A DNA stretch of 64,000 nucleotides from an uncultured bacterium (GTDB taxonomy: Bacteria; Pseudomonadota; Alphaproteobacteria; Sphingomonadales; Sphingomonadaceae), in the NCBI GenBank assembly GCA_903884945.1, contig CAISGR010000279.1:10966-74965 (forward strand). Direction: 5' to 3'. Of this stretch, positions 1 to 64,000 are shown one piece after another (positions within the stretch are counted from its first letter, which is position 1; every line of letters starts with the position of its first letter). The position numbers and the translations under genes are program-made. The notes under the pieces are model-generated. The model was not told the DNA's origin and ran no database searches. It was given only the letters and a program-made list of their open reading frames with translations.

Positions 1-1
1 C

Positions 2-496
2 GTCTCGATCCTGATGGTCACCGCCAAGGGCGACGATGTCGATCGCATCGTGGGGCTCGAGATCGGCGCCGACGATTATCTGCCCAAGCCGTTCAACCCG
101 CGCGAACTGGTCGCGCGAGTGCGGGCGGTGCTGCGCCGCACCCGCGAACAGCATCGCGTCGTCGCCGCCCTGCCGGCCGAGCGCTATCGCTTCGGCGGCT
201 GGATCCTCGATGTCGGCGCGCGATCGGTAACGAGCGCGGCGAGCCGCGAGATCGACCTGACCGCCGGGGAGTTCGACCTGCTGCTGTGCTTCGTCACCCA
301 CCCGCAGCGCGTGCTCAACCGCGACCAGCTGCTCGACTGGACGCGCGGGCGCAACGCCGCCGCGTTCGACCGGTCAGTCGACGTGCAGCTCAGCCGCCTG
401 CGCCGCAAGCTCGCCGACCAGCCCGGCGGCGCGGCGCTGATCAAGACGGTGCGGGGCGGCGGCTATCAGTTCACGCTGGGCGTGGAGCGGGCATGA
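2..496 (+). CDS. OmpR/PhoB-family response regulator (5'-truncated by window edge)
   Basis: Receiver C-terminus (TAKG...GADDYLPKPF) plus winged-helix (LTAGEFDLL, DRSVDVQLSRLRRKL, IKTVRGGGY); frame open from position 2. Confidence 0.95.
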   Translation, partial: VSILMVTAKGDDVDRIVGLEIGADDYLPKPFNPRELVARVRAVLRRTREQHRVVAALPAERYRFGGWILDVGARSVTSAASREIDLTAGEFDLLLCFVTHPQRVLNRDQLLDWTRGRNAAAFDRSVDVQLSRLRRKLADQPGGAALIKTVRGGGYQFTLGVERA

Positions 497-1854
497 CGAT
501 CTCGTCCAACCTCTCGCTGCGGATCACCGCGATCCTGCTGGCCGGCTTCGTCGCGCTGCAGCTGCTGATCGTCGCGGCGACCACCCTGCCCTCGCGCGGC
601 GACGACCAGCGGCCCTATAACCTGCCCCTGCCCGCCCAGGCCCGCGCGATCGTAGACGCGCTCGATCGCGTGCCCGCGGCGCAGCGCGGCGACCTGGTCG
701 GGGCATTGAACGGCGGCCTCTACAGCGTCTCGGTCGAGCCCCGCCTCCCCGGCGCGACTCCCCAGGCCACGCCCGATCTCGATCTGCTGGCGGGCTATTA
801 CGCCCGTGCGCTGCCCGGACGGCGGCTCGTGGTGAACGGGCGGCGGCCGCTGCTCGGGCGGATGATCGGGTCGCGACCACGGCCGGCGCGCTTCTTCGCC
901 CCCGTCACGGTCGCCGTCGAGCTGCGCGACGGCAGCGCCGCCGTGCTGACCAGCCAGCCCTCCGCCTCGATGCGGCGCTTTCTCCGCTCGCGCTCGTGGC
1001 TCGGCGCGCTGAGCGGCCTGATCGTGCTGAGCATCCTGGCGCTGGCGGTGCGGCAGACCGCCCGCCCGCTGCTGCGCCTCGCGCGCGAAGTCCGCGGGTT
1101 CGGCACCAATCTCGACGCGCCCGACCTCCCCGTGACGGGCCCGCGCGAGATCCGCGAGCTGGCGCAATCCTTCAACGACATGAAGGCGCGGATCCGCGAG
1201 CTGATGGCGGAGCGCACGCGCGTGCTCGCGGCGATCGCGCATGACATGCGCACCTATCTCACCCGCCTCCGCCTGCGCGCCGAGTTCATCGACGATGCGC
1301 GCCATCGCGACGGCGCGGTGCGCGACCTGGACGAGATGGCAGCGCTGCTCGACGATACGCTGTTCTTCGCACAGGGCGAGGCCGGCGCGGCCGAGCCGGT
1401 GCGCCTCGACCTCACCGCGACTGCCGCGGCACTGGTCGCGGTTCGCCGCGAGCTGGGCGACGCCGTGACGATCGATCCGGCGCAGGAGCTGTGGGTGCGG
1501 GCGACCCCGCTCTCGGTGCGGCGCATCCTGGGCAACCTGATCGACAATGGCCTGCGCTATGGCGACGCGGTGACGGTGCGCTTCGACACGGCGGGCGACC
1601 GGATCGCGTTGATCGTGGAGGACGACGGCTGCGGCGTCCCGCCCGAGGTGCTGGCGCGGCTGGGCGAGCCGTTCAACCGGCTCGACGCGTCGCGCAATCG
1701 CGAGACGGGCGGCGCCGGCCTCGGCCTCGCCATCGTCCGCGCGCTGGCGGGCCGCGACGGCGCCGAGGTGCTGTTCGCCAATCGCGCCGAAGGGGGCCTG
1801 CGCGTCACGGTGCGCTATCCGGCGGCCGCCTCCGGCGCGGTCCGCGAGCCATAG
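493..1854 (+). CDS. Sensor histidine kinase (HAMP-HisKA-HATPase)
   Basis: ATG at 493 overlaps the regulator stop (ATGA); two TM segments, H-box AIAHDMRT, N-box NLIDNGLRYG, G-boxes DDGCG and GAGLGL. Confidence 0.95.
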   Translation: MTISSNLSLRITAILLAGFVALQLLIVAATTLPSRGDDQRPYNLPLPAQARAIVDALDRVPAAQRGDLVGALNGGLYSVSVEPRLPGATPQATPDLDLLAGYYARALPGRRLVVNGRRPLLGRMIGSRPRPARFFAPVTVAVELRDGSAAVLTSQPSASMRRFLRSRSWLGALSGLIVLSILALAVRQTARPLLRLAREVRGFGTNLDAPDLPVTGPREIRELAQSFNDMKARIRELMAERTRVLAAIAHDMRTYLTRLRLRAEFIDDARHRDGAVRDLDEMAALLDDTLFFAQGEAGAAEPVRLDLTATAAALVAVRRELGDAVTIDPAQELWVRATPLSVRRILGNLIDNGLRYGDAVTVRFDTAGDRIALIVEDDGCGVPPEVLARLGEPFNRLDASRNRETGGAGLGLAIVRALAGRDGAEVLFANRAEGGLRVTVRYPAAASGAVREP

Positions 1855-3110
1855 ACGGCATAGAAGAGCACATAGAGCTCGCACGCGGCGGTGAGCAGGA
1901 AGGATGTCTGCAGCCCATAGGCATCGGCCAGCCAACCCTGGACGATGACCAGCGCACCGCCCGCAATCGCCATGATCAGCAGGCCGGAGCCTTCCTCGGT
2001 CAGCGGGCCGAGGCCGCGGATGCCGAGCGTGAAGATCGTGGGGAACATGATCGAGTGGAACAGCCCGACCGAGATCAGCGCCCACATCGCGACCGGACCG
2101 GTGGCGAAGGTGGCGACCAGCATCACCGCCAGCGCCCCGATGCTGAAGGCAGCGAGCACGCGCTCGGCCGGGATGCGCTGCATCAGCAGGCTGCCGAGGA
2201 AGCGCCCGACCATCATCCCGCCCCAGAGCAGAAAGAGATAGTGCGAGGCCTGTTCGTGCGTCAGGTTGCCGATCTCGGGCGCGGAGACGAAGTTGATGAA
2301 GAGGTTGCCGACGCCGATCTCGGCGATCAGGTAGATGAAGATCGCGGGAATGCCGAACACCAGATTGGGATGGCGCCAGAGCGAATGGCCGCGCCGCTCC
2401 GCGCGGGAATGGCGCTGCGCGGCGTTGATGTCCGGCAGCCTGAAGCGCGCGATCACGACGGCCAGCACGACCAGCACCGCCGCCACGATCAGATAGGGCA
2501 GCTGCACCGACTGCGCATCGGCGAGGCGCTCGGCCGGGGTCAGCACGGCGCCCGCGGCCGCGGTGCCGGAGGTGCTGCGGCCGAGGATCAGATAGCCGCC
2601 GAACAGCGGCGCGAGCGTCGTCCCCATCGAGTTGAACGCCTGGACGAGGTTCAGCCGGGACGAGGAGGTTTCGGGCGAGCCGATCACCGCGACATAGGGG
2701 TTGGCCGCGACCTGCAGCAGCGTGATGCCCGCGGCGATGATGAACAGGGCCGCGAGCACGACCGAGTAGGAAGGTATCATCGAGGCCGGCACCATCAGCA
2801 CCGCCCCCGCCGCCATCACGATCAGGCCGGTGACGATCGAGCGTTTGTAGCCGATCCGCTCGATCAGCATCGCCGAGGGGATCGAGGCGACGAAATAGGC
2901 GATGAACCAGACCGATTCGATCAGCGTGGTCTGGGTGTAGTTGAGATCGAACACGCTGCGCAGGTGCGGCAGCAGCGTGCCGTTGATGACGGTGATGAAC
3001 CCCCACATGAAGAACAGGGTGGCAAGCAGGGACAGGGTCGCCCCATAGCCTGATCCGCCGCCCGCGCCCGCTGCCGGGCGTTGCGCCACTGCCCCTGTCG
3101 GTCCCGCCAT
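1815..3110 (-). CDS. Sugar:H+ symporter, FucP/GluP-like MFS
   Basis: LFFMWGF, LQVAANPY, SRLNLVQAFNSMG, YLIAEIG, SIMFPTIF motifs typical of the fucose/glucose-galactose permease family. Confidence 0.92.
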   Translation of the reverse strand: MAGPTGAVAQRPAAGAGGGSGYGATLSLLATLFFMWGFITVINGTLLPHLRSVFDLNYTQTTLIESVWFIAYFVASIPSAMLIERIGYKRSIVTGLIVMAAGAVLMVPASMIPSYSVVLAALFIIAAGITLLQVAANPYVAVIGSPETSSSRLNLVQAFNSMGTTLAPLFGGYLILGRSTSGTAAAGAVLTPAERLADAQSVQLPYLIVAAVLVVLAVVIARFRLPDINAAQRHSRAERRGHSLWRHPNLVFGIPAIFIYLIAEIGVGNLFINFVSAPEIGNLTHEQASHYLFLLWGGMMVGRFLGSLLMQRIPAERVLAAFSIGALAVMLVATFATGPVAMWALISVGLFHSIMFPTIFTLGIRGLGPLTEEGSGLLIMAIAGGALVIVQGWLADAYGLQTSFLLTAACELYVLFYAVYGSRTAPEAAAG

Positions 3111-3130
3111 GTCGATCTCTCTCCGTTATC

Positions 3131-3144
3131 TTGTCTGAGTATAT
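3131..3144. promoter_or_regulatory. Putative GntR/FadR operator, copy 1 (TTGTCTGAGTATAT)
   Basis: Exact reverse complement of 4950..4963; about 20 bp upstream of the MFS start. Confidence 0.7.
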
Positions 3145-3188
3145 GGCCGGCAGGGCAGCGGTCAACGCCCGCCCCGCCGGGTGAGGGC

Positions 3189-3923
3189 CTATGGCTCCAT
3201 CGACAATTCGGTATCGGCCAGCGCCTGGCGGACGAGCTCGGCCATCGCCGTGCGCGCCGCTTCCGGATCAGCGGCGACGATCGCGCCATAGAGCAGGCGA
3301 TGCTCCGGCATGGGATCGCGCGGCAGCCGGCGCTTGCGCTGCTTGAAGATCGTCGTCCAGCCGACCGCCGCCGCGATGGTGCTCGACAGGGTGGTCAGCG
3401 GCTCGTTGCGCGTCGCCTCGAGGATGAGATGGTGGAACGCCTGGTCGGCGGCGCGCCCCTCGGCGGTGGCGAGGCCGTGGCGATCCATCTCCTCCAGCGC
3501 ATGGCCGAGCTGCGCCAGCTCGCGCGCGGAGCGGCGCTCGGCCGCCAGCGCCGCCGCCGCCGGCTCGACGATCATGCGCAGCTCGAACAGGCTGCGGATG
3601 AACGCCTCGCTCGGCTCGCCCTCGAACATCCAGGCGAGCACGTCGGGATCGAGCAGGTTCCAGCGGCTGCGCGGGCTGACGCGGGTGCCCGCCTTGGGCC
3701 GGCTTTCGACCAGCCCCTTGGCCATCAGCATCCGCACCGCCTCGCGATAGGCGCTGCGCGACACGTGCAGCGTGCCGGCGAACTCGATCTCCCCGGGCAG
3801 CGTATCGCCCGGCTGGTGGACCCCGGTGACGATCGCGACGCCGAGATCATGCGCGATGGTGCCATGGATGCGCAGCCCGCGCGGCGCGGCGCCCGCCCTG
3901 GTGGCCCCCGCCGCCACGATCAC
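3189..3923 (-). CDS. GntR (FadR subfamily) transcriptional regulator
   Basis: wHTH LPGEIEFAGTLHVSRSAYREA...GLVESRPKAGT plus FCD domain (ELRMIVEP, DQAFHHLILEATRN). Confidence 0.95.
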   Translation of the reverse strand: MIVAAGATRAGAAPRGLRIHGTIAHDLGVAIVTGVHQPGDTLPGEIEFAGTLHVSRSAYREAVRMLMAKGLVESRPKAGTRVSPRSRWNLLDPDVLAWMFEGEPSEAFIRSLFELRMIVEPAAAALAAERRSARELAQLGHALEEMDRHGLATAEGRAADQAFHHLILEATRNEPLTTLSSTIAAAVGWTTIFKQRKRRLPRDPMPEHRLLYGAIVAADPEAARTAMAELVRQALADTELSMEP

Positions 3924-4903
3924 AGCACCGTGACGGCAATGTCGCGCGGCGGCGCGATCGCGATGGGATTGCGCGCCGGCAGGCGGAACGGCGCTGCCTC
4001 GATCTCGAAAATATCACCCTCCTGCGTCGTCACCCCTTCGGCGAACGACAGGGTCGCGGTGCCGAAGAAATGTACATGCACGTCGCCCGGCTGGCGGAAC
4101 AGGCCATATTTGAAGTGGTGATGCTCGAGATTGTCGATGCTGTGCGACATATTGGCCTCGCCGGTGACGAAGGGCCGTTCCCACAGCACCGCGCCATCGC
4201 GCAGGATCCGGCTGGTGCCGCGCACATCCTCGGGCAGGGCGCCGAGCAGCAGCTCGGGCCCGAGCGCGGCGGCGCGCAGCTTCGAATGGGCGAGCCACAG
4301 ATAATTGCCCCGCTCCGTCACGTGATCGGAGAATTCATTGCCGAGGGCGAAGCCGAGCCGCACCGGATTGCCCGCATCGTCGATCAGATAGATGCCCGCG
4401 ATCTCCGGCTCCTCGCCCGCATCGAGCGCGAAGGCGGGGGACGGCAGCGGCGCGCCGGGCGCCACCAGCGTGGAGCCGTTGCCCTTGTAGAACCATTCGG
4501 GCTGGGCGCCGACCGTGCCCGCCTCGGGCTTGCCGCCCTCGACCCCGAGCAGGAACATCCGCATCGAATCGGTCTGCTGCGACGCCTCGGTCATCGAGCG
4601 ATGCATCTTGTCCCGCCCCTCGGCCGAGCCGAGATGCGTCAGGCCGGTGCCGGTCATCAGCAGGTGCGCCGGATCGTCATGGTCGACCGGCGGCAGCAGC
4701 GTGACCGAGGCGAGATCCACCGCACCGGCATCGCCCGCCGCGGCGGCCTGATCGGCCAGGCTGCGGCCGGCGGCCAGCGCCGCCCGGGCGAGATCACGCA
4801 CGCTCGCGACCCCGGCGAGCCGCTGCGGCGGCGCCTCGCCGCGCAGGATCGCCACGCCGCGACCACCCGATGCATCGGCGAACTGAACCAGCGATATCCG
4901 CAT
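3920..4903 (-). CDS. araD1: AraD1/GguC-family fumarylacetoacetate-hydrolase-like protein (pentose oxidative pathway)
   Basis: Start MRISLVQF at 4903; TGTGLTHLGSA, QPEWFYKGNG, GEEPEIAG, NEFSDH, NYLWLAHSKLR, HVHFFGT motifs; the ORF track's 1006-aa extension is a shadow. Confidence 0.85.
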   Translation of the reverse strand: MRISLVQFADASGGRGVAILRGEAPPQRLAGVASVRDLARAALAAGRSLADQAAAAGDAGAVDLASVTLLPPVDHDDPAHLLMTGTGLTHLGSAEGRDKMHRSMTEASQQTDSMRMFLLGVEGGKPEAGTVGAQPEWFYKGNGSTLVAPGAPLPSPAFALDAGEEPEIAGIYLIDDAGNPVRLGFALGNEFSDHVTERGNYLWLAHSKLRAAALGPELLLGALPEDVRGTSRILRDGAVLWERPFVTGEANMSHSIDNLEHHHFKYGLFRQPGDVHVHFFGTATLSFAEGVTTQEGDIFEIEAAPFRLPARNPIAIAPPRDIAVTVL

Positions 4904-4949
4904 CTGCGGCTTCCTCCCGACCTGTGTGCGTAATTTGATGCTTGATCCG

Positions 4950-4963
4950 ATATACTCAGACAA
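4950..4963. promoter_or_regulatory. Putative GntR/FadR operator, copy 2 (ATATACTCAGACAA)
   Basis: In the 99-bp divergent gap between araD1 and GH51; identical in reverse orientation to 3131..3144. Confidence 0.7.
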
Positions 4964-5002
4964 TATGATGCCGCAACCGCCTTGAGCGGATAGCATGAGG
5001 GG

Positions 5003-6577
5003 ATGTCGACCATGGCGATCGCGGGACGGATCAGGACGGGCGCGCGCATCGCGCTGGCGGTTGCGGCGGCGCTCGCGGCGGTGCCAGCGGCGCAGGCGCA
5101 GCAGGCAAGCGTCACCGTGCATGCCGACAAGCCCGGCCCCAGGGTGCAGCGCCAGATCTTCGGTCAGTTCGCCGAGCATCTCGGCACCGGCATCTATGGC
5201 GGCCTGTGGGTCGGCCGGAATTCGCGCATCCCCAATACCGACGGCTTCCGCAACGACGTGATCGCGGCGCTGCGCGCGATCAAGGTGCCGGTGATCCGCT
5301 GGCCCGGCGGCTGCTTCGCCGACGAATATCACTGGCGCGAGGGCGTCGGCGCGCCGGCGAAGCGCCCAACCAAGGTCAACACGCACTGGGGCGGCGTGAC
5401 CGAGCCCAATGCGGTGGGCACCAACGAGTTCATGAACTTCTCGGAAGCCGTCGGCGCCGAGCCCTATGTCTCGGGCAATGTCGGCAGCGGCACGCAGCAG
5501 GAGATGGCGGACTGGATCGAATACATGACCTCGCCCACCGCCTCGACGCTCGCGAACGAGCGCCGCGCGAACGGCCGGAAGGAGCCCTGGAAACTGCCCT
5601 ATTTCGGGCTGGGCAACGAGCTGTGGGGCTGCGGCGGCAATATGAGCCCGGAATATGCCGCCAACGAGACGAAACGCTACGCGACCTTCGTCAAGGCGCC
5701 GGCCAACACGCGGATCCTGAAGATCGCGAGCGGCGCCAGCGACGACAATTACGCATGGACCGAGGTGATGATGCGGGAGGCAGGCAAGAATATCGACGGC
5801 ATCGGCGTGCATTACTACACCGTGCCCGACACGTGGAAGCAGAAGGGATCGGCGATCGGCTTCGACGAATCCTCCTGGGCGCGCACGCTGTGGAAGACGC
5901 AGCGGATGGACGAGTACATCACCAGGCACAGCGCGATCATGGACAAATATGATCCCGAGCGCCGGGTGTGGCTCGCGGTCGACGAATGGGGGACGTGGTA
6001 CGACCCGACGCCGGGATCGAACCCGGGCTTCCTGCAGCAGCAGAATTCGCTGCGCGACGCGCTGGTCGCCGCGATCAACATCAACATCTTCACGCGCCAC
6101 GCCGAGCGGGTGAAGATGGCCAATATCGCCCAGATGATCAACGTGCTGCAGGCGATGATCCTGACGGACGGCGACAAGATGACCGTCACGCCGAGCTATC
6201 AGGCGTTCAAGATGCTGATGCCGTGGCAGGATGCGACGCAGCTGCCGATCGACGTGACCAGCCCGTGGTACGACAAGGATGCCGCGGCGATGCCGGCGCT
6301 CAATGCCTCGGCAGTGCGCGGGGCGGACGGCGCGATCCACCTGTCGCTCGTCAATCTCAATCCGGCGAACCCGCTGACCGTGACGCTGAACGTCGACGGC
6401 GCCACCGCCACGACCGCGACCGGCAGCGTACTGACCGCCGACCGGATGGACGCGCACAACAGCATCGGCGCGCCGATCGCCGTGGCCCCGCGCGACATCG
6501 CGCCGGTGCCGGTCAGCGACGGCAAGGTGACGCTGACCCTGCCCGCCAAATCGGTGACGGTGGTGACGCTGCACTGA
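5003..6577 (+). CDS. abfA: Secreted alpha-L-arabinofuranosidase, GH51
   Basis: Signal peptide; GQFAEHLG, RWPGGCFAD, LGNELWGCGG (acid/base), VDEWG (nucleophile), MANIAQMINVLQ. Confidence 0.93.
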   Translation: MSTMAIAGRIRTGARIALAVAAALAAVPAAQAQQASVTVHADKPGPRVQRQIFGQFAEHLGTGIYGGLWVGRNSRIPNTDGFRNDVIAALRAIKVPVIRWPGGCFADEYHWREGVGAPAKRPTKVNTHWGGVTEPNAVGTNEFMNFSEAVGAEPYVSGNVGSGTQQEMADWIEYMTSPTASTLANERRANGRKEPWKLPYFGLGNELWGCGGNMSPEYAANETKRYATFVKAPANTRILKIASGASDDNYAWTEVMMREAGKNIDGIGVHYYTVPDTWKQKGSAIGFDESSWARTLWKTQRMDEYITRHSAIMDKYDPERRVWLAVDEWGTWYDPTPGSNPGFLQQQNSLRDALVAAININIFTRHAERVKMANIAQMINVLQAMILTDGDKMTVTPSYQAFKMLMPWQDATQLPIDVTSPWYDKDAAAMPALNASAVRGADGAIHLSLVNLNPANPLTVTLNVDGATATTATGSVLTADRMDAHNSIGAPIAVAPRDIAPVPVSDGKVTLTLPAKSVTVVTLH

Positions 6578-6582
6578 GGCAG

Positions 6583-6605
6583 CGCGCCGGGACGATCCCG
6601 GCGCG
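6583..6605 (+). terminator. Hairpin after the GH51 gene
   Basis: CGCGCCGGGA-CGA-TCCCGGCGCG perfect 10-bp stem 5 bp after the stop; no clear U-tract. Confidence 0.55.
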
Positions 6606-7182
6606 GGCCAAGTAATGCCGAAGTAAAACGCCGCAGATGGGTTGAGGACGCGACAATAAAGGGTGGCTTTTGCAAGCCCACGTCCACCCCATTTTTTTGC
6701 GTTCGGCGCGCCGATCACGAAAGAAGAACGACAAACGACGGAGGAGTGCCGCCGCCGGCGGGCGGACTCCTCCAGTCGACGACCGGCGCGATGGCGCAGC
6801 AATAGTTTTCCTCTTCTTCCCGAATTATGAGAATCGATCGCGGGGACTGGCGCTGTTCGGGCTGCCGACGATCCGGCGGCGATACATTCTCGGGAGATCA
6901 TGGATCGCGCGGCTTTCCGGGGCGAGCGGGTGCCTGACACTGAATGAGGGTGTCCTCCGTTACATCGGACGAGGATGGAGGGCTCTGGCGCGCAGGTGAA
7001 TCGACGGGTGCCTGGCGCACTCCTGCGCGCCGCGCAGATGGCCGAGACCCGGGGCGGACGGGAACGGACAAGATGAGCCGTGGCGGTCGGTCAACCCGGC
7101 GCGACCGGAGAAGCCCGGCGGCGGCCCGACCTTAGAACGGCTCCCGGTTCACGCGATGTGCGCACCGCAGATCATGCAGGCA

Positions 7183-8553
7183 TTACCGTAAAATCGCCGG
7201 CGCATCCCGCACCAGCTTCGTCGGCGCGGGTTCGTCGATCCACTGTGTCTCCATTGTCGAGCCTGTCAGACGGATGCGGAAGCGATCGTCATAGCCGTCG
7301 ACTGCGAACCAACCATCCTCCGTCAGCGGCAAGAGCCGGCTGGATATGCCATTACGCCGCTCGAAATAGAGCGCTCCCTCTCTCGGCACGATCTTCCGGC
7401 CATCATAGGTTCCCGCCAGCGCCGCAAGTCGTGGCGCCGGTATCGACACCGGGTGCAATTGCGCCTCGACCACGGGAAGCGCCCATCGCCAGTCGGCCTG
7501 GTCGCCGGGACTGGCATCCGCCCGCGCCATCAACCTCCGCAGCGCCAACGCCTGGGCGGCAGGCAAGGCGCGGTCGAAATCGGCAGAAACGTCGGGCGGA
7601 ACCCCGACCCCTTCCCAATTGGTGCCGGATACCGGATGGACTGGCCGGCCGAAGGAAACGCTGAGCATGAAGCCCGGCGCAACCGGCGTGAAGCCATTGT
7701 TGTTCGCCGCGCCCGCCGTCGTCGTGCCGACCAAGGTCCCCAATTTGAACTGTTTGACGTCATAGGCGAATGCCTCCGCCGCGGATCCGACCTGATCGTT
7801 GACGAGTATATAGAGCGGCTGGCGTTTCAGCCTTCCGGCCGGGAGATATTCGAGCGTGCGCGATTGCTCGGGTTCAGCGCCCGACCGCAGGAAGGTGATG
7901 TCCAGCCGGTCACCATCCATGAAATGGCTGAGCAGATAGCGCACCGCAGCGTGCGAGCCCCCGCCATTGTTGCGCAGGTCGATGATGAGGGCATCGCCAC
8001 CGCGCAGGAAACGCATCGCATCATCATAGACCGCACCGGTCTGATCATCGATCCATTGGAAGCCGGTAATTCTCAAATAGCGGATATTGCCTGGCAAAAT
8101 GCGCAGCTCCGCCAAGCCATGATTGGCGCGCGCCGCCTGATGCCCACGAAGGACGTCGACCGCACTCGTGTCGCCGACTCCGCCCGGCCGCTCGGCCGCG
8201 AGCGTCGCGGCATATTCGTCCGGTGCGTAGTTCAGATAGACATGGCGATCACCACTTGCAGCACGGAGATCATCCGTCACCCTTGCGGCGAAGGCGCGGG
8301 GGTCTTCCAGATCGTAGCGCCCCGAAGCCAGGCCAGCCTGCAGACGTGCGGTGATCGCCGGGACGCGTTGGGGAAAGACATATTGCCGCTGGATGGCAAC
8401 GCTGATCGCGGCAACCGCCGCGGCCCGTTGCGCTCCCCCCAGCCTGACCGCTTCGCCGGCAGCGACAGCGACCGGGGCGGCGCGTTGCGCGGCCACCGGC
8501 GTCGCGGCGGCAAGAAGCAGCATGGCGGCGGGGCCGAAACACAAGCACCTCAT
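7183..8553 (-). CDS. Secreted S41-family peptidase (tail-specific/tricorn-like)
   Basis: Signal peptide; GNIRYLRI, LIIDLRNNGGG, GSAAEAFAY (catalytic Ser), GTTTAGAAN, WEGVGVPPD. Confidence 0.92.
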   Translation of the reverse strand: MRCLCFGPAAMLLLAAATPVAAQRAAPVAVAAGEAVRLGGAQRAAAVAAISVAIQRQYVFPQRVPAITARLQAGLASGRYDLEDPRAFAARVTDDLRAASGDRHVYLNYAPDEYAATLAAERPGGVGDTSAVDVLRGHQAARANHGLAELRILPGNIRYLRITGFQWIDDQTGAVYDDAMRFLRGGDALIIDLRNNGGGSHAAVRYLLSHFMDGDRLDITFLRSGAEPEQSRTLEYLPAGRLKRQPLYILVNDQVGSAAEAFAYDVKQFKLGTLVGTTTAGAANNNGFTPVAPGFMLSVSFGRPVHPVSGTNWEGVGVPPDVSADFDRALPAAQALALRRLMARADASPGDQADWRWALPVVEAQLHPVSIPAPRLAALAGTYDGRKIVPREGALYFERRNGISSRLLPLTEDGWFAVDGYDDRFRIRLTGSTMETQWIDEPAPTKLVRDAPAILR

Positions 8554-9029
8554 AGGCTTTTCTCCGGCGGCTGCAGTTGCTCGATGAGCCGATCAAGGAA
8601 AGGGCGTTGCTCCAGCGCTTCGAGCAGCCGGACCAGGATGCCCTCCAGCGGCTGACCCAGATCAGCGTCCAGGGTACGGGCCGCAGCCTCCGTGGCAGTC
8701 CAGCACGCCTGCAGAGCCGGGATCATGGCCTCGGCGGCGGGCGTGAGGGCCACGATGCGCTCCCGCGCATCCGCGCCGGCGGCAAGGGACACAAGACCGC
8801 GCTCCGCCATTTGCGATATGGTCTGGCTGGCCGCGGAATGACTGACCGTGGAGCGCCGGGCAAGCGCGCGAATGGTCATCGGGCCATGACGCATCAACGC
8901 ACGAACCATGGGGGTGTATCTGGGCCGGTAGTCGAGGCCCGCCATCTCGTAGCTTCGTCCGACCGCTTCATCCAGTTCTTCGGTGAGCCGGCGCAGCAGG
9001 GTGCCGAGGGTGGGCGATTCGGACAGCAT
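8550..9029 (-). CDS. MarR-family transcriptional regulator
   Basis: Start MLSESPTLGTLLRRL; wHTH TIRALARRSTVSHSAASQTISQMAERGLV...DARERIVALT; stop overlaps the S41 start. Confidence 0.9.
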   Translation of the reverse strand: MLSESPTLGTLLRRLTEELDEAVGRSYEMAGLDYRPRYTPMVRALMRHGPMTIRALARRSTVSHSAASQTISQMAERGLVSLAAGADARERIVALTPAAEAMIPALQACWTATEAAARTLDADLGQPLEGILVRLLEALEQRPFLDRLIEQLQPPEKSL

Positions 9030-9032
9030 CGA

Positions 9033-9054
9033 AATATATAAGCGCTTATATATT
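9033..9054. promoter_or_regulatory. Perfect 22-bp palindrome, likely MarR auto-operator (AATATATAAGCGCTTATATATT)
   Basis: Perfect AT-rich inverted repeat 3 bp upstream of the MarR ATG in a high-GC background. Confidence 0.8.
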
Positions 9055-9269
9055 CCGGGCTCAATGGCTTTCTGTGAGGGCTTTTCACGGCCGCGACCCG
9101 CTATCGCGGCGGGCGAGGGCCAGCTCGCCAGAGGCGGCGAGCGGCTCCCGCCATGGCCACAGGGCGGCCAAATCATCGGCCGGATCGCGGCACCCGCCAA
9201 GCTGCGGAAATGCCCGGATCGGCAGAACGAGGCGGTGACGATCCTCCACCGACACGCCCTCTTCGCTAA

Positions 9270-9284
9270 TGCGAACCACTTGCA
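9270..9284. promoter_or_regulatory. Putative alphaproteobacterial Fur box (TGCGAACCACTTGCA)
   Basis: One mismatch to TGCGA-N5-TCGCA; about 45 bp upstream of a TBDR-PepSY pair. Confidence 0.55.
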
Positions 9285-9327
9285 ACTTCTGACATCGATC
9301 TCTATCCGGCCGGGAAAAGGAGCACAG

Positions 9328-11457
9328 ATGAAGATTGCACTCGGCCTGATGGGCGTCGCGGGAATGTGGGCGGGGAGCGCCGGCGCGCAGGATATCCCCG
9401 ATACCGAGGACAGGAACCGGGACCGCGAGGACATCGTGGTCACGGCCGCCCGGACGACCCTGCCGGCGAGTGCGCTGCCGCTCACGGTGGACATCATCGA
9501 TCGCGAAACCCTGTCCCGGCAGGTGACCGTGTCGGGCTCGGTCGTCGACGCGATATCCGCGTTGCTGCCGGCGTTTTCGCCGACGCGCGAGAAGATCACC
9601 GGGGTGGGCGAGACGCTGCGCGGCCGCTCCCCGCTCTACGCGATCAACGGCATTCCCCAGTCGACGCCGATCCGCGATGGCGGACGTGACGGCTACACGA
9701 TCGATCCCCTCTTCATCGACCGGATCGAGGTGATCTACGGCTCCAACGCCCTTCAGGGGATTGGCGCGACGGGCGGCGTCGTCAACCAAGTGACGGTCCG
9801 CGCGCCGAAGCAGGACGGCTGGTCGGGGCGGACGCTGGTCCAGGGCAATGCCGGCAACGATTTCTCCGGCGCATCGCTCGGCGGCAAGCTGGGCGGCCTC
9901 GTCAACTTCCGCCGCGGTCGGGTGGATGCGACCGCCGGCGTGGCGTTCGAGCGGCGCGGCGTCTTCCTCGACGGGCGCGGGCGGCGCATCGGCTATGACG
10001 GCAACCAGAGCGAAATCCAGGACACCGACAGCCTGTCCTTCTTCGGCCGGGTCGGCGTCGCCCTGTCCGACACCGCCCGGTTCGAGGTCATCGCCAACCG
10101 CTTCCGGCTGGAAGGCAACAACCATTATGTGCCCGTGGATGGCAGCCGCGCGCTGGGCATCCCCGCGACGACCCGCCTGGGCGAGACGCAAGGACAGCCA
10201 TCGACCGGCATCGCGCAGATGGTCTCCGCATCGCTGACCGACAGCGACCTGGCCGGCGGCGCGTTCACGCTGCAAGCCTTTTACAATCGCACCAGCGACA
10301 CCTTCGCAGGCGGCATTCTCGCCACCTTCCAGGATGCGGCGATCGCGCCGGTCGGCACGCTCTTCGACCAGTCGCGCAACGTCTCGCGCAAGCTCGGCGG
10401 CAAGGTCAGCTACGAGCGGGCGGTGCCGGGCTTCGAAGCGCTCACGGTCACGCTCGGCTTCGATGCGCTGACCGACCGCACCGCGCAGACGCTGGTGCAG
10501 ACCAACCGGTCCTGGGTGCCGCAGACCGACTTTCGCAGCCTCGCCCCGTTCGGGCAGGCCAATCTCAAGCTGTTCGACGGCGTGGTTCGCCTGGCGGGGG
10601 GCGTCCGCTACGAGAATGTCCGCCTGAAGGTTCCCGACTATACCACGCTGGCGAGCGCCGGCTCCCGCTTCGTGACGGGCGGCGCCCCGTCGTTCAGGCG
10701 CGCCCTGTGGAATGGCGGTGCCGTGCTGGAGCCGATCAAGGGCATCCGCGCCTATGGCAGTTACGCCGAGGGCTATACGATCGCCGATATCGGCCGCGTG
10801 CTGCGCGGCATCAGCCAGCCGAATATACGGATCGACGATTTCCTCGACCTGACGCCGGTGATCTCGAACAATCGCGAACTGGGCATCGAAGTGGCGCAAG
10901 GGCCGCTGACCGCGAGCGCCACCTATTACTGGTCGTCAAGCGAGGCCGGACAGGTGCTGGTCCGCAACGACGACGGCATCTTCAACGTCGTACGCCAGCC
11001 GATCGACATTGCGGGCCTCGAGCTCAACGTCGACACGCGGACGCCGGTGCCGGGGCTCAAGATCGGCTTCGGCTTCAGCCACGTGACCGGCCGCACCGAT
11101 ACGAATGCCGACGGCATCCTCGATGCCGACCTCGATGGCGCCAATATCTCGCCCGATCGCCTCAACCTCAACGCGGACTTCAGCCGCGGCCGGTTCAGCG
11201 CCCGCGTGCAGGGGCGCTACTATTTGTCCCGCCGCTTCCAGGGCCAGCCGATCGCCAATGATTTCACCGGTTACCGGCTGTTCGATGCCTATGTCGCCTA
11301 TGAATTTGCCATCGGCCGCGTGATGCTGAGCGTGCAGAATCTCGGCAATGTCGACTATGTCAGCTATTACAGCGACACGCAGGGGCCGACCGACAATGCG
11401 CGCTTCTACACGGGGCGCGGGCGCAACGTGACGCTGGGCTGGCAAGCCGCCTTCTGA
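9328..11457 (+). CDS. TonB-dependent receptor, probably ferric-siderophore type
   Basis: RBS AAAAGGAG; signal peptide, TonB box DIVVTA, plug motif IDRIEVIYGSNALQGIGATGGVVN, C-terminal GRNVTLGWQAAF; PepSY neighbour. Confidence 0.92.
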   Translation: MKIALGLMGVAGMWAGSAGAQDIPDTEDRNRDREDIVVTAARTTLPASALPLTVDIIDRETLSRQVTVSGSVVDAISALLPAFSPTREKITGVGETLRGRSPLYAINGIPQSTPIRDGGRDGYTIDPLFIDRIEVIYGSNALQGIGATGGVVNQVTVRAPKQDGWSGRTLVQGNAGNDFSGASLGGKLGGLVNFRRGRVDATAGVAFERRGVFLDGRGRRIGYDGNQSEIQDTDSLSFFGRVGVALSDTARFEVIANRFRLEGNNHYVPVDGSRALGIPATTRLGETQGQPSTGIAQMVSASLTDSDLAGGAFTLQAFYNRTSDTFAGGILATFQDAAIAPVGTLFDQSRNVSRKLGGKVSYERAVPGFEALTVTLGFDALTDRTAQTLVQTNRSWVPQTDFRSLAPFGQANLKLFDGVVRLAGGVRYENVRLKVPDYTTLASAGSRFVTGGAPSFRRALWNGGAVLEPIKGIRAYGSYAEGYTIADIGRVLRGISQPNIRIDDFLDLTPVISNNRELGIEVAQGPLTASATYYWSSSEAGQVLVRNDDGIFNVVRQPIDIAGLELNVDTRTPVPGLKIGFGFSHVTGRTDTNADGILDADLDGANISPDRLNLNADFSRGRFSARVQGRYYLSRRFQGQPIANDFTGYRLFDAYVAYEFAIGRVMLSVQNLGNVDYVSYYSDTQGPTDNARFYTGRGRNVTLGWQAAF

Positions 11458-12572
11458 TGCGCCTGCTTGCGCAGCTGCATCGCTGGACCGGCGCGCTGGC
11501 GGGGGCACTGCTGGCGCTGCTCGGCCTTACCGGCGCCCTGCTGGTCTGGCGCAACCGCCTGACGTTCGTGCAGCATGCCGGCGACGCGCCCCGCCACGAC
11601 GACGCCGCGCTGGCGCGGATCCTGGACGCGCTGGCCCAGGGCGCGAGACCGGTCGATCGCGTCACCTTCGCGGGGGACGGGCTGGGCGTGCACCAGGTGG
11701 TCTTCGCGGACGGAAGCGGCGCCTATCTCAGCCAGGGCGGCGAGATCGTCGCGCGCTGGACCAGCATCTGGCAGCGGCCCGAGCTATGGCTGTTCGACCT
11801 GCATCATCGCCTTCTCCTCGGCGATGCCGGGGAGACGGCGACCGGTATCGCCGGGCTGATCGGCCTCTTCTTCGTCGTCAGCGGCGTCCTGCTGTGGTGG
11901 CGGATGCGCGCCCGGTTCCGGCCGCGGCCATGGCCCGCCCGGATGACGCCGGGTGCGATCGTCCACCACCATCGCGACCTGGGCATTCTCACCGCGCCGC
12001 TGCTGTTCCTGTCGCTGCTCACCGGCGTGATGATGGTCCTGCCCTCAATCGGGCAGTTGCTGCTGTCCCCGCTGGGCCAGGAGGAGCGGCTGCGCGTTCC
12101 GGAAGTGCCGCCCGGCCATGTGACCGGCGCTCGCCCCGATATGGGGGCAATGCTCGCCTCGGCCAGGCGGCGGTTCCCGGAGGCCGAGCCGCGGCGCCTG
12201 CAATGGCCGCGCAAGCCGGGCGCGCCGGTCACGCTGCGCCTGCGGCAGCCGTTCGAATGGACGCCGAACGGCCGCACATTCCTCTACTTCGATCCGGCAA
12301 CGACGGCAGTATTGGGCGAAGCCGATCCCGTCGATGCCGGCGCAGCGGCGTGGGCGCGGGAGAAGCTCTATCCCGTTCATGCCGCCAGGACCGGCGGCCT
12401 CGCCTGGAAACTGGCCATGACCGCCTCCGGCATCGCCCTCGCGCTGCTGGGCAGCCTGGCGGTCTATGGCTTCTGGCGGACCCGGTGGAACATCCGAAGC
12501 GCCGCGCGCAGGAAGCGACACCCGTACCGACCTGCGTCATCGCCGGGCGACGGAGACGTGACCATCCCGTGA
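11457..12572 (+). CDS. PepSY-associated TM helix protein (possible siderophore reductase-type inner-membrane protein)
   Basis: LHRWTG, DLHHRL, HHHRDLG, YPVHAA heme-His motifs; translationally coupled to the TBDR. Confidence 0.9.
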   Translation: MRLLAQLHRWTGALAGALLALLGLTGALLVWRNRLTFVQHAGDAPRHDDAALARILDALAQGARPVDRVTFAGDGLGVHQVVFADGSGAYLSQGGEIVARWTSIWQRPELWLFDLHHRLLLGDAGETATGIAGLIGLFFVVSGVLLWWRMRARFRPRPWPARMTPGAIVHHHRDLGILTAPLLFLSLLTGVMMVLPSIGQLLLSPLGQEERLRVPEVPPGHVTGARPDMGAMLASARRRFPEAEPRRLQWPRKPGAPVTLRLRQPFEWTPNGRTFLYFDPATTAVLGEADPVDAGAAAWAREKLYPVHAARTGGLAWKLAMTASGIALALLGSLAVYGFWRTRWNIRSAARRKRHPYRPASSPGDGDVTIP

Positions 12573-12593
12573 CGCGGTTCGCCGCTGTCCGCC

Positions 12594-13079
12594 CTAAAAC
12601 GCCATCGGCAGATGATGGACGATCCGGAGCGACTGGATCAGCCATCGTCCATCCAGCCGGACGAGGCTGGGACGGTAATAGCCTGACTCGATCGGGGTGA
12701 TCCTGCCCTGCGCGCCCAAGGCATCGGCCGGCCAGCCGCCGTCCGGCTTGCTGTCGCCGACAATATCGAAGACCATGAACTGCGCATCGACCGTGGCGCG
12801 GTCATCGTCGATCTCCACCAGGACACCGCTCAGCAGGTTCTGGCTCCAGCCGCGATCCGGATGCGGTTTCATCATGGCGGCAACCGCCGCGGCGATGGCC
12901 TCGCGCCCCTCGATCCCGCCAAGCGACTCCATTTCCCCCCGGTTCGAATACAGGATCTCCACCTGGGCATCCGCCGTGAAGAGAGCAGCCATCGCGGCGC
13001 CATCCCGGCTGTCATGGGCGCGGACATAGCGACCCAGGACCTGCCGCACCGCCAGTTCGTCAAGCATCGTGAACTCCAT
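12594..13079 (-). CDS. SnoaL/NTF2-like fold protein
   Basis: VRQVLGRYVRAHDSRD...ALFTADA, EIDDDRATV, GYYRPSLVRLDGRWLI pattern. Confidence 0.8.
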   Translation of the reverse strand: MEFTMLDELAVRQVLGRYVRAHDSRDGAAMAALFTADAQVEILYSNRGEMESLGGIEGREAIAAAVAAMMKPHPDRGWSQNLLSGVLVEIDDDRATVDAQFMVFDIVGDSKPDGGWPADALGAQGRITPIESGYYRPSLVRLDGRWLIQSLRIVHHLPMAF

Positions 13080-13092
13080 TCGGCATCGTCGC

Positions 13093-13836
13093 TCAGATCA
13101 TGTAGCCGCCCGATACCTCGATCGTCTGGGCGTTGATCCATCCGTTGTCGGCGGAGAAGAGGCTCGCGACCACGCGACCCACATCGTCTGCCTCGCCGAT
13201 GCGGCCGAGCGCAGTCTGGCCGGCAAGAAGCCTTTCGAAATCCTCCGGAATGCCCCCGCCGAGATCAGTCCGGATCGCGCCCGGGGCAACGGCGTTCGCG
13301 CGAATGCGGCGCGGGCCGAATTCCTTGGCCATGTAGCGCGTGAGTATCTCGAGCCCGCCCTTGAACGCGGCATAAGGGGCGACCCCAGCCGTCGCGACGC
13401 GGGTCGTGGCACTCGATATGTTCACGACCTGGCTGCCCTCGGCCATCAGGGGCAGCAGCGCCTGGGTGAGGAAGAAGGGCCCCTTGAGATGCACCTGGAA
13501 GAGCCCGTCGAACTCCTCCTCCGTCACGGCCTCGATCGGCTTGAAGAGACCATGGCCGGCATTGTTGACCAGCCCGTCGATGCTCTCCCTGCCCCATTGA
13601 GCCCGCAGCGCTGCCACCACCTCGCCGCGGAACGCGTCGAACGAGGCGATATCGCGGACATCCAGCCGGAGCGCGCAGGCCTGGCCGCCCGCCGCGTCGA
13701 CCTCGCGAACGAGCTGCTCGGCCCCGGCCGGATGCGTGTTGAAGGTGACGATCACCCCTATCCCGGATCGGGCGCAGGCGCGAGCCACGCTGCGCCCGAT
13801 CCCCCGGCTGCCGCCGGTAACGATGACGACCTTCAT
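13093..13836 (-). CDS. Short-chain dehydrogenase/reductase
   Basis: [24 protein letters not shown] (YxxxK), NAVAPG. Confidence 0.95.
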
Positions 13837-14804
13837 GCCTGGGCAAAGGCCGCGAGATCGGCGTTGAACCGCGTCTTGTGCGTCGTGGGAAGCCCGTGCG
13901 GGGCCGCGGGATAGATCTTCAGCGTCGCCTGCCTGACCAGCTTCGCCGTCAGCCTGGCCGAATCCTCCACGGGCACGATCTGATCGTCCGCGCCGTGCAC
14001 GATGAGGGTGGGCACATCGAACCGCGCCAGGTCCGCGTGGAAATCCTGCTCCGAAAATTGCCTGATGCAATCATAGGCGGCCTTCAGCCCGGCCATCATG
14101 CACATCGACCAGAAGGCATCCCGGACGCCTTCCGAGACCTGGGCGCCGGGCCGGTTGTAGCCGTAGAAGGGCAGACTCAAATCCCGGTAATATTGCGCCC
14201 GGTCAGCCAGCACGCCGGCGCGGATCGCATCGAAGGCTTCGATCGGGGTTCCGGCGGGATTGGCGGGCGACTTGATCATGACCGGCGGGATCGCCGAAAC
14301 CAGCACTGCCTTGCGCACGCGGGCGGTGCCGTGGCGCCCGATATAGCGCGTGACTTCGCCGCCGCCGGTGGAATGACCGACGAGCACCGCATCGGTAATG
14401 TCCAGCGTGTCGAGCAGGCTGGCAAGATCATCGGCATAGGTATCCATGTCGTTGCCGTTCCACGGCTGCCCCGACCGACCATGCCCGCGCCGGTCATGCG
14501 CGATCACGCGAAACCCATTCGACGCCAGATAATAGAGTTGGTCCTCCCACGCGTCGGCGTTGAGGGGCCAGCCATGGGAGAAGACGACCGCAGGGCCGGC
14601 GCCCCAATCCTTGTAGAAGATGCTGGTGCCGTCCTTCATCTGCACGGTGCCCATGGCGATGTCCTTTCTTCTTGCGTGGGGAGCCTGGGCGAAAGCGGCA
14701 GCGCTTCCACCCTCGAACTGGGGAAATGCCGCGGCGGCGACAGCACCTGCGCCCATTTCCAGAATCCGCCGCCGCGACGGGTGCCGCGTCGAAGCATGGT
14801 TCAT
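13833..14804 (-). CDS. Alpha/beta hydrolase, non-heme chloroperoxidase/arylesterase type, with Tat-like leader
   Basis: SRRRILE twin-arginine leader; [26 protein letters not shown] triad. Confidence 0.92.
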
Positions 14805-15808
14805 CGACCGCCCCCCGTTCGCGTGGCTGCGCGGGCGCGCAGCGCTGCATCATGGCGATCGAGAAAGCGCCGGATCAGCGGGGCCATCTCGCCAAGCTTG
14901 TCCTCGAGCGCGAAATGGCCGGTATCGAGAAGGTGAAGCTCCGCATCGGGCAGGTCGCGCAGATAGGGCCCCGCGCCGTCCGCAGGAAAAATCTTGTCGT
15001 TCTTGCCCCACACGATCAGCGTCGGCGGCTTGTACTGGCGGAAAAAGGCCTGAAATTTCGGATAGAGCGGGATGTTCGATCCGTAATCGCGCAGGAGATC
15101 GAGCTGGATGTCCCGGTTGCCCGGCCGATCGAGTAGCGCCTGATCATGAACCCAATTGTCCGGACTGATGCGCGACACGTCAGCGACACCGTCCACATAT
15201 TGGAAGCGGGTCATTTCCGGCGTGACCAGGACGTTGAGCGCGTCGCGATGGGTGGCGGAGCCATCGGCCCAATAGGCCTTGATGGGATCCCAGAATTCCT
15301 TCAGCCCCTCTTCATAGGCATTGCCGTTCTGCACGATCAGGGCCGACACGCGCTCGGGATGCTTGAGGGCGAGCCGGTATCCGACCGGCGCGCCATAATC
15401 CATGACGTACATGGCGTAGCGCTGGACGCCCAGCTGCTGAACCAGGCCGTCGACCAGATCGGCATAGTGCTGGAAGCCATAGTCGAAGCGGCGATGATCC
15501 GGCGCGTCGCTCTGGCCGAACCCGGGATAGTCCGGCGCGATCACGCGATATTTGTCGGCGAGCAGCGGAATCAGGTTCCGGAACATGTGTGACGACGTAG
15601 GGAATCCGTGCAGCAGCAGGATCACCGGCGCATCGCGCGGCCCGGCCTCGCGATAGAATATGTTGACATCGCCGACGCGCGCCGTCCGATAATGCGTTTC
15701 GGACGCCCGCGCCGGCACACCGCGATCCTGAGCCGCTGCCGACAGCGGACTCAACGCGGCGGCGGCAAGGGCGAGCGACAGGACGGCCAATCTTCTGCGG
15801 TGAATCAT
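14801..15808 (-). CDS. Exported alpha/beta hydrolase, epoxide-hydrolase/dehalogenase type
   Basis: Leader [10 protein letters not shown]; [16 protein letters not shown] (Asp nucleophile), GHFALE. Confidence 0.9.
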
Positions 15809-15915
15809 CGCTGGATACTCGGCTCGAGGGGAAAGCTGATGGGACGAATCTATGCTGCCGCGCCGACCGCCGGAACGCCCGGCGCGCGGCAGGCTATCTG
15901 CCGCCACCTGCAACA

Positions 15916-16860
15916 ATGATCGACCGGCTCGACGCCATGCGCGTGTTCGTCACCGCGCTCGAAGAGGGTAGCCTCGCCCGTGCCGGACAGACGCTCGGGA
16001 GATCCCCCGCTGCGATCAGCCGCGCCATCGTTTTCCTCGAGAAGCATGTCGGGGCGCCGCTGCTCCACCGGACGACGCGCAGGCTCCAGCTCACGGAGGC
16101 GGGGGAACGCTATGCGGGCGTGTGCCGCCGCGTACTCGCGGAACTGGACGAGGCGGACCTTGCCGCAGCGGGCGAGCGGGCCGAGCCGCGCGGCGTCCTG
16201 ACCGTCACGGCCCCGGTCATGTTCGGCACACGCATCCTGCGGCCGGTCGTGGGCGAGTTCCTCCAGCACCACCCCGCCGTTCAGGTGCGGCTGCTGCTGC
16301 TCAACCGCATCACGAATTTCGTGGACGAGGGGATCGATATCGGGCTGCGGATCGCCGCCCTCCAGGATTCAGCGCTGTTGGCGCTCAAGATTGGCGAGGT
16401 TCGCCGGGTCCTGTGCGCATCGCCCGCCTATCTCGCGCGTCGCCCCGCGCCGCAGGCGCTGAGCGACCTTTCCCGGCACGACTGCATCGCGGTCGAGCCG
16501 GCCAGCCCCGAGGAGAATTGGAGTTTCCCGCCGGCCCCGGGCAGGAGAGTCGCCCGGACCGTCCGCATCAGGCCGCGCCTGATGGTCAACGCCGATGAGG
16601 CGGCGGTGAGCGCGGCGCTGGACGGCGAGGGGATCGTCCGCATGTTCTCCTACAAGATCCAGCGGGAGGTGCAGGAGGGGCGCCTGATCATCCTGCTTCC
16701 CGAGGACGAACCGCCGCCGGTCCCCGTCCATCTGATCGCTTCGGAGCAAAGGCTCGCCCTGCCCAAGGTCCGGGCCTTCATGGATTTTGCCGGCGCGCGG
16801 CTCCGGGCCAGTTTCAAGAGCATGGACAATCGCCGGCTCGCGACCGCCGCCACCGCCTGA
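15916..16860 (+). CDS. LysR-family transcriptional regulator (CrgA-like)
   Basis: [28 protein letters not shown]...LLHRTTRRL; substrate domain; divergent from the hydrolase operon. Confidence 0.95.
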
Positions 16861-16911
16861 AGCGCCGCATTCGAGCCGGCCCGCCACGGCCCCGCCCTCC
16901 CCTTATCGACC

Positions 16912-16927
16912 GTCATCAAAGCTTCAC
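16912..16927 (+). promoter_or_regulatory. Pho-box-like 11-bp-periodic direct repeat (GTCAT-N6-TTCAC)
   Basis: CCGTCATCAAAGCTTCAC about 45 bp upstream of the response regulator; OmpR/PhoB-type spacing. Confidence 0.4.
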
Positions 16928-16970
16928 GTTCGGGGACCACCAGACCCTTTCTTCTGTGTGAGTTTCGGCC

Positions 16971-17666
16971 ATGCCACGGATCCTGGTTGTCGAAGACGAT
17001 AGCAAGTCGGCCGAGGCAATCGCCTCCGTGCTGCGCGACGAGGGCATGGCGGTGACGCTCAGCGACAACGGCGCGCAGGCGTTCCTGCTGGCGCGCGCGG
17101 GTGCGTTCGACGGGATCGTGCTCGACCGGATGCTGCCCGGCGGCATCGACGGCATCGGCGTGCTCGACATGCTGCGCGACGCCGAGATCATGACGCCGGT
17201 GCTGATCCTCAGCGCCCTGTCGGCGCTGGAGGAGCGCGTGCGGGGGCTGCGCGCGGGCGGCGACGACTATCTCGCCAAGCCGTTCGAGCCGATCGAGCTG
17301 GCCGCGCGCGTGACCGCGCTGGTGCGGCGGCGACGCAACGAGGGCAGCGCGACCATGCTCGACGCCGGCCGGGTGCGGATCGACCTGATCGCGCGCCAGG
17401 CAGCGGTCGACGGCGCAGCGATCGACCTGCAGCCGCGCGAGCTGCAGCTGCTCGAATATCTCGCGCGCCGGCCCGACCGGCCCGTCACGCGCGCCATGAT
17501 CTTCGAGGACGTCTGGGGCTATCGCTACGACCCCAGGACCAACGTGATCGACGTGCACATCACGCGGCTGCGCCGCAAGATCGAGCGGGCGGATGCCCCG
17601 CCGCTGATCGAGACCTTGAGGGGAACGGGCTATGTCTTTCGCGGCACTCAGGCGCTGGCGCCGTAG
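16971..17666 (+). CDS. OmpR/PhoB-family response regulator
   Basis: VVEDD, LDRMLPG, GGDDYLAKPF, TNVIDVHITRLRRKI, IETLRGTGY. Confidence 0.95.
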   Translation: MPRILVVEDDSKSAEAIASVLRDEGMAVTLSDNGAQAFLLARAGAFDGIVLDRMLPGGIDGIGVLDMLRDAEIMTPVLILSALSALEERVRGLRAGGDDYLAKPFEPIELAARVTALVRRRRNEGSATMLDAGRVRIDLIARQAAVDGAAIDLQPRELQLLEYLARRPDRPVTRAMIFEDVWGYRYDPRTNVIDVHITRLRRKIERADAPPLIETLRGTGYVFRGTQALAP

Positions 17667-18975
17667 CTCGAGCGCACGCTTCGCGCTGCTGTTCCTGCTG
17701 CTGTTCGGATCGACCTCGGCGGCGCTGTTCGGCTTCGTCTATGCGCGCTCGATTGCCTATTTCAACGCGCAGACCGACGAGTGGCTCGTCCGCGAGACCG
17801 GCCGGGTGATGCGGCCCGATACCGACCGCGCGACCGCGCTGGAGCGCGTCGCCGCGCATAATGCGCATGATGTCAGCCATCTGCGCACCTTCGCGCTGTT
17901 CGACCCGGCCGGCCGGCATGTCGCGGGCGACCTGCTCGACTTGCCGCGGGGGCTCGCCACCGACGTGCCGATCGAACTGGTCGCGACGACCAGGGGCGGG
18001 CCCGCGCCGCTCCGGCTGATGGTCCGCCGGCTGGCCAATGGCGATCGCTTCGTGGCGTCGCAGGACCTGCGCCAGACGCGCAGCTTCGCGGCCGAGCTGG
18101 TCGGCGCGATGATCCAGGCCGGCGCGGCGATGCTGCTGCTCGGCCTGGCGGGCGCGCTCGCGCTCGCGGCGGCGCAGGAACGGCGCATCCGCCGTCTCGC
18201 GCGGAGCCTGCAGCAGATCATGGCCGGGAAGCTCGGCGCGCGCCTGGCGACATCGAGCCGGCGCGACGAGCTCGACGACTTCGCCGCCGAGGTCAACCGC
18301 ACGCTCGACGAGCTGCAGCGGCTGATGCTCGAGGTGAAATCGGCCGGCGACAATATCGCGCACGACATGCGGACGCCGCTGACGCGCCTGCTGGCCAATC
18401 TCCAGCGCGCCAATACGAAGGACGCGCAACCCGCGCAGATGGCCGATTCGATCAGCGAGGCAGTCGACGAAGTGCAGGGCATGATCGCCATGTTCAACGC
18501 GCTGCTGCGCATTGCGGAAATCGACGAAGGCGCGCGGCGCACCGGCTTTCGCGCGATCGATCTCGCCCGGGTGGTCGCGGACGTGGCGGATTTCCACGAG
18601 GTCGCCGCGATCGAGCGCGGCATCACCATCGCGCGCGCGATGCCCGAGCACCTGCCCTTCGAGGGCGATGCGGACCTGCTGTTCGAGGCGGTCGGCAACC
18701 TGCTCGACAATGCCGTCAAATACACGCCCGACGGGGGCCGCATCCTCATCCGCCTCGCCGACGGGCCCGTGCTGAGCGTGAGCGACACCGGGCCGGGCAT
18801 CCCCGCCGGCGAGCAGAACCGCGTCACCCAGCGCTTCCACCGCGTCGAGGCGAGCCGGCAGCTGCCCGGCAACGGCCTCGGCCTGGCGCTGGTCGCCGCG
18901 ATCGCGCGGCTGCACCGGCTCGACTTCCGCATCGGCGGCGGGCCGGGCTGCGTGGCCACGCTGGCGCCCGCCTGA
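17632..18975 (+). CDS. Sensor histidine kinase
   Basis: Two TM, HAMP, NIAHDMRTPL, NLLDNAVKY, DTGPGI, GNGLGL. Confidence 0.95.
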   Translation: MSFAALRRWRRSSSARFALLFLLLFGSTSAALFGFVYARSIAYFNAQTDEWLVRETGRVMRPDTDRATALERVAAHNAHDVSHLRTFALFDPAGRHVAGDLLDLPRGLATDVPIELVATTRGGPAPLRLMVRRLANGDRFVASQDLRQTRSFAAELVGAMIQAGAAMLLLGLAGALALAAAQERRIRRLARSLQQIMAGKLGARLATSSRRDELDDFAAEVNRTLDELQRLMLEVKSAGDNIAHDMRTPLTRLLANLQRANTKDAQPAQMADSISEAVDEVQGMIAMFNALLRIAEIDEGARRTGFRAIDLARVVADVADFHEVAAIERGITIARAMPEHLPFEGDADLLFEAVGNLLDNAVKYTPDGGRILIRLADGPVLSVSDTGPGIPAGEQNRVTQRFHRVEASRQLPGNGLGLALVAAIARLHRLDFRIGGGPGCVATLAPA

Positions 18976-19175
18976 GCGGGCCAACATTAACTCGAATTTA
19001 CCCGTCCGACGCAGCGCAGCAACCAATCCGACGCCGTTGAGTCACGGGGCCTGCCTAGGGCCGTCGCGAGCAGCGGGGCCTCTGGGGGGCAGCCACAAGC
19101 AGAGAGCGAGACTGGACGCACGTCGCGGCCATGGGGCTCCCGCGTGCCGTTGACCGTCGTCGGGAGGTGCAGATT

Positions 19176-21542
19176 ATGCCTATGGTTCTTCGTTACTCGT
19201 TGCTGGCCGGCGTCGCCGCCTGCCTCGCCTCCCCCGCCTTCGCCGCCGACGGCGACAAGCCGACAGCCGCCGCCGACCAGCAATCGACCAGCGCCGGCCA
19301 GGCCGGCCAGGCGAACGACCGGCAATCGCTCACCTCGTCCGATATCATCGTCACCGGCTCGCGCACGGCGCAGGAGGCGCCGATCAGCGTTTCGCTCACC
19401 ACGACGCAGCCACAGGCAGCGATCAACCGCGAGTTCATCGACAATGCCAATGCCGGATCCGACTTCTTCGCGCTGATCGCGCTGACCCCGGGCGTGTCGC
19501 TGACGGGCAACAACAACGGCGCCGGCTTCACCGAGACCAAGGCGCAGATCCGCGGCTTCCAGGACGGCGAATACAACGTCACCTATGATTCGATCCCGTT
19601 CGCCGACACCAACAACCCGACCCACCATTCGACGAGCTTCTTCCCGTCGAACACGATCGAGACGGTCGTCGTCGACCGCGGCCCCGGCAATGCCAGCCAG
19701 CTCGGCCAGGCGACCTATGGCGGCAACATCAATCTCTATTCGCGCGCCGTCAGCGACACCATGGGCGTCGAGGCGCAGGCCGTGGGCGGCAGCTTCAACA
19801 GCTTCATCGGGCGCGTCACGCTGCAGAGCGGCAAGATCGCCGCGCTCGGCGACGCGAAATTCGTGCTGAGCGGCCAGTATCTGCGCTCGGACGGCGCGGC
19901 GACCTTCTCGCCCGTCGGCGACAAAAACCTGTTCTTCAAGGCAGTGATTCCGATCGGCGCGTCCAACACGCTGACCCTGCTCAGCACCTATAACCGCAAT
20001 TTCTATTATCAGTCCGACGTGCTGAAGGGCGCGACCTGCGGCGCCTATACGACCGCCTCGCCGGCGCCGGCCGGTTCGACGCTGACGGTCGACCATTGCG
20101 CCCCGACATCGAATATCGGGCAATTCGGGCTGGGCTATTCGCTCGGGAACGACCCGACGAAGCAGGATTACTGGCGGTACAACCGGACCGACAAGAACAG
20201 CGACTTCGAGATCATCCGCCTGCAGAGCGACCTGGGCGCGGGCTTCTCGCTGGATAACCGCTTCTACACCTACCAGTACAACAACCAGACCTTTTCGGGG
20301 AACACCGGCTCGGTGGTGTCCGGATTCACCGGCGCCGGGACCCCGGCATCCCCGTACAAGGCCGTCACCCTTGCGGCCGACATCCTCGGCTACGACAAGC
20401 TCAACAGCTATCGGAACTATGGCTATATCGGCCAGGTCAATTACGAATTCTCGCTGGGCAAAATCCGCGTCGGCGGCTGGTACGAGCATTCGGACAGCGA
20501 CCGCCACACCTATGATCTCGACCGTACCACCGGGCTGCCGAGCTATAACGAGAAGTTCAACAATGGCAGCGGCACGGCGGCGGCGAACGCGCTGCCGAGC
20601 ACCGCGCTGGCGAACATCGCCTATGACCAGCAATCGAGCTGGGACCAGTACCAGCTGTTCGGCGAGTTCGAGTTCCACCCGGTCAAGGCGCTGGCGATCA
20701 CGCCGGGCATCAAATATATCCATTTCACCCGCGGGATCAGCGCGCTGGTGAACCAGAAGTCGCGCACCCCGCTCGACACCTCGGCGACCTGGACCCAGGC
20801 GCTGCCGTTCGCGACGGTCAACTGGCAGGCGACCCCGACCTGGTCCTTCTACGGCCAATATGCGAAGGGCTTCTACGTGCCCGACCTGTCGAGCTTCTAT
20901 TCGCCCTCGACATCGCTGAGCAGCGCCCTTGCCGAGCTGAAGCCCCAGACCACGACCAATTACCAGATCGGCACCGTCTGGCACGGCGAGTCAGTCTCGA
21001 TCGACGCCGATGGCTATATCATCAACGTCAGCAACAAGATCGGCACCTGCAACACCGTCGGCTGCGATACCACGCTGCTGATCAATATCGGGCAGGTCCG
21101 CTACAAGGGCGTCGAGGGCGGCGTCACCTACTCGCCCCTCCATAGGCTGACGCTGTTCGGCAACGGATCCTATAACTACGCGCGCAGCGTCACCAGCGGG
21201 GCGCAGCTCGCCAAGGCGCCCTTCACGACCGCGGCGCTCGGCGCCATCTATAGCGGCGGCGGCTTCCGCGCATCGTTCAGCCAGAAGTTCACCGGGCCAT
21301 CCTACGCCACCGAATATGCGGGAAGCGGGCCGCGTAACTATCGCATCGCGCCGTACAGCATCGGTGAAGTCGCCGTCAGCTACCAGTTCCTGAAGCATTT
21401 CCAGATCGGCGCGACCGTCTCCAACCTGTTCGACAATCGCGCCATCTACGGCATTTCGGCGGGCAAGACCTATGGCGTGGACGACCAGTTCAACACCTAT
21501 GCGCCGCGCGAGATCCTGATCGACCTGCGCGTGCGCTACTGA
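19176..21542 (+). CDS. TonB-dependent receptor
   Basis: RBS GGAGG; signal peptide, DIIVTG, plug DRGPG...GGNIN, C-terminal PREILIDLRVRY. Confidence 0.92.
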   Translation: MPMVLRYSLLAGVAACLASPAFAADGDKPTAAADQQSTSAGQAGQANDRQSLTSSDIIVTGSRTAQEAPISVSLTTTQPQAAINREFIDNANAGSDFFALIALTPGVSLTGNNNGAGFTETKAQIRGFQDGEYNVTYDSIPFADTNNPTHHSTSFFPSNTIETVVVDRGPGNASQLGQATYGGNINLYSRAVSDTMGVEAQAVGGSFNSFIGRVTLQSGKIAALGDAKFVLSGQYLRSDGAATFSPVGDKNLFFKAVIPIGASNTLTLLSTYNRNFYYQSDVLKGATCGAYTTASPAPAGSTLTVDHCAPTSNIGQFGLGYSLGNDPTKQDYWRYNRTDKNSDFEIIRLQSDLGAGFSLDNRFYTYQYNNQTFSGNTGSVVSGFTGAGTPASPYKAVTLAADILGYDKLNSYRNYGYIGQVNYEFSLGKIRVGGWYEHSDSDRHTYDLDRTTGLPSYNEKFNNGSGTAAANALPSTALANIAYDQQSSWDQYQLFGEFEFHPVKALAITPGIKYIHFTRGISALVNQKSRTPLDTSATWTQALPFATVNWQATPTWSFYGQYAKGFYVPDLSSFYSPSTSLSSALAELKPQTTTNYQIGTVWHGESVSIDADGYIINVSNKIGTCNTVGCDTTLLINIGQVRYKGVEGGVTYSPLHRLTLFGNGSYNYARSVTSGAQLAKAPFTTAALGAIYSGGGFRASFSQKFTGPSYATEYAGSGPRNYRIAPYSIGEVAVSYQFLKHFQIGATVSNLFDNRAIYGISAGKTYGVDDQFNTYAPREILIDLRVRY

Positions 21543-21567
21543 TCCGGCGCGGCAGGAGCACGGCGCG

Positions 21568-22284
21568 ATGGCACGGTTTTCGACCCCGCTGGCGGCGATC
21601 CTCGCCGTCGCCCTGGCAGCATGGGGCACCGCGTCGGCGGCGCCGCACCAGCTCCATTACCTGAGCGCGGAGGAGCTTGCCCCGGCCAGCGTCCTCCCGC
21701 CGCCGCCAACGCCGGGATCGGTCCTGGAGAAGGCCGAACTCGGCGCGCTTCACGCCATCGTCGCCGCGAGCACGCCCGAGCGGCTCGATCAGGCGCGCTG
21801 GGACCAGGAGCATGAGGATCCCGGCCTGTTCGACCGGACACTCGGGATCGAGCTCGAAAAGCTGCCCGCCACCTGGGCGCTGCTGATGGCGGTGCGCGAG
21901 GAGGCCGCTGCGGCCGCCGCGGCGGGCAAGGCGCATTTCCACCGCATGCGCCCCTGGGGCGTCGATCCGACGCTGTCGAGCTGCGAACATGCGCCCGAGC
22001 ATCAGCCGACCAATTCCTATCCGAGCGGCCATGCGATCCTGGGCTATTCGGCCGGCTATGTGCTTGCCCGCCTGCTGCCGGGCCGCGCCAGCGACATTCT
22101 GGGGCGCGCGGCGGACTATGGCTATAGCCGCGAAGTGTGCGGGGTGCACTTCCCCTCGGACATCGAGGCGAGCCATGCCCTGGGCACGCTGGTCGCCGCG
22201 AAGCTGCTCGCCAATCCCGCGTTCAGGGCCAAATTCGACGCCGCGCGGCTGGAACTGGCCCGCGCGCATCTTGCCGGCGCGTGA
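21568..22284 (+). CDS. Secreted class A acid phosphatase (PAP2 superfamily)
   Basis: Signal peptide; K-x6-RP (GKAHFHRMRP), SYPSGH, SREVCGVHFPSD. Confidence 0.92.
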   Translation: MARFSTPLAAILAVALAAWGTASAAPHQLHYLSAEELAPASVLPPPPTPGSVLEKAELGALHAIVAASTPERLDQARWDQEHEDPGLFDRTLGIELEKLPATWALLMAVREEAAAAAAAGKAHFHRMRPWGVDPTLSSCEHAPEHQPTNSYPSGHAILGYSAGYVLARLLPGRASDILGRAADYGYSREVCGVHFPSDIEASHALGTLVAAKLLANPAFRAKFDAARLELARAHLAGA

Positions 22285-22302
22285 CGACGGGTTCGGCCGC
22301 CG

Positions 22303-22863
22303 TCAGACGATGGCGAGGCGAAGCACGGCGGTGAGGCTTCGCATCACATAATCGGTCAGCGATCCCCTGGGCTCGATCGCCCATTGGATCAGCGCGCCAT
22401 GCAGCTGCGCGTCCAGCAGCTGCGCGACGTCTTCCGGCGGGAGGCGCACCGGCGGCAGACGATCGAGGATCGCGGCGCGAAATTGGGCGAAGCGTGCCCG
22501 CGCCATCGCGTTGAACACCGGATCGCGAATGTCCTCGCGCAGCCACAGCAGGTGATCCGCCAGCTCGGGATCGGGATCGGCGTGAAAGGCCTCGGTCGCG
22601 GCGCGATAGACGGCAAGCGTCGCAGCTTCGCCGCGCCCTTCGGGCAGGTCGGCGATCCAGCGCGCGAAGCGGGCATTGTCCTGCGCAAAGGCACGCTCGA
22701 CCAGCGTCCGCTTGTCGCCGAAGCGCTGCAGGAGGGTGGCCGGGGAAAGGCCGGTCTCGGCGGCGAGGTCGGCCAGGGTGAAACCCGCCGGACCGGCCCG
22801 CGCCATCACCGGCAGCGCACGCTCGAGGATCTCGTCGTCGCTGATCGACTTGCGCCGGCTCAT
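22303..22863 (-). CDS. TetR-family transcriptional regulator
   Basis: N-terminal HTH GPAGFTLADLAAETGLSPATLLQRFGDKRTL. Confidence 0.9.
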   Translation of the reverse strand: MSRRKSISDDEILERALPVMARAGPAGFTLADLAAETGLSPATLLQRFGDKRTLVERAFAQDNARFARWIADLPEGRGEAATLAVYRAATEAFHADPDPELADHLLWLREDIRDPVFNAMARARFAQFRAAILDRLPPVRLPPEDVAQLLDAQLHGALIQWAIEPRGSLTDYVMRSLTAVLRLAIV

Positions 22864-23510
22864 CGCCCCGTGTCCGGGGCCCGGACCACCATCCAGGCCG
22901 CGAGGCAGGCCAGCTTCTGCTCTTTGCGCCACGGCCTGCCGGCAGTCGCGCCGAGCGCATCGAGGCGCGCGGCGATATCGGCGGGCTCGAGGCCGAGGGC
23001 CTGCGATGACAACGAATGGAGCGACTTCTCGTCCATTTCGGCGACCGGGAGGCCCAGCCGGCCGCAGGCGAAACGCAGGGCATCGCGCACGGCGAGCCCC
23101 TCGGCGACCGGCGGGTGATCGGCATAAGCGAGGCTGTACGCGAGCAGATCGGATACCCATCCGGCGCGATTGACCAGCAGCGCCGCGACGGCGGGCGCCG
23201 CGCCCGCCTGGCGCAGCCTGGCCACGATATCCGCCAGGCCCGCCAGCGCCAGCGCCTCCTGCCGCCGGCGACCCTCGGCCACCGCCGCCACCGCCCGGGG
23301 CGACGCGCCGCCCGCAAGGCCTCGCTCCATCTCGGCCGCGACATGATAGGGCTCGAGCGCCAAACGGTCGCCCTCGGCGGCGGTCGCCAGGAAGGATGAC
23401 AGCAGGACGCGCGGTCCGCCCGTATCCGCAGCGACGCCGACAACCACGCCGCCCCCCTTCAGCGCCCGGAAGCCGAGCACCACCGGGACCATCGCGCCGT
23501 CGAGACTCAT
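22860..23510 (-). CDS. Hypothetical protein
   Basis: Coupled by ATGA overlaps on both sides; protein-like composition (LEPYHVAAE, REQKLA-like WRKEQKLACLAAW); no family recognised. Confidence 0.65.
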   Translation of the reverse strand: MSLDGAMVPVVLGFRALKGGGVVVGVAADTGGPRVLLSSFLATAAEGDRLALEPYHVAAEMERGLAGGASPRAVAAVAEGRRRQEALALAGLADIVARLRQAGAAPAVAALLVNRAGWVSDLLAYSLAYADHPPVAEGLAVRDALRFACGRLGLPVAEMDEKSLHSLSSQALGLEPADIAARLDALGATAGRPWRKEQKLACLAAWMVVRAPDTGR

Positions 23511-24562
23511 GCCGGCGCCAGGCCGGGCCCGACCTCCTCCAGGCCGAGCGCCTCCGCCAGTTGCAGCGCCAGTCCGCGCCGGGCCGGGTCCTGGTGGATC
23601 TGGCAATAGCGCGCCCAGATGAGGAAGCGCGCCGCATCGTCCAGCGGCGGCCGCGCGGCCAGTTCCCGCACCTGCGCATCGAACAGGCCCGGGAAATCGG
23701 GAACGCGGCCGTCCACGTCGGTAAAGCCATATTCCCGCGCAAGGTCCGAGGCGAAATGCACAAGCCCCGCCTTGCGCGAGGCGTGCCCGTCGGCGGCCAG
23801 CGCGACCACGGCGCGGCCGACAAGGTGCGGCGTTTCCGATTCAGCGAAATAGGGATCCTGCGCGATCGCATCGCGCCAGTTCTCCTCGCGGACGCCGAGA
23901 TGATCGAGCACTGCCTCCGATCGCAGGAAACCCGGCGAGAGCGCGAGCGCGGTGACGCCGGTTTGCGCCAGTTCCATGGCCATGCCGTAGGCGAGGCGCG
24001 CCAGCGCCGCCTTGACGAGATCGTAGACGAGGTGACCGCGATAGCCGGCGAAGTGGCCGTCGATCACCTCGACGATGAGCCCGCGACCAGCCTCCACCAT
24101 GAGCGGCGCGAAGTGGCGGTTGGTGATGAGGTGGCTGACGAGCGTCTGATCGAGACAGGCATGGATGCCGGCGAGATCGATCTCCCAGAAGCGCCGCCCC
24201 CAGTCGATCACGGGATCAGCGCCCCAGATGCTGTCGACGAGGATGTCGAGCCGGCCCGCTTCGCGCCGCACGCGGGCAGCGAGGCCCGCCACTTCCGCCT
24301 CGACCGTATGATCGACGCGCACGGCGATGGCGCGGCCGCCCGCCTCCCCGATCAGCGCGACGGTTTCGTCGAGGGTTTCGGGGCGATCCATGCCCCCGGG
24401 ATGCCCCGCGGCGCTGCGCCCGGTGCAGTAGACGACCGCCCCGGCTTCCCCGAGCGCCCGTGCAATGCCGCGCCCCGCGCCGCGCGTCGCCCCCGCCACC
24501 AGGGCGACCTTGCCCACCAGATCCGGTCCCTGCGCAACCATGTCAGGCGTCTCCCGCGCCAT
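23507..24562 (-). CDS. SDR-family oxidoreductase (DHRS1-like) with C-terminal extension
   Basis: AGATRGAGRG, YCTGRS, LVDSIWG, YDLVKA, LSPGFLRSE; start could be 24541. Confidence 0.88.
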   Translation of the reverse strand: MARETPDMVAQGPDLVGKVALVAGATRGAGRGIARALGEAGAVVYCTGRSAAGHPGGMDRPETLDETVALIGEAGGRAIAVRVDHTVEAEVAGLAARVRREAGRLDILVDSIWGADPVIDWGRRFWEIDLAGIHACLDQTLVSHLITNRHFAPLMVEAGRGLIVEVIDGHFAGYRGHLVYDLVKAALARLAYGMAMELAQTGVTALALSPGFLRSEAVLDHLGVREENWRDAIAQDPYFAESETPHLVGRAVVALAADGHASRKAGLVHFASDLAREYGFTDVDGRVPDFPGLFDAQVRELAARPPLDDAARFLIWARYCQIHQDPARRGLALQLAEALGLEEVGPGLAPA

Positions 24563-24583
24563 CCTTCGCCAAAGGAGGCTCAT

Positions 24584-24607
24584 ATATAAATGACCGATCA
24601 TTTATAT
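24584..24607. promoter_or_regulatory. Inverted repeat, likely TetR operator (ATATAAATGA-CCGA-TCATTTATAT)
   Basis: Perfect 10-bp arms directly upstream of the SDR-hyp-TetR operon. Confidence 0.75.
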
Positions 24608-24634
24608 GTCAAAGCGGGTCGCCGGGGTCGGCCC

Positions 24635-26002
24635 TCACCGAGCGAGGAGGCGGAAGCTCCAGGGAGGCAGGAGCATCGTGCTGTCCTGCGCGACGGTGAC
24701 CGGCGCCTCGTCGACGAAGTCGCGATAAGTGCCCGCGAACGGCCCGTCGACAAAGCCGATCTGCTGCGCCGTGCCCGACATGTTGAACACCGCCAGCACC
24801 TTGTCGCCATCCTGCTCGCGTACGAAGGAGAAGACTGTTTCGGGCCGGCTGTTCACCACCCGGACCATCGCCCCGCCCCAGGGGGCGTTGTCGAGCGCGG
24901 CGTGGCGCTTGCGGAAGGCGATCAGGCGCTGGAACAGCACGCCATTGGGGGATTGCTTCCAGGCGATCGGATCGCGTTCGAAGAATTCAAGCCGCCTGGT
25001 GTTGCCGGCCTCCTGCCCGTTATAGATCAGCGGCAGCCCCACGCTGACGAAGGACAGCGCGATCGCGTTGGGCAGCGCGGCGCCGAAGCGCTCGACGTCA
25101 GTCCCCTCCCAGCTGTTCTTGTCATGGTTGGAGGTGAACAGCATGCGCATCGCCGCGCGCGGCCAGGCGCCGTCGGCCCAGCTGTAATAATTGAACAGCG
25201 CGCCGGTATCGGCCTTGCCCATCGCAATATCATGCATCGCATTCTCCCACGTCCAGGCATAGCTGGCGTCGAAGGCGCGGGCGTGGAGATCGGGCCATTC
25301 CCATTCGGCGAGCATGAAGACCGGCTTGATCGCATCGAGCTCCGCCCGGGCATTGTTCCAGAAATCGACCGGGACCATGCCCGCCACATCGCAGCGGAAA
25401 CCGTCGAAGCCGACGTCGCGCACCCAGTATTTCATCGCCGCGGTCATGTACTGGCGCAGCGCCGGCTTCGTATAATCGAGGTCGATGATGTCCGACCAGT
25501 CATACCAGGGCGTGGGGCGGAAGCTGCCCTTCCAGTCGCGCTCGTACCAGTCGGGATGCTGCGTCACGAGCGGATTGTCCCACGCCGTGTGGTTCGCGAC
25601 CCAGTCGAGGATGACGTGCAGCCCGAGCCGGTGCGCCGTGGCAATGAAGGATCTGAGATCGGCGAGCGTGCCGAATTCCGGGTTCACGCCGTAATAGTCG
25701 CGCACCGAATAGGGGCTGCCGAGGCTGCCCTTGCGGTTCTTCGCGCCGATCGGCTGGACCGGCATCAGCCAGATCACGTCGACGCCGAGCGACTTCAGCC
25801 GGGGCAGCTGCGCCTCGGCCGCGCGGAACGTCCCCTCCTGCGTGAACTGGCGGGTGTTGAGCTGGTAGAGCACGGCCTTGCGGCTCCAGGCCGGATGCCG
25901 GATCTTCACATAGGCTTCGGGCGTGTAGCGTGCGGGGATCTTCTGCGCGGCGGCAGGCTGTGCACCGATCAGCGCCAGCAGCGCGAGAAGCCAGTATCGC
26001 AT
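24635..26002 (-). CDS. Secreted GH13 alpha-amylase-family glycosidase
   Basis: Signal peptide; DWVANHT, GFRCDVAG, AEW, NHD. Confidence 0.93.
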   Translation of the reverse strand: MRYWLLALLALIGAQPAAAQKIPARYTPEAYVKIRHPAWSRKAVLYQLNTRQFTQEGTFRAAEAQLPRLKSLGVDVIWLMPVQPIGAKNRKGSLGSPYSVRDYYGVNPEFGTLADLRSFIATAHRLGLHVILDWVANHTAWDNPLVTQHPDWYERDWKGSFRPTPWYDWSDIIDLDYTKPALRQYMTAAMKYWVRDVGFDGFRCDVAGMVPVDFWNNARAELDAIKPVFMLAEWEWPDLHARAFDASYAWTWENAMHDIAMGKADTGALFNYYSWADGAWPRAAMRMLFTSNHDKNSWEGTDVERFGAALPNAIALSFVSVGLPLIYNGQEAGNTRRLEFFERDPIAWKQSPNGVLFQRLIAFRKRHAALDNAPWGGAMVRVVNSRPETVFSFVREQDGDKVLAVFNMSGTAQQIGFVDGPFAGTYRDFVDEAPVTVAQDSTMLLPPWSFRLLAR

Positions 26003-26158
26003 CGTCAGCGGTTCCGTTCGGGGGTCGCGCGAAGCGCGCGCATGCGGCGGCGCCCGCCATCGTCGATGGCCGCGATGTCGCCGGCATTGCCGCCGCGGGG
26101 GAGGACGATGCGGCGCGGCGCGGTCACCTCGCCACGCCCCGGCGGCCTCCTGGCGGCG

Positions 26159-26188
26159 AAAGAAGGACCCCGGCCGAAGCCGGGGTCC
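26159..26188 (-). terminator. Rho-independent terminator after GH97
   Basis: Minus strand GGACCCCGGC-UUCG-GCCGGGGTCC followed by TTCTTT. Confidence 0.85.
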
Positions 26189-26212
26189 AGGCGGGGGGTG
26201 CTTGGGGAGGAC

Positions 26213-28261
26213 TCAACGCTTCGCCGCGACGAAGCGGATCGCCTCGCCGCCGCCGGGGGCGAGCGCCAGCACGAGCTTGTCCCCCTGGCGGACGCGCTGG
26301 CGCTCGATCGTGATCGCGTGACGACCCTCGGTGCGATAGTCGGCGCCCGGGCCGTCGCGATAGATCTGCGCGGTATAGGCCTTGCCCGGATCGAGGAAAT
26401 CGAGCGTGACCTCAAGCGAGCGGGCATTCTCGTCGGTGACGGCGCCGAGATACCAGTCGGCCGAATGCCGGTCCTTGCGCGCAATGGTGACATAGTCGCC
26501 GACCTCGCCGTTCAGCACCCGCGTATCCGACCAGTCGGTCGGCACGTCCTTGATGAACTGGAACGGCCCGGAATATTTCGCGTAGTTCCCGGGCAGGTCG
26601 GCCGCCATCTGGATCGGCGAATAGATCACTACATAGAGCGCGAGCTGCTTGGCGATGGTCGACAGGATGTCGCTGCCGCCCCGGCCCTTCAGGCTCAGAA
26701 CGCCGGGCGTGAAATCCATCGGCCCGCCGAGCATGCGCGTGAAGACGAGGTTCGCCTCATGCTCGGGCGGGTTCTTCGGCACGCCCCAGGCATTATACTC
26801 CATGCCGCGCTGGCCTTCGCGCGAGACCCAGTTGGGATAGGTGCGGCGCAGGCCGGTATCCTTGATCGGCTCGTGCGCGTCGATCGCGATATGGCGCTTC
26901 GCCGCCTCGGTGACGACGCGCAGGTGATGCCGCGCCGATACCTGGCCCTCATGCCATTCGTAGCGGATCGAGCCGTCGGGCGCGCGGGCCTGCATGCCGC
27001 CCGCATCCGAGACATAGCCGGTCTTCACCGAATCGATGCCAAGCTGCTGATCGAGATCATAGGCCGCGCCCATCTGCGCCTCGTAATGCGCGATATTGGC
27101 CGAGGTTTCGTGGTGGCCGATCAGCACGACATGCTTCGACTTCGCATAGGCAGCGAGCCGGGGCAGATCGAAATCGGGATAAGGCTCGGTAAAGCTGAAA
27201 TCGTCGCCGCGCGCGAACCAGTCGCCATCCCAGCCCTTGTTCCAGCCCTCGACCAGCACGCCGCCAAAGCCGTTCTTCGCGGCGAAATCGATCATCGCCA
27301 TGGTGTTGGCCGTGGTCGCGCCATGCTTCGGCCCGGAATTCCAGCTCTGCTCGTCGAGATGCATCCCCCACCAGATGCCGACATATTTGCGCGGATGGAC
27401 CCAGGACACATCGCCGAGCTTGTTCGGCTCGTTGAGGTTGAGGATCAGGTTGGACATATAGAGCCCGGCGGCGTCCGGGCTGATCTGGAGCGTGCGCCAC
27501 GGCGTCGGGAAGGGCGCGTCGCGGCTGACCTTGGGGCCATCGGCCGAGGGCGTGAGCACTGCCTTGAGCAGGCCGCCCACCACCTTGGCGATGTTCATCC
27601 CGGCATAATCGACCAGCGCCGCTTCGTGAAACGCGATGTGCAGCCCGCTTGCGGTCTTCAGCGTGAGCGGCGTCTGCGCGATACCGATCTCGGCGATGGG
27701 CGTGCGGTGGTAGAGATATTCCTCGCGGTTGGATTCGAACGCCTCGCACCACCAGGCCGTCGCGGGTTCGGCGACGGCGAACTGAGTGAGTTCCTCGGCG
27801 ATATTGGCGTGCTTGAGATTGGGCTGGTCGGGGAATTCATAGCGAAAGCCGACACCGTCGTCATAGACGCGGAACACGACATCGAGCACGCGGTGGAGCG
27901 CGCCGCCCTCCCGCAGCCGGACGCGCATCTCGGCATAATGATTGCGGATCGTGGTGCGCTCGCCCCAGGGCTGATCCCAGCTGGAATCGCTCGCGTTGCG
28001 CGTGACCGCCTCGATCTGAAGGTTGCGGAAGAATTGCGGCGCATCAGTGAACAGGAAGCCAAGATGCGACGGCGCGATGACCGGCTTGCCCTGGCGACTG
28101 ACCGAATAATTGGCGTGGCCCTCCCCGTCGGTGGCGACCGCGACCGAGAGGATATTGCCGGGCGAGGCGATCGTCGCGTCGGGCGCCTGGGCCTGCGCCT
28201 GGGCGGCGAGCGGCAGCAGGAGCGCGAGCAGCGCGCCAGCGAGGGAAAGAAGTCGATTCAT
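26213..28261 (-). CDS. GH97 alpha-glucosidase (SusB-like), secreted
   Basis: Start MNRLLSL; KYVGIWWGMH, VLVEGWNKGW, GHHET, HEPIKDTG, REGQRGMEY, GPMDFTPG. Confidence 0.93.
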   Translation of the reverse strand: MNRLLSLAGALLALLLPLAAQAQAQAPDATIASPGNILSVAVATDGEGHANYSVSRQGKPVIAPSHLGFLFTDAPQFFRNLQIEAVTRNASDSSWDQPWGERTTIRNHYAEMRVRLREGGALHRVLDVVFRVYDDGVGFRYEFPDQPNLKHANIAEELTQFAVAEPATAWWCEAFESNREEYLYHRTPIAEIGIAQTPLTLKTASGLHIAFHEAALVDYAGMNIAKVVGGLLKAVLTPSADGPKVSRDAPFPTPWRTLQISPDAAGLYMSNLILNLNEPNKLGDVSWVHPRKYVGIWWGMHLDEQSWNSGPKHGATTANTMAMIDFAAKNGFGGVLVEGWNKGWDGDWFARGDDFSFTEPYPDFDLPRLAAYAKSKHVVLIGHHETSANIAHYEAQMGAAYDLDQQLGIDSVKTGYVSDAGGMQARAPDGSIRYEWHEGQVSARHHLRVVTEAAKRHIAIDAHEPIKDTGLRRTYPNWVSREGQRGMEYNAWGVPKNPPEHEANLVFTRMLGGPMDFTPGVLSLKGRGGSDILSTIAKQLALYVVIYSPIQMAADLPGNYAKYSGPFQFIKDVPTDWSDTRVLNGEVGDYVTIARKDRHSADWYLGAVTDENARSLEVTLDFLDPGKAYTAQIYRDGPGADYRTEGRHAITIERQRVRQGDKLVLALAPGGGEAIRFVAAKR

Positions 28262-29898
28262 GCAATCTGCTCCGCGACCACGGCCGCATAGGGGCCGAAG
28301 CGCCATTGATCGGCGAGGCCGACCTGTTCGATGACGCGCCAGCGATCGGCCTGTTCCGGCCGCCATTCAAGCGAACGATCGGTGAAATTGAAGACGCAGA
28401 GCAGCCGCTGGCGCGGCGAGGCGCGTTCGAACACCAGCAGCGCCTCGGTCGCGGCGAGAATCGTGATGTCGCCGACCAGCAGCGCCTCGCTGGCGGCCCG
28501 GGTCGCCAGCAGCCGCCGGGTGAGCGCGAGCGTCGAGCCGGCATCGGCTTCCTGCCGGTCGACCGCGAGCGCGGCGTGATCGGGCCCGAGCGGCAGCCAT
28601 GGCTCGGCGGTCGAGAAGCCGAGCTGGGGCGCATGTTCGAGCCACGGCATCGGCGTGCGGGCGCCGTCGCGGCTGAGCGTGAGCGGCCAGTTGGCGATCG
28701 CCTCGGGATCGCGCAGGCGCTCGAACGGGATATCGACCTGGGTGAGGCCGAGCTCCTCGCCCTGATAGAGGAAGATGTTGCCGCGCAGACAGGCGAGCAG
28801 CAGCATCTTCATCCGCGCGAAATCCTCGCGATGCTCGGGCGCCGACCAGCGCGAGAGCGCGCGCGGCGCATCGTGATTCTCGAACGCCCAGCTCGGCCAG
28901 CCCATGCCGGGCCGGTCGGGCCATTGCTCGACCGCCTCGCGCACCAGCGCCGGGGTCAACGCCGCAGCATAGAGGAAGTTGAAGCCATAGGCGCTGTTGA
29001 GCCGGTGCGCGCCCTGGGTGAACTGCTTCATCTCGGTCTCGGCATCGGCGCCGCCGACTTCGGCCACGGTGAAGCGCCCGTCATAGCTGTCCGTCAGCGC
29101 GCGGATGCGCTCGAGGAACAGCGGAATATCGGGGTGCGACTGGTTGTTGACGTGCAGCTGGAAATCGAACGGCCGGGTACGCACGCCGTTGGTGGCCGGC
29201 GCGGGCGGATTGTCCCGCAGTTCGGGATCGCCCATCGCGAAATTGATCGCATCGATCCGGAACCCGTCGACGCCGCGATCGAGCCAGAAGCGCGCCACGT
29301 CGAGCAGCGCGTCCTGCACCGCGCGGCTGTGGACGTTGAGCTGCGGCTGGGCGCTCAGGAAATTATGCATGTAATATTGGCCGCGCCGCGCATCCCAGGT
29401 CCAGGCCGGGCCGCCGAACACCGATTGCCAGTTGTTGGGCGGCGACCCGTCGGGCCGGGCATCGGCCCAGACATACCAGTCCTGCTTCGGATTGGTGCGA
29501 TCGGACCGGCTCGTGGCGAACCAGCGATGCTCGTCCGAGGTGTGCGAATAGACCTGGTCGATGATCACCCTGAGCCCGAGCGCATGCGCGCGCGCGATCA
29601 GCGCATCGAAATCGTCGAGCGTGCCGAAGATCGGATCGACATCGCGATAATCGGCGACGTCATAACCGAAATCCTTCATCGGCGAGGTGAAGAAGGGCGA
29701 CAGCCAGATCGCATCGACGCCGAGCGAGGCGACATGATCGAGATGCGCGGTGATGCCGGCGAGATCGCCGATCCCGTCCCCGTTCGAATCCGCGAAGCTG
29801 CGCGGATAGATCTGGTAGATCGCGGCACCGCGCCACCATTCGCGAGCGCGCCCGGCATCCGCTTCGGCGGCCGGCGGCTGGAGGGCCGGCCCGGTCAC
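28258..29898 (-). CDS. GH13 alpha-glucosidase/oligo-1,6-glucosidase (cytoplasmic)
   Basis: GTG start overlapping the upstream TGA; WWRGAAIYQIYPRSF, DQVYSHTS, GFRIDAI, ENHD, YQGEELG. Confidence 0.93.
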   Translation of the reverse strand: MTGPALQPPAAEADAGRAREWWRGAAIYQIYPRSFADSNGDGIGDLAGITAHLDHVASLGVDAIWLSPFFTSPMKDFGYDVADYRDVDPIFGTLDDFDALIARAHALGLRVIIDQVYSHTSDEHRWFATSRSDRTNPKQDWYVWADARPDGSPPNNWQSVFGGPAWTWDARRGQYYMHNFLSAQPQLNVHSRAVQDALLDVARFWLDRGVDGFRIDAINFAMGDPELRDNPPAPATNGVRTRPFDFQLHVNNQSHPDIPLFLERIRALTDSYDGRFTVAEVGGADAETEMKQFTQGAHRLNSAYGFNFLYAAALTPALVREAVEQWPDRPGMGWPSWAFENHDAPRALSRWSAPEHREDFARMKMLLLACLRGNIFLYQGEELGLTQVDIPFERLRDPEAIANWPLTLSRDGARTPMPWLEHAPQLGFSTAEPWLPLGPDHAALAVDRQEADAGSTLALTRRLLATRAASEALLVGDITILAATEALLVFERASPRQRLLCVFNFTDRSLEWRPEQADRWRVIEQVGLADQWRFGPYAAVVAEQIA

Positions 29899-31727
29899 TT
29901 GGCGGGCTCCGCCGCGCAGATGGCGTAGGAAAGCGGCGCGAGCGTGACCGCGACGCTGCCGGGGGCGGACGCCGCCGGCGCGCACTGGCCCGCCAGCGCG
30001 GCAAAGCGCACCGACCCGGTTTCGACCTGGACCTGCGCGGCGACCGGCGCGGTCGAGGTGTTGAAGGCGAGCAGGATCTCGGCCCCGCTGACGGGGTCGA
30101 AACGCGACACGGCGAACAGGCCGGGCTTGTCGCCCTGAGCACGGACGCGCTGCAGGCCGCGCGTGAGCGCGGGGTGCGCCGTGCGCAGGCGTGCAAGCGT
30201 CGAGATGGTGGTGAACAGGGGATGGGCCTCGTCGAAATTGGCGTCGGCAGTCGTCTTGGTCGTGCCGAGCAGGTGATTGTCGTTATAAACCGAGACCTTG
30301 CTCGGGAACATGTCTTCCCGCGCATCCTGGTCGCCGCCGTCGCTGACAAAGCCTTGTTCGTCGCCCGAATAGATGGTCGGGACGCCGCGCAGCGTGAGCA
30401 GCATGGCGTGGCCGAGAATCACCCGCTGCATGATCTCGGCATCGCTCGCCGCGGGAAAGCCGCGCTTCACGAACATGGCGAAGCGCCCGGCATCATGGTT
30501 GCCGAGAAAGGTCGGGAGCGTCTGTGCCGCGGCGGGACCGCCTTCGTAGAGCACGTCGCCCGCGAACAGCCGGCCCAGTTCAGCCGTGCCCTTGTCGCTG
30601 CCCACCGTATCGATCACGGCGCGGGCAAAGGCGAAATCGAGCACCGCCGGCAGCTTGTCGACGCGGGTATGCGCAGCGAGCAGGCCGGGATCGAGCTGAT
30701 CGGTGAACACTTCCCCGAAGATATGGAAGTTGGGGATGCCCCTGGCCCGCGCGCGCGCCTGCATCGCCGGCACGAAGGCCTGCCAGAATTCCGGGTTCAC
30801 ATGCTTGGCGGTATCGATGCGGAAGCCGTCCACGCCGAAGCGGTCGATCCAGTCGCCATAGATGGCGATGAAGCCCTGCACGACACGCGGATTCTCGGTG
30901 GCCAGATCGTCCAGCCCCGCGAAATCGCCGAGCGTCGCGCTCTCGCCCTCGAAGGTCGAGTTGCCGCGATTATGGTACCAGCGCACGTCGTTGAGCCAGT
31001 CGGGCGTCTTCGCATGCTCGTCGCCGCGCGGCACATAGGGCGTGTAGGCGAAGCGCTGGTCGGTCAGCTTCGCGAAATTCTCCGCGGTCTGCACGTCGTT
31101 GCCGGCGAAGCCCGGATTGATCGCGGGCCCGCCGATGCCGCCGCGCCGCTGGTAGGGATACTCGGCCACGCTGCGATAGGCACAGGCCTGGATGCCGCAT
31201 TCGCGATACTGGATCACGTCGGCGGTGTGGTTGGCGATGATGTCCATATAGAGCTTCATGCCGCGCGCATGCGCCGCATCGACCAGCGCCTTGAAATCGG
31301 CATTGGTGCCGAAATGCGGATCGACCCGGGTGAAATCGGTGATCCAATAGCCGTGATAGCCGGCCGATTCCTGCCCCGGCGGCCCCTGTACCGGCTTGTT
31401 CTTGAAAATCGGGCCAAGCCAGATCGCGGTCGCGCCGAGCTGCCGGATATAGTCGAGCCGCCTGATCAGCCCCTGGAGATCGCCGCCATGATAGAAGCCC
31501 TTGGCAGTGGGATCATAGCCGGTGACGAGGCGGTCGCCCTGCAGCCCGCCGCGATCATTGGCCGGATCGCCATTCTCGAACCGGTCCGGCAGCACGAAAT
31601 AGATCACCTCGTCCTGCGGCAGCCGATCGCGAAACGACGGCGCGGCGGCGGGCCGGGCCAGGGCCGGCGCCGGCGCCGGGACGGCCGCGGCGGCGAGGAG
31701 AAGCGGAAACACGAGACGCCTGATCAT
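29895..31727 (-). CDS. Secreted GH13 alpha-amylase/cyclomaltodextrinase-like enzyme
   Basis: Signal peptide; IYFVLPDRFENGD, YHGYWITDF, GFRIDTAKH, GEV, NHD. Confidence 0.93.
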   Translation of the reverse strand: MIRRLVFPLLLAAAAVPAPAPALARPAAAPSFRDRLPQDEVIYFVLPDRFENGDPANDRGGLQGDRLVTGYDPTAKGFYHGGDLQGLIRRLDYIRQLGATAIWLGPIFKNKPVQGPPGQESAGYHGYWITDFTRVDPHFGTNADFKALVDAAHARGMKLYMDIIANHTADVIQYRECGIQACAYRSVAEYPYQRRGGIGGPAINPGFAGNDVQTAENFAKLTDQRFAYTPYVPRGDEHAKTPDWLNDVRWYHNRGNSTFEGESATLGDFAGLDDLATENPRVVQGFIAIYGDWIDRFGVDGFRIDTAKHVNPEFWQAFVPAMQARARARGIPNFHIFGEVFTDQLDPGLLAAHTRVDKLPAVLDFAFARAVIDTVGSDKGTAELGRLFAGDVLYEGGPAAAQTLPTFLGNHDAGRFAMFVKRGFPAASDAEIMQRVILGHAMLLTLRGVPTIYSGDEQGFVSDGGDQDAREDMFPSKVSVYNDNHLLGTTKTTADANFDEAHPLFTTISTLARLRTAHPALTRGLQRVRAQGDKPGLFAVSRFDPVSGAEILLAFNTSTAPVAAQVQVETGSVRFAALAGQCAPAASAPGSVAVTLAPLSYAICAAEPAK

Positions 31728-33241
31728 GCTGCAACCATATTCCGGGGGAGGGCGGCGCAGTGTGCCGCGATGAAATCTTCATGGGACGGCATCCGCCCGG
31801 CGACCTGCGCGGCGTGCCGGCGCGCCAGCGCAAGGAACTCGTCCAGCTCGCCCGGCTTCAGGCCACCGGCGAGCGGATCATAACCGGCGGGCGTGACGCC
31901 CTGCCCGAGCAGCACCTGCAGCCAGCCGACCTCGGCGAACAGCTCGTCGCCCTCGCGGAACAGGCGGCCATTGGCGCGGAACAGCTCGAGGCGGTGCGCC
32001 AGGCTGTCCGGGATCGCCATGTCGCGGCAGCTGCGCCAGAAGGGCTCGTCGCGGCCATTGGCGTGATAGTGCAGCACGAGGAAATCGCGCACCGCCTGCC
32101 ATTCGCGATCGGTCTGGCGGTTATATTCGGCGATATCGGCCTCGGCGACGCGATCGCCCGGAAACAGCTGGAGCAGCCGTGCGATGGCCGACTGGATCAG
32201 GTGGATGCTGGTCGATTCCAGCGGCTCCATGAAGCCCGCCGCCAGCCCGATCGCCACGCAATTCTTCACCCAGGCGCGATGCCGCTTGCCGGTGGTGAAG
32301 CGCAGCGGGCGCGGATCGGCGAGCGGCGCGCCATCGAGATTCGCCAGCAGCAGGTCGGCCGCCCGGTCATCGTCGAGAAAGGCGCTGCAATAGACGAGGC
32401 CGTTGCCGGTGCGCTGCTGCAGCGGGATGCGCCATTGCCAGCCCGCCGCGCGCGCCGTCGCGCGGGTATAGGGGGTGAGCGGGCCGGCATTGGCGGACGG
32501 CACGGCGAGCGCGCGGTCGCACGGCAGCAGGTGCGACCAGTCGTCATAGCCGGCCGCGAGCGCCTGCTCGATCAGCAGCCCGCGAAAGCCCGAGCAATCG
32601 ATGAAGAGATCACCGGCGATCCGTGCACCGCCCTCCAGCGTGACGCTGTCGATCGCGCCGCTTGCGCCATCGAGCGTCACGTCGACCACCTGTCCCTCGA
32701 TCCGCGCCACGCCGCGCGCCTCGGCGTAGCGACGGAGGAAGGCGGCATAGAGCGCGGCATCGAACTGGAAGGCCCAGGCGATCCCGCTGGGCAGTTCGGG
32801 CCGGCCGGGATCGCGCGCGAAGCGGTTGCCTGCGGCTGCCTGCGCGCTTGCGGAATAGTCCCACAGGCTCGTCGTGCCGCCCGCGGCGCGGTGGCGAAGC
32901 CAGTAATGATGGAAGGGCACCAGCCCCAGCCCGCGCCCGATCGTGCCGAAGCCGTGGAGGTAGCGGCTGCCCGGCCCCGACCAGTCGACGAACTCGATGC
33001 CGAGCTTGAACGTCCCCTGCGTCTCGCGGATGAACGCGTCCTCGTCGATGCCGAGCCCGGCGTTGAACAGGCGGATCTGCGGGATCGTCGCCTCGCCAAC
33101 GCCGATCGTGCCGATCGCATCGGATTCGACCAGCCGGACCGTGGCGCCCGGCGGCAGGAAGCGGGCGAGCGCCGCCGCCGTCATCCAGCCCGCGGTGCCA
33201 CCGCCGACGATGACGATCGTCCGATCGGTCAGCTGGGACAT
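31724..33241 (-). CDS. Tryptophan-halogenase-family flavoprotein (PrnA-like)
   Basis: GGGTAGW FAD motif, IGVGEATIP, TFKLGI (catalytic Lys), FIDCSGF, WQWRIP (WxWxIP), FMEPLESTSIH. Confidence 0.92.
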   Translation of the reverse strand: MSQLTDRTIVIVGGGTAGWMTAAALARFLPPGATVRLVESDAIGTIGVGEATIPQIRLFNAGLGIDEDAFIRETQGTFKLGIEFVDWSGPGSRYLHGFGTIGRGLGLVPFHHYWLRHRAAGGTTSLWDYSASAQAAAGNRFARDPGRPELPSGIAWAFQFDAALYAAFLRRYAEARGVARIEGQVVDVTLDGASGAIDSVTLEGGARIAGDLFIDCSGFRGLLIEQALAAGYDDWSHLLPCDRALAVPSANAGPLTPYTRATARAAGWQWRIPLQQRTGNGLVYCSAFLDDDRAADLLLANLDGAPLADPRPLRFTTGKRHRAWVKNCVAIGLAAGFMEPLESTSIHLIQSAIARLLQLFPGDRVAEADIAEYNRQTDREWQAVRDFLVLHYHANGRDEPFWRSCRDMAIPDSLAHRLELFRANGRLFREGDELFAEVGWLQVLLGQGVTPAGYDPLAGGLKPGELDEFLALARRHAAQVAGRMPSHEDFIAAHCAALPRNMVAA

Positions 33242-33308
33242 AGGTGTCTCCGTCGGTGGCCGCTCCCCCGCATGCGCTATCGCGAAAGCGGGGGCGCGGC
33301 CACCGGCA

Positions 33309-36095
33309 TCAGAATTTGAAGCTGAAACCGGCCAGGTAGCGGCGGCCGTATTTCTGATAGTCGATCACGTGCAGCGGCTCGCCCGGATCCGTCGTCACGA
33401 AGGCCTGGTCCGTCAGGTTCTGGCCCTGCACGAAGAGCGACAGCCCCTTCAGCATCCCGCCCGAAAAATCGTAGCCGACCTGGGCATCGATGATCGTCTC
33501 GCCCCGGGCACGACGCCGCACGCGGTTGGCGGCGAAGCCGGAAACCTCGCCGACGAAGGTCGAGCGGTAGCGGACGCTGCCGCGTGCCGAGAAACCCCAT
33601 TTCTCGAAATAGGCAGTGCCGTTCGCCACCCATTTCGAATAGCCGGGAATGTCCTCGGCCGGCTGGCCCGGCGTCGGGCGGATGCTCGTCTTGGTATAGG
33701 AAACGCTGCCGGTGAGGCCGAACCCGTCGAGCGCGCTGGTGAAGGTCGAGAGGGGCAAGGTGCCCGCTGCCTCGACACCATAGAGATGCCCGCCCGAGCC
33801 GTTGATCGGAATGTTGACCACCCCGATCGGCGCGACCGTCACGCCCGTGCCGGGGCTCGACAGCGCCAGGTCCGCGGTGGGGATCTGCTGATCGAGCGTG
33901 TAGATGTAGGTCTTGAGGTCCTTGTAGAAGAACTGGGCCGCGAGATAGCCCGAGCGGCCGAAATATTTCTCGAAGGTCAGGTCGGCGGCGTTGGCACGCC
34001 ACGGGCGAAGATCGGGATTGCCCGAGGTGCCCTGCACCACCGCCACCGGCCCCGAGATCGCGTAGCTGTAGCTCACCGTCGCGCGCATGTCGTCGATGCG
34101 CGGCCGGATGATCTCGCGCGCCAGCGCCACGCGAACGACGAAATCGCTGGGAAAGCGGAGCGACAAGTTCGCGCTCGGCAGGAAATCGACATAGTCGGTG
34201 CTGGCGCGGCGCGCGTTCGCGCCGATGTTCGGCGATCCGTTGAGATTCTGGCCGAGATAGACCGCGGTCGCGCCGTTCGAATTCTGGTCCGTCGCGATGA
34301 ACTGTCCGCCGATATTGCCGGTCAGCTCGGCCGAACCGACCTGCGACTTGATATTGGCCTGGACATAGCCCGTCATGAGCTTCTCGCGCACGTCATAGGC
34401 CTTGACGACCACATCGCCATACGGGTTCGCGACCAGCTTGTAGATGCCCGCATTCAGGAGCGCGAGCGGATCATAGCTGATCACCGGCCCCAGGCCGAGA
34501 TAGCTCAGGTCCGTCGTGCCGAGCCGGAACTGGGTCGGCACCGCGACGCTGGTCGTGCCGTTGGTATTGGCGGTGAGGCCGAGGAAGAACTCCTGCGGCG
34601 TCAGCTTCTTGCTGCGGTTGGTATAGTTCAGGCCGACCTGGAAACTGTGGAAGAAGCCGTCATCGACGATCTTCTCGACCTCGACCCGGTACTGCCAGAG
34701 CTCGTCCTTGATGACGCGGTTGTTGTAATAGCCGTCCTGGCCGCCCCGGATCGCGTCGCCATTGGTCGCGATCTGGTCGCCGCCCCAGCCCTGCGGCGAG
34801 GTGAGCAGGATCGCGTTATAGTCGCCATAATTGAGCGTCGGGTGGAAGAAGGTGCCCGTCGCGCTGCTCTGGAAGCCGATCGTGTCCGTCGCGCCGGTGC
34901 CGACCCCGCGGCCGGTGCCCGAATAGCTTTCCAGCGTCAGTTCGTTGCGGTCGGTCTTGGAATAGCTGAGGTCGCCGGTCACGTTCCAGCCGTCATCGCC
35001 CTTATAGGCGCCGTTCCAGCCGAACGAATAGAGCTTGGCGTGGCGCTGGAACACGTCGTTGCGCACCACCCCCTTCACGTTGGTGAAGGTTCCCGCGGTG
35101 ATGAAGCCGTTGCTCGAGGCGCTCGCGCTGCCGCCGACGCCGCCACCGAACGCCAGCGGCAATTCGACGCCGCGCTTGATCTGGTCGTCCTTGAAGTCGG
35201 AATAAAAGGCATCGATGGTCGAGGTGAATTCGGGTGCCGGCTTCCACTCGAGCGTACCGTTGAGCCCGAGGCGCTTGAGCGTGGTCGAGGTGTTGTAGGA
35301 TTTCGAGCCGCCGATCACGGCCCCCTGCGGCGTGCCGGCATAGCCCCAGGCGTTGAACTCCTGGATCTGGTACGGCTCGTCGGTGTAGCTGCCCGACAGC
35401 GAGACGCCGAGCGTTTCGTTGGCGAACTGGCCGACATAAGTGCCGTTGACGCGGTAGCCGAATTCCTTGGACCCGGCGTTGAGCTTGCCGAGATCGGCAT
35501 AGCTGCCGCGCGCGCCGACCGAGACGATCTGCTTGCCATATTCGATCGGCCGGATGGTGCGCAGATCGACCGTGCCCGACAGGCCCTGCCCGACGATCGA
35601 CGCCATCGGCGTCTTGTAGACCAGCACCTGGTTGATCACTTCCGACGGATATTGATCATATTCGACCGCGCGGCTGTCTCCGGTCGAGGTCTGCTCGCGC
35701 CCGTTCAGCAACGTCGTCGAGAAATCGGGGGCAAAGCCGCGGATCGAGATCGAGTTCGAGCGGCCCGACAGCCGCTGCGAGGTCAGGCCCGGCAGGCGCG
35801 CGATCGATTCGGCGATCGAGGCGTCCGGCAGCTTGCCGATATCTTCAGCCGAGATCGACTCGACGACCTGGTCGCGGCCCTTCTTCTCGGCGACGGCGGT
35901 CTCCAGCGACTTGCGGAAGCCGGTGACGACGATGTCGCTGCCCTCGGCATTTTCCTGGCCGGCGGCCGGGGCGGCGACGGCATTGGTCGTCTGGGCGTGC
36001 GCCGAGGCGACGCCGAGCACCAGGGCACCGGCGCTGACACCCGCCGAAAGTGCGGTGCGGAACAATTTCGCCGACGAACATGTGGAATAGGTCAT
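33309..36095 (-). CDS. TonB-dependent receptor, maltodextrin (MalA-like)
   Basis: RBS GGGGAGG; signal peptide, DIVVTGFR, EDIGKLPD.SIAESIARLPG, C-terminal YLAGFSFKF; starch-locus context. Confidence 0.93.
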   Translation of the reverse strand: MTYSTCSSAKLFRTALSAGVSAGALVLGVASAHAQTTNAVAAPAAGQENAEGSDIVVTGFRKSLETAVAEKKGRDQVVESISAEDIGKLPDASIAESIARLPGLTSQRLSGRSNSISIRGFAPDFSTTLLNGREQTSTGDSRAVEYDQYPSEVINQVLVYKTPMASIVGQGLSGTVDLRTIRPIEYGKQIVSVGARGSYADLGKLNAGSKEFGYRVNGTYVGQFANETLGVSLSGSYTDEPYQIQEFNAWGYAGTPQGAVIGGSKSYNTSTTLKRLGLNGTLEWKPAPEFTSTIDAFYSDFKDDQIKRGVELPLAFGGGVGGSASASSNGFITAGTFTNVKGVVRNDVFQRHAKLYSFGWNGAYKGDDGWNVTGDLSYSKTDRNELTLESYSGTGRGVGTGATDTIGFQSSATGTFFHPTLNYGDYNAILLTSPQGWGGDQIATNGDAIRGGQDGYYNNRVIKDELWQYRVEVEKIVDDGFFHSFQVGLNYTNRSKKLTPQEFFLGLTANTNGTTSVAVPTQFRLGTTDLSYLGLGPVISYDPLALLNAGIYKLVANPYGDVVVKAYDVREKLMTGYVQANIKSQVGSAELTGNIGGQFIATDQNSNGATAVYLGQNLNGSPNIGANARRASTDYVDFLPSANLSLRFPSDFVVRVALAREIIRPRIDDMRATVSYSYAISGPVAVVQGTSGNPDLRPWRANAADLTFEKYFGRSGYLAAQFFYKDLKTYIYTLDQQIPTADLALSSPGTGVTVAPIGVVNIPINGSGGHLYGVEAAGTLPLSTFTSALDGFGLTGSVSYTKTSIRPTPGQPAEDIPGYSKWVANGTAYFEKWGFSARGSVRYRSTFVGEVSGFAANRVRRRARGETIIDAQVGYDFSGGMLKGLSLFVQGQNLTDQAFVTTDPGEPLHVIDYQKYGRRYLAGFSFKF

Positions 36096-36186
36096 ATTAT
36101 CCTCCCCTGCGGCCCACGGCGTCTGCTGCGCGTTGGGCATTTCTGGCACGCTATTGGAATTCCGGCGGAGCAAAGCCAAGCAAAGG

Positions 36187-36198
36187 GCATACGTATTC
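36187..36198. promoter_or_regulatory. Putative LacI-family operator (GCATACGTATTC)
   Basis: Central-CG palindrome core ATACGTAT in the divergent TBDR/LacI gap. Confidence 0.6.
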
Positions 36199-36286
36199 AC
36201 AGCCATGCCGCCGCCAACCTGCTATGAAGTCGGCCAGGGCGAGCCGGACCACCGGCCGAACTCTTTGGGGAGGATGATTCAAGGCC

Positions 36287-37348
36287 ATGTCGATTCAGGA
36301 CAAGCCTACCTCGTTCGATATCGCGGCGCTCGCGGGCGTGTCGCAGCCGACGGTGAGCCGCGCGCTGCGCGGCGACCGGACGGTGAGCGAGGCGACGCGC
36401 AAGCGGATCGAAGCGATCGCGCGGCAGCTCAACTCTACCGTCGACAAGAACGCCTCGAACCTGCGCCGCGGCCAATCGAACACGCTTGCCCTGCTCTTCT
36501 TCGAGGATCCGACGCCGGACGATTCGCTGATCAACCCGTTCTTCCTCTCGATGCTGGGATCGATCACGCGGACCTGCGCGCTGCGCGGCTACGACCTGCT
36601 CACCTCGTTCCAGCAGCTCTCCAACGACTGGCATGTCGATTATGAGGACAGCCGCAAGGCCGACGGGATCATCCTGCTCGGCTATGGCGACTATGAGGAT
36701 TACCGAGCGCGGCTCGACCAGCTCGAGGCGCAGGGCACCCATTTCGTGCGCTGGGGATCGGTGCAGCCCGAGCGACCGGGCGCGACGATCGGCTGCGACA
36801 ATTTTCGCGGCGGTTATGACGCTGGCAGCCACCTGATCGCGCTGCGCCGGCGCCGCATCGCCTTTCTCGGCCAGGCATCGAGCCATTATCCCGAATTCGA
36901 GGACCGCTATCGCGGGCTGGTCGAGGCGATGCGCACCGCCGGAATCGAGGCCGATCCGCGGCTGCAGGTCGATGCGATCACCACCGAGGCCTCGGGCTTC
37001 GAGGCGGCCGAGCAGCTGATCGCGCGCGGCGTGCGCTTCGATGCGATCTTCGCGGCGAGCGACCTGATCGCGATGGGGGCGATGCGCGCGCTGGAGGGGC
37101 ACGGCCTGGACGTGCCCGCCGATATCTCGGTCGTCGGCTTCGACGACCTGCCCGCGGCGAGCCTCGCCCATCCACCGCTCACCACGATCGCGCAGGACTA
37201 TCGTCGCGCGGGCGAGTTCCTGGTCGATACGCTGCTCGCGCGGATCCGGGGCGAGCCGACCGATATCGCGATCCTGCCGCCGCGCCTGGTGGTGCGCGCC
37301 TCGACTGCGCCGCTGCCGGCGCGCGTGCGGACCGCGAAAAAGGGATGA
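36287..37348 (+). CDS. LacI-family regulator (MalR/MalI-like)
   Basis: TSFDIAALAGVSQPTVSRAL HTH; SVVGFDD, PPLTTI. Confidence 0.95.
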   Translation: MSIQDKPTSFDIAALAGVSQPTVSRALRGDRTVSEATRKRIEAIARQLNSTVDKNASNLRRGQSNTLALLFFEDPTPDDSLINPFFLSMLGSITRTCALRGYDLLTSFQQLSNDWHVDYEDSRKADGIILLGYGDYEDYRARLDQLEAQGTHFVRWGSVQPERPGATIGCDNFRGGYDAGSHLIALRRRRIAFLGQASSHYPEFEDRYRGLVEAMRTAGIEADPRLQVDAITTEASGFEAAEQLIARGVRFDAIFAASDLIAMGAMRALEGHGLDVPADISVVGFDDLPAASLAHPPLTTIAQDYRRAGEFLVDTLLARIRGEPTDIAILPPRLVVRASTAPLPARVRTAKKG

Positions 37349-38829
37349 GCGTGACCGAACGGCCGCGTCAGTCCCTCGCGGGGCTGTGGAACATCTCGTT
37401 CGGGTTCTTCGGCATCCAGGTCGCCTTCGGGCTGCAGAACGCGAATATCAGCCGCATCTTCCAGTCGCTCGGCAGCGATGTCGGCAGCCTTGCGCTGCTG
37501 TGGATCGCCGGGCCAGTGACCGGGCTGCTGGTGCAGCCGCTGATCGGCCATTTCAGCGACCGGACCTGGGGCCGGTTCGGGCGGCGCCGACCCTATTTCC
37601 TCGCCGGGGCGACGCTGGCCGCGCTGGCGCTGATCGGCATGCCGCACGCCCCGGTGCTGCTCGCCGCGGCGGTGCTGCTGTGGCTGCTCGATGCCTCGAT
37701 CAATGTGTCGATGGAGCCGTTCCGCGCCTTTGTCGGCGACATGGTCGGCGCGCCGCAGCGCACCACCGGCTATGCCTTCCAGACTGCCTTTATCGGCGCA
37801 GGCGCAGTGCTCGGCTCGCTCGCGCCGTTCGCGCTGACCGCGATGGGGATCAGCAATATCGCGGCCGCCGGGGTGATCCCGGATTCAGTGCGCTATTCCT
37901 TCTATCTCGGCGCGGTCGCGATCTTCGGTGCGGTGCTGTGGACGGTGCTGACCACGCGCGAATATCCGCCCGAGGCGCTGCGCGCCTTTGCCGGCGAGCG
38001 CGATGCCCCTGCCCCGTCCCCGGTAGCACCCCGGCATGGCGCGCTGTGGCTGCTCGCCGGTGTGGCGGTGCTCGCGGCGGTCGCGACGCTGCGGCTCGAA
38101 CGGGACCTGTACGTGCTGGGCGGGGCGCTGGCCGCGTTCGGGCTGCTCCGGCTGCTGGCGGCGGCGCTGGTGCGCGCCGGGCGCTGCCACAATGCGCTGT
38201 GCCACATCATGAGCGACCTGGCGCAGATGCCCGGCGAGATGCGCCGGCTCGCGGTCGTCCAGTTCTTCTCCTGGTTCGCGCTGTTCATCATGTGGATCTA
38301 CACCACGCCGGTCGTTACCCAATATGTGTTCCTGTCGACCGACACCGCCTCCAAGGCCTATAATGACGGCGCCGACTGGGTCGGCATCCTCTTCTCGGTC
38401 TATAACGGCGTGGCGGCGCTGGCCGCCTTCCTGCTGCCGGTGCTGGCGAAGCGGATCGGCCCGGGCCGGACGCACATGAGCTGCCTGCTGATCGGCGCGC
38501 TGAGCTATGCGGCAATGCTGTTCGTCCGCGACGCTGACCTGCTGGTGCTGCCGATGATCGGCGTCGGCGTGGCCTGGGCCTCGATCCTGACCATGCCCTA
38601 TGTGATCCTGGCCGGCGTGCTGCCGCCGCAGAAGCTCGGCATCTACATGGGCATCTTCAACTTCTTCATCGTGCTGCCGCAGCTGCTGGTCGCGACGATC
38701 ATGGGCGCGATCATCCGCGGCTTCTTCCCGGCAGCGCCGATCTGGACGATGCTGATCGCGGCGATCGTGATGGCCTGCGCCGCGCTGGCGATGCTGCGCG
38801 TACGCGACCCGGAGGCAGCCGCGGGCTAG
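37345..38829 (+). CDS. MFS maltose/sucrose-type permease (MalY-like)
   Basis: [63 protein letters not shown]. Confidence 0.92.
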
Positions 38830-39275
38830 CCCGGCCGGGCTCCGGCCTTCCAGATCTCGACCACGCCGCGATCGCCGTCGACCCGGACCCGGTCGCCCGT
38901 CTCGATCACGTCGAGCGGATCGCGATCGAGATCAGTGACGGCCGGGATACGCATCACCACGGCGCCGAGCGCGGCCTTGGTGGTCATCACGTTGAACAGC
39001 ATCGCGCGCGGCGCCTTGCCCGCCAGCCGCGCCATGTGGAACACGGCCGACCAGCCCGACGACCCCTTGGCGCCGGGGAAGACCAGGATCTTGCCGGCGA
39101 AGCTCTGGCCGCGCAGCTCGTGGCGGCTCTCGATCACCGTGCCGGTCATCGCGTTGACCCCGCCCCAGCCGGAGATCGTGTCGCGCGTCACCAGCGCCTC
39201 GCCCTCGGCGACGCCGCCCACCACCTTGCGCCCGGTGAGCACGATATCGGGCCGTGCCAGCGTTTCCGTCGTCAT
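38826..39275 (-). CDS. Aconitase X swivel (small) subunit, DUF126
   Basis: GVAEGEALVT, ISGWGGV, G.VIE..H.L.GQS..GKILVFP..KGSS (catalytic Ser region), TGDRVRVDG. Confidence 0.9.
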   Translation of the reverse strand: MTTETLARPDIVLTGRKVVGGVAEGEALVTRDTISGWGGVNAMTGTVIESRHELRGQSFAGKILVFPGAKGSSGWSAVFHMARLAGKAPRAMLFNVMTTKAALGAVVMRIPAVTDLDRDPLDVIETGDRVRVDGDRGVVEIWKAGARPG

Positions 39276-40561
39276 TGCAGGCGCCCCTTCCATTTGGCGG
39301 TACAGGCAGCATCGATGCATTCCTCGGTGGTGCCGTACCACCCCTCGATGCCCATCATCGCCGGCAGGTAGTGGACCTGCTTGGCGCTATCGAGCGCCGC
39401 GACCTTCGTTCCCTTGGGAACTGCCTGGCTGATCGCCGAGCAGGTATCGGTCATCAGCAGCGCGCCCGCGTCCTTGAGGATCCTGGTATAGCCATTGGCA
39501 TCGGCCGTGGCCTTCACCGCGCGGCTGGTGAAGACCCAGAGCGCGCTGTTGGCGTGCACCTTGCGGCCTTCGATCAGGTGCGCGGCGTGCGCGATCTGCT
39601 CGATCGAATAATGCGGGCAGCCGAGCATGACATAATCGACATCGGTCGACGATCCGACCGCGTTGAGCATCTCGTAGATGCGCCGCCGCTCGGCCGCGTC
39701 ATAGACGAAGGTCTCGCCGCGCGGCGCGCCCCCGAACGCCCGCTCCAGGCTCGACGCCTCGGGGGTGATGCCGACCATATGGTACATCTCCACGCCGCCC
39801 GACGAGGCCGCCGCGGCGCCGAAATGCTTGTGGCGGATAAGGCTCGCCTTGCTGATCGGCCCTTCGATCACCGGGATCGTATCCTGCACCGCATCGCCGA
39901 CGAAATAGCCGAGCATGCCCCAGTCGAACACATCCTCGACCGGCACCTCGACCCGCACCCGGTTCTGGCCGAGGCGATAGTCGTCGCGGTGGAAGCCCCA
40001 GTCCGGGATGCGCTTCGCGAGCATCGCCGCGCTGGTCGACTCGCGGCCCTCGCAATTGGTGCGCCCGCCGATCACCGAGTTGCAGAACACCACGGCGGAG
40101 CTTTCCATCCAGGCGCAATGCTCGCCCATCACCGGGACATTGCCGGCGATATAGGGCGTGCAGGTCTTGAGGATCTGGATGCCGTGCGCGGCGGTCTCGC
40201 GCTCGTCGGACAGGAAATTCTCGTGCGCCTCGGGCGTCATGCCCTGCTCGGCCCAGAGCTCCGGATCCATGCCGCCCTGCAGATGGCAGCTATAGGCGTT
40301 CATCCGCGGCACGTCGACGACCTCGTCCGAATCGAGATCGAAACGGGAGAAGACGGCGCGATAATCGCCGCCATCCGCGCGGTAGTAATCCTTGAGCCAC
40401 GGATGCGCCGAGCCGGGCACGCCCGCGACATTGTTGGTCTCGACGAAGCGTTCCGCGCCGAGCGCCTCGGCATAGCGCACGAGCAGTTCCATCGCCTTGC
40501 CGACGGCGGCGCCCTGCGCCCCGTCAAGCATCGCCTGTTCCTCGCTGGTCAGGGTCACCAT
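39272..40561 (-). CDS. Aconitase X catalytic (large) subunit, DUF521
   Basis: LTSEEQAMLDG.QG.AV..AM; Fe-S Cys motifs TCTPY, LGCPH, DTC; WMESSA...NSVIGGRTN, YHMVGITPEA. Confidence 0.92.
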   Translation of the reverse strand: MVTLTSEEQAMLDGAQGAAVGKAMELLVRYAEALGAERFVETNNVAGVPGSAHPWLKDYYRADGGDYRAVFSRFDLDSDEVVDVPRMNAYSCHLQGGMDPELWAEQGMTPEAHENFLSDERETAAHGIQILKTCTPYIAGNVPVMGEHCAWMESSAVVFCNSVIGGRTNCEGRESTSAAMLAKRIPDWGFHRDDYRLGQNRVRVEVPVEDVFDWGMLGYFVGDAVQDTIPVIEGPISKASLIRHKHFGAAAASSGGVEMYHMVGITPEASSLERAFGGAPRGETFVYDAAERRRIYEMLNAVGSSTDVDYVMLGCPHYSIEQIAHAAHLIEGRKVHANSALWVFTSRAVKATADANGYTRILKDAGALLMTDTCSAISQAVPKGTKVAALDSAKQVHYLPAMMGIEGWYGTTEECIDAACTAKWKGRLQ

Positions 40562-40580
40562 GGCGTGCTCTCTCCTTTAC

Positions 40581-40596
40581 ATAGTATGCTACATAT
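40581..40596. promoter_or_regulatory. Putative MarR/SlyA box, copy 1 (ATAGTATGCTACATAT)
   Basis: 20 bp upstream of the AcnX start; near-identical to 48894..48909 and 48921..48936. Confidence 0.7.
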
Positions 40597-40719
40597 TACG
40601 GCGGATCGTTGGCGTTGCATAGGATTCTTCAACGGTGGTTCGGATCGATCGCGGGTCGCCCGGACGGCGCACCCGCTGCCCCTATCGCCAGGCGCGGGGG
40701 CGGAAAGAACAGGCGCGCA

Positions 40720-41217
40720 TCATCCCTCGCGCATCTCATCGAGGCGGGTGAGGATCAGGCCGAGCGTGTCGATGGTGATCGCCAGCCGCTCGGGGTCGAT
40801 GTTCCGCAGCAGATCGGCGCGCAGCACATTGGTGATCGCCATCACTTCGCGGATCACCCGGTGGCCCTTCGGGGTGATGGTGTTGACGGTGACGCGCCGA
40901 TCAGTCTCGCTCTGCCGCCGTTCGATCAGCCCGTCCTGCGCCAGCGTATCGAGCATGCGGACCATGGTCGGCCCCTCGACGCTGATGAGCCGGGCAAGCT
41001 CGCCCTGGGTGAGTTCCTCGCCCGAAAAGGCGACGAGGAACAAGGTTTCCCAGCGCGCCATCGTCTGGCCGACCGCCTTGACCCGGTCGTTCGCGACCTT
41101 GCGCCAGCGCCGCGCGGCGACGACGATCGCCCGTGTGGTGCGGAAGAAGATGTCGTTGTCGGTGCCTTCCTCGAACTGGCTGTGATAATTGATCAGGTGG
41201 CGCTCGGCCGCCTCCAT
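40720..41217 (-). CDS. MarR-family (SlyA-like) regulator
   Basis: ARRWRK, LTQGELARLISVEGPTMVRMLDTL..DGLIERR....DRR; start uncertain (41217, 41361 or 41454). Confidence 0.9.
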   Translation of the reverse strand: MEAAERHLINYHSQFEEGTDNDIFFRTTRAIVVAARRWRKVANDRVKAVGQTMARWETLFLVAFSGEELTQGELARLISVEGPTMVRMLDTLAQDGLIERRQSETDRRVTVNTITPKGHRVIREVMAITNVLRADLLRNIDPERLAITIDTLGLILTRLDEMREG

Positions 41218-41446
41218 CGGGAAGCCGCCGAACGGCGCAGCCGCGCGCCTGGCCTGATCGCTGATGACATCGCGCCGGGGCTTGCCGACCGCCGCCTGCG
41301 GCCCCCGCTTCTGGTCCGAGCGCGGGCCGACCCGGCCACGGCCGCTCACTGTGTCCGCCATCGGATCGACAGGTTCGATTTCCCCCGCATGGTCCAAGGC
41401 ATAGTCCCCTATGAGGCCATGCGACAAGGGTGCGGGGGGAAACGCC

Positions 41447-43114
41447 TCAGGCATCGAGATCAGTCAGCACCGCACCCGAGGCCATCGACTGCACGTCGCG
41501 GCGATAGATGCCGAGATAGCCGTCGGCCGGAACGGGGTAGCCATTAGCCGGTGCGGGGCGACGCGCCAGCTCTTCCTCGGGCACGTCGAGATCGAGCTGG
41601 CGCTTCGCAATGTCGACGATGATGCGATCCCCGTTGCGGACCTTGCCGATCGGGCCGCCCGCGACTGCCTCAGGCGCGACCTCGGCGATCGTCAGGCCCT
41701 TCAGGCAGAGGCCGGAAAGCTGGCCGTCGGTGACGAAGGCGACGTCCCGAGCGAGCCCGGCCGCGTCGATCGCGAACAGCACGATCGAGGCGCCGCCGCC
41801 CATTGCCGGGCCGCCCTTCAGACCCTGACCGCGCAGCACCAGGACATCGCCCTTCTTCAGCTTGCCCGCGGCGATGTCCGCCATCGCGCTCGGCGTATCC
41901 TCATAGACGACCGCGGTGCCGTCGAACGCCTCGGGGCGCGAGCCGTCGCGGATGCCGAGCTTGACCACCGCGCTCTCGGGCGCGAGCGACCCGCGCAGGA
42001 TCGCGATCGAGGGACCGTCGGAGATCGGATTGTCGAGCGGACGGATGATGCCGGCATCGCCGACCGTCACCCCGGCGAGGTTCTCGCCCAGCGTCCTGCC
42101 GGTGCAGGTCATGGCGCCGGTGTCGATCAGTGGGGCGAGCTGGGCGAGCACGCCCTGGGCGCCCCCGGCATCCTCGAACTGCTCGATCCGCACCTTGCCA
42201 TTGGGCCGCACGGCGCTGAGCACCGGGATCTTCCGCCCCATCTCCTCCCAGATGGCGAAGACGTCGACGCCGGTCTCGCCTTCGGTCGCGGTCGCCTGGA
42301 GATGCTTGATCGCGTTGATCGATCCCGCGACGCCGAGCACCATGGCGGCGGCGTTGCGGAAGGCACCCTCGGTGAGGATCGTGCGCGGCGTCAGCCCCTC
42401 ATTGACCATCTCGACGATGCGCGTGCCCGAGCGGCGGGCGCAATCGAACATCCGCTCGCTGTTGGCGCGCACCGGCGCCGAGCCGGGCAGGCTCATGCCG
42501 AGCGCCTCGACCACGCAGTGCATCGTGTTCGCCGTCGCCATGCCCGCGCACACGCCCGGGCCGCGGATCGCCTGCTCGGCCATGGCGTCCAGGCTGTACT
42601 TGCCGGGCTTGCCCAGCGACGCGCCGACCGACCCCGAGAACAGGTCCTCGATATCGACATGATCCTCGCCGATCATGCCCGAGGCCTGGTAGCCGCCGAT
42701 CACCAGCAGCGTCGGGATGTTGAGCCGCGCCGCCGCCATCAGGTGGCCGGGCGGGGTCTTGTCGCACGAGGTGAGGCAGATCATGCCGTCAAGCACGGCC
42801 GCCTCGACCTGCGCCTCGATATCGTTGGTGACGAGATCGCGCGCGGCGAGGATATAGCTGCCCGACTTGCCGGCGCCGGTGATGAAGTCCGACGGGGCGG
42901 TGGTGCGTACCTCGAACGGGATGCCGCCGGCGGCGCGGATAGCCTCCTTCACCACCTTCGCCACGCCGTCGAGATGCGCGAAGCACACGGCGAGCTCGGA
43001 CGAGGAATTCACCACCGCGATCTTGGGCTTGAGCATGTCGGCCTCGCTCAGGCCCAGCGCGCGGAAATGGGCGCGACGGATGGCGGAATTGGCGGCGAGG
43101 CTGCGCAGGGTCAT
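41447..43114 (-). CDS. IlvD/Edd-family Fe-S dehydratase, divergent paralogue
   Basis: KPKIAVVNS, VCFAH, SCDKTPPG, CAGMATANTM, LRGSLAPE.AVVK, TDGQLSG, H.APE-like EVAPEA. Confidence 0.9.
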   Translation of the reverse strand: MTLRSLAANSAIRRAHFRALGLSEADMLKPKIAVVNSSSELAVCFAHLDGVAKVVKEAIRAAGGIPFEVRTTAPSDFITGAGKSGSYILAARDLVTNDIEAQVEAAVLDGMICLTSCDKTPPGHLMAAARLNIPTLLVIGGYQASGMIGEDHVDIEDLFSGSVGASLGKPGKYSLDAMAEQAIRGPGVCAGMATANTMHCVVEALGMSLPGSAPVRANSERMFDCARRSGTRIVEMVNEGLTPRTILTEGAFRNAAAMVLGVAGSINAIKHLQATATEGETGVDVFAIWEEMGRKIPVLSAVRPNGKVRIEQFEDAGGAQGVLAQLAPLIDTGAMTCTGRTLGENLAGVTVGDAGIIRPLDNPISDGPSIAILRGSLAPESAVVKLGIRDGSRPEAFDGTAVVYEDTPSAMADIAAGKLKKGDVLVLRGQGLKGGPAMGGGASIVLFAIDAAGLARDVAFVTDGQLSGLCLKGLTIAEVAPEAVAGGPIGKVRNGDRIIVDIAKRQLDLDVPEEELARRPAPANGYPVPADGYLGIYRRDVQSMASGAVLTDLDA

Positions 43115-43130
43115 GAAACGGACTTTCGTG

Positions 43131-44504
43131 TCAGGAGGCTGGAACGGGTTCGAACGAAGGCGTGGCCGGCGCGCTGGACCGGTGCCGGACGACCAGGCCG
43201 ATGCCGATCGCGCAGAGCGCGAGCACCGCCGGGCAGACGGCCAGGATCGCGAAGCTGCGCACGATCGGCAGGCCGCTCGACAGGACGATGCCGCCGAGGA
43301 TCGGGCCGGCAATGCCGCCGACCTTGGCGACCGATGTCGCCCAGCCGCCGCCATTGGCGCGGATCGCGCTGGGGTAATAGACGCCGGCGATCGACAGGAT
43401 GCCGAAATGGGCGCCGCCCACGAAGCTGGTCGAGACGATGGAAAGGATCAGGAAGGTGTCCGGCGACATCGGGACCAGGCCGATCGCGAGCAGCACCGGA
43501 AAAGCGCAAAGCGGATAGGCCGCGACCGCGAAGGGTCCGTAGCGATCGGTGAAGCGCATCAGCAGCAGCCCGAGCACCGCCCCCATCATCCCCGAGAAGG
43601 ACGAGACATAGGCAGCGGTGTCACGCGCGAAGTGCAGATCCTCATAGACGATCGGCCCCCAGTTCGCCTTGAAATAGACCGCGAGCGTGCTGGCGATATA
43701 GGCGAGCCACAGGAGCGGCGTGAGCCATTTGAGATCGCCCTTGAAGAGCTTGCGCACCGTGAAGTTGCTTGCGTCGCGACGCTCGTCGCTGAGCACGAAC
43801 AGATCGTCCGCCCCGGCCCCGAGCGACGGATCGAGCTTGTTCAGCGTCGCCGCGATGACCGCCGGCGCGCGCGCCTTGCTCGCCAGGAAGCGGATCGATT
43901 CGGGCAGCCCCGCCCAGAGCAGCGCCGCACAGACCAGCGTGCCGAGCCCGCCGAACACGAACACGCCTTCCCAGCCGAATTGCGGCGCGAGCCATACGGT
44001 GACCGGGCCGGCGAGCGCGGTGCCGAGGCTGTAGCCCATCATGATCACCGTCACGACGGTCGACCGAAGCCTGGTCGGCACATATTCGATGTTGAGCGCC
44101 CAGGCGAGCGGCAGCATCCCGCCGATCGCGAAGCCATCGAGGAAGCGCAGGATCAGCAGCGCCTCATAGCTGCCGGCAAGGGCCGTGGCGGTGGTGAGGA
44201 TACCGAAGGCGAACGCCGCCCAGATGATCGTCTGCCGCCGCCCGATCCGGTCGCCGATATAGGCGAAGGCGAAACCGCCCAGCATCATCCCGAACAGCCC
44301 GGCCGAAAAGACGTTGCCGAGCATCGGCTTGTCGAGCCCGAGCTCGTCGCGCATGTACGGTGCGGTGAAGCTGATCATCATCATGTCGAAGCCGTCGAAC
44401 ACGGTGATGAGCCACGACAGGACGATCAGCCTGTAGTTGAACGGCCCGAGCCGGCGGCCGTCGATCAGCGCGGCGACGTCGATCCTGCGTGGCGGCTTCG
44501 CCAT
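43131..44504 (-). CDS. MFS transporter, aromatic acid:H+ symporter family (PcaK/BenK-like)
   Basis: FDGFD in TM1, GDRIGRR, EYVPTRLRS, LPESIRFL, YPSAIRANGGGWA..V.K.GGI.GP. Confidence 0.9.
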   Translation of the reverse strand: MAKPPRRIDVAALIDGRRLGPFNYRLIVLSWLITVFDGFDMMMISFTAPYMRDELGLDKPMLGNVFSAGLFGMMLGGFAFAYIGDRIGRRQTIIWAAFAFGILTTATALAGSYEALLILRFLDGFAIGGMLPLAWALNIEYVPTRLRSTVVTVIMMGYSLGTALAGPVTVWLAPQFGWEGVFVFGGLGTLVCAALLWAGLPESIRFLASKARAPAVIAATLNKLDPSLGAGADDLFVLSDERRDASNFTVRKLFKGDLKWLTPLLWLAYIASTLAVYFKANWGPIVYEDLHFARDTAAYVSSFSGMMGAVLGLLLMRFTDRYGPFAVAAYPLCAFPVLLAIGLVPMSPDTFLILSIVSTSFVGGAHFGILSIAGVYYPSAIRANGGGWATSVAKVGGIAGPILGGIVLSSGLPIVRSFAILAVCPAVLALCAIGIGLVVRHRSSAPATPSFEPVPAS

Positions 44505-44508
44505 ATTC

Positions 44509-45804
44509 CTATCCCTCCAGATTGGCTTTCAGGCGGTTCTTCAGGGCCGCCATGTCGATCTGGTGTACGCTACCCGAGCCGGCCAGCGTCAAGGCATGCG
44601 CCGCCGCAGCGCCCATCGCGATGCATGGCCCCATCACCCGCACCGAGGACAATGCGGTCGAATCCGCATCGATGCAGCGGCCGACCGCGACGAGATTGTC
44701 CGCACCCGCCACCGTCAGCGAGCCGAGCGGGATGGTATGGACGTGATCGGGCGGAAACACCTCCCACACATAACCCTCGCGGTTGTGATGCTGCTCGAGC
44801 GGCCAGGAGCAGCGCGCGATCGCATCGTCGAACCTGGTCGCGGCGCGGACCTCCTCCGTGGTGAGGTGATGCGTGCCGACGATCCAGCGCGTCTGGCGGA
44901 TGCCGGGCAGGCCATAGGCGCGGATGCGCGCGTTGCCGAACGCCTCGGGGAATTCCTTGTGGAGGAAGGTCAGGGTGCGATCGGCCTGCTCCTTGCCGTC
45001 GATCTGCTTCTCGGCCGCCTCGAACGGATCGAGCGGCGTCTCGATATGCGTCATGTTGACCATGGCGACGTTGCGCCCGGGGAAGCTCGCCGCGAAGCCG
45101 TCGCGGCGCATCATCCCATATTCCAGGCCCTTGTCGAAGATGCGCTTCGCCATCGTATCCCAGTCGGGCCGCTTGCTGTCGTCGAAATCCTCGATGATCA
45201 GCATCTGCGATCCGTAGATCTGGCCGGTCTTCTGCACCCGGCAATCGAAGCCGGCCTGCCAGGTGACGGCGGCGTCGCCGCTCGCATCGATGAAGCCGTT
45301 CGCCCTGATCCGGACGTCGCCGTGGCGCGTCGCGATGTCGAGCGAGACGACCCGGCGATCCGCGACATTGACCTTGCGGATGATCGCGCCGGTGAGCGGC
45401 TTGACCCCGGCCCGGATGATCGCCTTCTCGACCCAGCGGCCGAGCGCGACCTCATTGTACATCGCGACCTTCATCACCCCGCCGGGGATGACATGGACAT
45501 CGCCGGTAGCGCCGAGATCGTGGAGAATCTCGTCGGCGATGCCATGAGTCAGCTGGGTGCCATCCGGCCCCGGCGTGAACAGGCCGCAGAACATGCCGAT
45601 GATCGAATTGACCGCCTGGCCGCCGAGCGACGGCAGGCCATCGACCAGGATCACGCTGTTCCCCGCGCGGGCTGCCTCGATCGCCGCCGAGGCGCCCGAG
45701 GCGCCCGAGCCGACGACGCAGATGTCGCACTCCCGCTCGATGACCAGCGGTTCGTCCTTGCGGGAGACGATCCGGGTTTCGGGATCAAACGGTCGGTCGA
45801 GCAT
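44509..45804 (-). CDS. FAD-dependent oxidoreductase of unknown substrate
   Basis: DICVVGSGASG, LGGQ, FIDASGDA, IRQTRWIVG, IPLGSL, LVAVGRC, VRVMGPCIAMG.AA. Confidence 0.9.
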   Translation of the reverse strand: MLDRPFDPETRIVSRKDEPLVIERECDICVVGSGASGASAAIEAARAGNSVILVDGLPSLGGQAVNSIIGMFCGLFTPGPDGTQLTHGIADEILHDLGATGDVHVIPGGVMKVAMYNEVALGRWVEKAIIRAGVKPLTGAIIRKVNVADRRVVSLDIATRHGDVRIRANGFIDASGDAAVTWQAGFDCRVQKTGQIYGSQMLIIEDFDDSKRPDWDTMAKRIFDKGLEYGMMRRDGFAASFPGRNVAMVNMTHIETPLDPFEAAEKQIDGKEQADRTLTFLHKEFPEAFGNARIRAYGLPGIRQTRWIVGTHHLTTEEVRAATRFDDAIARCSWPLEQHHNREGYVWEVFPPDHVHTIPLGSLTVAGADNLVAVGRCIDADSTALSSVRVMGPCIAMGAAAAHALTLAGSGSVHQIDMAALKNRLKANLEG

Positions 45805-45833
45805 GCGCAGTCCTCAGGCAAGAAAGAAAGAGA

Positions 45834-45858
45834 ACCGGGCGGTGGGGCGCCGCCCGGT
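45834..45858 (-). terminator. Hairpin plus U-rich tract after the TBDR (terminator or mRNA-stabilising stem)
   Basis: ACCGGGCGG-N7-CCGCCCGGT, followed on the minus strand by TCTCTTTCTTTCTT. Confidence 0.65.
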
Positions 45859-45869
45859 CCAGGGGAGGC

Positions 45870-48851
45870 TCAGTAGGCAATCCGGAAGCCGGCCTTGAAG
45901 GTCTGGCCGACCGGATTGAAGATGACGTTGTTGCCGGTGCCGTTGGCCCCGGGGACGAGCGGGGGATCGGTATCGAACAGATTGTCGACGCCGATGTAGA
46001 AGGAGAAATCCCTCTTCTCGCCCGGGTTCAGCTTGTAGGTCGCGAGCAGGTCGACATAGGTCTTCGCCTTGACGAAGTTCGTGTTCGAGCTGTTGGTCGC
46101 GGTGATGACATAGCCGGGCTGCTCGGCGCCGACGAAGGCAGCATTGTAGAAGCCGCTGTCGATGTACCGGACATGGGTGTTGAACGAGAAGTGCGGAGTC
46201 ACGTTCCAGGCCGCGAGCAGGTCGAAGGTCCAGTCGGGGATGCCCGGGGGCGTACCGGCGCGGAGCCCGGTCTGGCCGGCGCGCTGGGTCGGCCCGACCG
46301 CATCGACGGTGATCAGATCCTTCACATAGGAAGCGAGCAGCCGCAGGTTCAGATCGCCGAGCCCGCCGAGCGGCTGGCGATAGCTGACCTCGAAATCGAT
46401 GCCGCGGTTGATCAGCTTGTTCACGTTCTGGAACGTGTCGACGATGTTGGTGATCGGGTTGTTGGCGACATTGCCGTCACCATCCGCATTGGCAGGATCG
46501 CGCGTCACCAGCGAGCAGCTCAGGGCATCGCCCTGGAAGCAGCGCGTCACGATATTCTGCTGGCCGAGGGTGCTGATCGCATCGTCGATCTGGATGTCGT
46601 AATAATCGACCGAGGCGCGGAAGCGGCCGAGAAAGCCGCCCTTGGGCTGGAGCACGACGCCGACCGTGAAGGTGTTCGCCTTTTCCGGCCGCAGGTTCGG
46701 GTTCGAGCCGTTGGTGATCGGCGCGACCGCCTGGACGCCGCCGCGGGCCGGATCGGTCAGGATGCCCTGGGCAAGCAGGGTCGGCCCGAACAATTCGCTG
46801 ACATTGGGCGCGCGGATGTCGCGCGACCGCGTGGCGCGGAAGCGGAGGAAATCGAACGGCTCCCACACGCCGCCCACTTTCCAGGTCGTGACGTCGACCG
46901 AGGAGCTGGCCGCGAAATCGCTCGAGCGCTTGTAATGCGTGCGCCGCACCGCGCCGCTGAGGCTCAGTTCCTGGAAGAAGGGCGTGTTGCCGAGAATCGG
47001 CAACTCGGTTTCGGCATAGCCCTCGGTCACGTCGATCTTGCCCGAGATCAGCGAGCCGTTGCCGGTGAAGAACTGGTTCGCCTGGGCCAGCGCATCGGCG
47101 CCGCCCACGACCTTGTCGCTGCGGAACTCGCCGCCGAAGCCGACCGCGACCGGACCGCCGGGCAGTTCGAACAAATGCCCCTGGATATTCGCCGCGACGA
47201 CATGTTCGGTCGTGCGGTTGGTCTGGTAGCCATTCGCCGTGACATAGGCCTTGGCCGCCGCGAAGGTGCTGCCATTGGCATAGCCGAAGGGATTGAGCGG
47301 TACGCAGGCAGGATCGTCATTGGCGGTGCTCGCATCGGCATTCACACGGCACACGATCTGCCCGCCCGAACGCACCGCATCGACAGCCTTGAGCAGGCGC
47401 GACGTGATCGTGCCGTTGGTCGTGTCGCTGCGGAAATCGTTGCGGCCGAACTGGTAATAGGCATCGACCTTCCAGCTGCCGCCGATATCGTACTGGACCG
47501 ACCCGACCGCGCGATACATGTTGTTGGTGATGCGGATATCGGCCGGGCCGATATCGTCGAAGCCCTTGCCCAGGGTGAAGGAGGTCAGCCCGCCCGCGGC
47601 AAGCAGCGTCGGGATATCGAGCGTCGGATCGGCCGAACGCGGGATGAAGGGATTGTCCGCCTGGATCGTGAGCGCGGTGTTGCGATAGGCGACGCCGCGA
47701 TGCCGACCGGTGAGATGGCCATAGCCGAGGTTGAGACCGAAGGTCAGGCCGGGCGCCGCCTCCCAGTCCAGGTTGGTCATCGCATTGTACCGCTCGGTGG
47801 GCGAGTTGATGTAGAGCCCGCGGAAATAGATGTTCTGGCCTTCGCCCTCGCCGCCGACCTGATAAAGCGAATTGACCATCGAGCCGTACTGGAAGCGCCG
47901 CGGCGTGCCGTCGGCGGCAAAGGTGATGCCGTCGATCGGGCGCAGGACCGGCGTGGCGCGGCCATTATAGGCCGAGGCGGGCGGTGTGGTGACGCCGTTG
48001 AACGGCACGCTCGAGGGGCGGATATCGGCCAGGATATTGTTGGCCGGAATGCCGGTCTGGCCCGGATTGCGGCCGAAGTTCAGCCATTCGTCGCGGCACC
48101 ATTGCCGTTCCTGGCAATCGCCGACGCCGTCGCTCTTCTCATATTCTGCGCCGATGATAACGTGAAGCGAGTCCGAAGCCTTGAAGCCGGCGGCGAAGCC
48201 GAGCTGCGAGTTCGCATTGTCGCCATAGCGGGTGATGCTCTGCTGCGCGTTGAGCTTCAGCCCCTCGAAGCGCTTGTCGAGGATCAGGTTGACGACCCCG
48301 GCGACCGCATCCGACCCGTAGACGGCGGAGGCGCCGCCGGTGACGACTTCGGCACGCGACAGCAGGATCGAGGGGATCATGTTGGTATCGACGGTCGCCT
48401 GCGTCGTCGACGGCACGAAACGCTTGCCGTCGACCAGCGTCAGGGTGCGCACCGAGCCGAGGCCGCGCAGGTCGAGGATGCGCCCGCCGACATAGCCCGC
48501 GGCCGCGGACAGGCCGGACGAGGCCGGGGTCTGCGTGGCGCGGAAGGCGGGAAGCTCGTTCAGCGCGTCGCCGATATTGGTCGAGCCGCGCGCTTCGAGC
48601 CGGTCGGCGCCGACTACGGAAACCGGGGTAGGCGCCTGGAAGCCGGTGGCGAGGCGCGATCCGGTGACGACGATGTCCTTGTCGGCTTCGCTCGGCGTGC
48701 CGGCATCCTGATTGCCGCTCGCCGCCTGCGCGGGCGCGTCCTGCCCCCAGGCGGCCGGCGCCGCCAGCGCAAAGGCCAGCGCGGCCCCGACCGCAACGGT
48801 GCTGACGCCGAGTCGTAAAGTCGCAGAATGGCTGGTGCCCGCTCTCTTCAT
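45870..48851 (-). CDS. TonB-dependent receptor
   Basis: Start MKRAGT; signal peptide, DIVVTGSR, LDLRGLG..RTL.LVDGKR, TGGASAVYGSDAVAGVVN, C-terminal FKAGFRIAY. Confidence 0.93.
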   Translation of the reverse strand: MKRAGTSHSATLRLGVSTVAVGAALAFALAAPAAWGQDAPAQAASGNQDAGTPSEADKDIVVTGSRLATGFQAPTPVSVVGADRLEARGSTNIGDALNELPAFRATQTPASSGLSAAAGYVGGRILDLRGLGSVRTLTLVDGKRFVPSTTQATVDTNMIPSILLSRAEVVTGGASAVYGSDAVAGVVNLILDKRFEGLKLNAQQSITRYGDNANSQLGFAAGFKASDSLHVIIGAEYEKSDGVGDCQERQWCRDEWLNFGRNPGQTGIPANNILADIRPSSVPFNGVTTPPASAYNGRATPVLRPIDGITFAADGTPRRFQYGSMVNSLYQVGGEGEGQNIYFRGLYINSPTERYNAMTNLDWEAAPGLTFGLNLGYGHLTGRHRGVAYRNTALTIQADNPFIPRSADPTLDIPTLLAAGGLTSFTLGKGFDDIGPADIRITNNMYRAVGSVQYDIGGSWKVDAYYQFGRNDFRSDTTNGTITSRLLKAVDAVRSGGQIVCRVNADASTANDDPACVPLNPFGYANGSTFAAAKAYVTANGYQTNRTTEHVVAANIQGHLFELPGGPVAVGFGGEFRSDKVVGGADALAQANQFFTGNGSLISGKIDVTEGYAETELPILGNTPFFQELSLSGAVRRTHYKRSSDFAASSSVDVTTWKVGGVWEPFDFLRFRATRSRDIRAPNVSELFGPTLLAQGILTDPARGGVQAVAPITNGSNPNLRPEKANTFTVGVVLQPKGGFLGRFRASVDYYDIQIDDAISTLGQQNIVTRCFQGDALSCSLVTRDPANADGDGNVANNPITNIVDTFQNVNKLINRGIDFEVSYRQPLGGLGDLNLRLLASYVKDLITVDAVGPTQRAGQTGLRAGTPPGIPDWTFDLLAAWNVTPHFSFNTHVRYIDSGFYNAAFVGAEQPGYVITATNSSNTNFVKAKTYVDLLATYKLNPGEKRDFSFYIGVDNLFDTDPPLVPGANGTGNNVIFNPVGQTFKAGFRIAY

Positions 48852-48893
48852 CGCTCTCTCTCCCATCTCCAACGGTCTCGATGCCGCCAATTG

Positions 48894-48936
48894 ATAGTAT
48901 GTTACCTATACAATATTTCGATAGAATGCTACCTGT
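48894..48936. promoter_or_regulatory. Tandem putative MarR/SlyA boxes, copies 2 and 3
   Basis: ATAGTATGTTACCTAT (48894-48909) and ATAGAATGCTACCTGT (48921-48936) upstream of the TBDR. Confidence 0.7.
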
Positions 48937-49390
48937 TTTTTCGGGTCAGCGCGATTGATGCGAAATGCCCGGCGTAACGGACCGAGTGGCGATCTAAGCG
49001 GGCGCCGGATTTGGCGCTTCAAATATCATATACGATCTGCAATAAGGGTCGGGTAGCGCTACCATTTCGGGCGCGACTCCGGCGACTCCCTCAAGGGCAG
49101 AAGGGCGCACCGGTCAGGAGAAGGAGGCCGGAATGGGCATTGCGCGCAGGGACGTGGCCGGAGCGCCGGGGGCGATACGCTCCCCTGTTCGGCAGGGCCG
49201 CCCGCCGGAGAGCGGCGCGGATCATGCGGCCAGCCGCATGGGCATGGAACGGCCTTCCCGTGACCGGGACCAATGTCGGCGCCGTGCGCAGCATCGTAAC
49301 GGGGCCGACCGCGCCGCTCGATCAGCTCGACATGCACGCCGCAACCGAATGGGGCCGGCGGGGATATTCCAAATGAACATCAAGGGAGAA

Positions 49391-52021
49391 ATGCGCGTGA
49401 GGAAATCTATTCTGGGCCTGTCGCTCGCGGCGACCCTGCTCTCCGGCACCGCGCTGGCGCAGACCGCGCCGGCCGACGCGCCGTGGCGCGACCCGGCGCT
49501 GCCCCGGGAGCAGCGGGTGGACGCGCTGATCGCGCAGATGACGATCGAGGAGAAGGCCTCGCAACTCGTCAACCAGGCGCGCGCGATCCCGCGGCTCGGC
49601 GTGCCCGCCTATGACTGGTGGAGCGAGGCGCTGCACGGCGTGGCGAACAACGGCTATGCCACCGTCTTCCCCGAGCCGATCGGGCTGGCCGCGACCTTCG
49701 ACGCGCCGGCGATCAAGGACATGGGCGTCGCGATCGGCACCGAGGGGCGGGTGAAATGGAACCTGATCGAGAAGGCGGGGGGCGAGCACCACATCATGCA
49801 GGGGCTGACCTTCTGGTCCCCCAACATCAATATCTTCCGCGATCCGCGCTGGGGCCGCGGGCAGGAGACCTATGGCGAGGACCCGTACCTGACCGGCCGG
49901 CTGGGCGTGAACTTCGTGCGCGGCATGCAGGGGGACGACGCGCACTATTACCGCGTGTCCTCGACCGCCAAACATTATGCGGTGCACAGCGGCCCGGAGC
50001 CGAGCCGCCACAGCGACAATATCGTGGTCAGCCTGCACGACGAGGAAGACACCTATCTCCCCGCGTTCCGCGCACTGGTGACGGAGGGCAAGGTCGAATC
50101 CGTGATGTGCGCGTACAATGCGATCAACGGCCAGCCGGCCTGCGCCAGCGACTTCCTGCTCAAGGAGCGGCTGCGCGGCGCCTGGGGCTTCAAGGGACAT
50201 ATGGTGTCCGACTGCGACTCCATCGCCGATATCGAGCGCGGGCATCATTACACCAAGACCTTCGCCGAGGCGGCGGCCGTCTCGCTCAAGCTGGGCGTCG
50301 ACAGTGACTGCGCCGAATTCGGCCGCGCCACCGGGCCGACCTCCGACTACGACCGCTATGTCGAGGCGATGAAGACGGGGCTGGTGAGCCAGGACGTGGT
50401 CGACCAGTCGCTGCGCCGGCTGTTCACCGTGCGGATGCGGCTCGGCATGTTCGATCCGCCTGCAATGGTGCCCTATAACAGCATCCCCGAAAGCGCGCTC
50501 AACGCGCCCGAGCATGGCGCGCTGGCGGCGAAGCTGGCCCGCGAATCCATGGTGCTGCTGAAGAACAACGGCCTGCTGCCCGTGAAGCCGGGCGTGAAGA
50601 GGATCGCCGTGGTCGGCCCGCTCGCCGATCAGGTGGACGTGCTGGCGGGCAATTATCGCGGCACGCCCGTCGCCCCGGTGACCGCGCTCGAGGGCATCCG
50701 CAAGGCCTTTCCGGGCGCCGAGGTGGTGTTCGAGCCGGGCACCGACTTCCTGCGGCTGGCCGAGCCGGTGCCTGCCGCCGCGCTTTCCACCGCCGACGGC
50801 CAGCCCGGGCTGAAGGCCGAGTTCTGGCGCGGCGGGGACTATAGCGGCGCGCCCGCGGTGAGCCGCGTGGACGCGACGGTCGCCTATGACCGCAACATGC
50901 CCGCGGTGATCCCCGATGCGGCGGTCGTCTCGGCGCGCTGGACCGGCTTCGTGGCGGCGCCGGAGAGCGGCCAGTACAAGATCGGCATCAACGGCCGGTC
51001 GGCGAAACTGTGGATCGACGACAAGCTGGTCGCCGACAACAGCGATCCGCAGCGCGGCAACACGATGATCGACATGACCTTCGAAAAAGGCGTGAAGCAT
51101 AGCGTACGGATCGAACAGACGCCGAGCCGCTTCCCGCCGCGCTTCGTGTGGAACCAGGTACATGCCGATGCGCTGGCGCGCGCGGTGGCGGCGGCGAAGC
51201 AGGCCGATCTCGTCATCGGCGTGGTCGGCATCACCTCCGCACTGGAGGGCGAGGAGATGACGGTCAACGTGCCCGGCTTCGTCGGCGGCGACCGCACCAG
51301 CCTGGACGTGCCGGCCGACGAGGAAGCCGTGCTCAAGGCAGTGAAGGCGACGGGCAAGCCGCTCGCGGTGGTGCTGATGAACGGCTCGGCGCTGTCAGTG
51401 AACTGGGCCGCGGCCAATGCCGATGCGATCCTCGAGGCCTGGTATCCCGGCCAGGCCGGCGGCACCGCGATCGGCGAGACGATCTCGGGCGCGAACAACC
51501 CGGCGGGGCGGCTGCCGGTGACCTTCTACACCGGGGTCGACCAGCTGCCGCCGTTCAAGGACTATGCAATGAAGGGGCGGACCTATCGCTACTTCTCGGG
51601 CAAGCCGCTGTACCCGTTCGGCCATGGGCTGAGCTATACCAGCTTCGCCTATGGCACGCCGGTGCTGTCGAGCGCGGTGGTGAAGGCGGGCGCGCCGCTG
51701 GGCGTGGATGTCGAGGTGCGCAACACGGGCACGCGCGCGGGCGACGAAGTGGCGCAGCTCTATCTGAGCTTCCCGCAGGCGCCGGGGATGCCGATCCGGG
51801 CGCTGCGCGGCTTTGCCCGCGTCCATCTGGCGCCGGGGGCGAGCACGAGGGTGCATTTCGACCTGGACGCGCGCGGGCTTTCGAGCGTGACCGAGGCCGG
51901 CAAGCGGATCGTGGCGCCGGGCGCCTATAGGCTCAGCGTCGGCGGCGGCCAGCCGGGAACGGGCGCCCCGACGGCGGCGGCCGGGTTCACGGTGGCGGGG
52001 ACGATGGCGTTGCCGGAGTGA
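49391..52021 (+). CDS. Secreted GH3 beta-glucosidase/beta-xylosidase with PA14 insertion
   Basis: RBS AAGGGAG; signal peptide; WWSEALHG, WSPNINIFRDPRWGRGQETYGEDP, KHYAVHSG, VSDC (nucleophile), EGEEM, Fn3-like C-terminus. Confidence 0.94.
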   Translation: MRVRKSILGLSLAATLLSGTALAQTAPADAPWRDPALPREQRVDALIAQMTIEEKASQLVNQARAIPRLGVPAYDWWSEALHGVANNGYATVFPEPIGLAATFDAPAIKDMGVAIGTEGRVKWNLIEKAGGEHHIMQGLTFWSPNINIFRDPRWGRGQETYGEDPYLTGRLGVNFVRGMQGDDAHYYRVSSTAKHYAVHSGPEPSRHSDNIVVSLHDEEDTYLPAFRALVTEGKVESVMCAYNAINGQPACASDFLLKERLRGAWGFKGHMVSDCDSIADIERGHHYTKTFAEAAAVSLKLGVDSDCAEFGRATGPTSDYDRYVEAMKTGLVSQDVVDQSLRRLFTVRMRLGMFDPPAMVPYNSIPESALNAPEHGALAAKLARESMVLLKNNGLLPVKPGVKRIAVVGPLADQVDVLAGNYRGTPVAPVTALEGIRKAFPGAEVVFEPGTDFLRLAEPVPAAALSTADGQPGLKAEFWRGGDYSGAPAVSRVDATVAYDRNMPAVIPDAAVVSARWTGFVAAPESGQYKIGINGRSAKLWIDDKLVADNSDPQRGNTMIDMTFEKGVKHSVRIEQTPSRFPPRFVWNQVHADALARAVAAAKQADLVIGVVGITSALEGEEMTVNVPGFVGGDRTSLDVPADEEAVLKAVKATGKPLAVVLMNGSALSVNWAAANADAILEAWYPGQAGGTAIGETISGANNPAGRLPVTFYTGVDQLPPFKDYAMKGRTYRYFSGKPLYPFGHGLSYTSFAYGTPVLSSAVVKAGAPLGVDVEVRNTGTRAGDEVAQLYLSFPQAPGMPIRALRGFARVHLAPGASTRVHFDLDARGLSSVTEAGKRIVAPGAYRLSVGGGQPGTGAPTAAAGFTVAGTMALPE

Positions 52022-52618
52022 GCCACGGATAGCTCTACGGACGGGGGCACGGTGCGGACGCCGTGCCCCGCGCGTTGTGGAAAACAGCCTTGAGAAGGAG
52101 CGGACACGGGATCGCGCGAACCGGCTTGCGGTGCATTCCTGCCACAGGCCGGGCGCGGTTGAATCGACGGCGCAGGCGCTGCGGGCGACCGCCACTGTTG
52201 AGAATGTCATGCGGTTTACTGACATTTTGGCCGAGCCGGCGCCTCGCGCGGCGATGTGCAACATTATATAATAATATCAGTTATTTATTTTCGATCCGCT
52301 CTAGCTCCGCGTCCGGCTCTCCATGCTGATTTAGCCTCTTCTATTTCGGGCAACTGCCTCTTCTTGTGCCGAGCGTGCCCGCCGTGTCCTTTCGTCGAAG
52401 ATCGACCGATCCTCGAAGGTTCAATCGGGGCGTCACGCCGAATTCCGGGCGATGGCAGCGAAGCGCCGGCCGACCAGGCAGGATCTGCCACGGGGTCTGT
52501 GTGTCGTCAGCACGCAATACCAGCACTCGCGTTCAGGCCCGAGGCCCAAACCAGCCCTCCCCGTCGATTCAAATCCTCCCCCTAAGCCCCCTAATGCCCC
52601 AAGATCAGGAGGTGTCGG

Positions 52619-54364
52619 ATGGCTATCAATATCCCCCCGCTCGGCGACGCGGCCCGCGCGCCCCGCCCCGTCGGATCGACGCTCGCCCCGAACATCACGG
52701 ACCGGGCAATCCACGCGTTGCCGCCCGAGACAACCGACAAACCAGCAACATCGAGCATGTCAGACATTGCGCCCGTGGAAGAACAAAGCCTCAAGGCGTG
52801 GATCGAGCGGTTTCTGGAGCGGAACGAGCATCTCGCCCGTCCGCAGCCCACATCCCCGCCACCATCGGCGTTCGACGGAGCGCCCGCGACCTGGCAGGCA
52901 CCGGAGCACTTGGCCGCGCTCAATCCGCACGGCGGCTATATCGCGATGCACCTGATCTCGCGGATGACGGACGACCTGGCCGAGCTTACCCGTAGCAAGC
53001 GGGCCGCGACCTATTCCGAAGTCTATGAATATCTGGGCCACGCGCTGGTGGCCCTCGGGGTCGCGCCGCAGGGCTACACGGCCGAAGAAGCGACAAAATG
53101 GTGGCGCATGGGTGGCTCCTCCGTGCTTCAGGCCGCGGCGAATGACCCACATGACGGAGACGGCAACTGGGCCGAACTCGATGCGCCAACCCGACCTGCT
53201 GCGCTGAACGGGGTAGCCATTGACCGTTGGGCTGATCTACAGACCCATTCCGCAGGTCACCGATATATCGAGGCCGCGCTGGGTGCTCAGCGCGCCGCGA
53301 CCGACCTCGCCGCTCGCTACGATCCGTCTTCACCATGGGCGGCGCCGTTGGAACCGGCCGGAGACCTCCATCTGGGCGGCGCTCTCGACGGCAATGTCGC
53401 TGATGGCGCGCCGCTCCATCCCAGGATTTCGCGCTTTTCTCTGGCAGGCGGGGAAGCGCCCAAGCCCGGTGCCGCGACCAAGGCAATCGCGCAGGCAGAT
53501 CAGACGGGCGCAACCAGGCGGCATGAACGGCCGGCGGCCCCGCTCGGCACGGACCTATCGACCTATGACATGGGCTTTGGCGACAAGGCCCATGGTTTCC
53601 ACGGAGACTATCGCACCACCCCACAGGCACGCGCCTGGCTGACCGGATTCCAAGGCCTCGCCGGCCCGGCCACACCCTATCCGGACGGATCGCCCGGCAA
53701 CGAGAAGCTGTCGACGAAGGGACGGCGCAAGATACGAGAAGATGTCGGCTATCTCTACACCCTGCCCGAAGTAAAGGCCCTTCTCGACCTGATTTCCGAA
53801 ACAGAGGGTTCAGCGGTAGACGGCTATTACCGCACTCACGCTCCAAATAAGAAAAGACTTCCGAATCTCGACACCTTTCATGGTGCAGTTCCGAGCGGCC
53901 GGTACCAGATCAAGCGAGACAATTGGGAAAATTATGGCGGAGCGTGGTGGTCCAGGAACGACTTCTCCGAAATCACTCAGGATATCATTGCCATAACACA
54001 GCTTCGCCATAAAGGTGCAATTGACCAGCTTATGAAAGGAAATTTAAGCGGAGCACTCAGCATCGCGGCGAACATATTCGCCTCCATTCCGAAGAGCGTG
54101 GCTGAAGATCATAGTCGCTATACAAAGGGCTACACCGACGACAGTAAGGGACAATCCTTAACCAAAAAGGCGCGGAAGAAGATCATTCTCGACCAGCCGA
54201 CACCGGTGGATTTCCGAGATCTTCCCGCACGGTTCGAATATTACTTGAAATCCCGCCGCGCAGAATTTAACAGAGCTGAACAAGCGTGGAAGACCAGCAA
54301 GATCCTCCCCAAGGCCTTCATCTCACCGTTGAGGTGGCGGTCTTTTGGCCTTGATGGATTCTAG
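52619..54364 (+). CDS. 581-aa protein: unknown N-terminal region plus C-terminal lambda-R-like (GH104-type) muramidase/lytic transglycosylase
   Basis: RBS AGGAGG; KALLDLISETEG...GY...SGRYQ...W...DFSEITQD..A...L..KGA......G.....L......FASIP aligns by eye with lambda R (KAFLDMLAWSEG...AGRYQ...DFSPKSQD...WASLP). Confidence 0.8.
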   Translation: MAINIPPLGDAARAPRPVGSTLAPNITDRAIHALPPETTDKPATSSMSDIAPVEEQSLKAWIERFLERNEHLARPQPTSPPPSAFDGAPATWQAPEHLAALNPHGGYIAMHLISRMTDDLAELTRSKRAATYSEVYEYLGHALVALGVAPQGYTAEEATKWWRMGGSSVLQAAANDPHDGDGNWAELDAPTRPAALNGVAIDRWADLQTHSAGHRYIEAALGAQRAATDLAARYDPSSPWAAPLEPAGDLHLGGALDGNVADGAPLHPRISRFSLAGGEAPKPGAATKAIAQADQTGATRRHERPAAPLGTDLSTYDMGFGDKAHGFHGDYRTTPQARAWLTGFQGLAGPATPYPDGSPGNEKLSTKGRRKIREDVGYLYTLPEVKALLDLISETEGSAVDGYYRTHAPNKKRLPNLDTFHGAVPSGRYQIKRDNWENYGGAWWSRNDFSEITQDIIAITQLRHKGAIDQLMKGNLSGALSIAANIFASIPKSVAEDHSRYTKGYTDDSKGQSLTKKARKKIILDQPTPVDFRDLPARFEYYLKSRRAEFNRAEQAWKTSKILPKAFISPLRWRSFGLDGF

Positions 54365-54403
54365 GCGCCCTTTTTCACATCGGACAATGGTCGCGGGGCA
54401 GGC

Positions 54404-55021
54404 ATGAATGTTTCCCGGTTCGCGTGTCGTATCACCCTCGCCGCGCTCTTGCCCTTGCTCGCCCTGGCATCGTGCGCGCCACCGGCCGCGAGAAAGGACA
54501 TGGTTACGCCCGGAATCGACAAGCCGGCCTGGGTGGTGAAGGCGGATTTCGATCGTCTGTTTCCCTGCCTGGACGGCGGCTTCAGAACATGGGACGATCG
54601 CGACGACCGGGACTGTGTCGGTGGGGCGACCGTCGAGCCCGCCGACTCGCCGGCGCCACCGGATCGGGTGGAGATTTACATCGCGCTATTCGATTTTGCC
54701 GAGGACGCCGTAACCAGAATCAGGCGGGAAATTCCGCCGATGTACGGCCAGGTGATGCGCTATCTCTTCCCCCACTGGCCAGAAGCGAACGCCTGGCTTT
54801 CACGCAGCCTGGAACATACGCGCGAAAGCGGCTGCCCGCGCATTGCCCATGTCCGGGACCTGTGGATCATCGTGCGACCCGGCTACAATGACGCGGCGCA
54901 GGCTTATGCCGACGTCATGATCACCAGATCCGCCGGCGAACTCGCCGAGTGGCGGAAGTTGGACGACCCGATGTGCGACGGACCGCCTTTCGTGGAGGAA
55001 ATCCGCCTGCCGAACGCCTGA
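54404..55021 (+). CDS. Lipoprotein of unknown family (candidate immunity protein)
   Basis: Lipobox LALAS-C24 after a hydrophobic stretch; four further Cys; 39 bp downstream of the muramidase gene. Confidence 0.75.
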   Translation: MNVSRFACRITLAALLPLLALASCAPPAARKDMVTPGIDKPAWVVKADFDRLFPCLDGGFRTWDDRDDRDCVGGATVEPADSPAPPDRVEIYIALFDFAEDAVTRIRREIPPMYGQVMRYLFPHWPEANAWLSRSLEHTRESGCPRIAHVRDLWIIVRPGYNDAAQAYADVMITRSAGELAEWRKLDDPMCDGPPFVEEIRLPNA

Positions 55022-55147
55022 CGAAATGACCGGCGCACGGTGGCGCGCGATCATGCGCCAGGCGCCCGGTCACGCAGGAAAATCCGGCGCGCTTTCTTCA
55101 AAGCGCCCCGGGCATGGACTTGCCGACGCCGGCCTGAAATTACCCGC

Positions 55148-55801
55148 TCACTTGGACGTCGCGGGAGTCGATATCTTGCTTGGCGTCGGGGCAGTCGCCG
55201 GAGCGGCGACGGTGGCGGGAACCGCAACAGGCGCCGCAGCGGGCACGCCCTGCAGGGGCATTTCTGGCCCGCTGGCCAGCGCCACCGGTACGTCCTCATC
55301 CAGATAGGCCTTGATGATCGAGCCCGCCGGAATCCGGGCGCTGGTACCGGTCATGAAGAACCCTGCAGGCAGGAAGACGATCGCCGAGACGGCGGCCGCG
55401 CCCACGCCGCCGGCGACACCCTTGTCGTCAGTCGTGCCGGTAAGCCTGATCTGCCGATCACCGACGCGGAGATACAGGACGCGTGCGTCGAAATGGCCAG
55501 ACTTCCCCCACATGCCCTTGTTCCTGACGCTGGTGATCTCCCCCACGCCTGGCGTGCCGACCGGGATGACAACCTGGCCGTTGAGCGAGACGGGTTCGCT
55601 CGTTTCGATCTCAAACCGCTGGCCGACGCGAAGCGCCTTGTGCTCGGTCGTCAGTTCGGTGCGCGTCCGCACCGGCACCTCCGTTCCGATCCGCAATATC
55701 GATGCCTGCGGTGCCCCGATCACCAGCGCCTGCTGCGCAGCGAGCGGCGCAGACATGGTGACGAGCGCGATCGACATCGCGCCCAAAAACGCCTTGTTCA
55801 T
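55148..55801 (-). CDS. Exported hypothetical protein with TrbI/VirB10-like beta domain
   Basis: Signal peptide MNKAFLG...AAQ; GTEVPVRT..EL......VGQRF......PV..NGQVVIP.GT...GEIT; hydrophobic GGVGAAAVSAIVFLPAGFF hairpin; Pro/Ala tail. Confidence 0.65.
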   Translation of the reverse strand: MNKAFLGAMSIALVTMSAPLAAQQALVIGAPQASILRIGTEVPVRTRTELTTEHKALRVGQRFEIETSEPVSLNGQVVIPVGTPGVGEITSVRNKGMWGKSGHFDARVLYLRVGDRQIRLTGTTDDKGVAGGVGAAAVSAIVFLPAGFFMTGTSARIPAGSIIKAYLDEDVPVALASGPEMPLQGVPAAAPVAVPATVAAPATAPTPSKISTPATSK

Positions 55802-56224
55802 GAAAAATCCCCCCCGGCACATCCTCGTCATCGAGTCGTGCACGCAGGGAGAAGAGGCTAAATCCCATGCGCCGTCAATAATTGGCCCACTGATTATTTT
55901 CCAGGATTTTATTGCACATCATCCAATCGTTCACAAATAATGGCAGGCAACCCAATATTTCTGCACGCAACAATTCACAACGGCAGATTTTAGAACGCAG
56001 GATACAGCACTTCCACTTGCGAGGCTTGTCCGATGCCGCGCGACAGCCGAATTTCGCTGGCAAGGCGCCCATCGACGGAGCTTTGTCTGGAGGTTCAAGC
56101 ACCATTAGCCATCAAGCGCGCCCGGATCGCGCCGCGCCATTACAACCACAGTGGCTTCACCCCGCGTTGACCCGTCCCGACCCGCCCGCCACCTTCGCGG
56201 CGGGCACGGAGCGCGGGGGATCTC

Positions 56225-58201
56225 ATGGCAACGCAGCAATCGGCGACCGTCAGCATCACCAACGCCAGCCGCGGCAATGCCGTCATCACCCTGTTCCACA
56301 GCAACAGCAGCAACGGGACGCAGCGCGGGCAATGGTCGGTCGGGCCGGGCGCGACGGGCGGGCCCCTGCCGGTGCTGTTCCAGACCGGCTTCGGCACCGG
56401 CGGCATCCTGGATTACTGGTCAGTCATGCTGTTCGTGAAGGACGGCCCCGATGCGGGGCTGTATATCAGCAGCGGCTCGGCGATCGTCCCGTGGTGGAAG
56501 GAAGCCCAGCTGCAGCATGCCGATGCCGGCGCGTCGCCGACCCTGTCGGTGAGCCCGACCAGCTTCGCCATCGCGCTGGCTTCCGGCACGACGCAGGACG
56601 GCACGACGCGGCTGTCGCCGGCGGCGACCAAGCCGATCAGCCATGTCTTCGTGCTGATGCTGGAGAACCGTTCGTTCGACAACATGCTGGGCATGTCCCG
56701 CCTGCCCGGCATCACCGCGGCCTCGACGGCGGATTCGAACAGCTATGTCGACCCCAAGGGCGTGACTCACACCTATTATGTGCAGCGCGGCGCCCCGCTG
56801 GCGCTGCCGTCCGATCCGGGCCACGAATTCGCCGACGTGGTCGAACAGCTATGCGGCCAGGGCAAGACCTTCGACAATGTGCCGCCGGCGCACATGGCCT
56901 ATCCGCCGATCACCAATGGCGGCTTCGCCGCCAGCTATGCCACCTCGACCACCGAATATCCGCACCTGCGGCCGCCGGCGATCGACGTGCAGGAGATCAT
57001 GGACTGTTTCGACACGCCGGCGCAGCTGCCGGTGCTCTACGCGCTGGCGGAGAAATTCGCGGTGTGCGACCACTGGTTTTCCTCGCTGCCCGGCCCGACC
57101 TGGCCGAACCGCTTCTTCCTGCACGGCGCATCCTCTGCCGGCTTCGACGACAGCCCGAAGAACACGCAGATCGTGCGCTGGGAGATACCGGGGAACGGCT
57201 TCAACTATCCGCATGGATCGATCTTCCAGCACCTCGACTCGGCGCGCATCCCCTATCGCTTCTACCATGATGCCGGTGCGGACTTCCTCAGCAGCTACAG
57301 CGACGATCCGGCTGCGGGATCGATCCTGGGGGCAGTGCCGCAGGTCTCGGCGCTGACCGGCATCAGCCTCACGGATTTCAACGGGATGGAGCAGTTCGCA
57401 TCCGACCTGCAGGGCCCCTACCCTTATCCCTATACCTTCATCGAGCCGCATTACGGGGACCTGACCGGCAATTATGCCGGCGGCTCATCCCAGCATCCGA
57501 TGGACGACCTCTATGGCGGCGAGCATCTGCTGGCGGCGACGGCCAAGGCGATCCAGGATTCGCCTTATTGGGAATCGAGCCTGTTGCTGGTCATCTATGA
57601 CGAGCATGGCGGCTTCTATGATTCGGTCCAGCCGCCGGCGGCGGTCCCGCCGGGCGACAACCCCGACTATGGCTATAATGTCCATGGCTTCGACTTCACG
57701 ACGCTGGGGGTGCGGGTGCCGGCGGTGATCGTGTCACCGCTGATCCAGCACTACACGGTCGACTGCACCCCCTACGACCATTCGTCGGTGCCGAAGCTGC
57801 TCGAGGACCTGTGGCAGCTCGCGCCGCTGACCCAGCGCGATGCGGCGGCCAAGTCGCCGCTCGCCGGCCTGGCCACCACGCCCCGCAGCGACCGCATCGA
57901 CATTCCGACCCCGATGCCGCCGCTGGGCGCGGCCAAGGCGGTGCGGACGATGGCGGCGCGCGCGGCGGCACTGGCCCAGCCGATCCCGGAATCGGGCAAT
58001 CTGGTCGGCGCGCTGGCCAATCTGCGCAAGGCCGATGTCGAGCTGTCGGGCGGCACACCCCTGGGGATCGCCGCGGTTGCCAGCCGCTATGCGGCCGTGC
58101 GGACCATGGCCGATGCCGAGGGCTATGCCGCCGAAGTGCTGGCGAAGGTGCGCATGGTGCAGCGCGAGCGCGCGACAGTGGCGCGGCAGCGCCCAAGCTG
58201 A
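56225..58201 (+). CDS. Phosphoesterase/phospholipase C-family (AcpA/PlcH superfamily) enzyme with about 130-aa N-terminal beta-rich domain
   Basis: HVFVLMLENRSFDNMLG, DPGHEF, CDHWFSSLPGPTWPNR, YDEHGGFYD, GVRVPAVIVSP, YDHSS; no signal peptide. Confidence 0.88.
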   Translation: MATQQSATVSITNASRGNAVITLFHSNSSNGTQRGQWSVGPGATGGPLPVLFQTGFGTGGILDYWSVMLFVKDGPDAGLYISSGSAIVPWWKEAQLQHADAGASPTLSVSPTSFAIALASGTTQDGTTRLSPAATKPISHVFVLMLENRSFDNMLGMSRLPGITAASTADSNSYVDPKGVTHTYYVQRGAPLALPSDPGHEFADVVEQLCGQGKTFDNVPPAHMAYPPITNGGFAASYATSTTEYPHLRPPAIDVQEIMDCFDTPAQLPVLYALAEKFAVCDHWFSSLPGPTWPNRFFLHGASSAGFDDSPKNTQIVRWEIPGNGFNYPHGSIFQHLDSARIPYRFYHDAGADFLSSYSDDPAAGSILGAVPQVSALTGISLTDFNGMEQFASDLQGPYPYPYTFIEPHYGDLTGNYAGGSSQHPMDDLYGGEHLLAATAKAIQDSPYWESSLLLVIYDEHGGFYDSVQPPAAVPPGDNPDYGYNVHGFDFTTLGVRVPAVIVSPLIQHYTVDCTPYDHSSVPKLLEDLWQLAPLTQRDAAAKSPLAGLATTPRSDRIDIPTPMPPLGAAKAVRTMAARAAALAQPIPESGNLVGALANLRKADVELSGGTPLGIAAVASRYAAVRTMADAEGYAAEVLAKVRMVQRERATVARQRPS

Positions 58202-58208
58202 GCCGGGG

Positions 58209-58229
58209 GCGCCGCCGACCCGGCGGCGC
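58209..58229 (+). terminator. Hairpin after the phosphoesterase gene
   Basis: GCGCCGCCG-ACC-CGGCGGCGC, 7 bp after the stop; no U-tract. Confidence 0.5.
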
Positions 58230-58523
58230 ACCAGCCACGACCCCGGCTCGCCCAGCCGGACCGGCAGCCGTCGCAGGCGCGGACCCGGCCTGCCACCCGT
58301 GCAGCGGGAATGCCCATCCCGGGCAGGCGACCCATGCCCCCTCGGCGCCGGCGCGATCATGATCGCCCCCGGCGCACGACTGCCACAAGCAGACGCCCCG
58401 CCGGCAGCCCGCGCGCCGGGCCGGCACCATCGTATTTTTCCCTAGGGCAAAACACTCACGCCGCCGGCCCGGCGCGCCATTCGCCTATAATTCTACGTAA
58501 TAATCGGGCGGCGCGAGGTTGTA

Positions 58524-60371
58524 ATGAAGTTAATGACGCGGATCTCCATCAGTAAACGAATATTAATCATCGGAGCTGCGTCCCTGATCGGCCTGATATT
58601 GGTGATCCTGCTGTCGATCGCGCAACTTAACAGCGCGCTGCGCAGCGGCTTCAACGATCGCACCAAGCAAACACTCGACGTCGCCTATAGTGTTCTCGAA
58701 CGATACCAGGCCGATGAACAGGCCGGCCGGATGACGCGCGCCCAGGCCCAGCAGGCCGCGAAGGAAGCGATCAGCGCCATGCGCTTCGGCAAGAAGGATT
58801 ATTTCTTCATCTTCGACACCGGCTTCATGATGCTCGTGCATCCGGCCAAGCCCGAGCTGATCGGCACGAACATCGCGAACAAGCCCGACGCCAAGGGCAA
58901 GTTCCATTATCGCGAGATGATGCAGGTGGCGACGACGCGCGGCGCCGGCTTCGTCCAATATGACTACAAGATGCCCGACGGCAGCGGCAACAAATCGAAG
59001 ATCTCCTACGTCCGCGCCTTCAAGCCATGGGGCTGGCTGATCGTCACTGGCGTGTTCGATTCCGAGATCCGCAGCGCAGTCGTCTCCGCCGCGCTCGATC
59101 TCGCCAAGGTCGTGGCCGCCATCCTCATCGGGCTGGCCGCGCTGATCTGGGTGGTGAGCCGCTCGGTCACCGTGCCGGTCAACCGGATCACGCAGCGCAT
59201 GCGCAGCCTGGCCGCCGGCGACACCCGATCGGACATTCCGGGCACCGACCGCCGGGACGAACTCGGCCAGATGGCGGAAGCGCTCAAGGTGTTCCGCGAC
59301 GATGCGATCGCCAAGGGCGTGGCCGAAGCCGCAAAGGCCGAAGCGGATGCCGACCAGGCGATGATCGTCACCCTGATCTCCGACAAGCTGGAAGGCCTGT
59401 CCCACGGCGACCTGACGGGCACGATCGAGGAGCGCGTGCCCGGCGCCTATGCCGCGCTCAAGAACAATTTCAACACGGCGCTGACCAACCTGCGCGGCCT
59501 GATCGCCGCGCTGGCGGAAGCATCGCAGAGCATCGAGACGGGATCGAACGAAATCGCCTCCGCCTCTGACGATCTGGCGCGGCGGACCGAAAGCAATGCC
59601 GCCAGCCTCGAGCAAAGCTCCGCCGCGCTCTCGCAGATGAATGCCCGGCTCAGCTCGAGCGCGGATTCGGCGGATCGCACGGTGGGGTGCGCACAGGACG
59701 CGATCGCGATGGTCCGGTCCGGCCGGTCGACCGCCGACCAGGCGAGCGAAGCGATGGACCGCGTGTCGGACAGCGCCAAGGGCATCGACAGCGTGATCGA
59801 GGGCCTCGACAAGATCGCGTTCCAGACGCGCGTGCTCGCGATGAACGCCGCCGTGGAAGCCGGGCGTGCCGGCGAGGCCGGCCGCGGCTTCGCGGTGGTG
59901 GCCGACCTCGTCTCGGCGCTGGCCATGCGCGCCGAGGAAGAAGCGGGCCGCGCCCGCGAGCAGCTGACCGCGACGCAGGACGATATCGTGATCGCCGTCG
60001 GCGCGGTGAACCGGGTGGACGCAGCGCTGGCGGATATCACCGGCAGCGTCGAGCAGGTCCACCAGTTCGTCGACGCCATGGCGAACGACAATCGCGCGCA
60101 ATCGCTGACGATCAGCGAGATCGCCACCGCCGTGAACGCCATGGACCGCGCGACCCAGCAGAATGCCGCGATGGTGGAGGAGACCTCCGCCGCCGCCCGC
60201 ACCCTGGCGAACGAAGTCGGCAAGCTCACCGACCAGTCCTCGCGCTTCAAGACCCAGCGATCCGACATGCGGACGACTGCCGCGCCGGCCCGCGCCATGC
60301 CGCCGGCGCCGCTGCCGCCGGGTGCCCTGAACGGGGCGCGAACCGCCGCCACGCTGGAATTCGCCGCCTGA
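58524..60371 (+). CDS. Methyl-accepting chemotaxis protein with single Cache sensor
   Basis: TM-Cache (YFFIFD...LVHP, K.SYV..F.PWGW..G)-TM-HAMP; IAFQTRVLAMNAAVEAGRAGEAGRGFAVVA; QQNAAMVEE. Confidence 0.95.
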   Translation: MKLMTRISISKRILIIGAASLIGLILVILLSIAQLNSALRSGFNDRTKQTLDVAYSVLERYQADEQAGRMTRAQAQQAAKEAISAMRFGKKDYFFIFDTGFMMLVHPAKPELIGTNIANKPDAKGKFHYREMMQVATTRGAGFVQYDYKMPDGSGNKSKISYVRAFKPWGWLIVTGVFDSEIRSAVVSAALDLAKVVAAILIGLAALIWVVSRSVTVPVNRITQRMRSLAAGDTRSDIPGTDRRDELGQMAEALKVFRDDAIAKGVAEAAKAEADADQAMIVTLISDKLEGLSHGDLTGTIEERVPGAYAALKNNFNTALTNLRGLIAALAEASQSIETGSNEIASASDDLARRTESNAASLEQSSAALSQMNARLSSSADSADRTVGCAQDAIAMVRSGRSTADQASEAMDRVSDSAKGIDSVIEGLDKIAFQTRVLAMNAAVEAGRAGEAGRGFAVVADLVSALAMRAEEEAGRAREQLTATQDDIVIAVGAVNRVDAALADITGSVEQVHQFVDAMANDNRAQSLTISEIATAVNAMDRATQQNAAMVEETSAAARTLANEVGKLTDQSSRFKTQRSDMRTTAAPARAMPPAPLPPGALNGARTAATLEFAA

Positions 60372-60477
60372 ACGCGGCCCCCGCGCCACCTGCCCACCCC
60401 TGCACCGCCCCCGGCAGCGCCACCAAGCGGGGGAGGTGCGGCCAGCCTTTGCCCGCCTTCCCCACCTGGAGCCACCC

Positions 60478-62055
60478 ATGAATTCCGCGATATCCCGCAT
60501 CCTGCCCGGCATCGGCCTTGTCGCGCTGTTCAACTGGCCGATTGCCGCCGGCGCCCAGACGCAGCCCGGAACGCCGACGCTGGAGAATGCGACGATCCTG
60601 GTGATCGCCCAGACCGACCAGCTCAGCCCGCGCGCGTTGCCGTCCACCCCGCCGAGCGAAGCGACGCAGGACCGCGCCCCGGCCAACCATTCGACCCGAG
60701 CCTATCCGCCCCAGGCCGACGGCCATGGCGTGAAGCTGGGCGGCTACAACAAATCCCGCTGGGCCGAGGACTGGCGCAAGATGCGCGACCCCGCCAATCG
60801 CCACGACTGGATCGACCGGCTGAAATTCCTGCCGCTCGACGCAGCCGGCGATATCTATGTGACGCTTTCGGGCGAAATGCGCCTGCGCAGCGATTTCTAC
60901 GCGAATCCGGGCCTGGTCGAAGCGCCGTCACGCCGCGAGGACCTGCTGCGGCTGATGGGCGGCGCCGATCTCCATCTCGGCCCGAATGTGCGCTTCTATG
61001 GCGAACTCGCGCATGGCGGGATCGGCGGCGACAATATCGGTACGCCCGCGGCCAAATCGCGCAACGCGCTGTTCGTCCAGCAGGCGTTCGGGGAGGTGAG
61101 CGGCACGATCGGGCCGGTCGTCCTGGGCGCGCGGTATGGCCGGCAGGAATTCACCGACGGCCCGTCGCTGCTGGTGTCGCAGAAGGACAACAACACGATT
61201 CGCAGCGCGCTCAACGGCTTTCGCGGATGGGTGCAGACCGATCGCGTGCGCGCCGACATCTTCGACTTCCGCTATACCCAGCTCGGCACCGGGGGGACCG
61301 GCGACGACCGGTCCGACCCGGCGACATCCTTCTCCGGCATCACCGCCGGGGTGGTGCTGGCCAGCCACAAGGGCCGCAAGCTCTATCTCGATCCGTTCGC
61401 CTGGCGCGAACGCATGGATGCGGTGCGCTGGGGCAAGACCACCGCGCGCTCGGTGCGCCATTTCTACGGGGCGCGGCTGTGGGGCGATGTCGGCCGGCTG
61501 ACGCTCGATTGGACGGTGGATCGCCAGGACGGCGATTTCGGCGGGCGCGACATCAGCGCCTGGCATTTCTCGCTGGCGCAGACCTATGCGCTGAAGGTGC
61601 ATGCGCTGTCGCCCGAGATCGGCATCCATTTCGATTATGGCAGCGGCGGCGGCAGCTATGACGGCGGCACGATCCGGGGCGCGACCGCCCCGGTGGCCGG
61701 CACCATCAGCTACAGCTACCAATCAGTGCTCAACATCACCAACCTGTTCCAGATCGGCCCGAACGTGACGATCGCGCCGATCAAGAACATATCGGTGACG
61801 ACTGAATATCTGCTCGGCTGGCGCGCCTCGGCAGCGGATGCCGTCTATCGCGGCAACGGCTCCGCCTATGCCGGGACGGAGAAGCTCAGCGGAAGCCATG
61901 TCGGCGATTCGCTGCGCGCCCAGGCCACCTGGAAGATCACGCCGCGCCTGTCGCTGATCGGGCGCTACGAATATTTCATGGCGGGATCGCTGCTGAGCCG
62001 GGTGAACTATACCGATTCGCAGTATCTGGCGGGCTGGGTGAGCTACCGCTTCTGA
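60478..62055 (+). CDS. Alginate-export-family (AlgE-like) outer-membrane porin
   Basis: YNKSRWAEDW, DRLKFLPL, GEMRLR, GRQEF..G..L.VS..DNN.IR...NG; C-terminal SYRF. Confidence 0.85.
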   Translation: MNSAISRILPGIGLVALFNWPIAAGAQTQPGTPTLENATILVIAQTDQLSPRALPSTPPSEATQDRAPANHSTRAYPPQADGHGVKLGGYNKSRWAEDWRKMRDPANRHDWIDRLKFLPLDAAGDIYVTLSGEMRLRSDFYANPGLVEAPSRREDLLRLMGGADLHLGPNVRFYGELAHGGIGGDNIGTPAAKSRNALFVQQAFGEVSGTIGPVVLGARYGRQEFTDGPSLLVSQKDNNTIRSALNGFRGWVQTDRVRADIFDFRYTQLGTGGTGDDRSDPATSFSGITAGVVLASHKGRKLYLDPFAWRERMDAVRWGKTTARSVRHFYGARLWGDVGRLTLDWTVDRQDGDFGGRDISAWHFSLAQTYALKVHALSPEIGIHFDYGSGGGSYDGGTIRGATAPVAGTISYSYQSVLNITNLFQIGPNVTIAPIKNISVTTEYLLGWRASAADAVYRGNGSAYAGTEKLSGSHVGDSLRAQATWKITPRLSLIGRYEYFMAGSLLSRVNYTDSQYLAGWVSYRF

Positions 62056-62138
62056 ACGCAGCGGGCGATTCGGGGGCGGGACGATGCGCGCGCGGGGCCT
62101 TGATTCAACCGTTGCGCGCCCTGCCCTATTCCGGCGGT

Positions 62139-62540
62139 ATGAACCGTCGCACCCCCCAGCTCGAAAACACCCTCCTCTCCGGCATCGAGGAGGGCATCCC
62201 GCTCCGCACACTGTGCCGGCGCAGCGGCATCCCGCGCAGCACCGTCCAGGGCTGGATGCGCGATCCGGATTTCGCGCGACGCATGGCGGAGGCGCGCACG
62301 ATCGGCTTCGAGCGGATCGTGGACGAGATCCTGGCGATCGCCGATGACAGCAGCGACGACTGGGTGGCGCGCGAGGTCGGCGACGACAGCGCTGCCGGGC
62401 CGCGCCGGACCGTGATGGTCTTCAACCCCGCTTCGGTCGCGCGCGCCAAGGCGCTGACCGACGCGCGGCTGCGGGTGCTCGCCTGCTGGTATCCCCGGCG
62501 GGCGGCGGGGCCGGGAACGGGCGGTGCAAGGCGTCCTTGA
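62139..62540 (+). CDS. Terminase-small-subunit-like protein (Sf6/P22-type), orphan
   Basis: IEEGIPLRTLCR...IP..TV..W...DF......AR..G.....DEIL.IADD..DDW...N...V.RAK...DAR pattern; no phage neighbours. Confidence 0.7.
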   Translation: MNRRTPQLENTLLSGIEEGIPLRTLCRRSGIPRSTVQGWMRDPDFARRMAEARTIGFERIVDEILAIADDSSDDWVAREVGDDSAAGPRRTVMVFNPASVARAKALTDARLRVLACWYPRRAAGPGTGGARRP

Positions 62541-62633
62541 TTCCGCTCAAACGCGCGCCATCGCGGCGCTGCTAGCCGGTGGGACGCCGGCGCGGCCGGC
62601 GATCGGGCGAGGTTTTCCCCAGCGAGGTTTGCA

Positions 62634-63407
62634 ATGGATAGCGCACCGAAGGCGAGCGCAGGCGGTTTCTGGCGGCGATCGCATCATCTCGACCGGATGA
62701 CGCTGGGCGAACTGGTGCGTGCCTATTTCTCGCATTACGCGATCATCGCCTATCTCCTGCTGACCGCCGTTTCGATCGGCGTCTGGGCGTGGCGGCCGGC
62801 CGGGCCGGTGCCGACGGTGGCGGCGATCGCGCTGGTGGTGCTGGCCTATCCGCTGATCTGGTATGTGCTGCACCGCTGGATCCTGCACTGCCACTGGATG
62901 TTCAAGACGCCGCTGCTGGCGGGCGTATGGAAGCGGATCCATTACGACCATCACCAGGACCCCAACCATCTCGAGGTACTGTTCGGCGCGCTCTACACGA
63001 CGCTGCCCACGCTGCTGATCGTGGCGGCACTGCCCGGATATCTGATCGGCGGCATCGGCGGCGCCGCGGCGGGATTCGGCGCCGGGCTGCTGTGCACCTG
63101 CTTCTACGAATTCTTCCACTGCATCCAGCACCTTTCCTACAAGCCGCGGATCCGCTGGCTGGCGGTGATGAAGGTGCGCCATGTGGAGCATCATTTCCAC
63201 GACGAGGACGGCAATTTCGGGATCACCAACTTCGCCTGGGACCGGCTGTTCGGCTCGCTCTACACGCGCATCGACCGGCCCATGAAGAGCCCGACGGTCT
63301 TCAACCTCGGCTACACGCCGGCAATGGCGGAACGCTATCCCTGGGTCGCGCAGCGATCCGGCGGGGTGGCGACCGGGCATCCCCGGCAACGGCGCAGGCG
63401 GGGATAG
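62634..63407 (+). CDS. Fatty-acid hydroxylase/sterol desaturase-family membrane di-iron enzyme
   Basis: His boxes HRWILH, HYDHH, HCIQH, HVEHHFH; NFGIT..WDRLFGS. Confidence 0.9.
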   Translation: MDSAPKASAGGFWRRSHHLDRMTLGELVRAYFSHYAIIAYLLLTAVSIGVWAWRPAGPVPTVAAIALVVLAYPLIWYVLHRWILHCHWMFKTPLLAGVWKRIHYDHHQDPNHLEVLFGALYTTLPTLLIVAALPGYLIGGIGGAAAGFGAGLLCTCFYEFFHCIQHLSYKPRIRWLAVMKVRHVEHHFHDEDGNFGITNFAWDRLFGSLYTRIDRPMKSPTVFNLGYTPAMAERYPWVAQRSGGVATGHPRQRRRRG

Positions 63408-63426
63408 CGGCGCCCTGCCGCTATCC
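63402..63426 (+). terminator. Hairpin overlapping the hydroxylase stop codon
   Basis: GGATAGCGGC-GCCCT-GCCGCTATCC perfect 10-bp stem. Confidence 0.55.
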
Positions 63427-63699
63427 GCACCGGCCCCTCCCCACTCCCCGGGGAGGGAGTGATCGGTTGCGAGAGGATGGGAATGCCTCCCGGGGCGTTT
63501 CCCGACCCTGCCGGGGGGCAGGATCGACCCGATCGCATCCGATCACTGCAGCGGGCGACTCACTGCAACGGACGACGCGCGGGGGCTGGTCCCCCGCCGG
63601 ATCGCGATCTTGGCGGTTGGCGATCGCCCGCGCCGCGGCGAGACCGGCGGGCGACGCGGCGCCGCGATTCGGCTATCCGGCGGCGCCCCGCATGAGGTG

Positions 63700-64000
63700 A
63701 TGATGAAGCCCGTTCCCCGCTCGCCCTGGATCACGCTGCACCGCTATCTCGGCCTTGCCGCGATTCCGCTGCTGGCCTTCGCGGCGATCACCGGATCGCT
63801 GCTGTGCATGGTGCGGCCGATCGACGCGGCGCTGAACGCCGACCTGTTTCGCCAACAGCCGGTGGCGAGCCCGTTGCCGGCGGCGATGGTGGTCGACCGG
63901 TTCGCCGCGCACCACCCGGAATGGCAGGTCCGCTCCTTTCCGCTGACGATCGCGGCGGACGAACGCATCCCGGTGAAGGCGGCGCGCGCCGACGCTCCCG
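63700..64000 (+). CDS. PepSY-associated TM helix protein (3'-truncated by window edge; absent from ORF track)
   Basis: My translation MMKPVPRSPWITLHRYLGLAAIPLLAFAAITGSLL...IDAALNADLF; LHRYLGL/TGS motif; RBS GAGG. Confidence 0.85.
   Translation, partial: MMKPVPRSPWITLHRYLGLAAIPLLAFAAITGSLLCMVRPIDAALNADLFRQQPVASPLPAAMVVDRFAAHHPEWQVRSFPLTIAADERIPVKAARADAP

Follow-up and report, generated by a model that had tools for sequence, protein, structure and literature searches.

Introduction

In polymorphic toxins, the N-terminal trafficking domain serves as the basis of classification. Several described systems are relevant to the locus studied here. MuF proteins are toxins of temperate phages, for which delivery in the capsid at ejection has been proposed (Jamet et al. 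2017, PMC5576092; Bxa/Apk2, PMC11699363). In pesticin, a phage-lysozyme fold is combined with parts for receptor binding and translocation, and the toxin is countered by a periplasmic immunity protein (PMC3390615). The gp5 tail lysozyme of phage T4 is inhibited by the periplasmic protein Spackle (PMC7677548), and the bacteria-killing T4SSs of Xanthomonadales deliver peptidoglycan hydrolases that are paired with lipoprotein immunity proteins (PMC6759196).

We analysed a stretch of 64,000 nucleotides from an uncultured member of the Sphingomonadaceae (contig CAISGR010000279.1 of assembly GCA_903884945.1), referred to below as the window. A first-pass annotation had proposed that two adjacent genes of this window, P0001 and P0002, encode a muramidase effector and a lipoprotein that form a new polymorphic toxin-immunity pair. 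From sequence comparison, we consider it probable (about 0.68) that P0001/P0002 are indeed an effector-immunity cassette, belonging to a previously undescribed polymorphic toxin family.

Results

The cassette and its islet

The coordinates and translations of the two genes agree with the first-pass description of a 581-aa ORF followed by a 205-aa lipoprotein, with a gap of 39 bp between the effector stop and the lipoprotein start. The features of the locus, in window positions, are the following.

52022-52618, no strand: left flank of the islet, GC 0.616, no supported gene
52607-52612, + strand: strong ribosome-binding site AGGAGG, 6 nt 5' of the effector ATG, read from the sequence
52619-54364, + strand: effector gene P0001, 581 aa, from ORF and translation
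52619-52780, + strand: acidic Pro-rich disordered leader, aa 1-54, pLDDT <50 in the AF2 model
52781-53158, + strand: conserved N-domain, aa 55-180 (~55-175), family-defining candidate trafficking domain, from alignments
53159-53530, + strand: variable Ala/Gly/Pro-rich disordered linker, aa 181-304, unconserved in the effector alignment, pLDDT <50 for aa 173-300
53531-54364, + strand: swappable C-terminal toxin module, aa 305-581, from a profile match to lambda lysozyme, GC 0.548
53768-54103, + strand: lambda-R-type lysozyme core, aa ~384-495, from motif and profile homology
53804-53806, + strand: GAG codon of E396, predicted catalytic Glu, aligned to lambda R Glu19
54404-55021, + strand: predicted immunity lipoprotein P0002, 205 aa, from translation and family alignment
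54404-54475, + strand: P0002 signal peptide with lipobox L21-A22-S23-C24, read from the translation
55022-56224, no strand: right flank of the islet, 1.2 kb up to the phosphoesterase gene (56225-58201), no supported gene

The cassette thus stands alone in a 4.2-kb low-GC islet, with a GH3 glycosidase gene on one side and the phosphoesterase gene on the other. The flanking phosphoesterase is itself rare. In the left flank, a 109-aa ORF (52256-52585) had no family match and no relative in any locus. The right-flank ORFs of 93, 209 and 273 aa are of low complexity; they had no match in Pfam or NCBIfam and no relatives in the compared loci or the source genome, and those of 93 and 209 aa had none in PHROGs either. 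The islet flanks resembled none of the compared loci and no other part of the source genome, and a PADLOC search gave no match. The low GC ascribed earlier to the C-terminal module was borne out by the full count (0.548 for aa 305-581; aa 1-304 have 0.666 and the whole window 0.673). GC3 was 0.56-0.77 over the whole islet compared to 0.87-0.89 in the flanking GH3 and phosphoesterase genes, and these low GC and GC3 values support a putative acquisition of the cassette.

Domain architecture of the effector

The first 60 residues of P0001 contain no hydrophobic signal-like stretch, consistent with the earlier reading that the protein has no signal peptide. Residues 1-380 are composed of 16.8% Ala, 9.5% Pro and 9.5% Gly and gave no match in Pfam or NCBIfam, even at E<=10. 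The first-pass annotation had described this whole part as unrecognisable, which holds for database matches but not for aa ~55-175, which form a conserved helical domain (the N-domain). Its core reads GGYxAMxLxSRMxxDLxxxTxxKRAATYxEVxxYLGHALVAxG...WW, and the predicted model reaches a pLDDT of about 90 for aa 110-170. The leader that precedes it starts with a loosely conserved motif, MxxI-P/D-P (here MAINIPPLGD), seen on comparison of about 55 family N-termini, a short motif with no statistical support. No match to the N-domain was found in Pfam, and a Foldseek search of its model against the PDB returned nothing below E=2, and structure comparison thus gives no hint of how the toxins are trafficked. 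As the N-domain is absent from Pfam, NCBIfam and the PDB, it marks out a new family and suggests an uncharacterised delivery route.

The C-terminal module consists of a conserved pre-domain (GFGD...DYRTT), the lambda-R-type core and a conserved helical tail ending AFISPLRWRSFGLDGF. Homology of the core to the phage lambda R endolysin, first noticed by eye, was confirmed by several searches: phmmer against the PDB matched aa 407-492 to 1am7/3d3d (E 9e-7), PHROG phrog_90, annotated as endolysin, matched aa 386-499 (6e-12), and the family profile matched lambda lysozyme over its residues 9-128 (E 1.6e-10), with Glu19 of lambda (AWSEGT) aligned to the family-invariant Glu. This residue, E396, is invariant in 14/14 aligned sequences, and the motifs GRYQ (from aa 427), DFSEITQD (aa 448) and ASIP (aa 488) are retained where they had been claimed. 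The AF2 model of the effector is confident over aa 300-500. A Foldseek search of the full-length model, covering the PDB and BFVD, returned a single match, the PDB entry 8kea (E 7.8e-4), which is the hub of cyanophage A-1(L) and bears a lysozyme; 1am7 was not returned. The R protein of lambda is a lytic transglycosylase, and the term muramidase is therefore imprecise for the effector; the homology to a cell-wall lysozyme stands, whereas a hydrolytic muramidase is not what this homology predicts. By homology, the core is a predicted lambda-R-type (GH104-like) lytic transglycosylase with an intact catalytic Glu.

A lipoprotein family that accompanies the module

The signal peptide of P0002 carries the LAS-C lipobox noted earlier (Cys24), and the extra cysteines could be placed at C55, C71, C144 and C191, all invariant or nearly so in the family. 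Among relatives of P0002, some have a lipobox and the others an uncleaved hydrophobic anchor. The four conserved cysteines together with the lipobox indicate a periplasmic location. No match to P0002 was found in NCBIfam, Pfam or PHROG, and its family profile matched nothing in the PDB at E<=10. Homologues lie directly 3' of the lysozyme module at the loci L001, L002/L016, L010, L020, L022, L025, L031 and L032, L010 having three tandem copies and L025 two tandem copies plus one orphan. The first-pass proposal that P0002 represents a new immunity family is supported by comparison.

One N-domain, many C-termini

We found 13 homologues of the effector, all labelled Sphingomonas wherever the source was named. 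An exhaustive profile search with the N-domain gave 60 representative proteins (a word-indexed search with aa 40-185 returned the query alone), and in every one of them the domain was N-terminal. It was joined to at least 20 unrelated C-terminal regions, and clustering of these regions gave at least 24 unrelated groups. A Pput_2613 deaminase (E 1.3e-35), which has an Imm10-like gene adjoining downstream, could be identified among them, as could Peptidase_M23, a T6SS_VgrG3-like_C lysozyme, eCIS_core/DUF4157, DUF6973, lambda lysozyme and an SLT-like domain. This was the decisive check on the idea of a new N-terminal trafficking domain, which is supported by a conserved domain, absent from Pfam, that is fused to so many different C-termini.

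Each toxin type examined has its own downstream lipoprotein, signal-peptide or immunity-like gene, except C109, the second N-domain protein of the source genome (SLT-like plus M23), for which no recognisable immunity gene was found next to it or elsewhere in that genome when other immunity families were searched. In 9/9 known contexts, one clade of the lysozyme module (support 100/99) is paired with lipoprotein family B and all others with the P0002-type family A. Tandem immunity arrays occur at L010, L025 and L007, and the locus L001 of Sphingomonas sp. QA11 carries orphan fragments of the N-domain, of the SLT-like domain and of a 524-aa C-terminus. The family thus shows the comparative hallmarks of a polymorphic toxin system in the sense of Zhang et al. 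(2012, PMC3482391), namely, an N-terminal module with many candidate C-terminal toxins, varying downstream immunity genes, orphan cassettes and immunity arrays. Swapped C-termini with matching downstream partner genes lend comparative support to the reading of P0001/P0002 as a polymorphic toxin-immunity pair.

Distribution of the family is patchy (8/301 genomes of a genus sample). It had been asked whether homologues always lie in intact prophages; they do not, as 4/6 module-bearing genomes of this sample have a non-prophage N-domain fusion. A housekeeping wall-remodelling enzyme was also considered and rejected, because of the patchy distribution, the low GC and the lack of the export signal that a resident periplasmic enzyme needs.

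Link to T7-like prophages

The lysozyme module also occurs on phage proteins. At L002/L016, a module of 55% identity is fused to a T7-like internal virion protein and has the lipoprotein with it; in G207, module and lipoprotein are fused to or lie behind such a protein, and at L032 they adjoin a T7-type portal gene. Similarly, the M23 module of C109 is 52% identical to the C-terminus of an internal virion protein from an S. oligophenolica prophage. N-domain toxins themselves were found inside the gp13-gp14-IVP block of two prophage lineages. An N-domain profile built without phage sequences detected the S. oligophenolica prophage toxin (E 3e-11), and its match to the 571-aa protein of L002/L016 was marginal (E 0.027); we include the latter protein because of a blastp match (1.6e-5) and of the clearer S. 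oligophenolica case.

A homologue of phrog_418 (T7 gp14-like) was present in 10/10 N-domain genomes versus 33/301 in the genus sample, with a hypergeometric p of 1.2e-5 for the five strong in-sample genomes, a statistic that ignores phylogeny and genome size. Most N-domain genes are 50-250 kb away from the gp14 homologue or on other contigs. The same co-occurrence would also arise if phages merely spread the cassettes. The chromosomal type of N-domain was not found in IMG/VR, and the probability from an hhalign comparison of the N-domain with the first 300 residues of phage internal virion proteins was 0.05%, so that the MP-V-P-I-E or I-P-P-I-E-D-like start common to both is treated as an anecdotal motif. 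The T7-like element of the source genome is interrupted by metabolic genes and its tail-tube gene is broken. This resident element looks defective, and the cassette may therefore now act by another route or only as immunity. We conclude that the family is closely tied to T7-like prophages, evolutionarily and probably also functionally.

Discussion

Proposed mode of action

P0001 combines the N-domain (aa ~55-175, after the disordered leader), the disordered linker and the swappable C-terminal module, and P0002 is a lipoprotein with predicted disulfides that travels with the lysozyme module wherever it is found and diversifies in step with it. In the periplasm of a target cell, the module would cut the MurNAc-GlcNAc bond of peptidoglycan and weaken the sacculus. 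The producer and its kin would have P0002 anchored in their periplasm, where it would bind and block the enzyme. N-domain toxins may be expressed together with T7-like or defective particles, carried in or on them, and released into the envelope on ejection, in which case P0002 would also shield lysogens from particles of their own kind. This phage-particle delivery is the least certain part of the proposal and is held tentatively, at somewhat below even odds; it is our leading guess, a pesticin-like bacteriocin being the main rival. A more specific version is possible but doubtful, namely, that T7-like temperate phages of Sphingomonas, or defective particles, serve as contact-independent injectors, with toxins encoded in the internal-core block and in trans from islets, loaded by means of the N-domain and fired into the envelope or cytoplasm, and with the lipoproteins as immunity for lysogens and kin.

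T6SS delivery, to which the first-pass annotation had appealed as background, was rejected for the source genome, because TssC (PF05943) is absent from it (99.99% complete). TssC is also absent from 5/7 other N-domain genomes, including all five strong ones of the genus sample, and no Pfam match to T6SS marker domains (MIX, FIX, PAAR, VgrG, Hcp fusion) was found in effector aa 1-383 at E<=10. The absence of a T6SS would suit a soluble pesticin- or colicin-like bacteriocin, released by lysis, whose N-domain binds an outer-membrane receptor, whose leader threads through and whose enzyme then cuts peptidoglycan, with the lipoprotein as a periplasmic immunity protein like Pim. The layout of P0001 fits this reading (the signal peptide is lacking, and a disordered leader of 55 residues that starts with a short conserved motif is followed by a folded domain, a long linker and an enzyme predicted to act in the periplasm), as does a stand-alone cassette with the immunity gene directly 3' and no accessory or secretion genes conserved nearby; even the co-occurrence with prophages could mirror lysis-dependent release. 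Known TonB boxes, however, are unlike the proline-containing N-terminal motif of the family, and by eye the variants MxxIDP and IPPIED do not resemble D/E-T-x-x-V boxes, leaving the protein without a recognisable TonB/Tol box. Pesticin is the precedent (PMC3390615), but P0001 gave no Pfam match to pesticin or colicin domains, the toxins of the family (deaminase with Imm10, VgrG3-like lysozyme, DUF4157, M23) are of the kinds seen in polymorphic toxins delivered by contact or injection rather than in colicins, and N-domain toxins inside the internal-virion-protein block of prophages would be left unexplained. We thus regard a bacteriocin as unlikely. Export by another system, with the N-domain as the recognition signal, whether by one of four VirB4-type T4SSs, a flagellar or an unknown exporter, appears very improbable. 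Four VirB4 homologues are indeed encoded in the source genome, but no examined locus adjoins T4SS genes. The known effectors of killing T4SSs have a common C-terminal XVIPCD signal, whereas here the conserved part is N-terminal and the C-termini differ between toxin types, their unrelatedness being our ground for judging that no such signal is present. The Xanthomonadales killing systems provide the precedent for this route (PMC6759196).

The T7-like prophage link also makes a superinfection-exclusion reading of the lipoprotein possible. The pair might thus be a non-antagonistic phage leftover, a virion lysin that aids ejection together with a Spackle-like superinfection-exclusion lipoprotein, of which at most the lipoprotein would still be active here, as a shield against phages. 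Module and lipoprotein do occur on or beside T7-like ejection proteins, T4 Spackle is a precedent (PMC7677548), the resident T7-like element is degraded and the islet has no other supported gene. Yet the effector is an intact N-domain fusion with a strong ribosome-binding site and no fragment of an ejection protein, and homologues of 45-60% identity at non-prophage sites retain the catalytic Glu together with most of the module. Moreover, the N-domain family has many non-lysin toxins, such as the deaminase, and immunity arrays, like orphan toxin fragments, are a usual mark of antagonism loci. A leftover of this kind therefore seems quite improbable.

As an effector-immunity cassette, P0001/P0002 would belong to a family that supplies at least 20 candidate toxin domains, many of them unannotated, each with a candidate immunity partner, and P0002 would add a new family of candidate inhibitors of lambda-type lytic transglycosylases. 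Should the tie to T7-like phages prove functional, their particles would be interbacterial weapons that carry chromosomally encoded cargo, and lysogens would have the matching immunity or superinfection-exclusion genes. This would tie phage ejection biology to superinfection exclusion and bacterial warfare and make the long-proposed idea of virion-delivered toxins testable in a harmless soil genus that can be cultivated. The injector version, if true, would be the counterpart of MuF among podoviruses of Gram-negative bacteria, with cargo encoded in trans.

Comparison with known systems

Like MuF toxins, the present family has a conserved N-terminal domain, a variable C-terminal toxin and adjoining immunity genes, members of both lie among the virion genes of temperate phages, and for both a delivery from the capsid at ejection is proposed. 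The N-domain differs from MuF (SPP1 gp7), however, and has no Pfam match; its phages are T7-like podoviruses of Alphaproteobacteria rather than siphoviruses of Firmicutes, and its genes lie in the internal-core (gp13-gp16) block, whereas MuF genes adjoin the portal gene. In addition, most members, including the window copy, are outside prophages (4/6 module-bearing genomes being non-prophage), and many of the toxins are predicted to act on the cell wall and to have lipoprotein immunity.

Pesticin (Patzer et al. 2012, PMC3390615) and P0001 both lack a signal peptide and both recruit a phage lysozyme fold for action in the periplasm, the fold, the action and an antibacterial role being predictions for P0001. 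Pesticin is neutralised by the periplasmic Pim, whose predicted counterpart here is a lipoprotein. The fold of pesticin is of the T4-lysozyme type, and its TonB box and FyuA-binding domain are defined; P0001 differs from it by a predicted lambda-R-type fold, the lack of a recognisable TonB box and an unrelated N-domain. The T6SS pairs Tge/Tgi and VgrG3/TsiV3 likewise consist of a periplasmic toxin that cleaves glycan strands and an adjoining cognate periplasmic immunity gene, as predicted here, and one sister toxin type of the family bears VgrG3-like_C; unlike T6SS effectors, P0001 comes from a genome without T6SS and has no MIX, FIX, PAAR or VgrG part.

With the lambda R endolysin (1am7, 3d3d), the module has in common the catalytic core, the catalytic Glu and the GRYQ, DFS..QD and ASxP motifs, at an identity of about 25-30% as judged by eye from the profile alignment. 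The core is here part of a module of 277 residues, in which additional conserved segments precede and follow it, and whereas lambda R is a stand-alone lysis enzyme, the module is fused to a candidate trafficking domain or an ejection protein and paired with a lipoprotein. Finally, P0002 resembles T4 Spackle (PMC7677548) as a predicted periplasmic protein and putative inhibitor of a virion-borne lysozyme, and in phage contexts the lipoprotein adjoins the module-bearing ejection protein. Phage encoding, as for Spackle, applies only to the homologues of L002/L016, L032 and G207, the window copy not being in a phage. P0002 has no sequence similarity to Spackle and has two predicted disulfides, and in contrast to Spackle, its family also accompanies N-domain effectors outside phages and occurs in tandem arrays.

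A lambda lysozyme-like protein and a lipoprotein gene within a low-GC islet

The candidate pair and its neighbours lie in the window as follows.

45870-48890, minus strand: TonB-dependent receptor
49133-52021: GH3 glycosidase
52619-54364, plus strand: P0001, the predicted effector (581 aa, from sequence)
54404-55021, plus strand: P0002, the predicted immunity protein (205 aa), 39 bp after the P0001 ORF
56225-58201: phosphoesterase
58524-60371: chemoreceptor
60436-62055: alginate-export porin

The first-pass annotation had described a 581-aa ORF devoid of a signal peptide, and the ORF and its translation agreed with this: AGGAGG lies 6 nt upstream of the ATG, and no signal peptide was found in P0001. 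Ala, Pro and Gly are abundant in the first 380 residues, which matched nothing in Pfam or NCBIfam even at E ≤ 10. The claimed lambda R-type domain with its catalytic Glu was recovered by phmmer against PDB (phage lambda lysozyme, E 9e-7), by a family profile covering lambda residues 9-128 (E 1.6e-10) and by a match to PHROG phrog_90 (6e-12); E396 (GAG, 53804-53806) aligned with the lambda catalytic Glu19 and was invariant in 14/14 family members. The lysozyme homology thus stands, but since lambda R is a lytic transglycosylase, the term "muramidase" chosen in that annotation is only approximate. Downstream, the 205-aa protein has the expected lipobox (LAS-C24) and, as extra cysteines, four further conserved ones. 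The reported GC drop was likewise found, with 0.548 in the C-terminal lysozyme-bearing module (aa 305-581) against 0.666 in the remainder of the gene and 0.673 in the window. GC3 was 0.56-0.77 over the entire 4.2-kb islet around the two genes, compared to 0.87-0.89 for the GH3 and phosphoesterase genes on either side.

The genes around the islet are ordinary chromosomal genes. Neither secretion nor phage genes were found within the window, as had been remarked for secretion machinery. The islet's remaining small ORFs had no family match and no relative and look non-coding; its flanks (52022-52618 and 55022-56224, about 1.8 kb, GC 0.61-0.69) contained no supported gene and no repeats common with the own genome, and neither an integrase nor an att site could be recognised there. 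The adjoining phosphoesterase/phospholipase-C-like gene (56225-58201) is itself rare, with a homologue in 1/25 relatives (51% identity), so the accessory region may extend past the islet.

A conserved N-terminal domain with swappable tips

Only 13 whole-protein homologues of P0001 were found in a collection of 5.8 billion proteins, and the few with a source name were all labelled Sphingomonas. Their alignment comprised four parts, in order an acidic, Pro-rich, disordered leader, a conserved helical domain (the N-domain, aa ~55-175), a disordered and variable linker and the conserved module, from aa ~305 to the C-terminal end. Searching 1.84 billion representatives with a profile of the N-domain only yielded 60 proteins, and the domain was N-terminal in every one. 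Their C-terminal regions formed at least 24 unrelated clusters; fusions of this N-terminus to other toxin domains, for which the first-pass annotation had proposed a search, thus exist. Recognised tips included Peptidase_M23, T6SS_VgrG3-like_C lysozyme, eCIS_core/DUF4157, DUF6973, an SLT-like domain and a Pput_2613-type nucleic-acid deaminase (E 1.3e-35) with an Imm10-like gene next downstream, along with weak matches to hydrolase and M91. The profile included one phage sequence, to which some of the weakest matches may owe their score; the M23, VgrG3-like, eCIS_core and lysozyme types were all strong matches (E<1e-28).

The own genome encodes one more N-domain protein, roughly 953 aa long, on another contig (C109:15586-18477, minus strand, corresponding to L028:7586-10477). 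Besides the N-domain it contains an SLT-like domain in the middle, long repeats of Pro/Ala and, at the C-terminus, an M23 peptidase. Nothing immunity-like is encoded alongside, the neighbours being a proline iminopeptidase downstream and a DUF308 membrane protein upstream, and homologues of any known partner family were absent elsewhere in this genome.

Tips are matched by candidate immunity genes downstream

A P0002 homologue follows the lysozyme module in Sphingomonas sp. QA11 (L001), in locus L031 and in two metagenome-assembled genomes (L020 and L022). Three tandem homologues occupy this position in L010, and two in genome G293, which has an additional orphan; phage contigs also carry one with the module. 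One clade of lysozyme modules (100/99 support) goes instead with a different lipoprotein family, whose genes are likewise tandem paralogues (L003, L007 and L029), and toxin clade and immunity family were concordant in 9/9 known contexts. Downstream of the M23 type and of the "524-aa" type of unrecognised tip there is in each case a separate lipoprotein gene. For the SLT-like type of G293, an orphan P0002-like gene and an L024_285 homologue lie about 0.9 kb downstream, and in L001 the N-domain, the SLT-like domain and a further C-terminus are present as orphan fragments.

The QA11 locus (6569-19115) consists of two N-domain effector cassettes in tandem along with several orphan fragments, flanked by a transpeptidase-like gene and by an Sf6-type small terminase plus large terminase; the cassette junction is marked by a duplicated 3' transpeptidase fragment (9641-9940). 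At the related locus L009, from a fragmented metagenome-assembled genome, the transpeptidase gene directly adjoins the terminase (18512-20339). There, 8356-9422 holds a frameshifted N-domain, next a fragment of a VgrG3-like_C lysozyme and finally a P0002-type lipoprotein that is truncated; this mixed cassette seems to be decaying or mis-assembled.

Polymorphic toxin systems are defined by a trunk that is conserved while the tips are swapped, by immunity genes that match the tips, and by arrays and orphans (PMC3482391). Because these occur together here, the earlier proposal of a polymorphic toxin-immunity pair is supported, through the check it had itself put forward. P0001 and P0002 very probably belong to a new polymorphic toxin family and form an effector-immunity cassette with a lambda-R-type lytic transglycosylase as effector and a periplasmic immunity lipoprotein as partner; the functions of pair and family are read throughout from sequence and context.

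N-domain toxins and T7-like prophages

The recurrent element across the N-domain family was a T7-like temperate phage. In one phage lineage (L002 and L016), tail tube B and gp13-like genes precede the gene for a 571-aa protein whose N-domain is divergent; after it come gp14-like, an internal virion protein of 957 aa, a homologue of the lipoprotein, the tail fibre and the endolysin. The final 280 residues of the 957-aa protein correspond to the window's module (55% identity), and the lipoprotein is 35% identical to P0002. In the S. oligophenolica JCM 12082 prophage L024 (G165:C60:66001-86000), gp13 and gp14 are followed by a 496-aa N-domain protein (10325-12206, minus strand, with the adjacent gene) whose core motif is nearly identical to that of chromosomal N-domains and which was matched at E 3e-11 by an N-domain profile without phage sequences. 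It ends in a deaminase (Pput_2613-like) and is followed by a 128-aa Imm10-like gene, and both sit between two gp14-like copies, within the internal-protein block. Next come an internal virion protein of 970 aa, with a C-terminal M23 module sharing 52% identity with the one in the C109 toxin, and a lipoprotein. Moreover, G207 has the module with a lipoprotein homologue next to gp14, and in viral contig L032 the two lie immediately upstream of a T7-type portal gene. Toxin tips and immunity genes have thus been exchanged between the N-domain trunk and phage ejection proteins, and genes for N-domain toxins also lie among those for the proteins which T7-like phages package in the capsid and eject.

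An 84% identical orphan of the L024 Imm10-like gene was seen in phage contig L016, ahead of a toxin with a different tip. The own genome carries a T7-like prophage remnant (C24:1-20000, i.e., L027) with a tail tube B gene split into two ORFs (13407-14429 and 10697-12550), gp13-like and gp14-like genes, then metabolic genes (glutaminase, P450, DyP-like) over 5.5 kb of the opposite strand, and an internal virion protein of 690 aa (1840-3912) lacking a C-terminal toxin tip. Given the interrupting metabolic genes and the split tail-tube gene, this element is probably defective.

A gp14 homologue (phrog_418) was present in 10/10 N-domain genomes compared to 33/301 genomes sampled from the genus; for the five strong genomes within that sample the hypergeometric p was 1.2e-5, a value that ignores phylogeny and genome size.

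Delivery and comparison with known systems

We consider delivery by phage particles the leading reading, at about 40%. The phrog_418 co-occurrence would also be expected if T7-like phages did no more than disseminate the cassettes. Most N-domain genes, that of the window among them, are far from the gp14 homologue, and the chromosomal-type N-domain was not found in IMG/VR. No relation of the N-domain to the ejection-protein trunk or to solved structures was detectable. The main rival, a soluble bacteriocin like pesticin (PMC3390615), is less likely but fits the architecture, in which a disordered leader and a folded domain precede a phage-lysozyme fold that would act in the periplasm, where the immunity protein would also reside; no TonB box was recognisable, however, and the toxin repertoire of the family is unlike that of colicins. 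A purely phage-derived origin, as a virion lysin with an exclusion protein of the Spackle type (PMC7677548), fits the phage-borne copies but is a poorer match where N-domain fusions are intact and come with arrays and toxins other than lysins. What is left beside phage particles and bacteriocin falls to other delivery routes or none.

A T6SS sheath gene was absent from the own genome (99.99% complete) and from 5/5 strong N-domain genomes of the genus sample. The own genome has four VirB4 homologues, and T4SS genes were found near the N-domain at none of the loci examined. In killing-T4SS effectors the signal is C-terminal (PMC6759196), whereas the conserved part of the N-domain family is N-terminal.

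The kind of system, a polymorphic toxin with immunity, is already known; what is new is this N-terminal domain, along with the lipoprotein families and the link to T7-like prophages. N-domain toxins among phage-ejected proteins find their nearest precedent in the MuF toxins of temperate phages, which have been proposed to be packaged in the capsid and delivered upon ejection (PMC5576092, PMC11699363).
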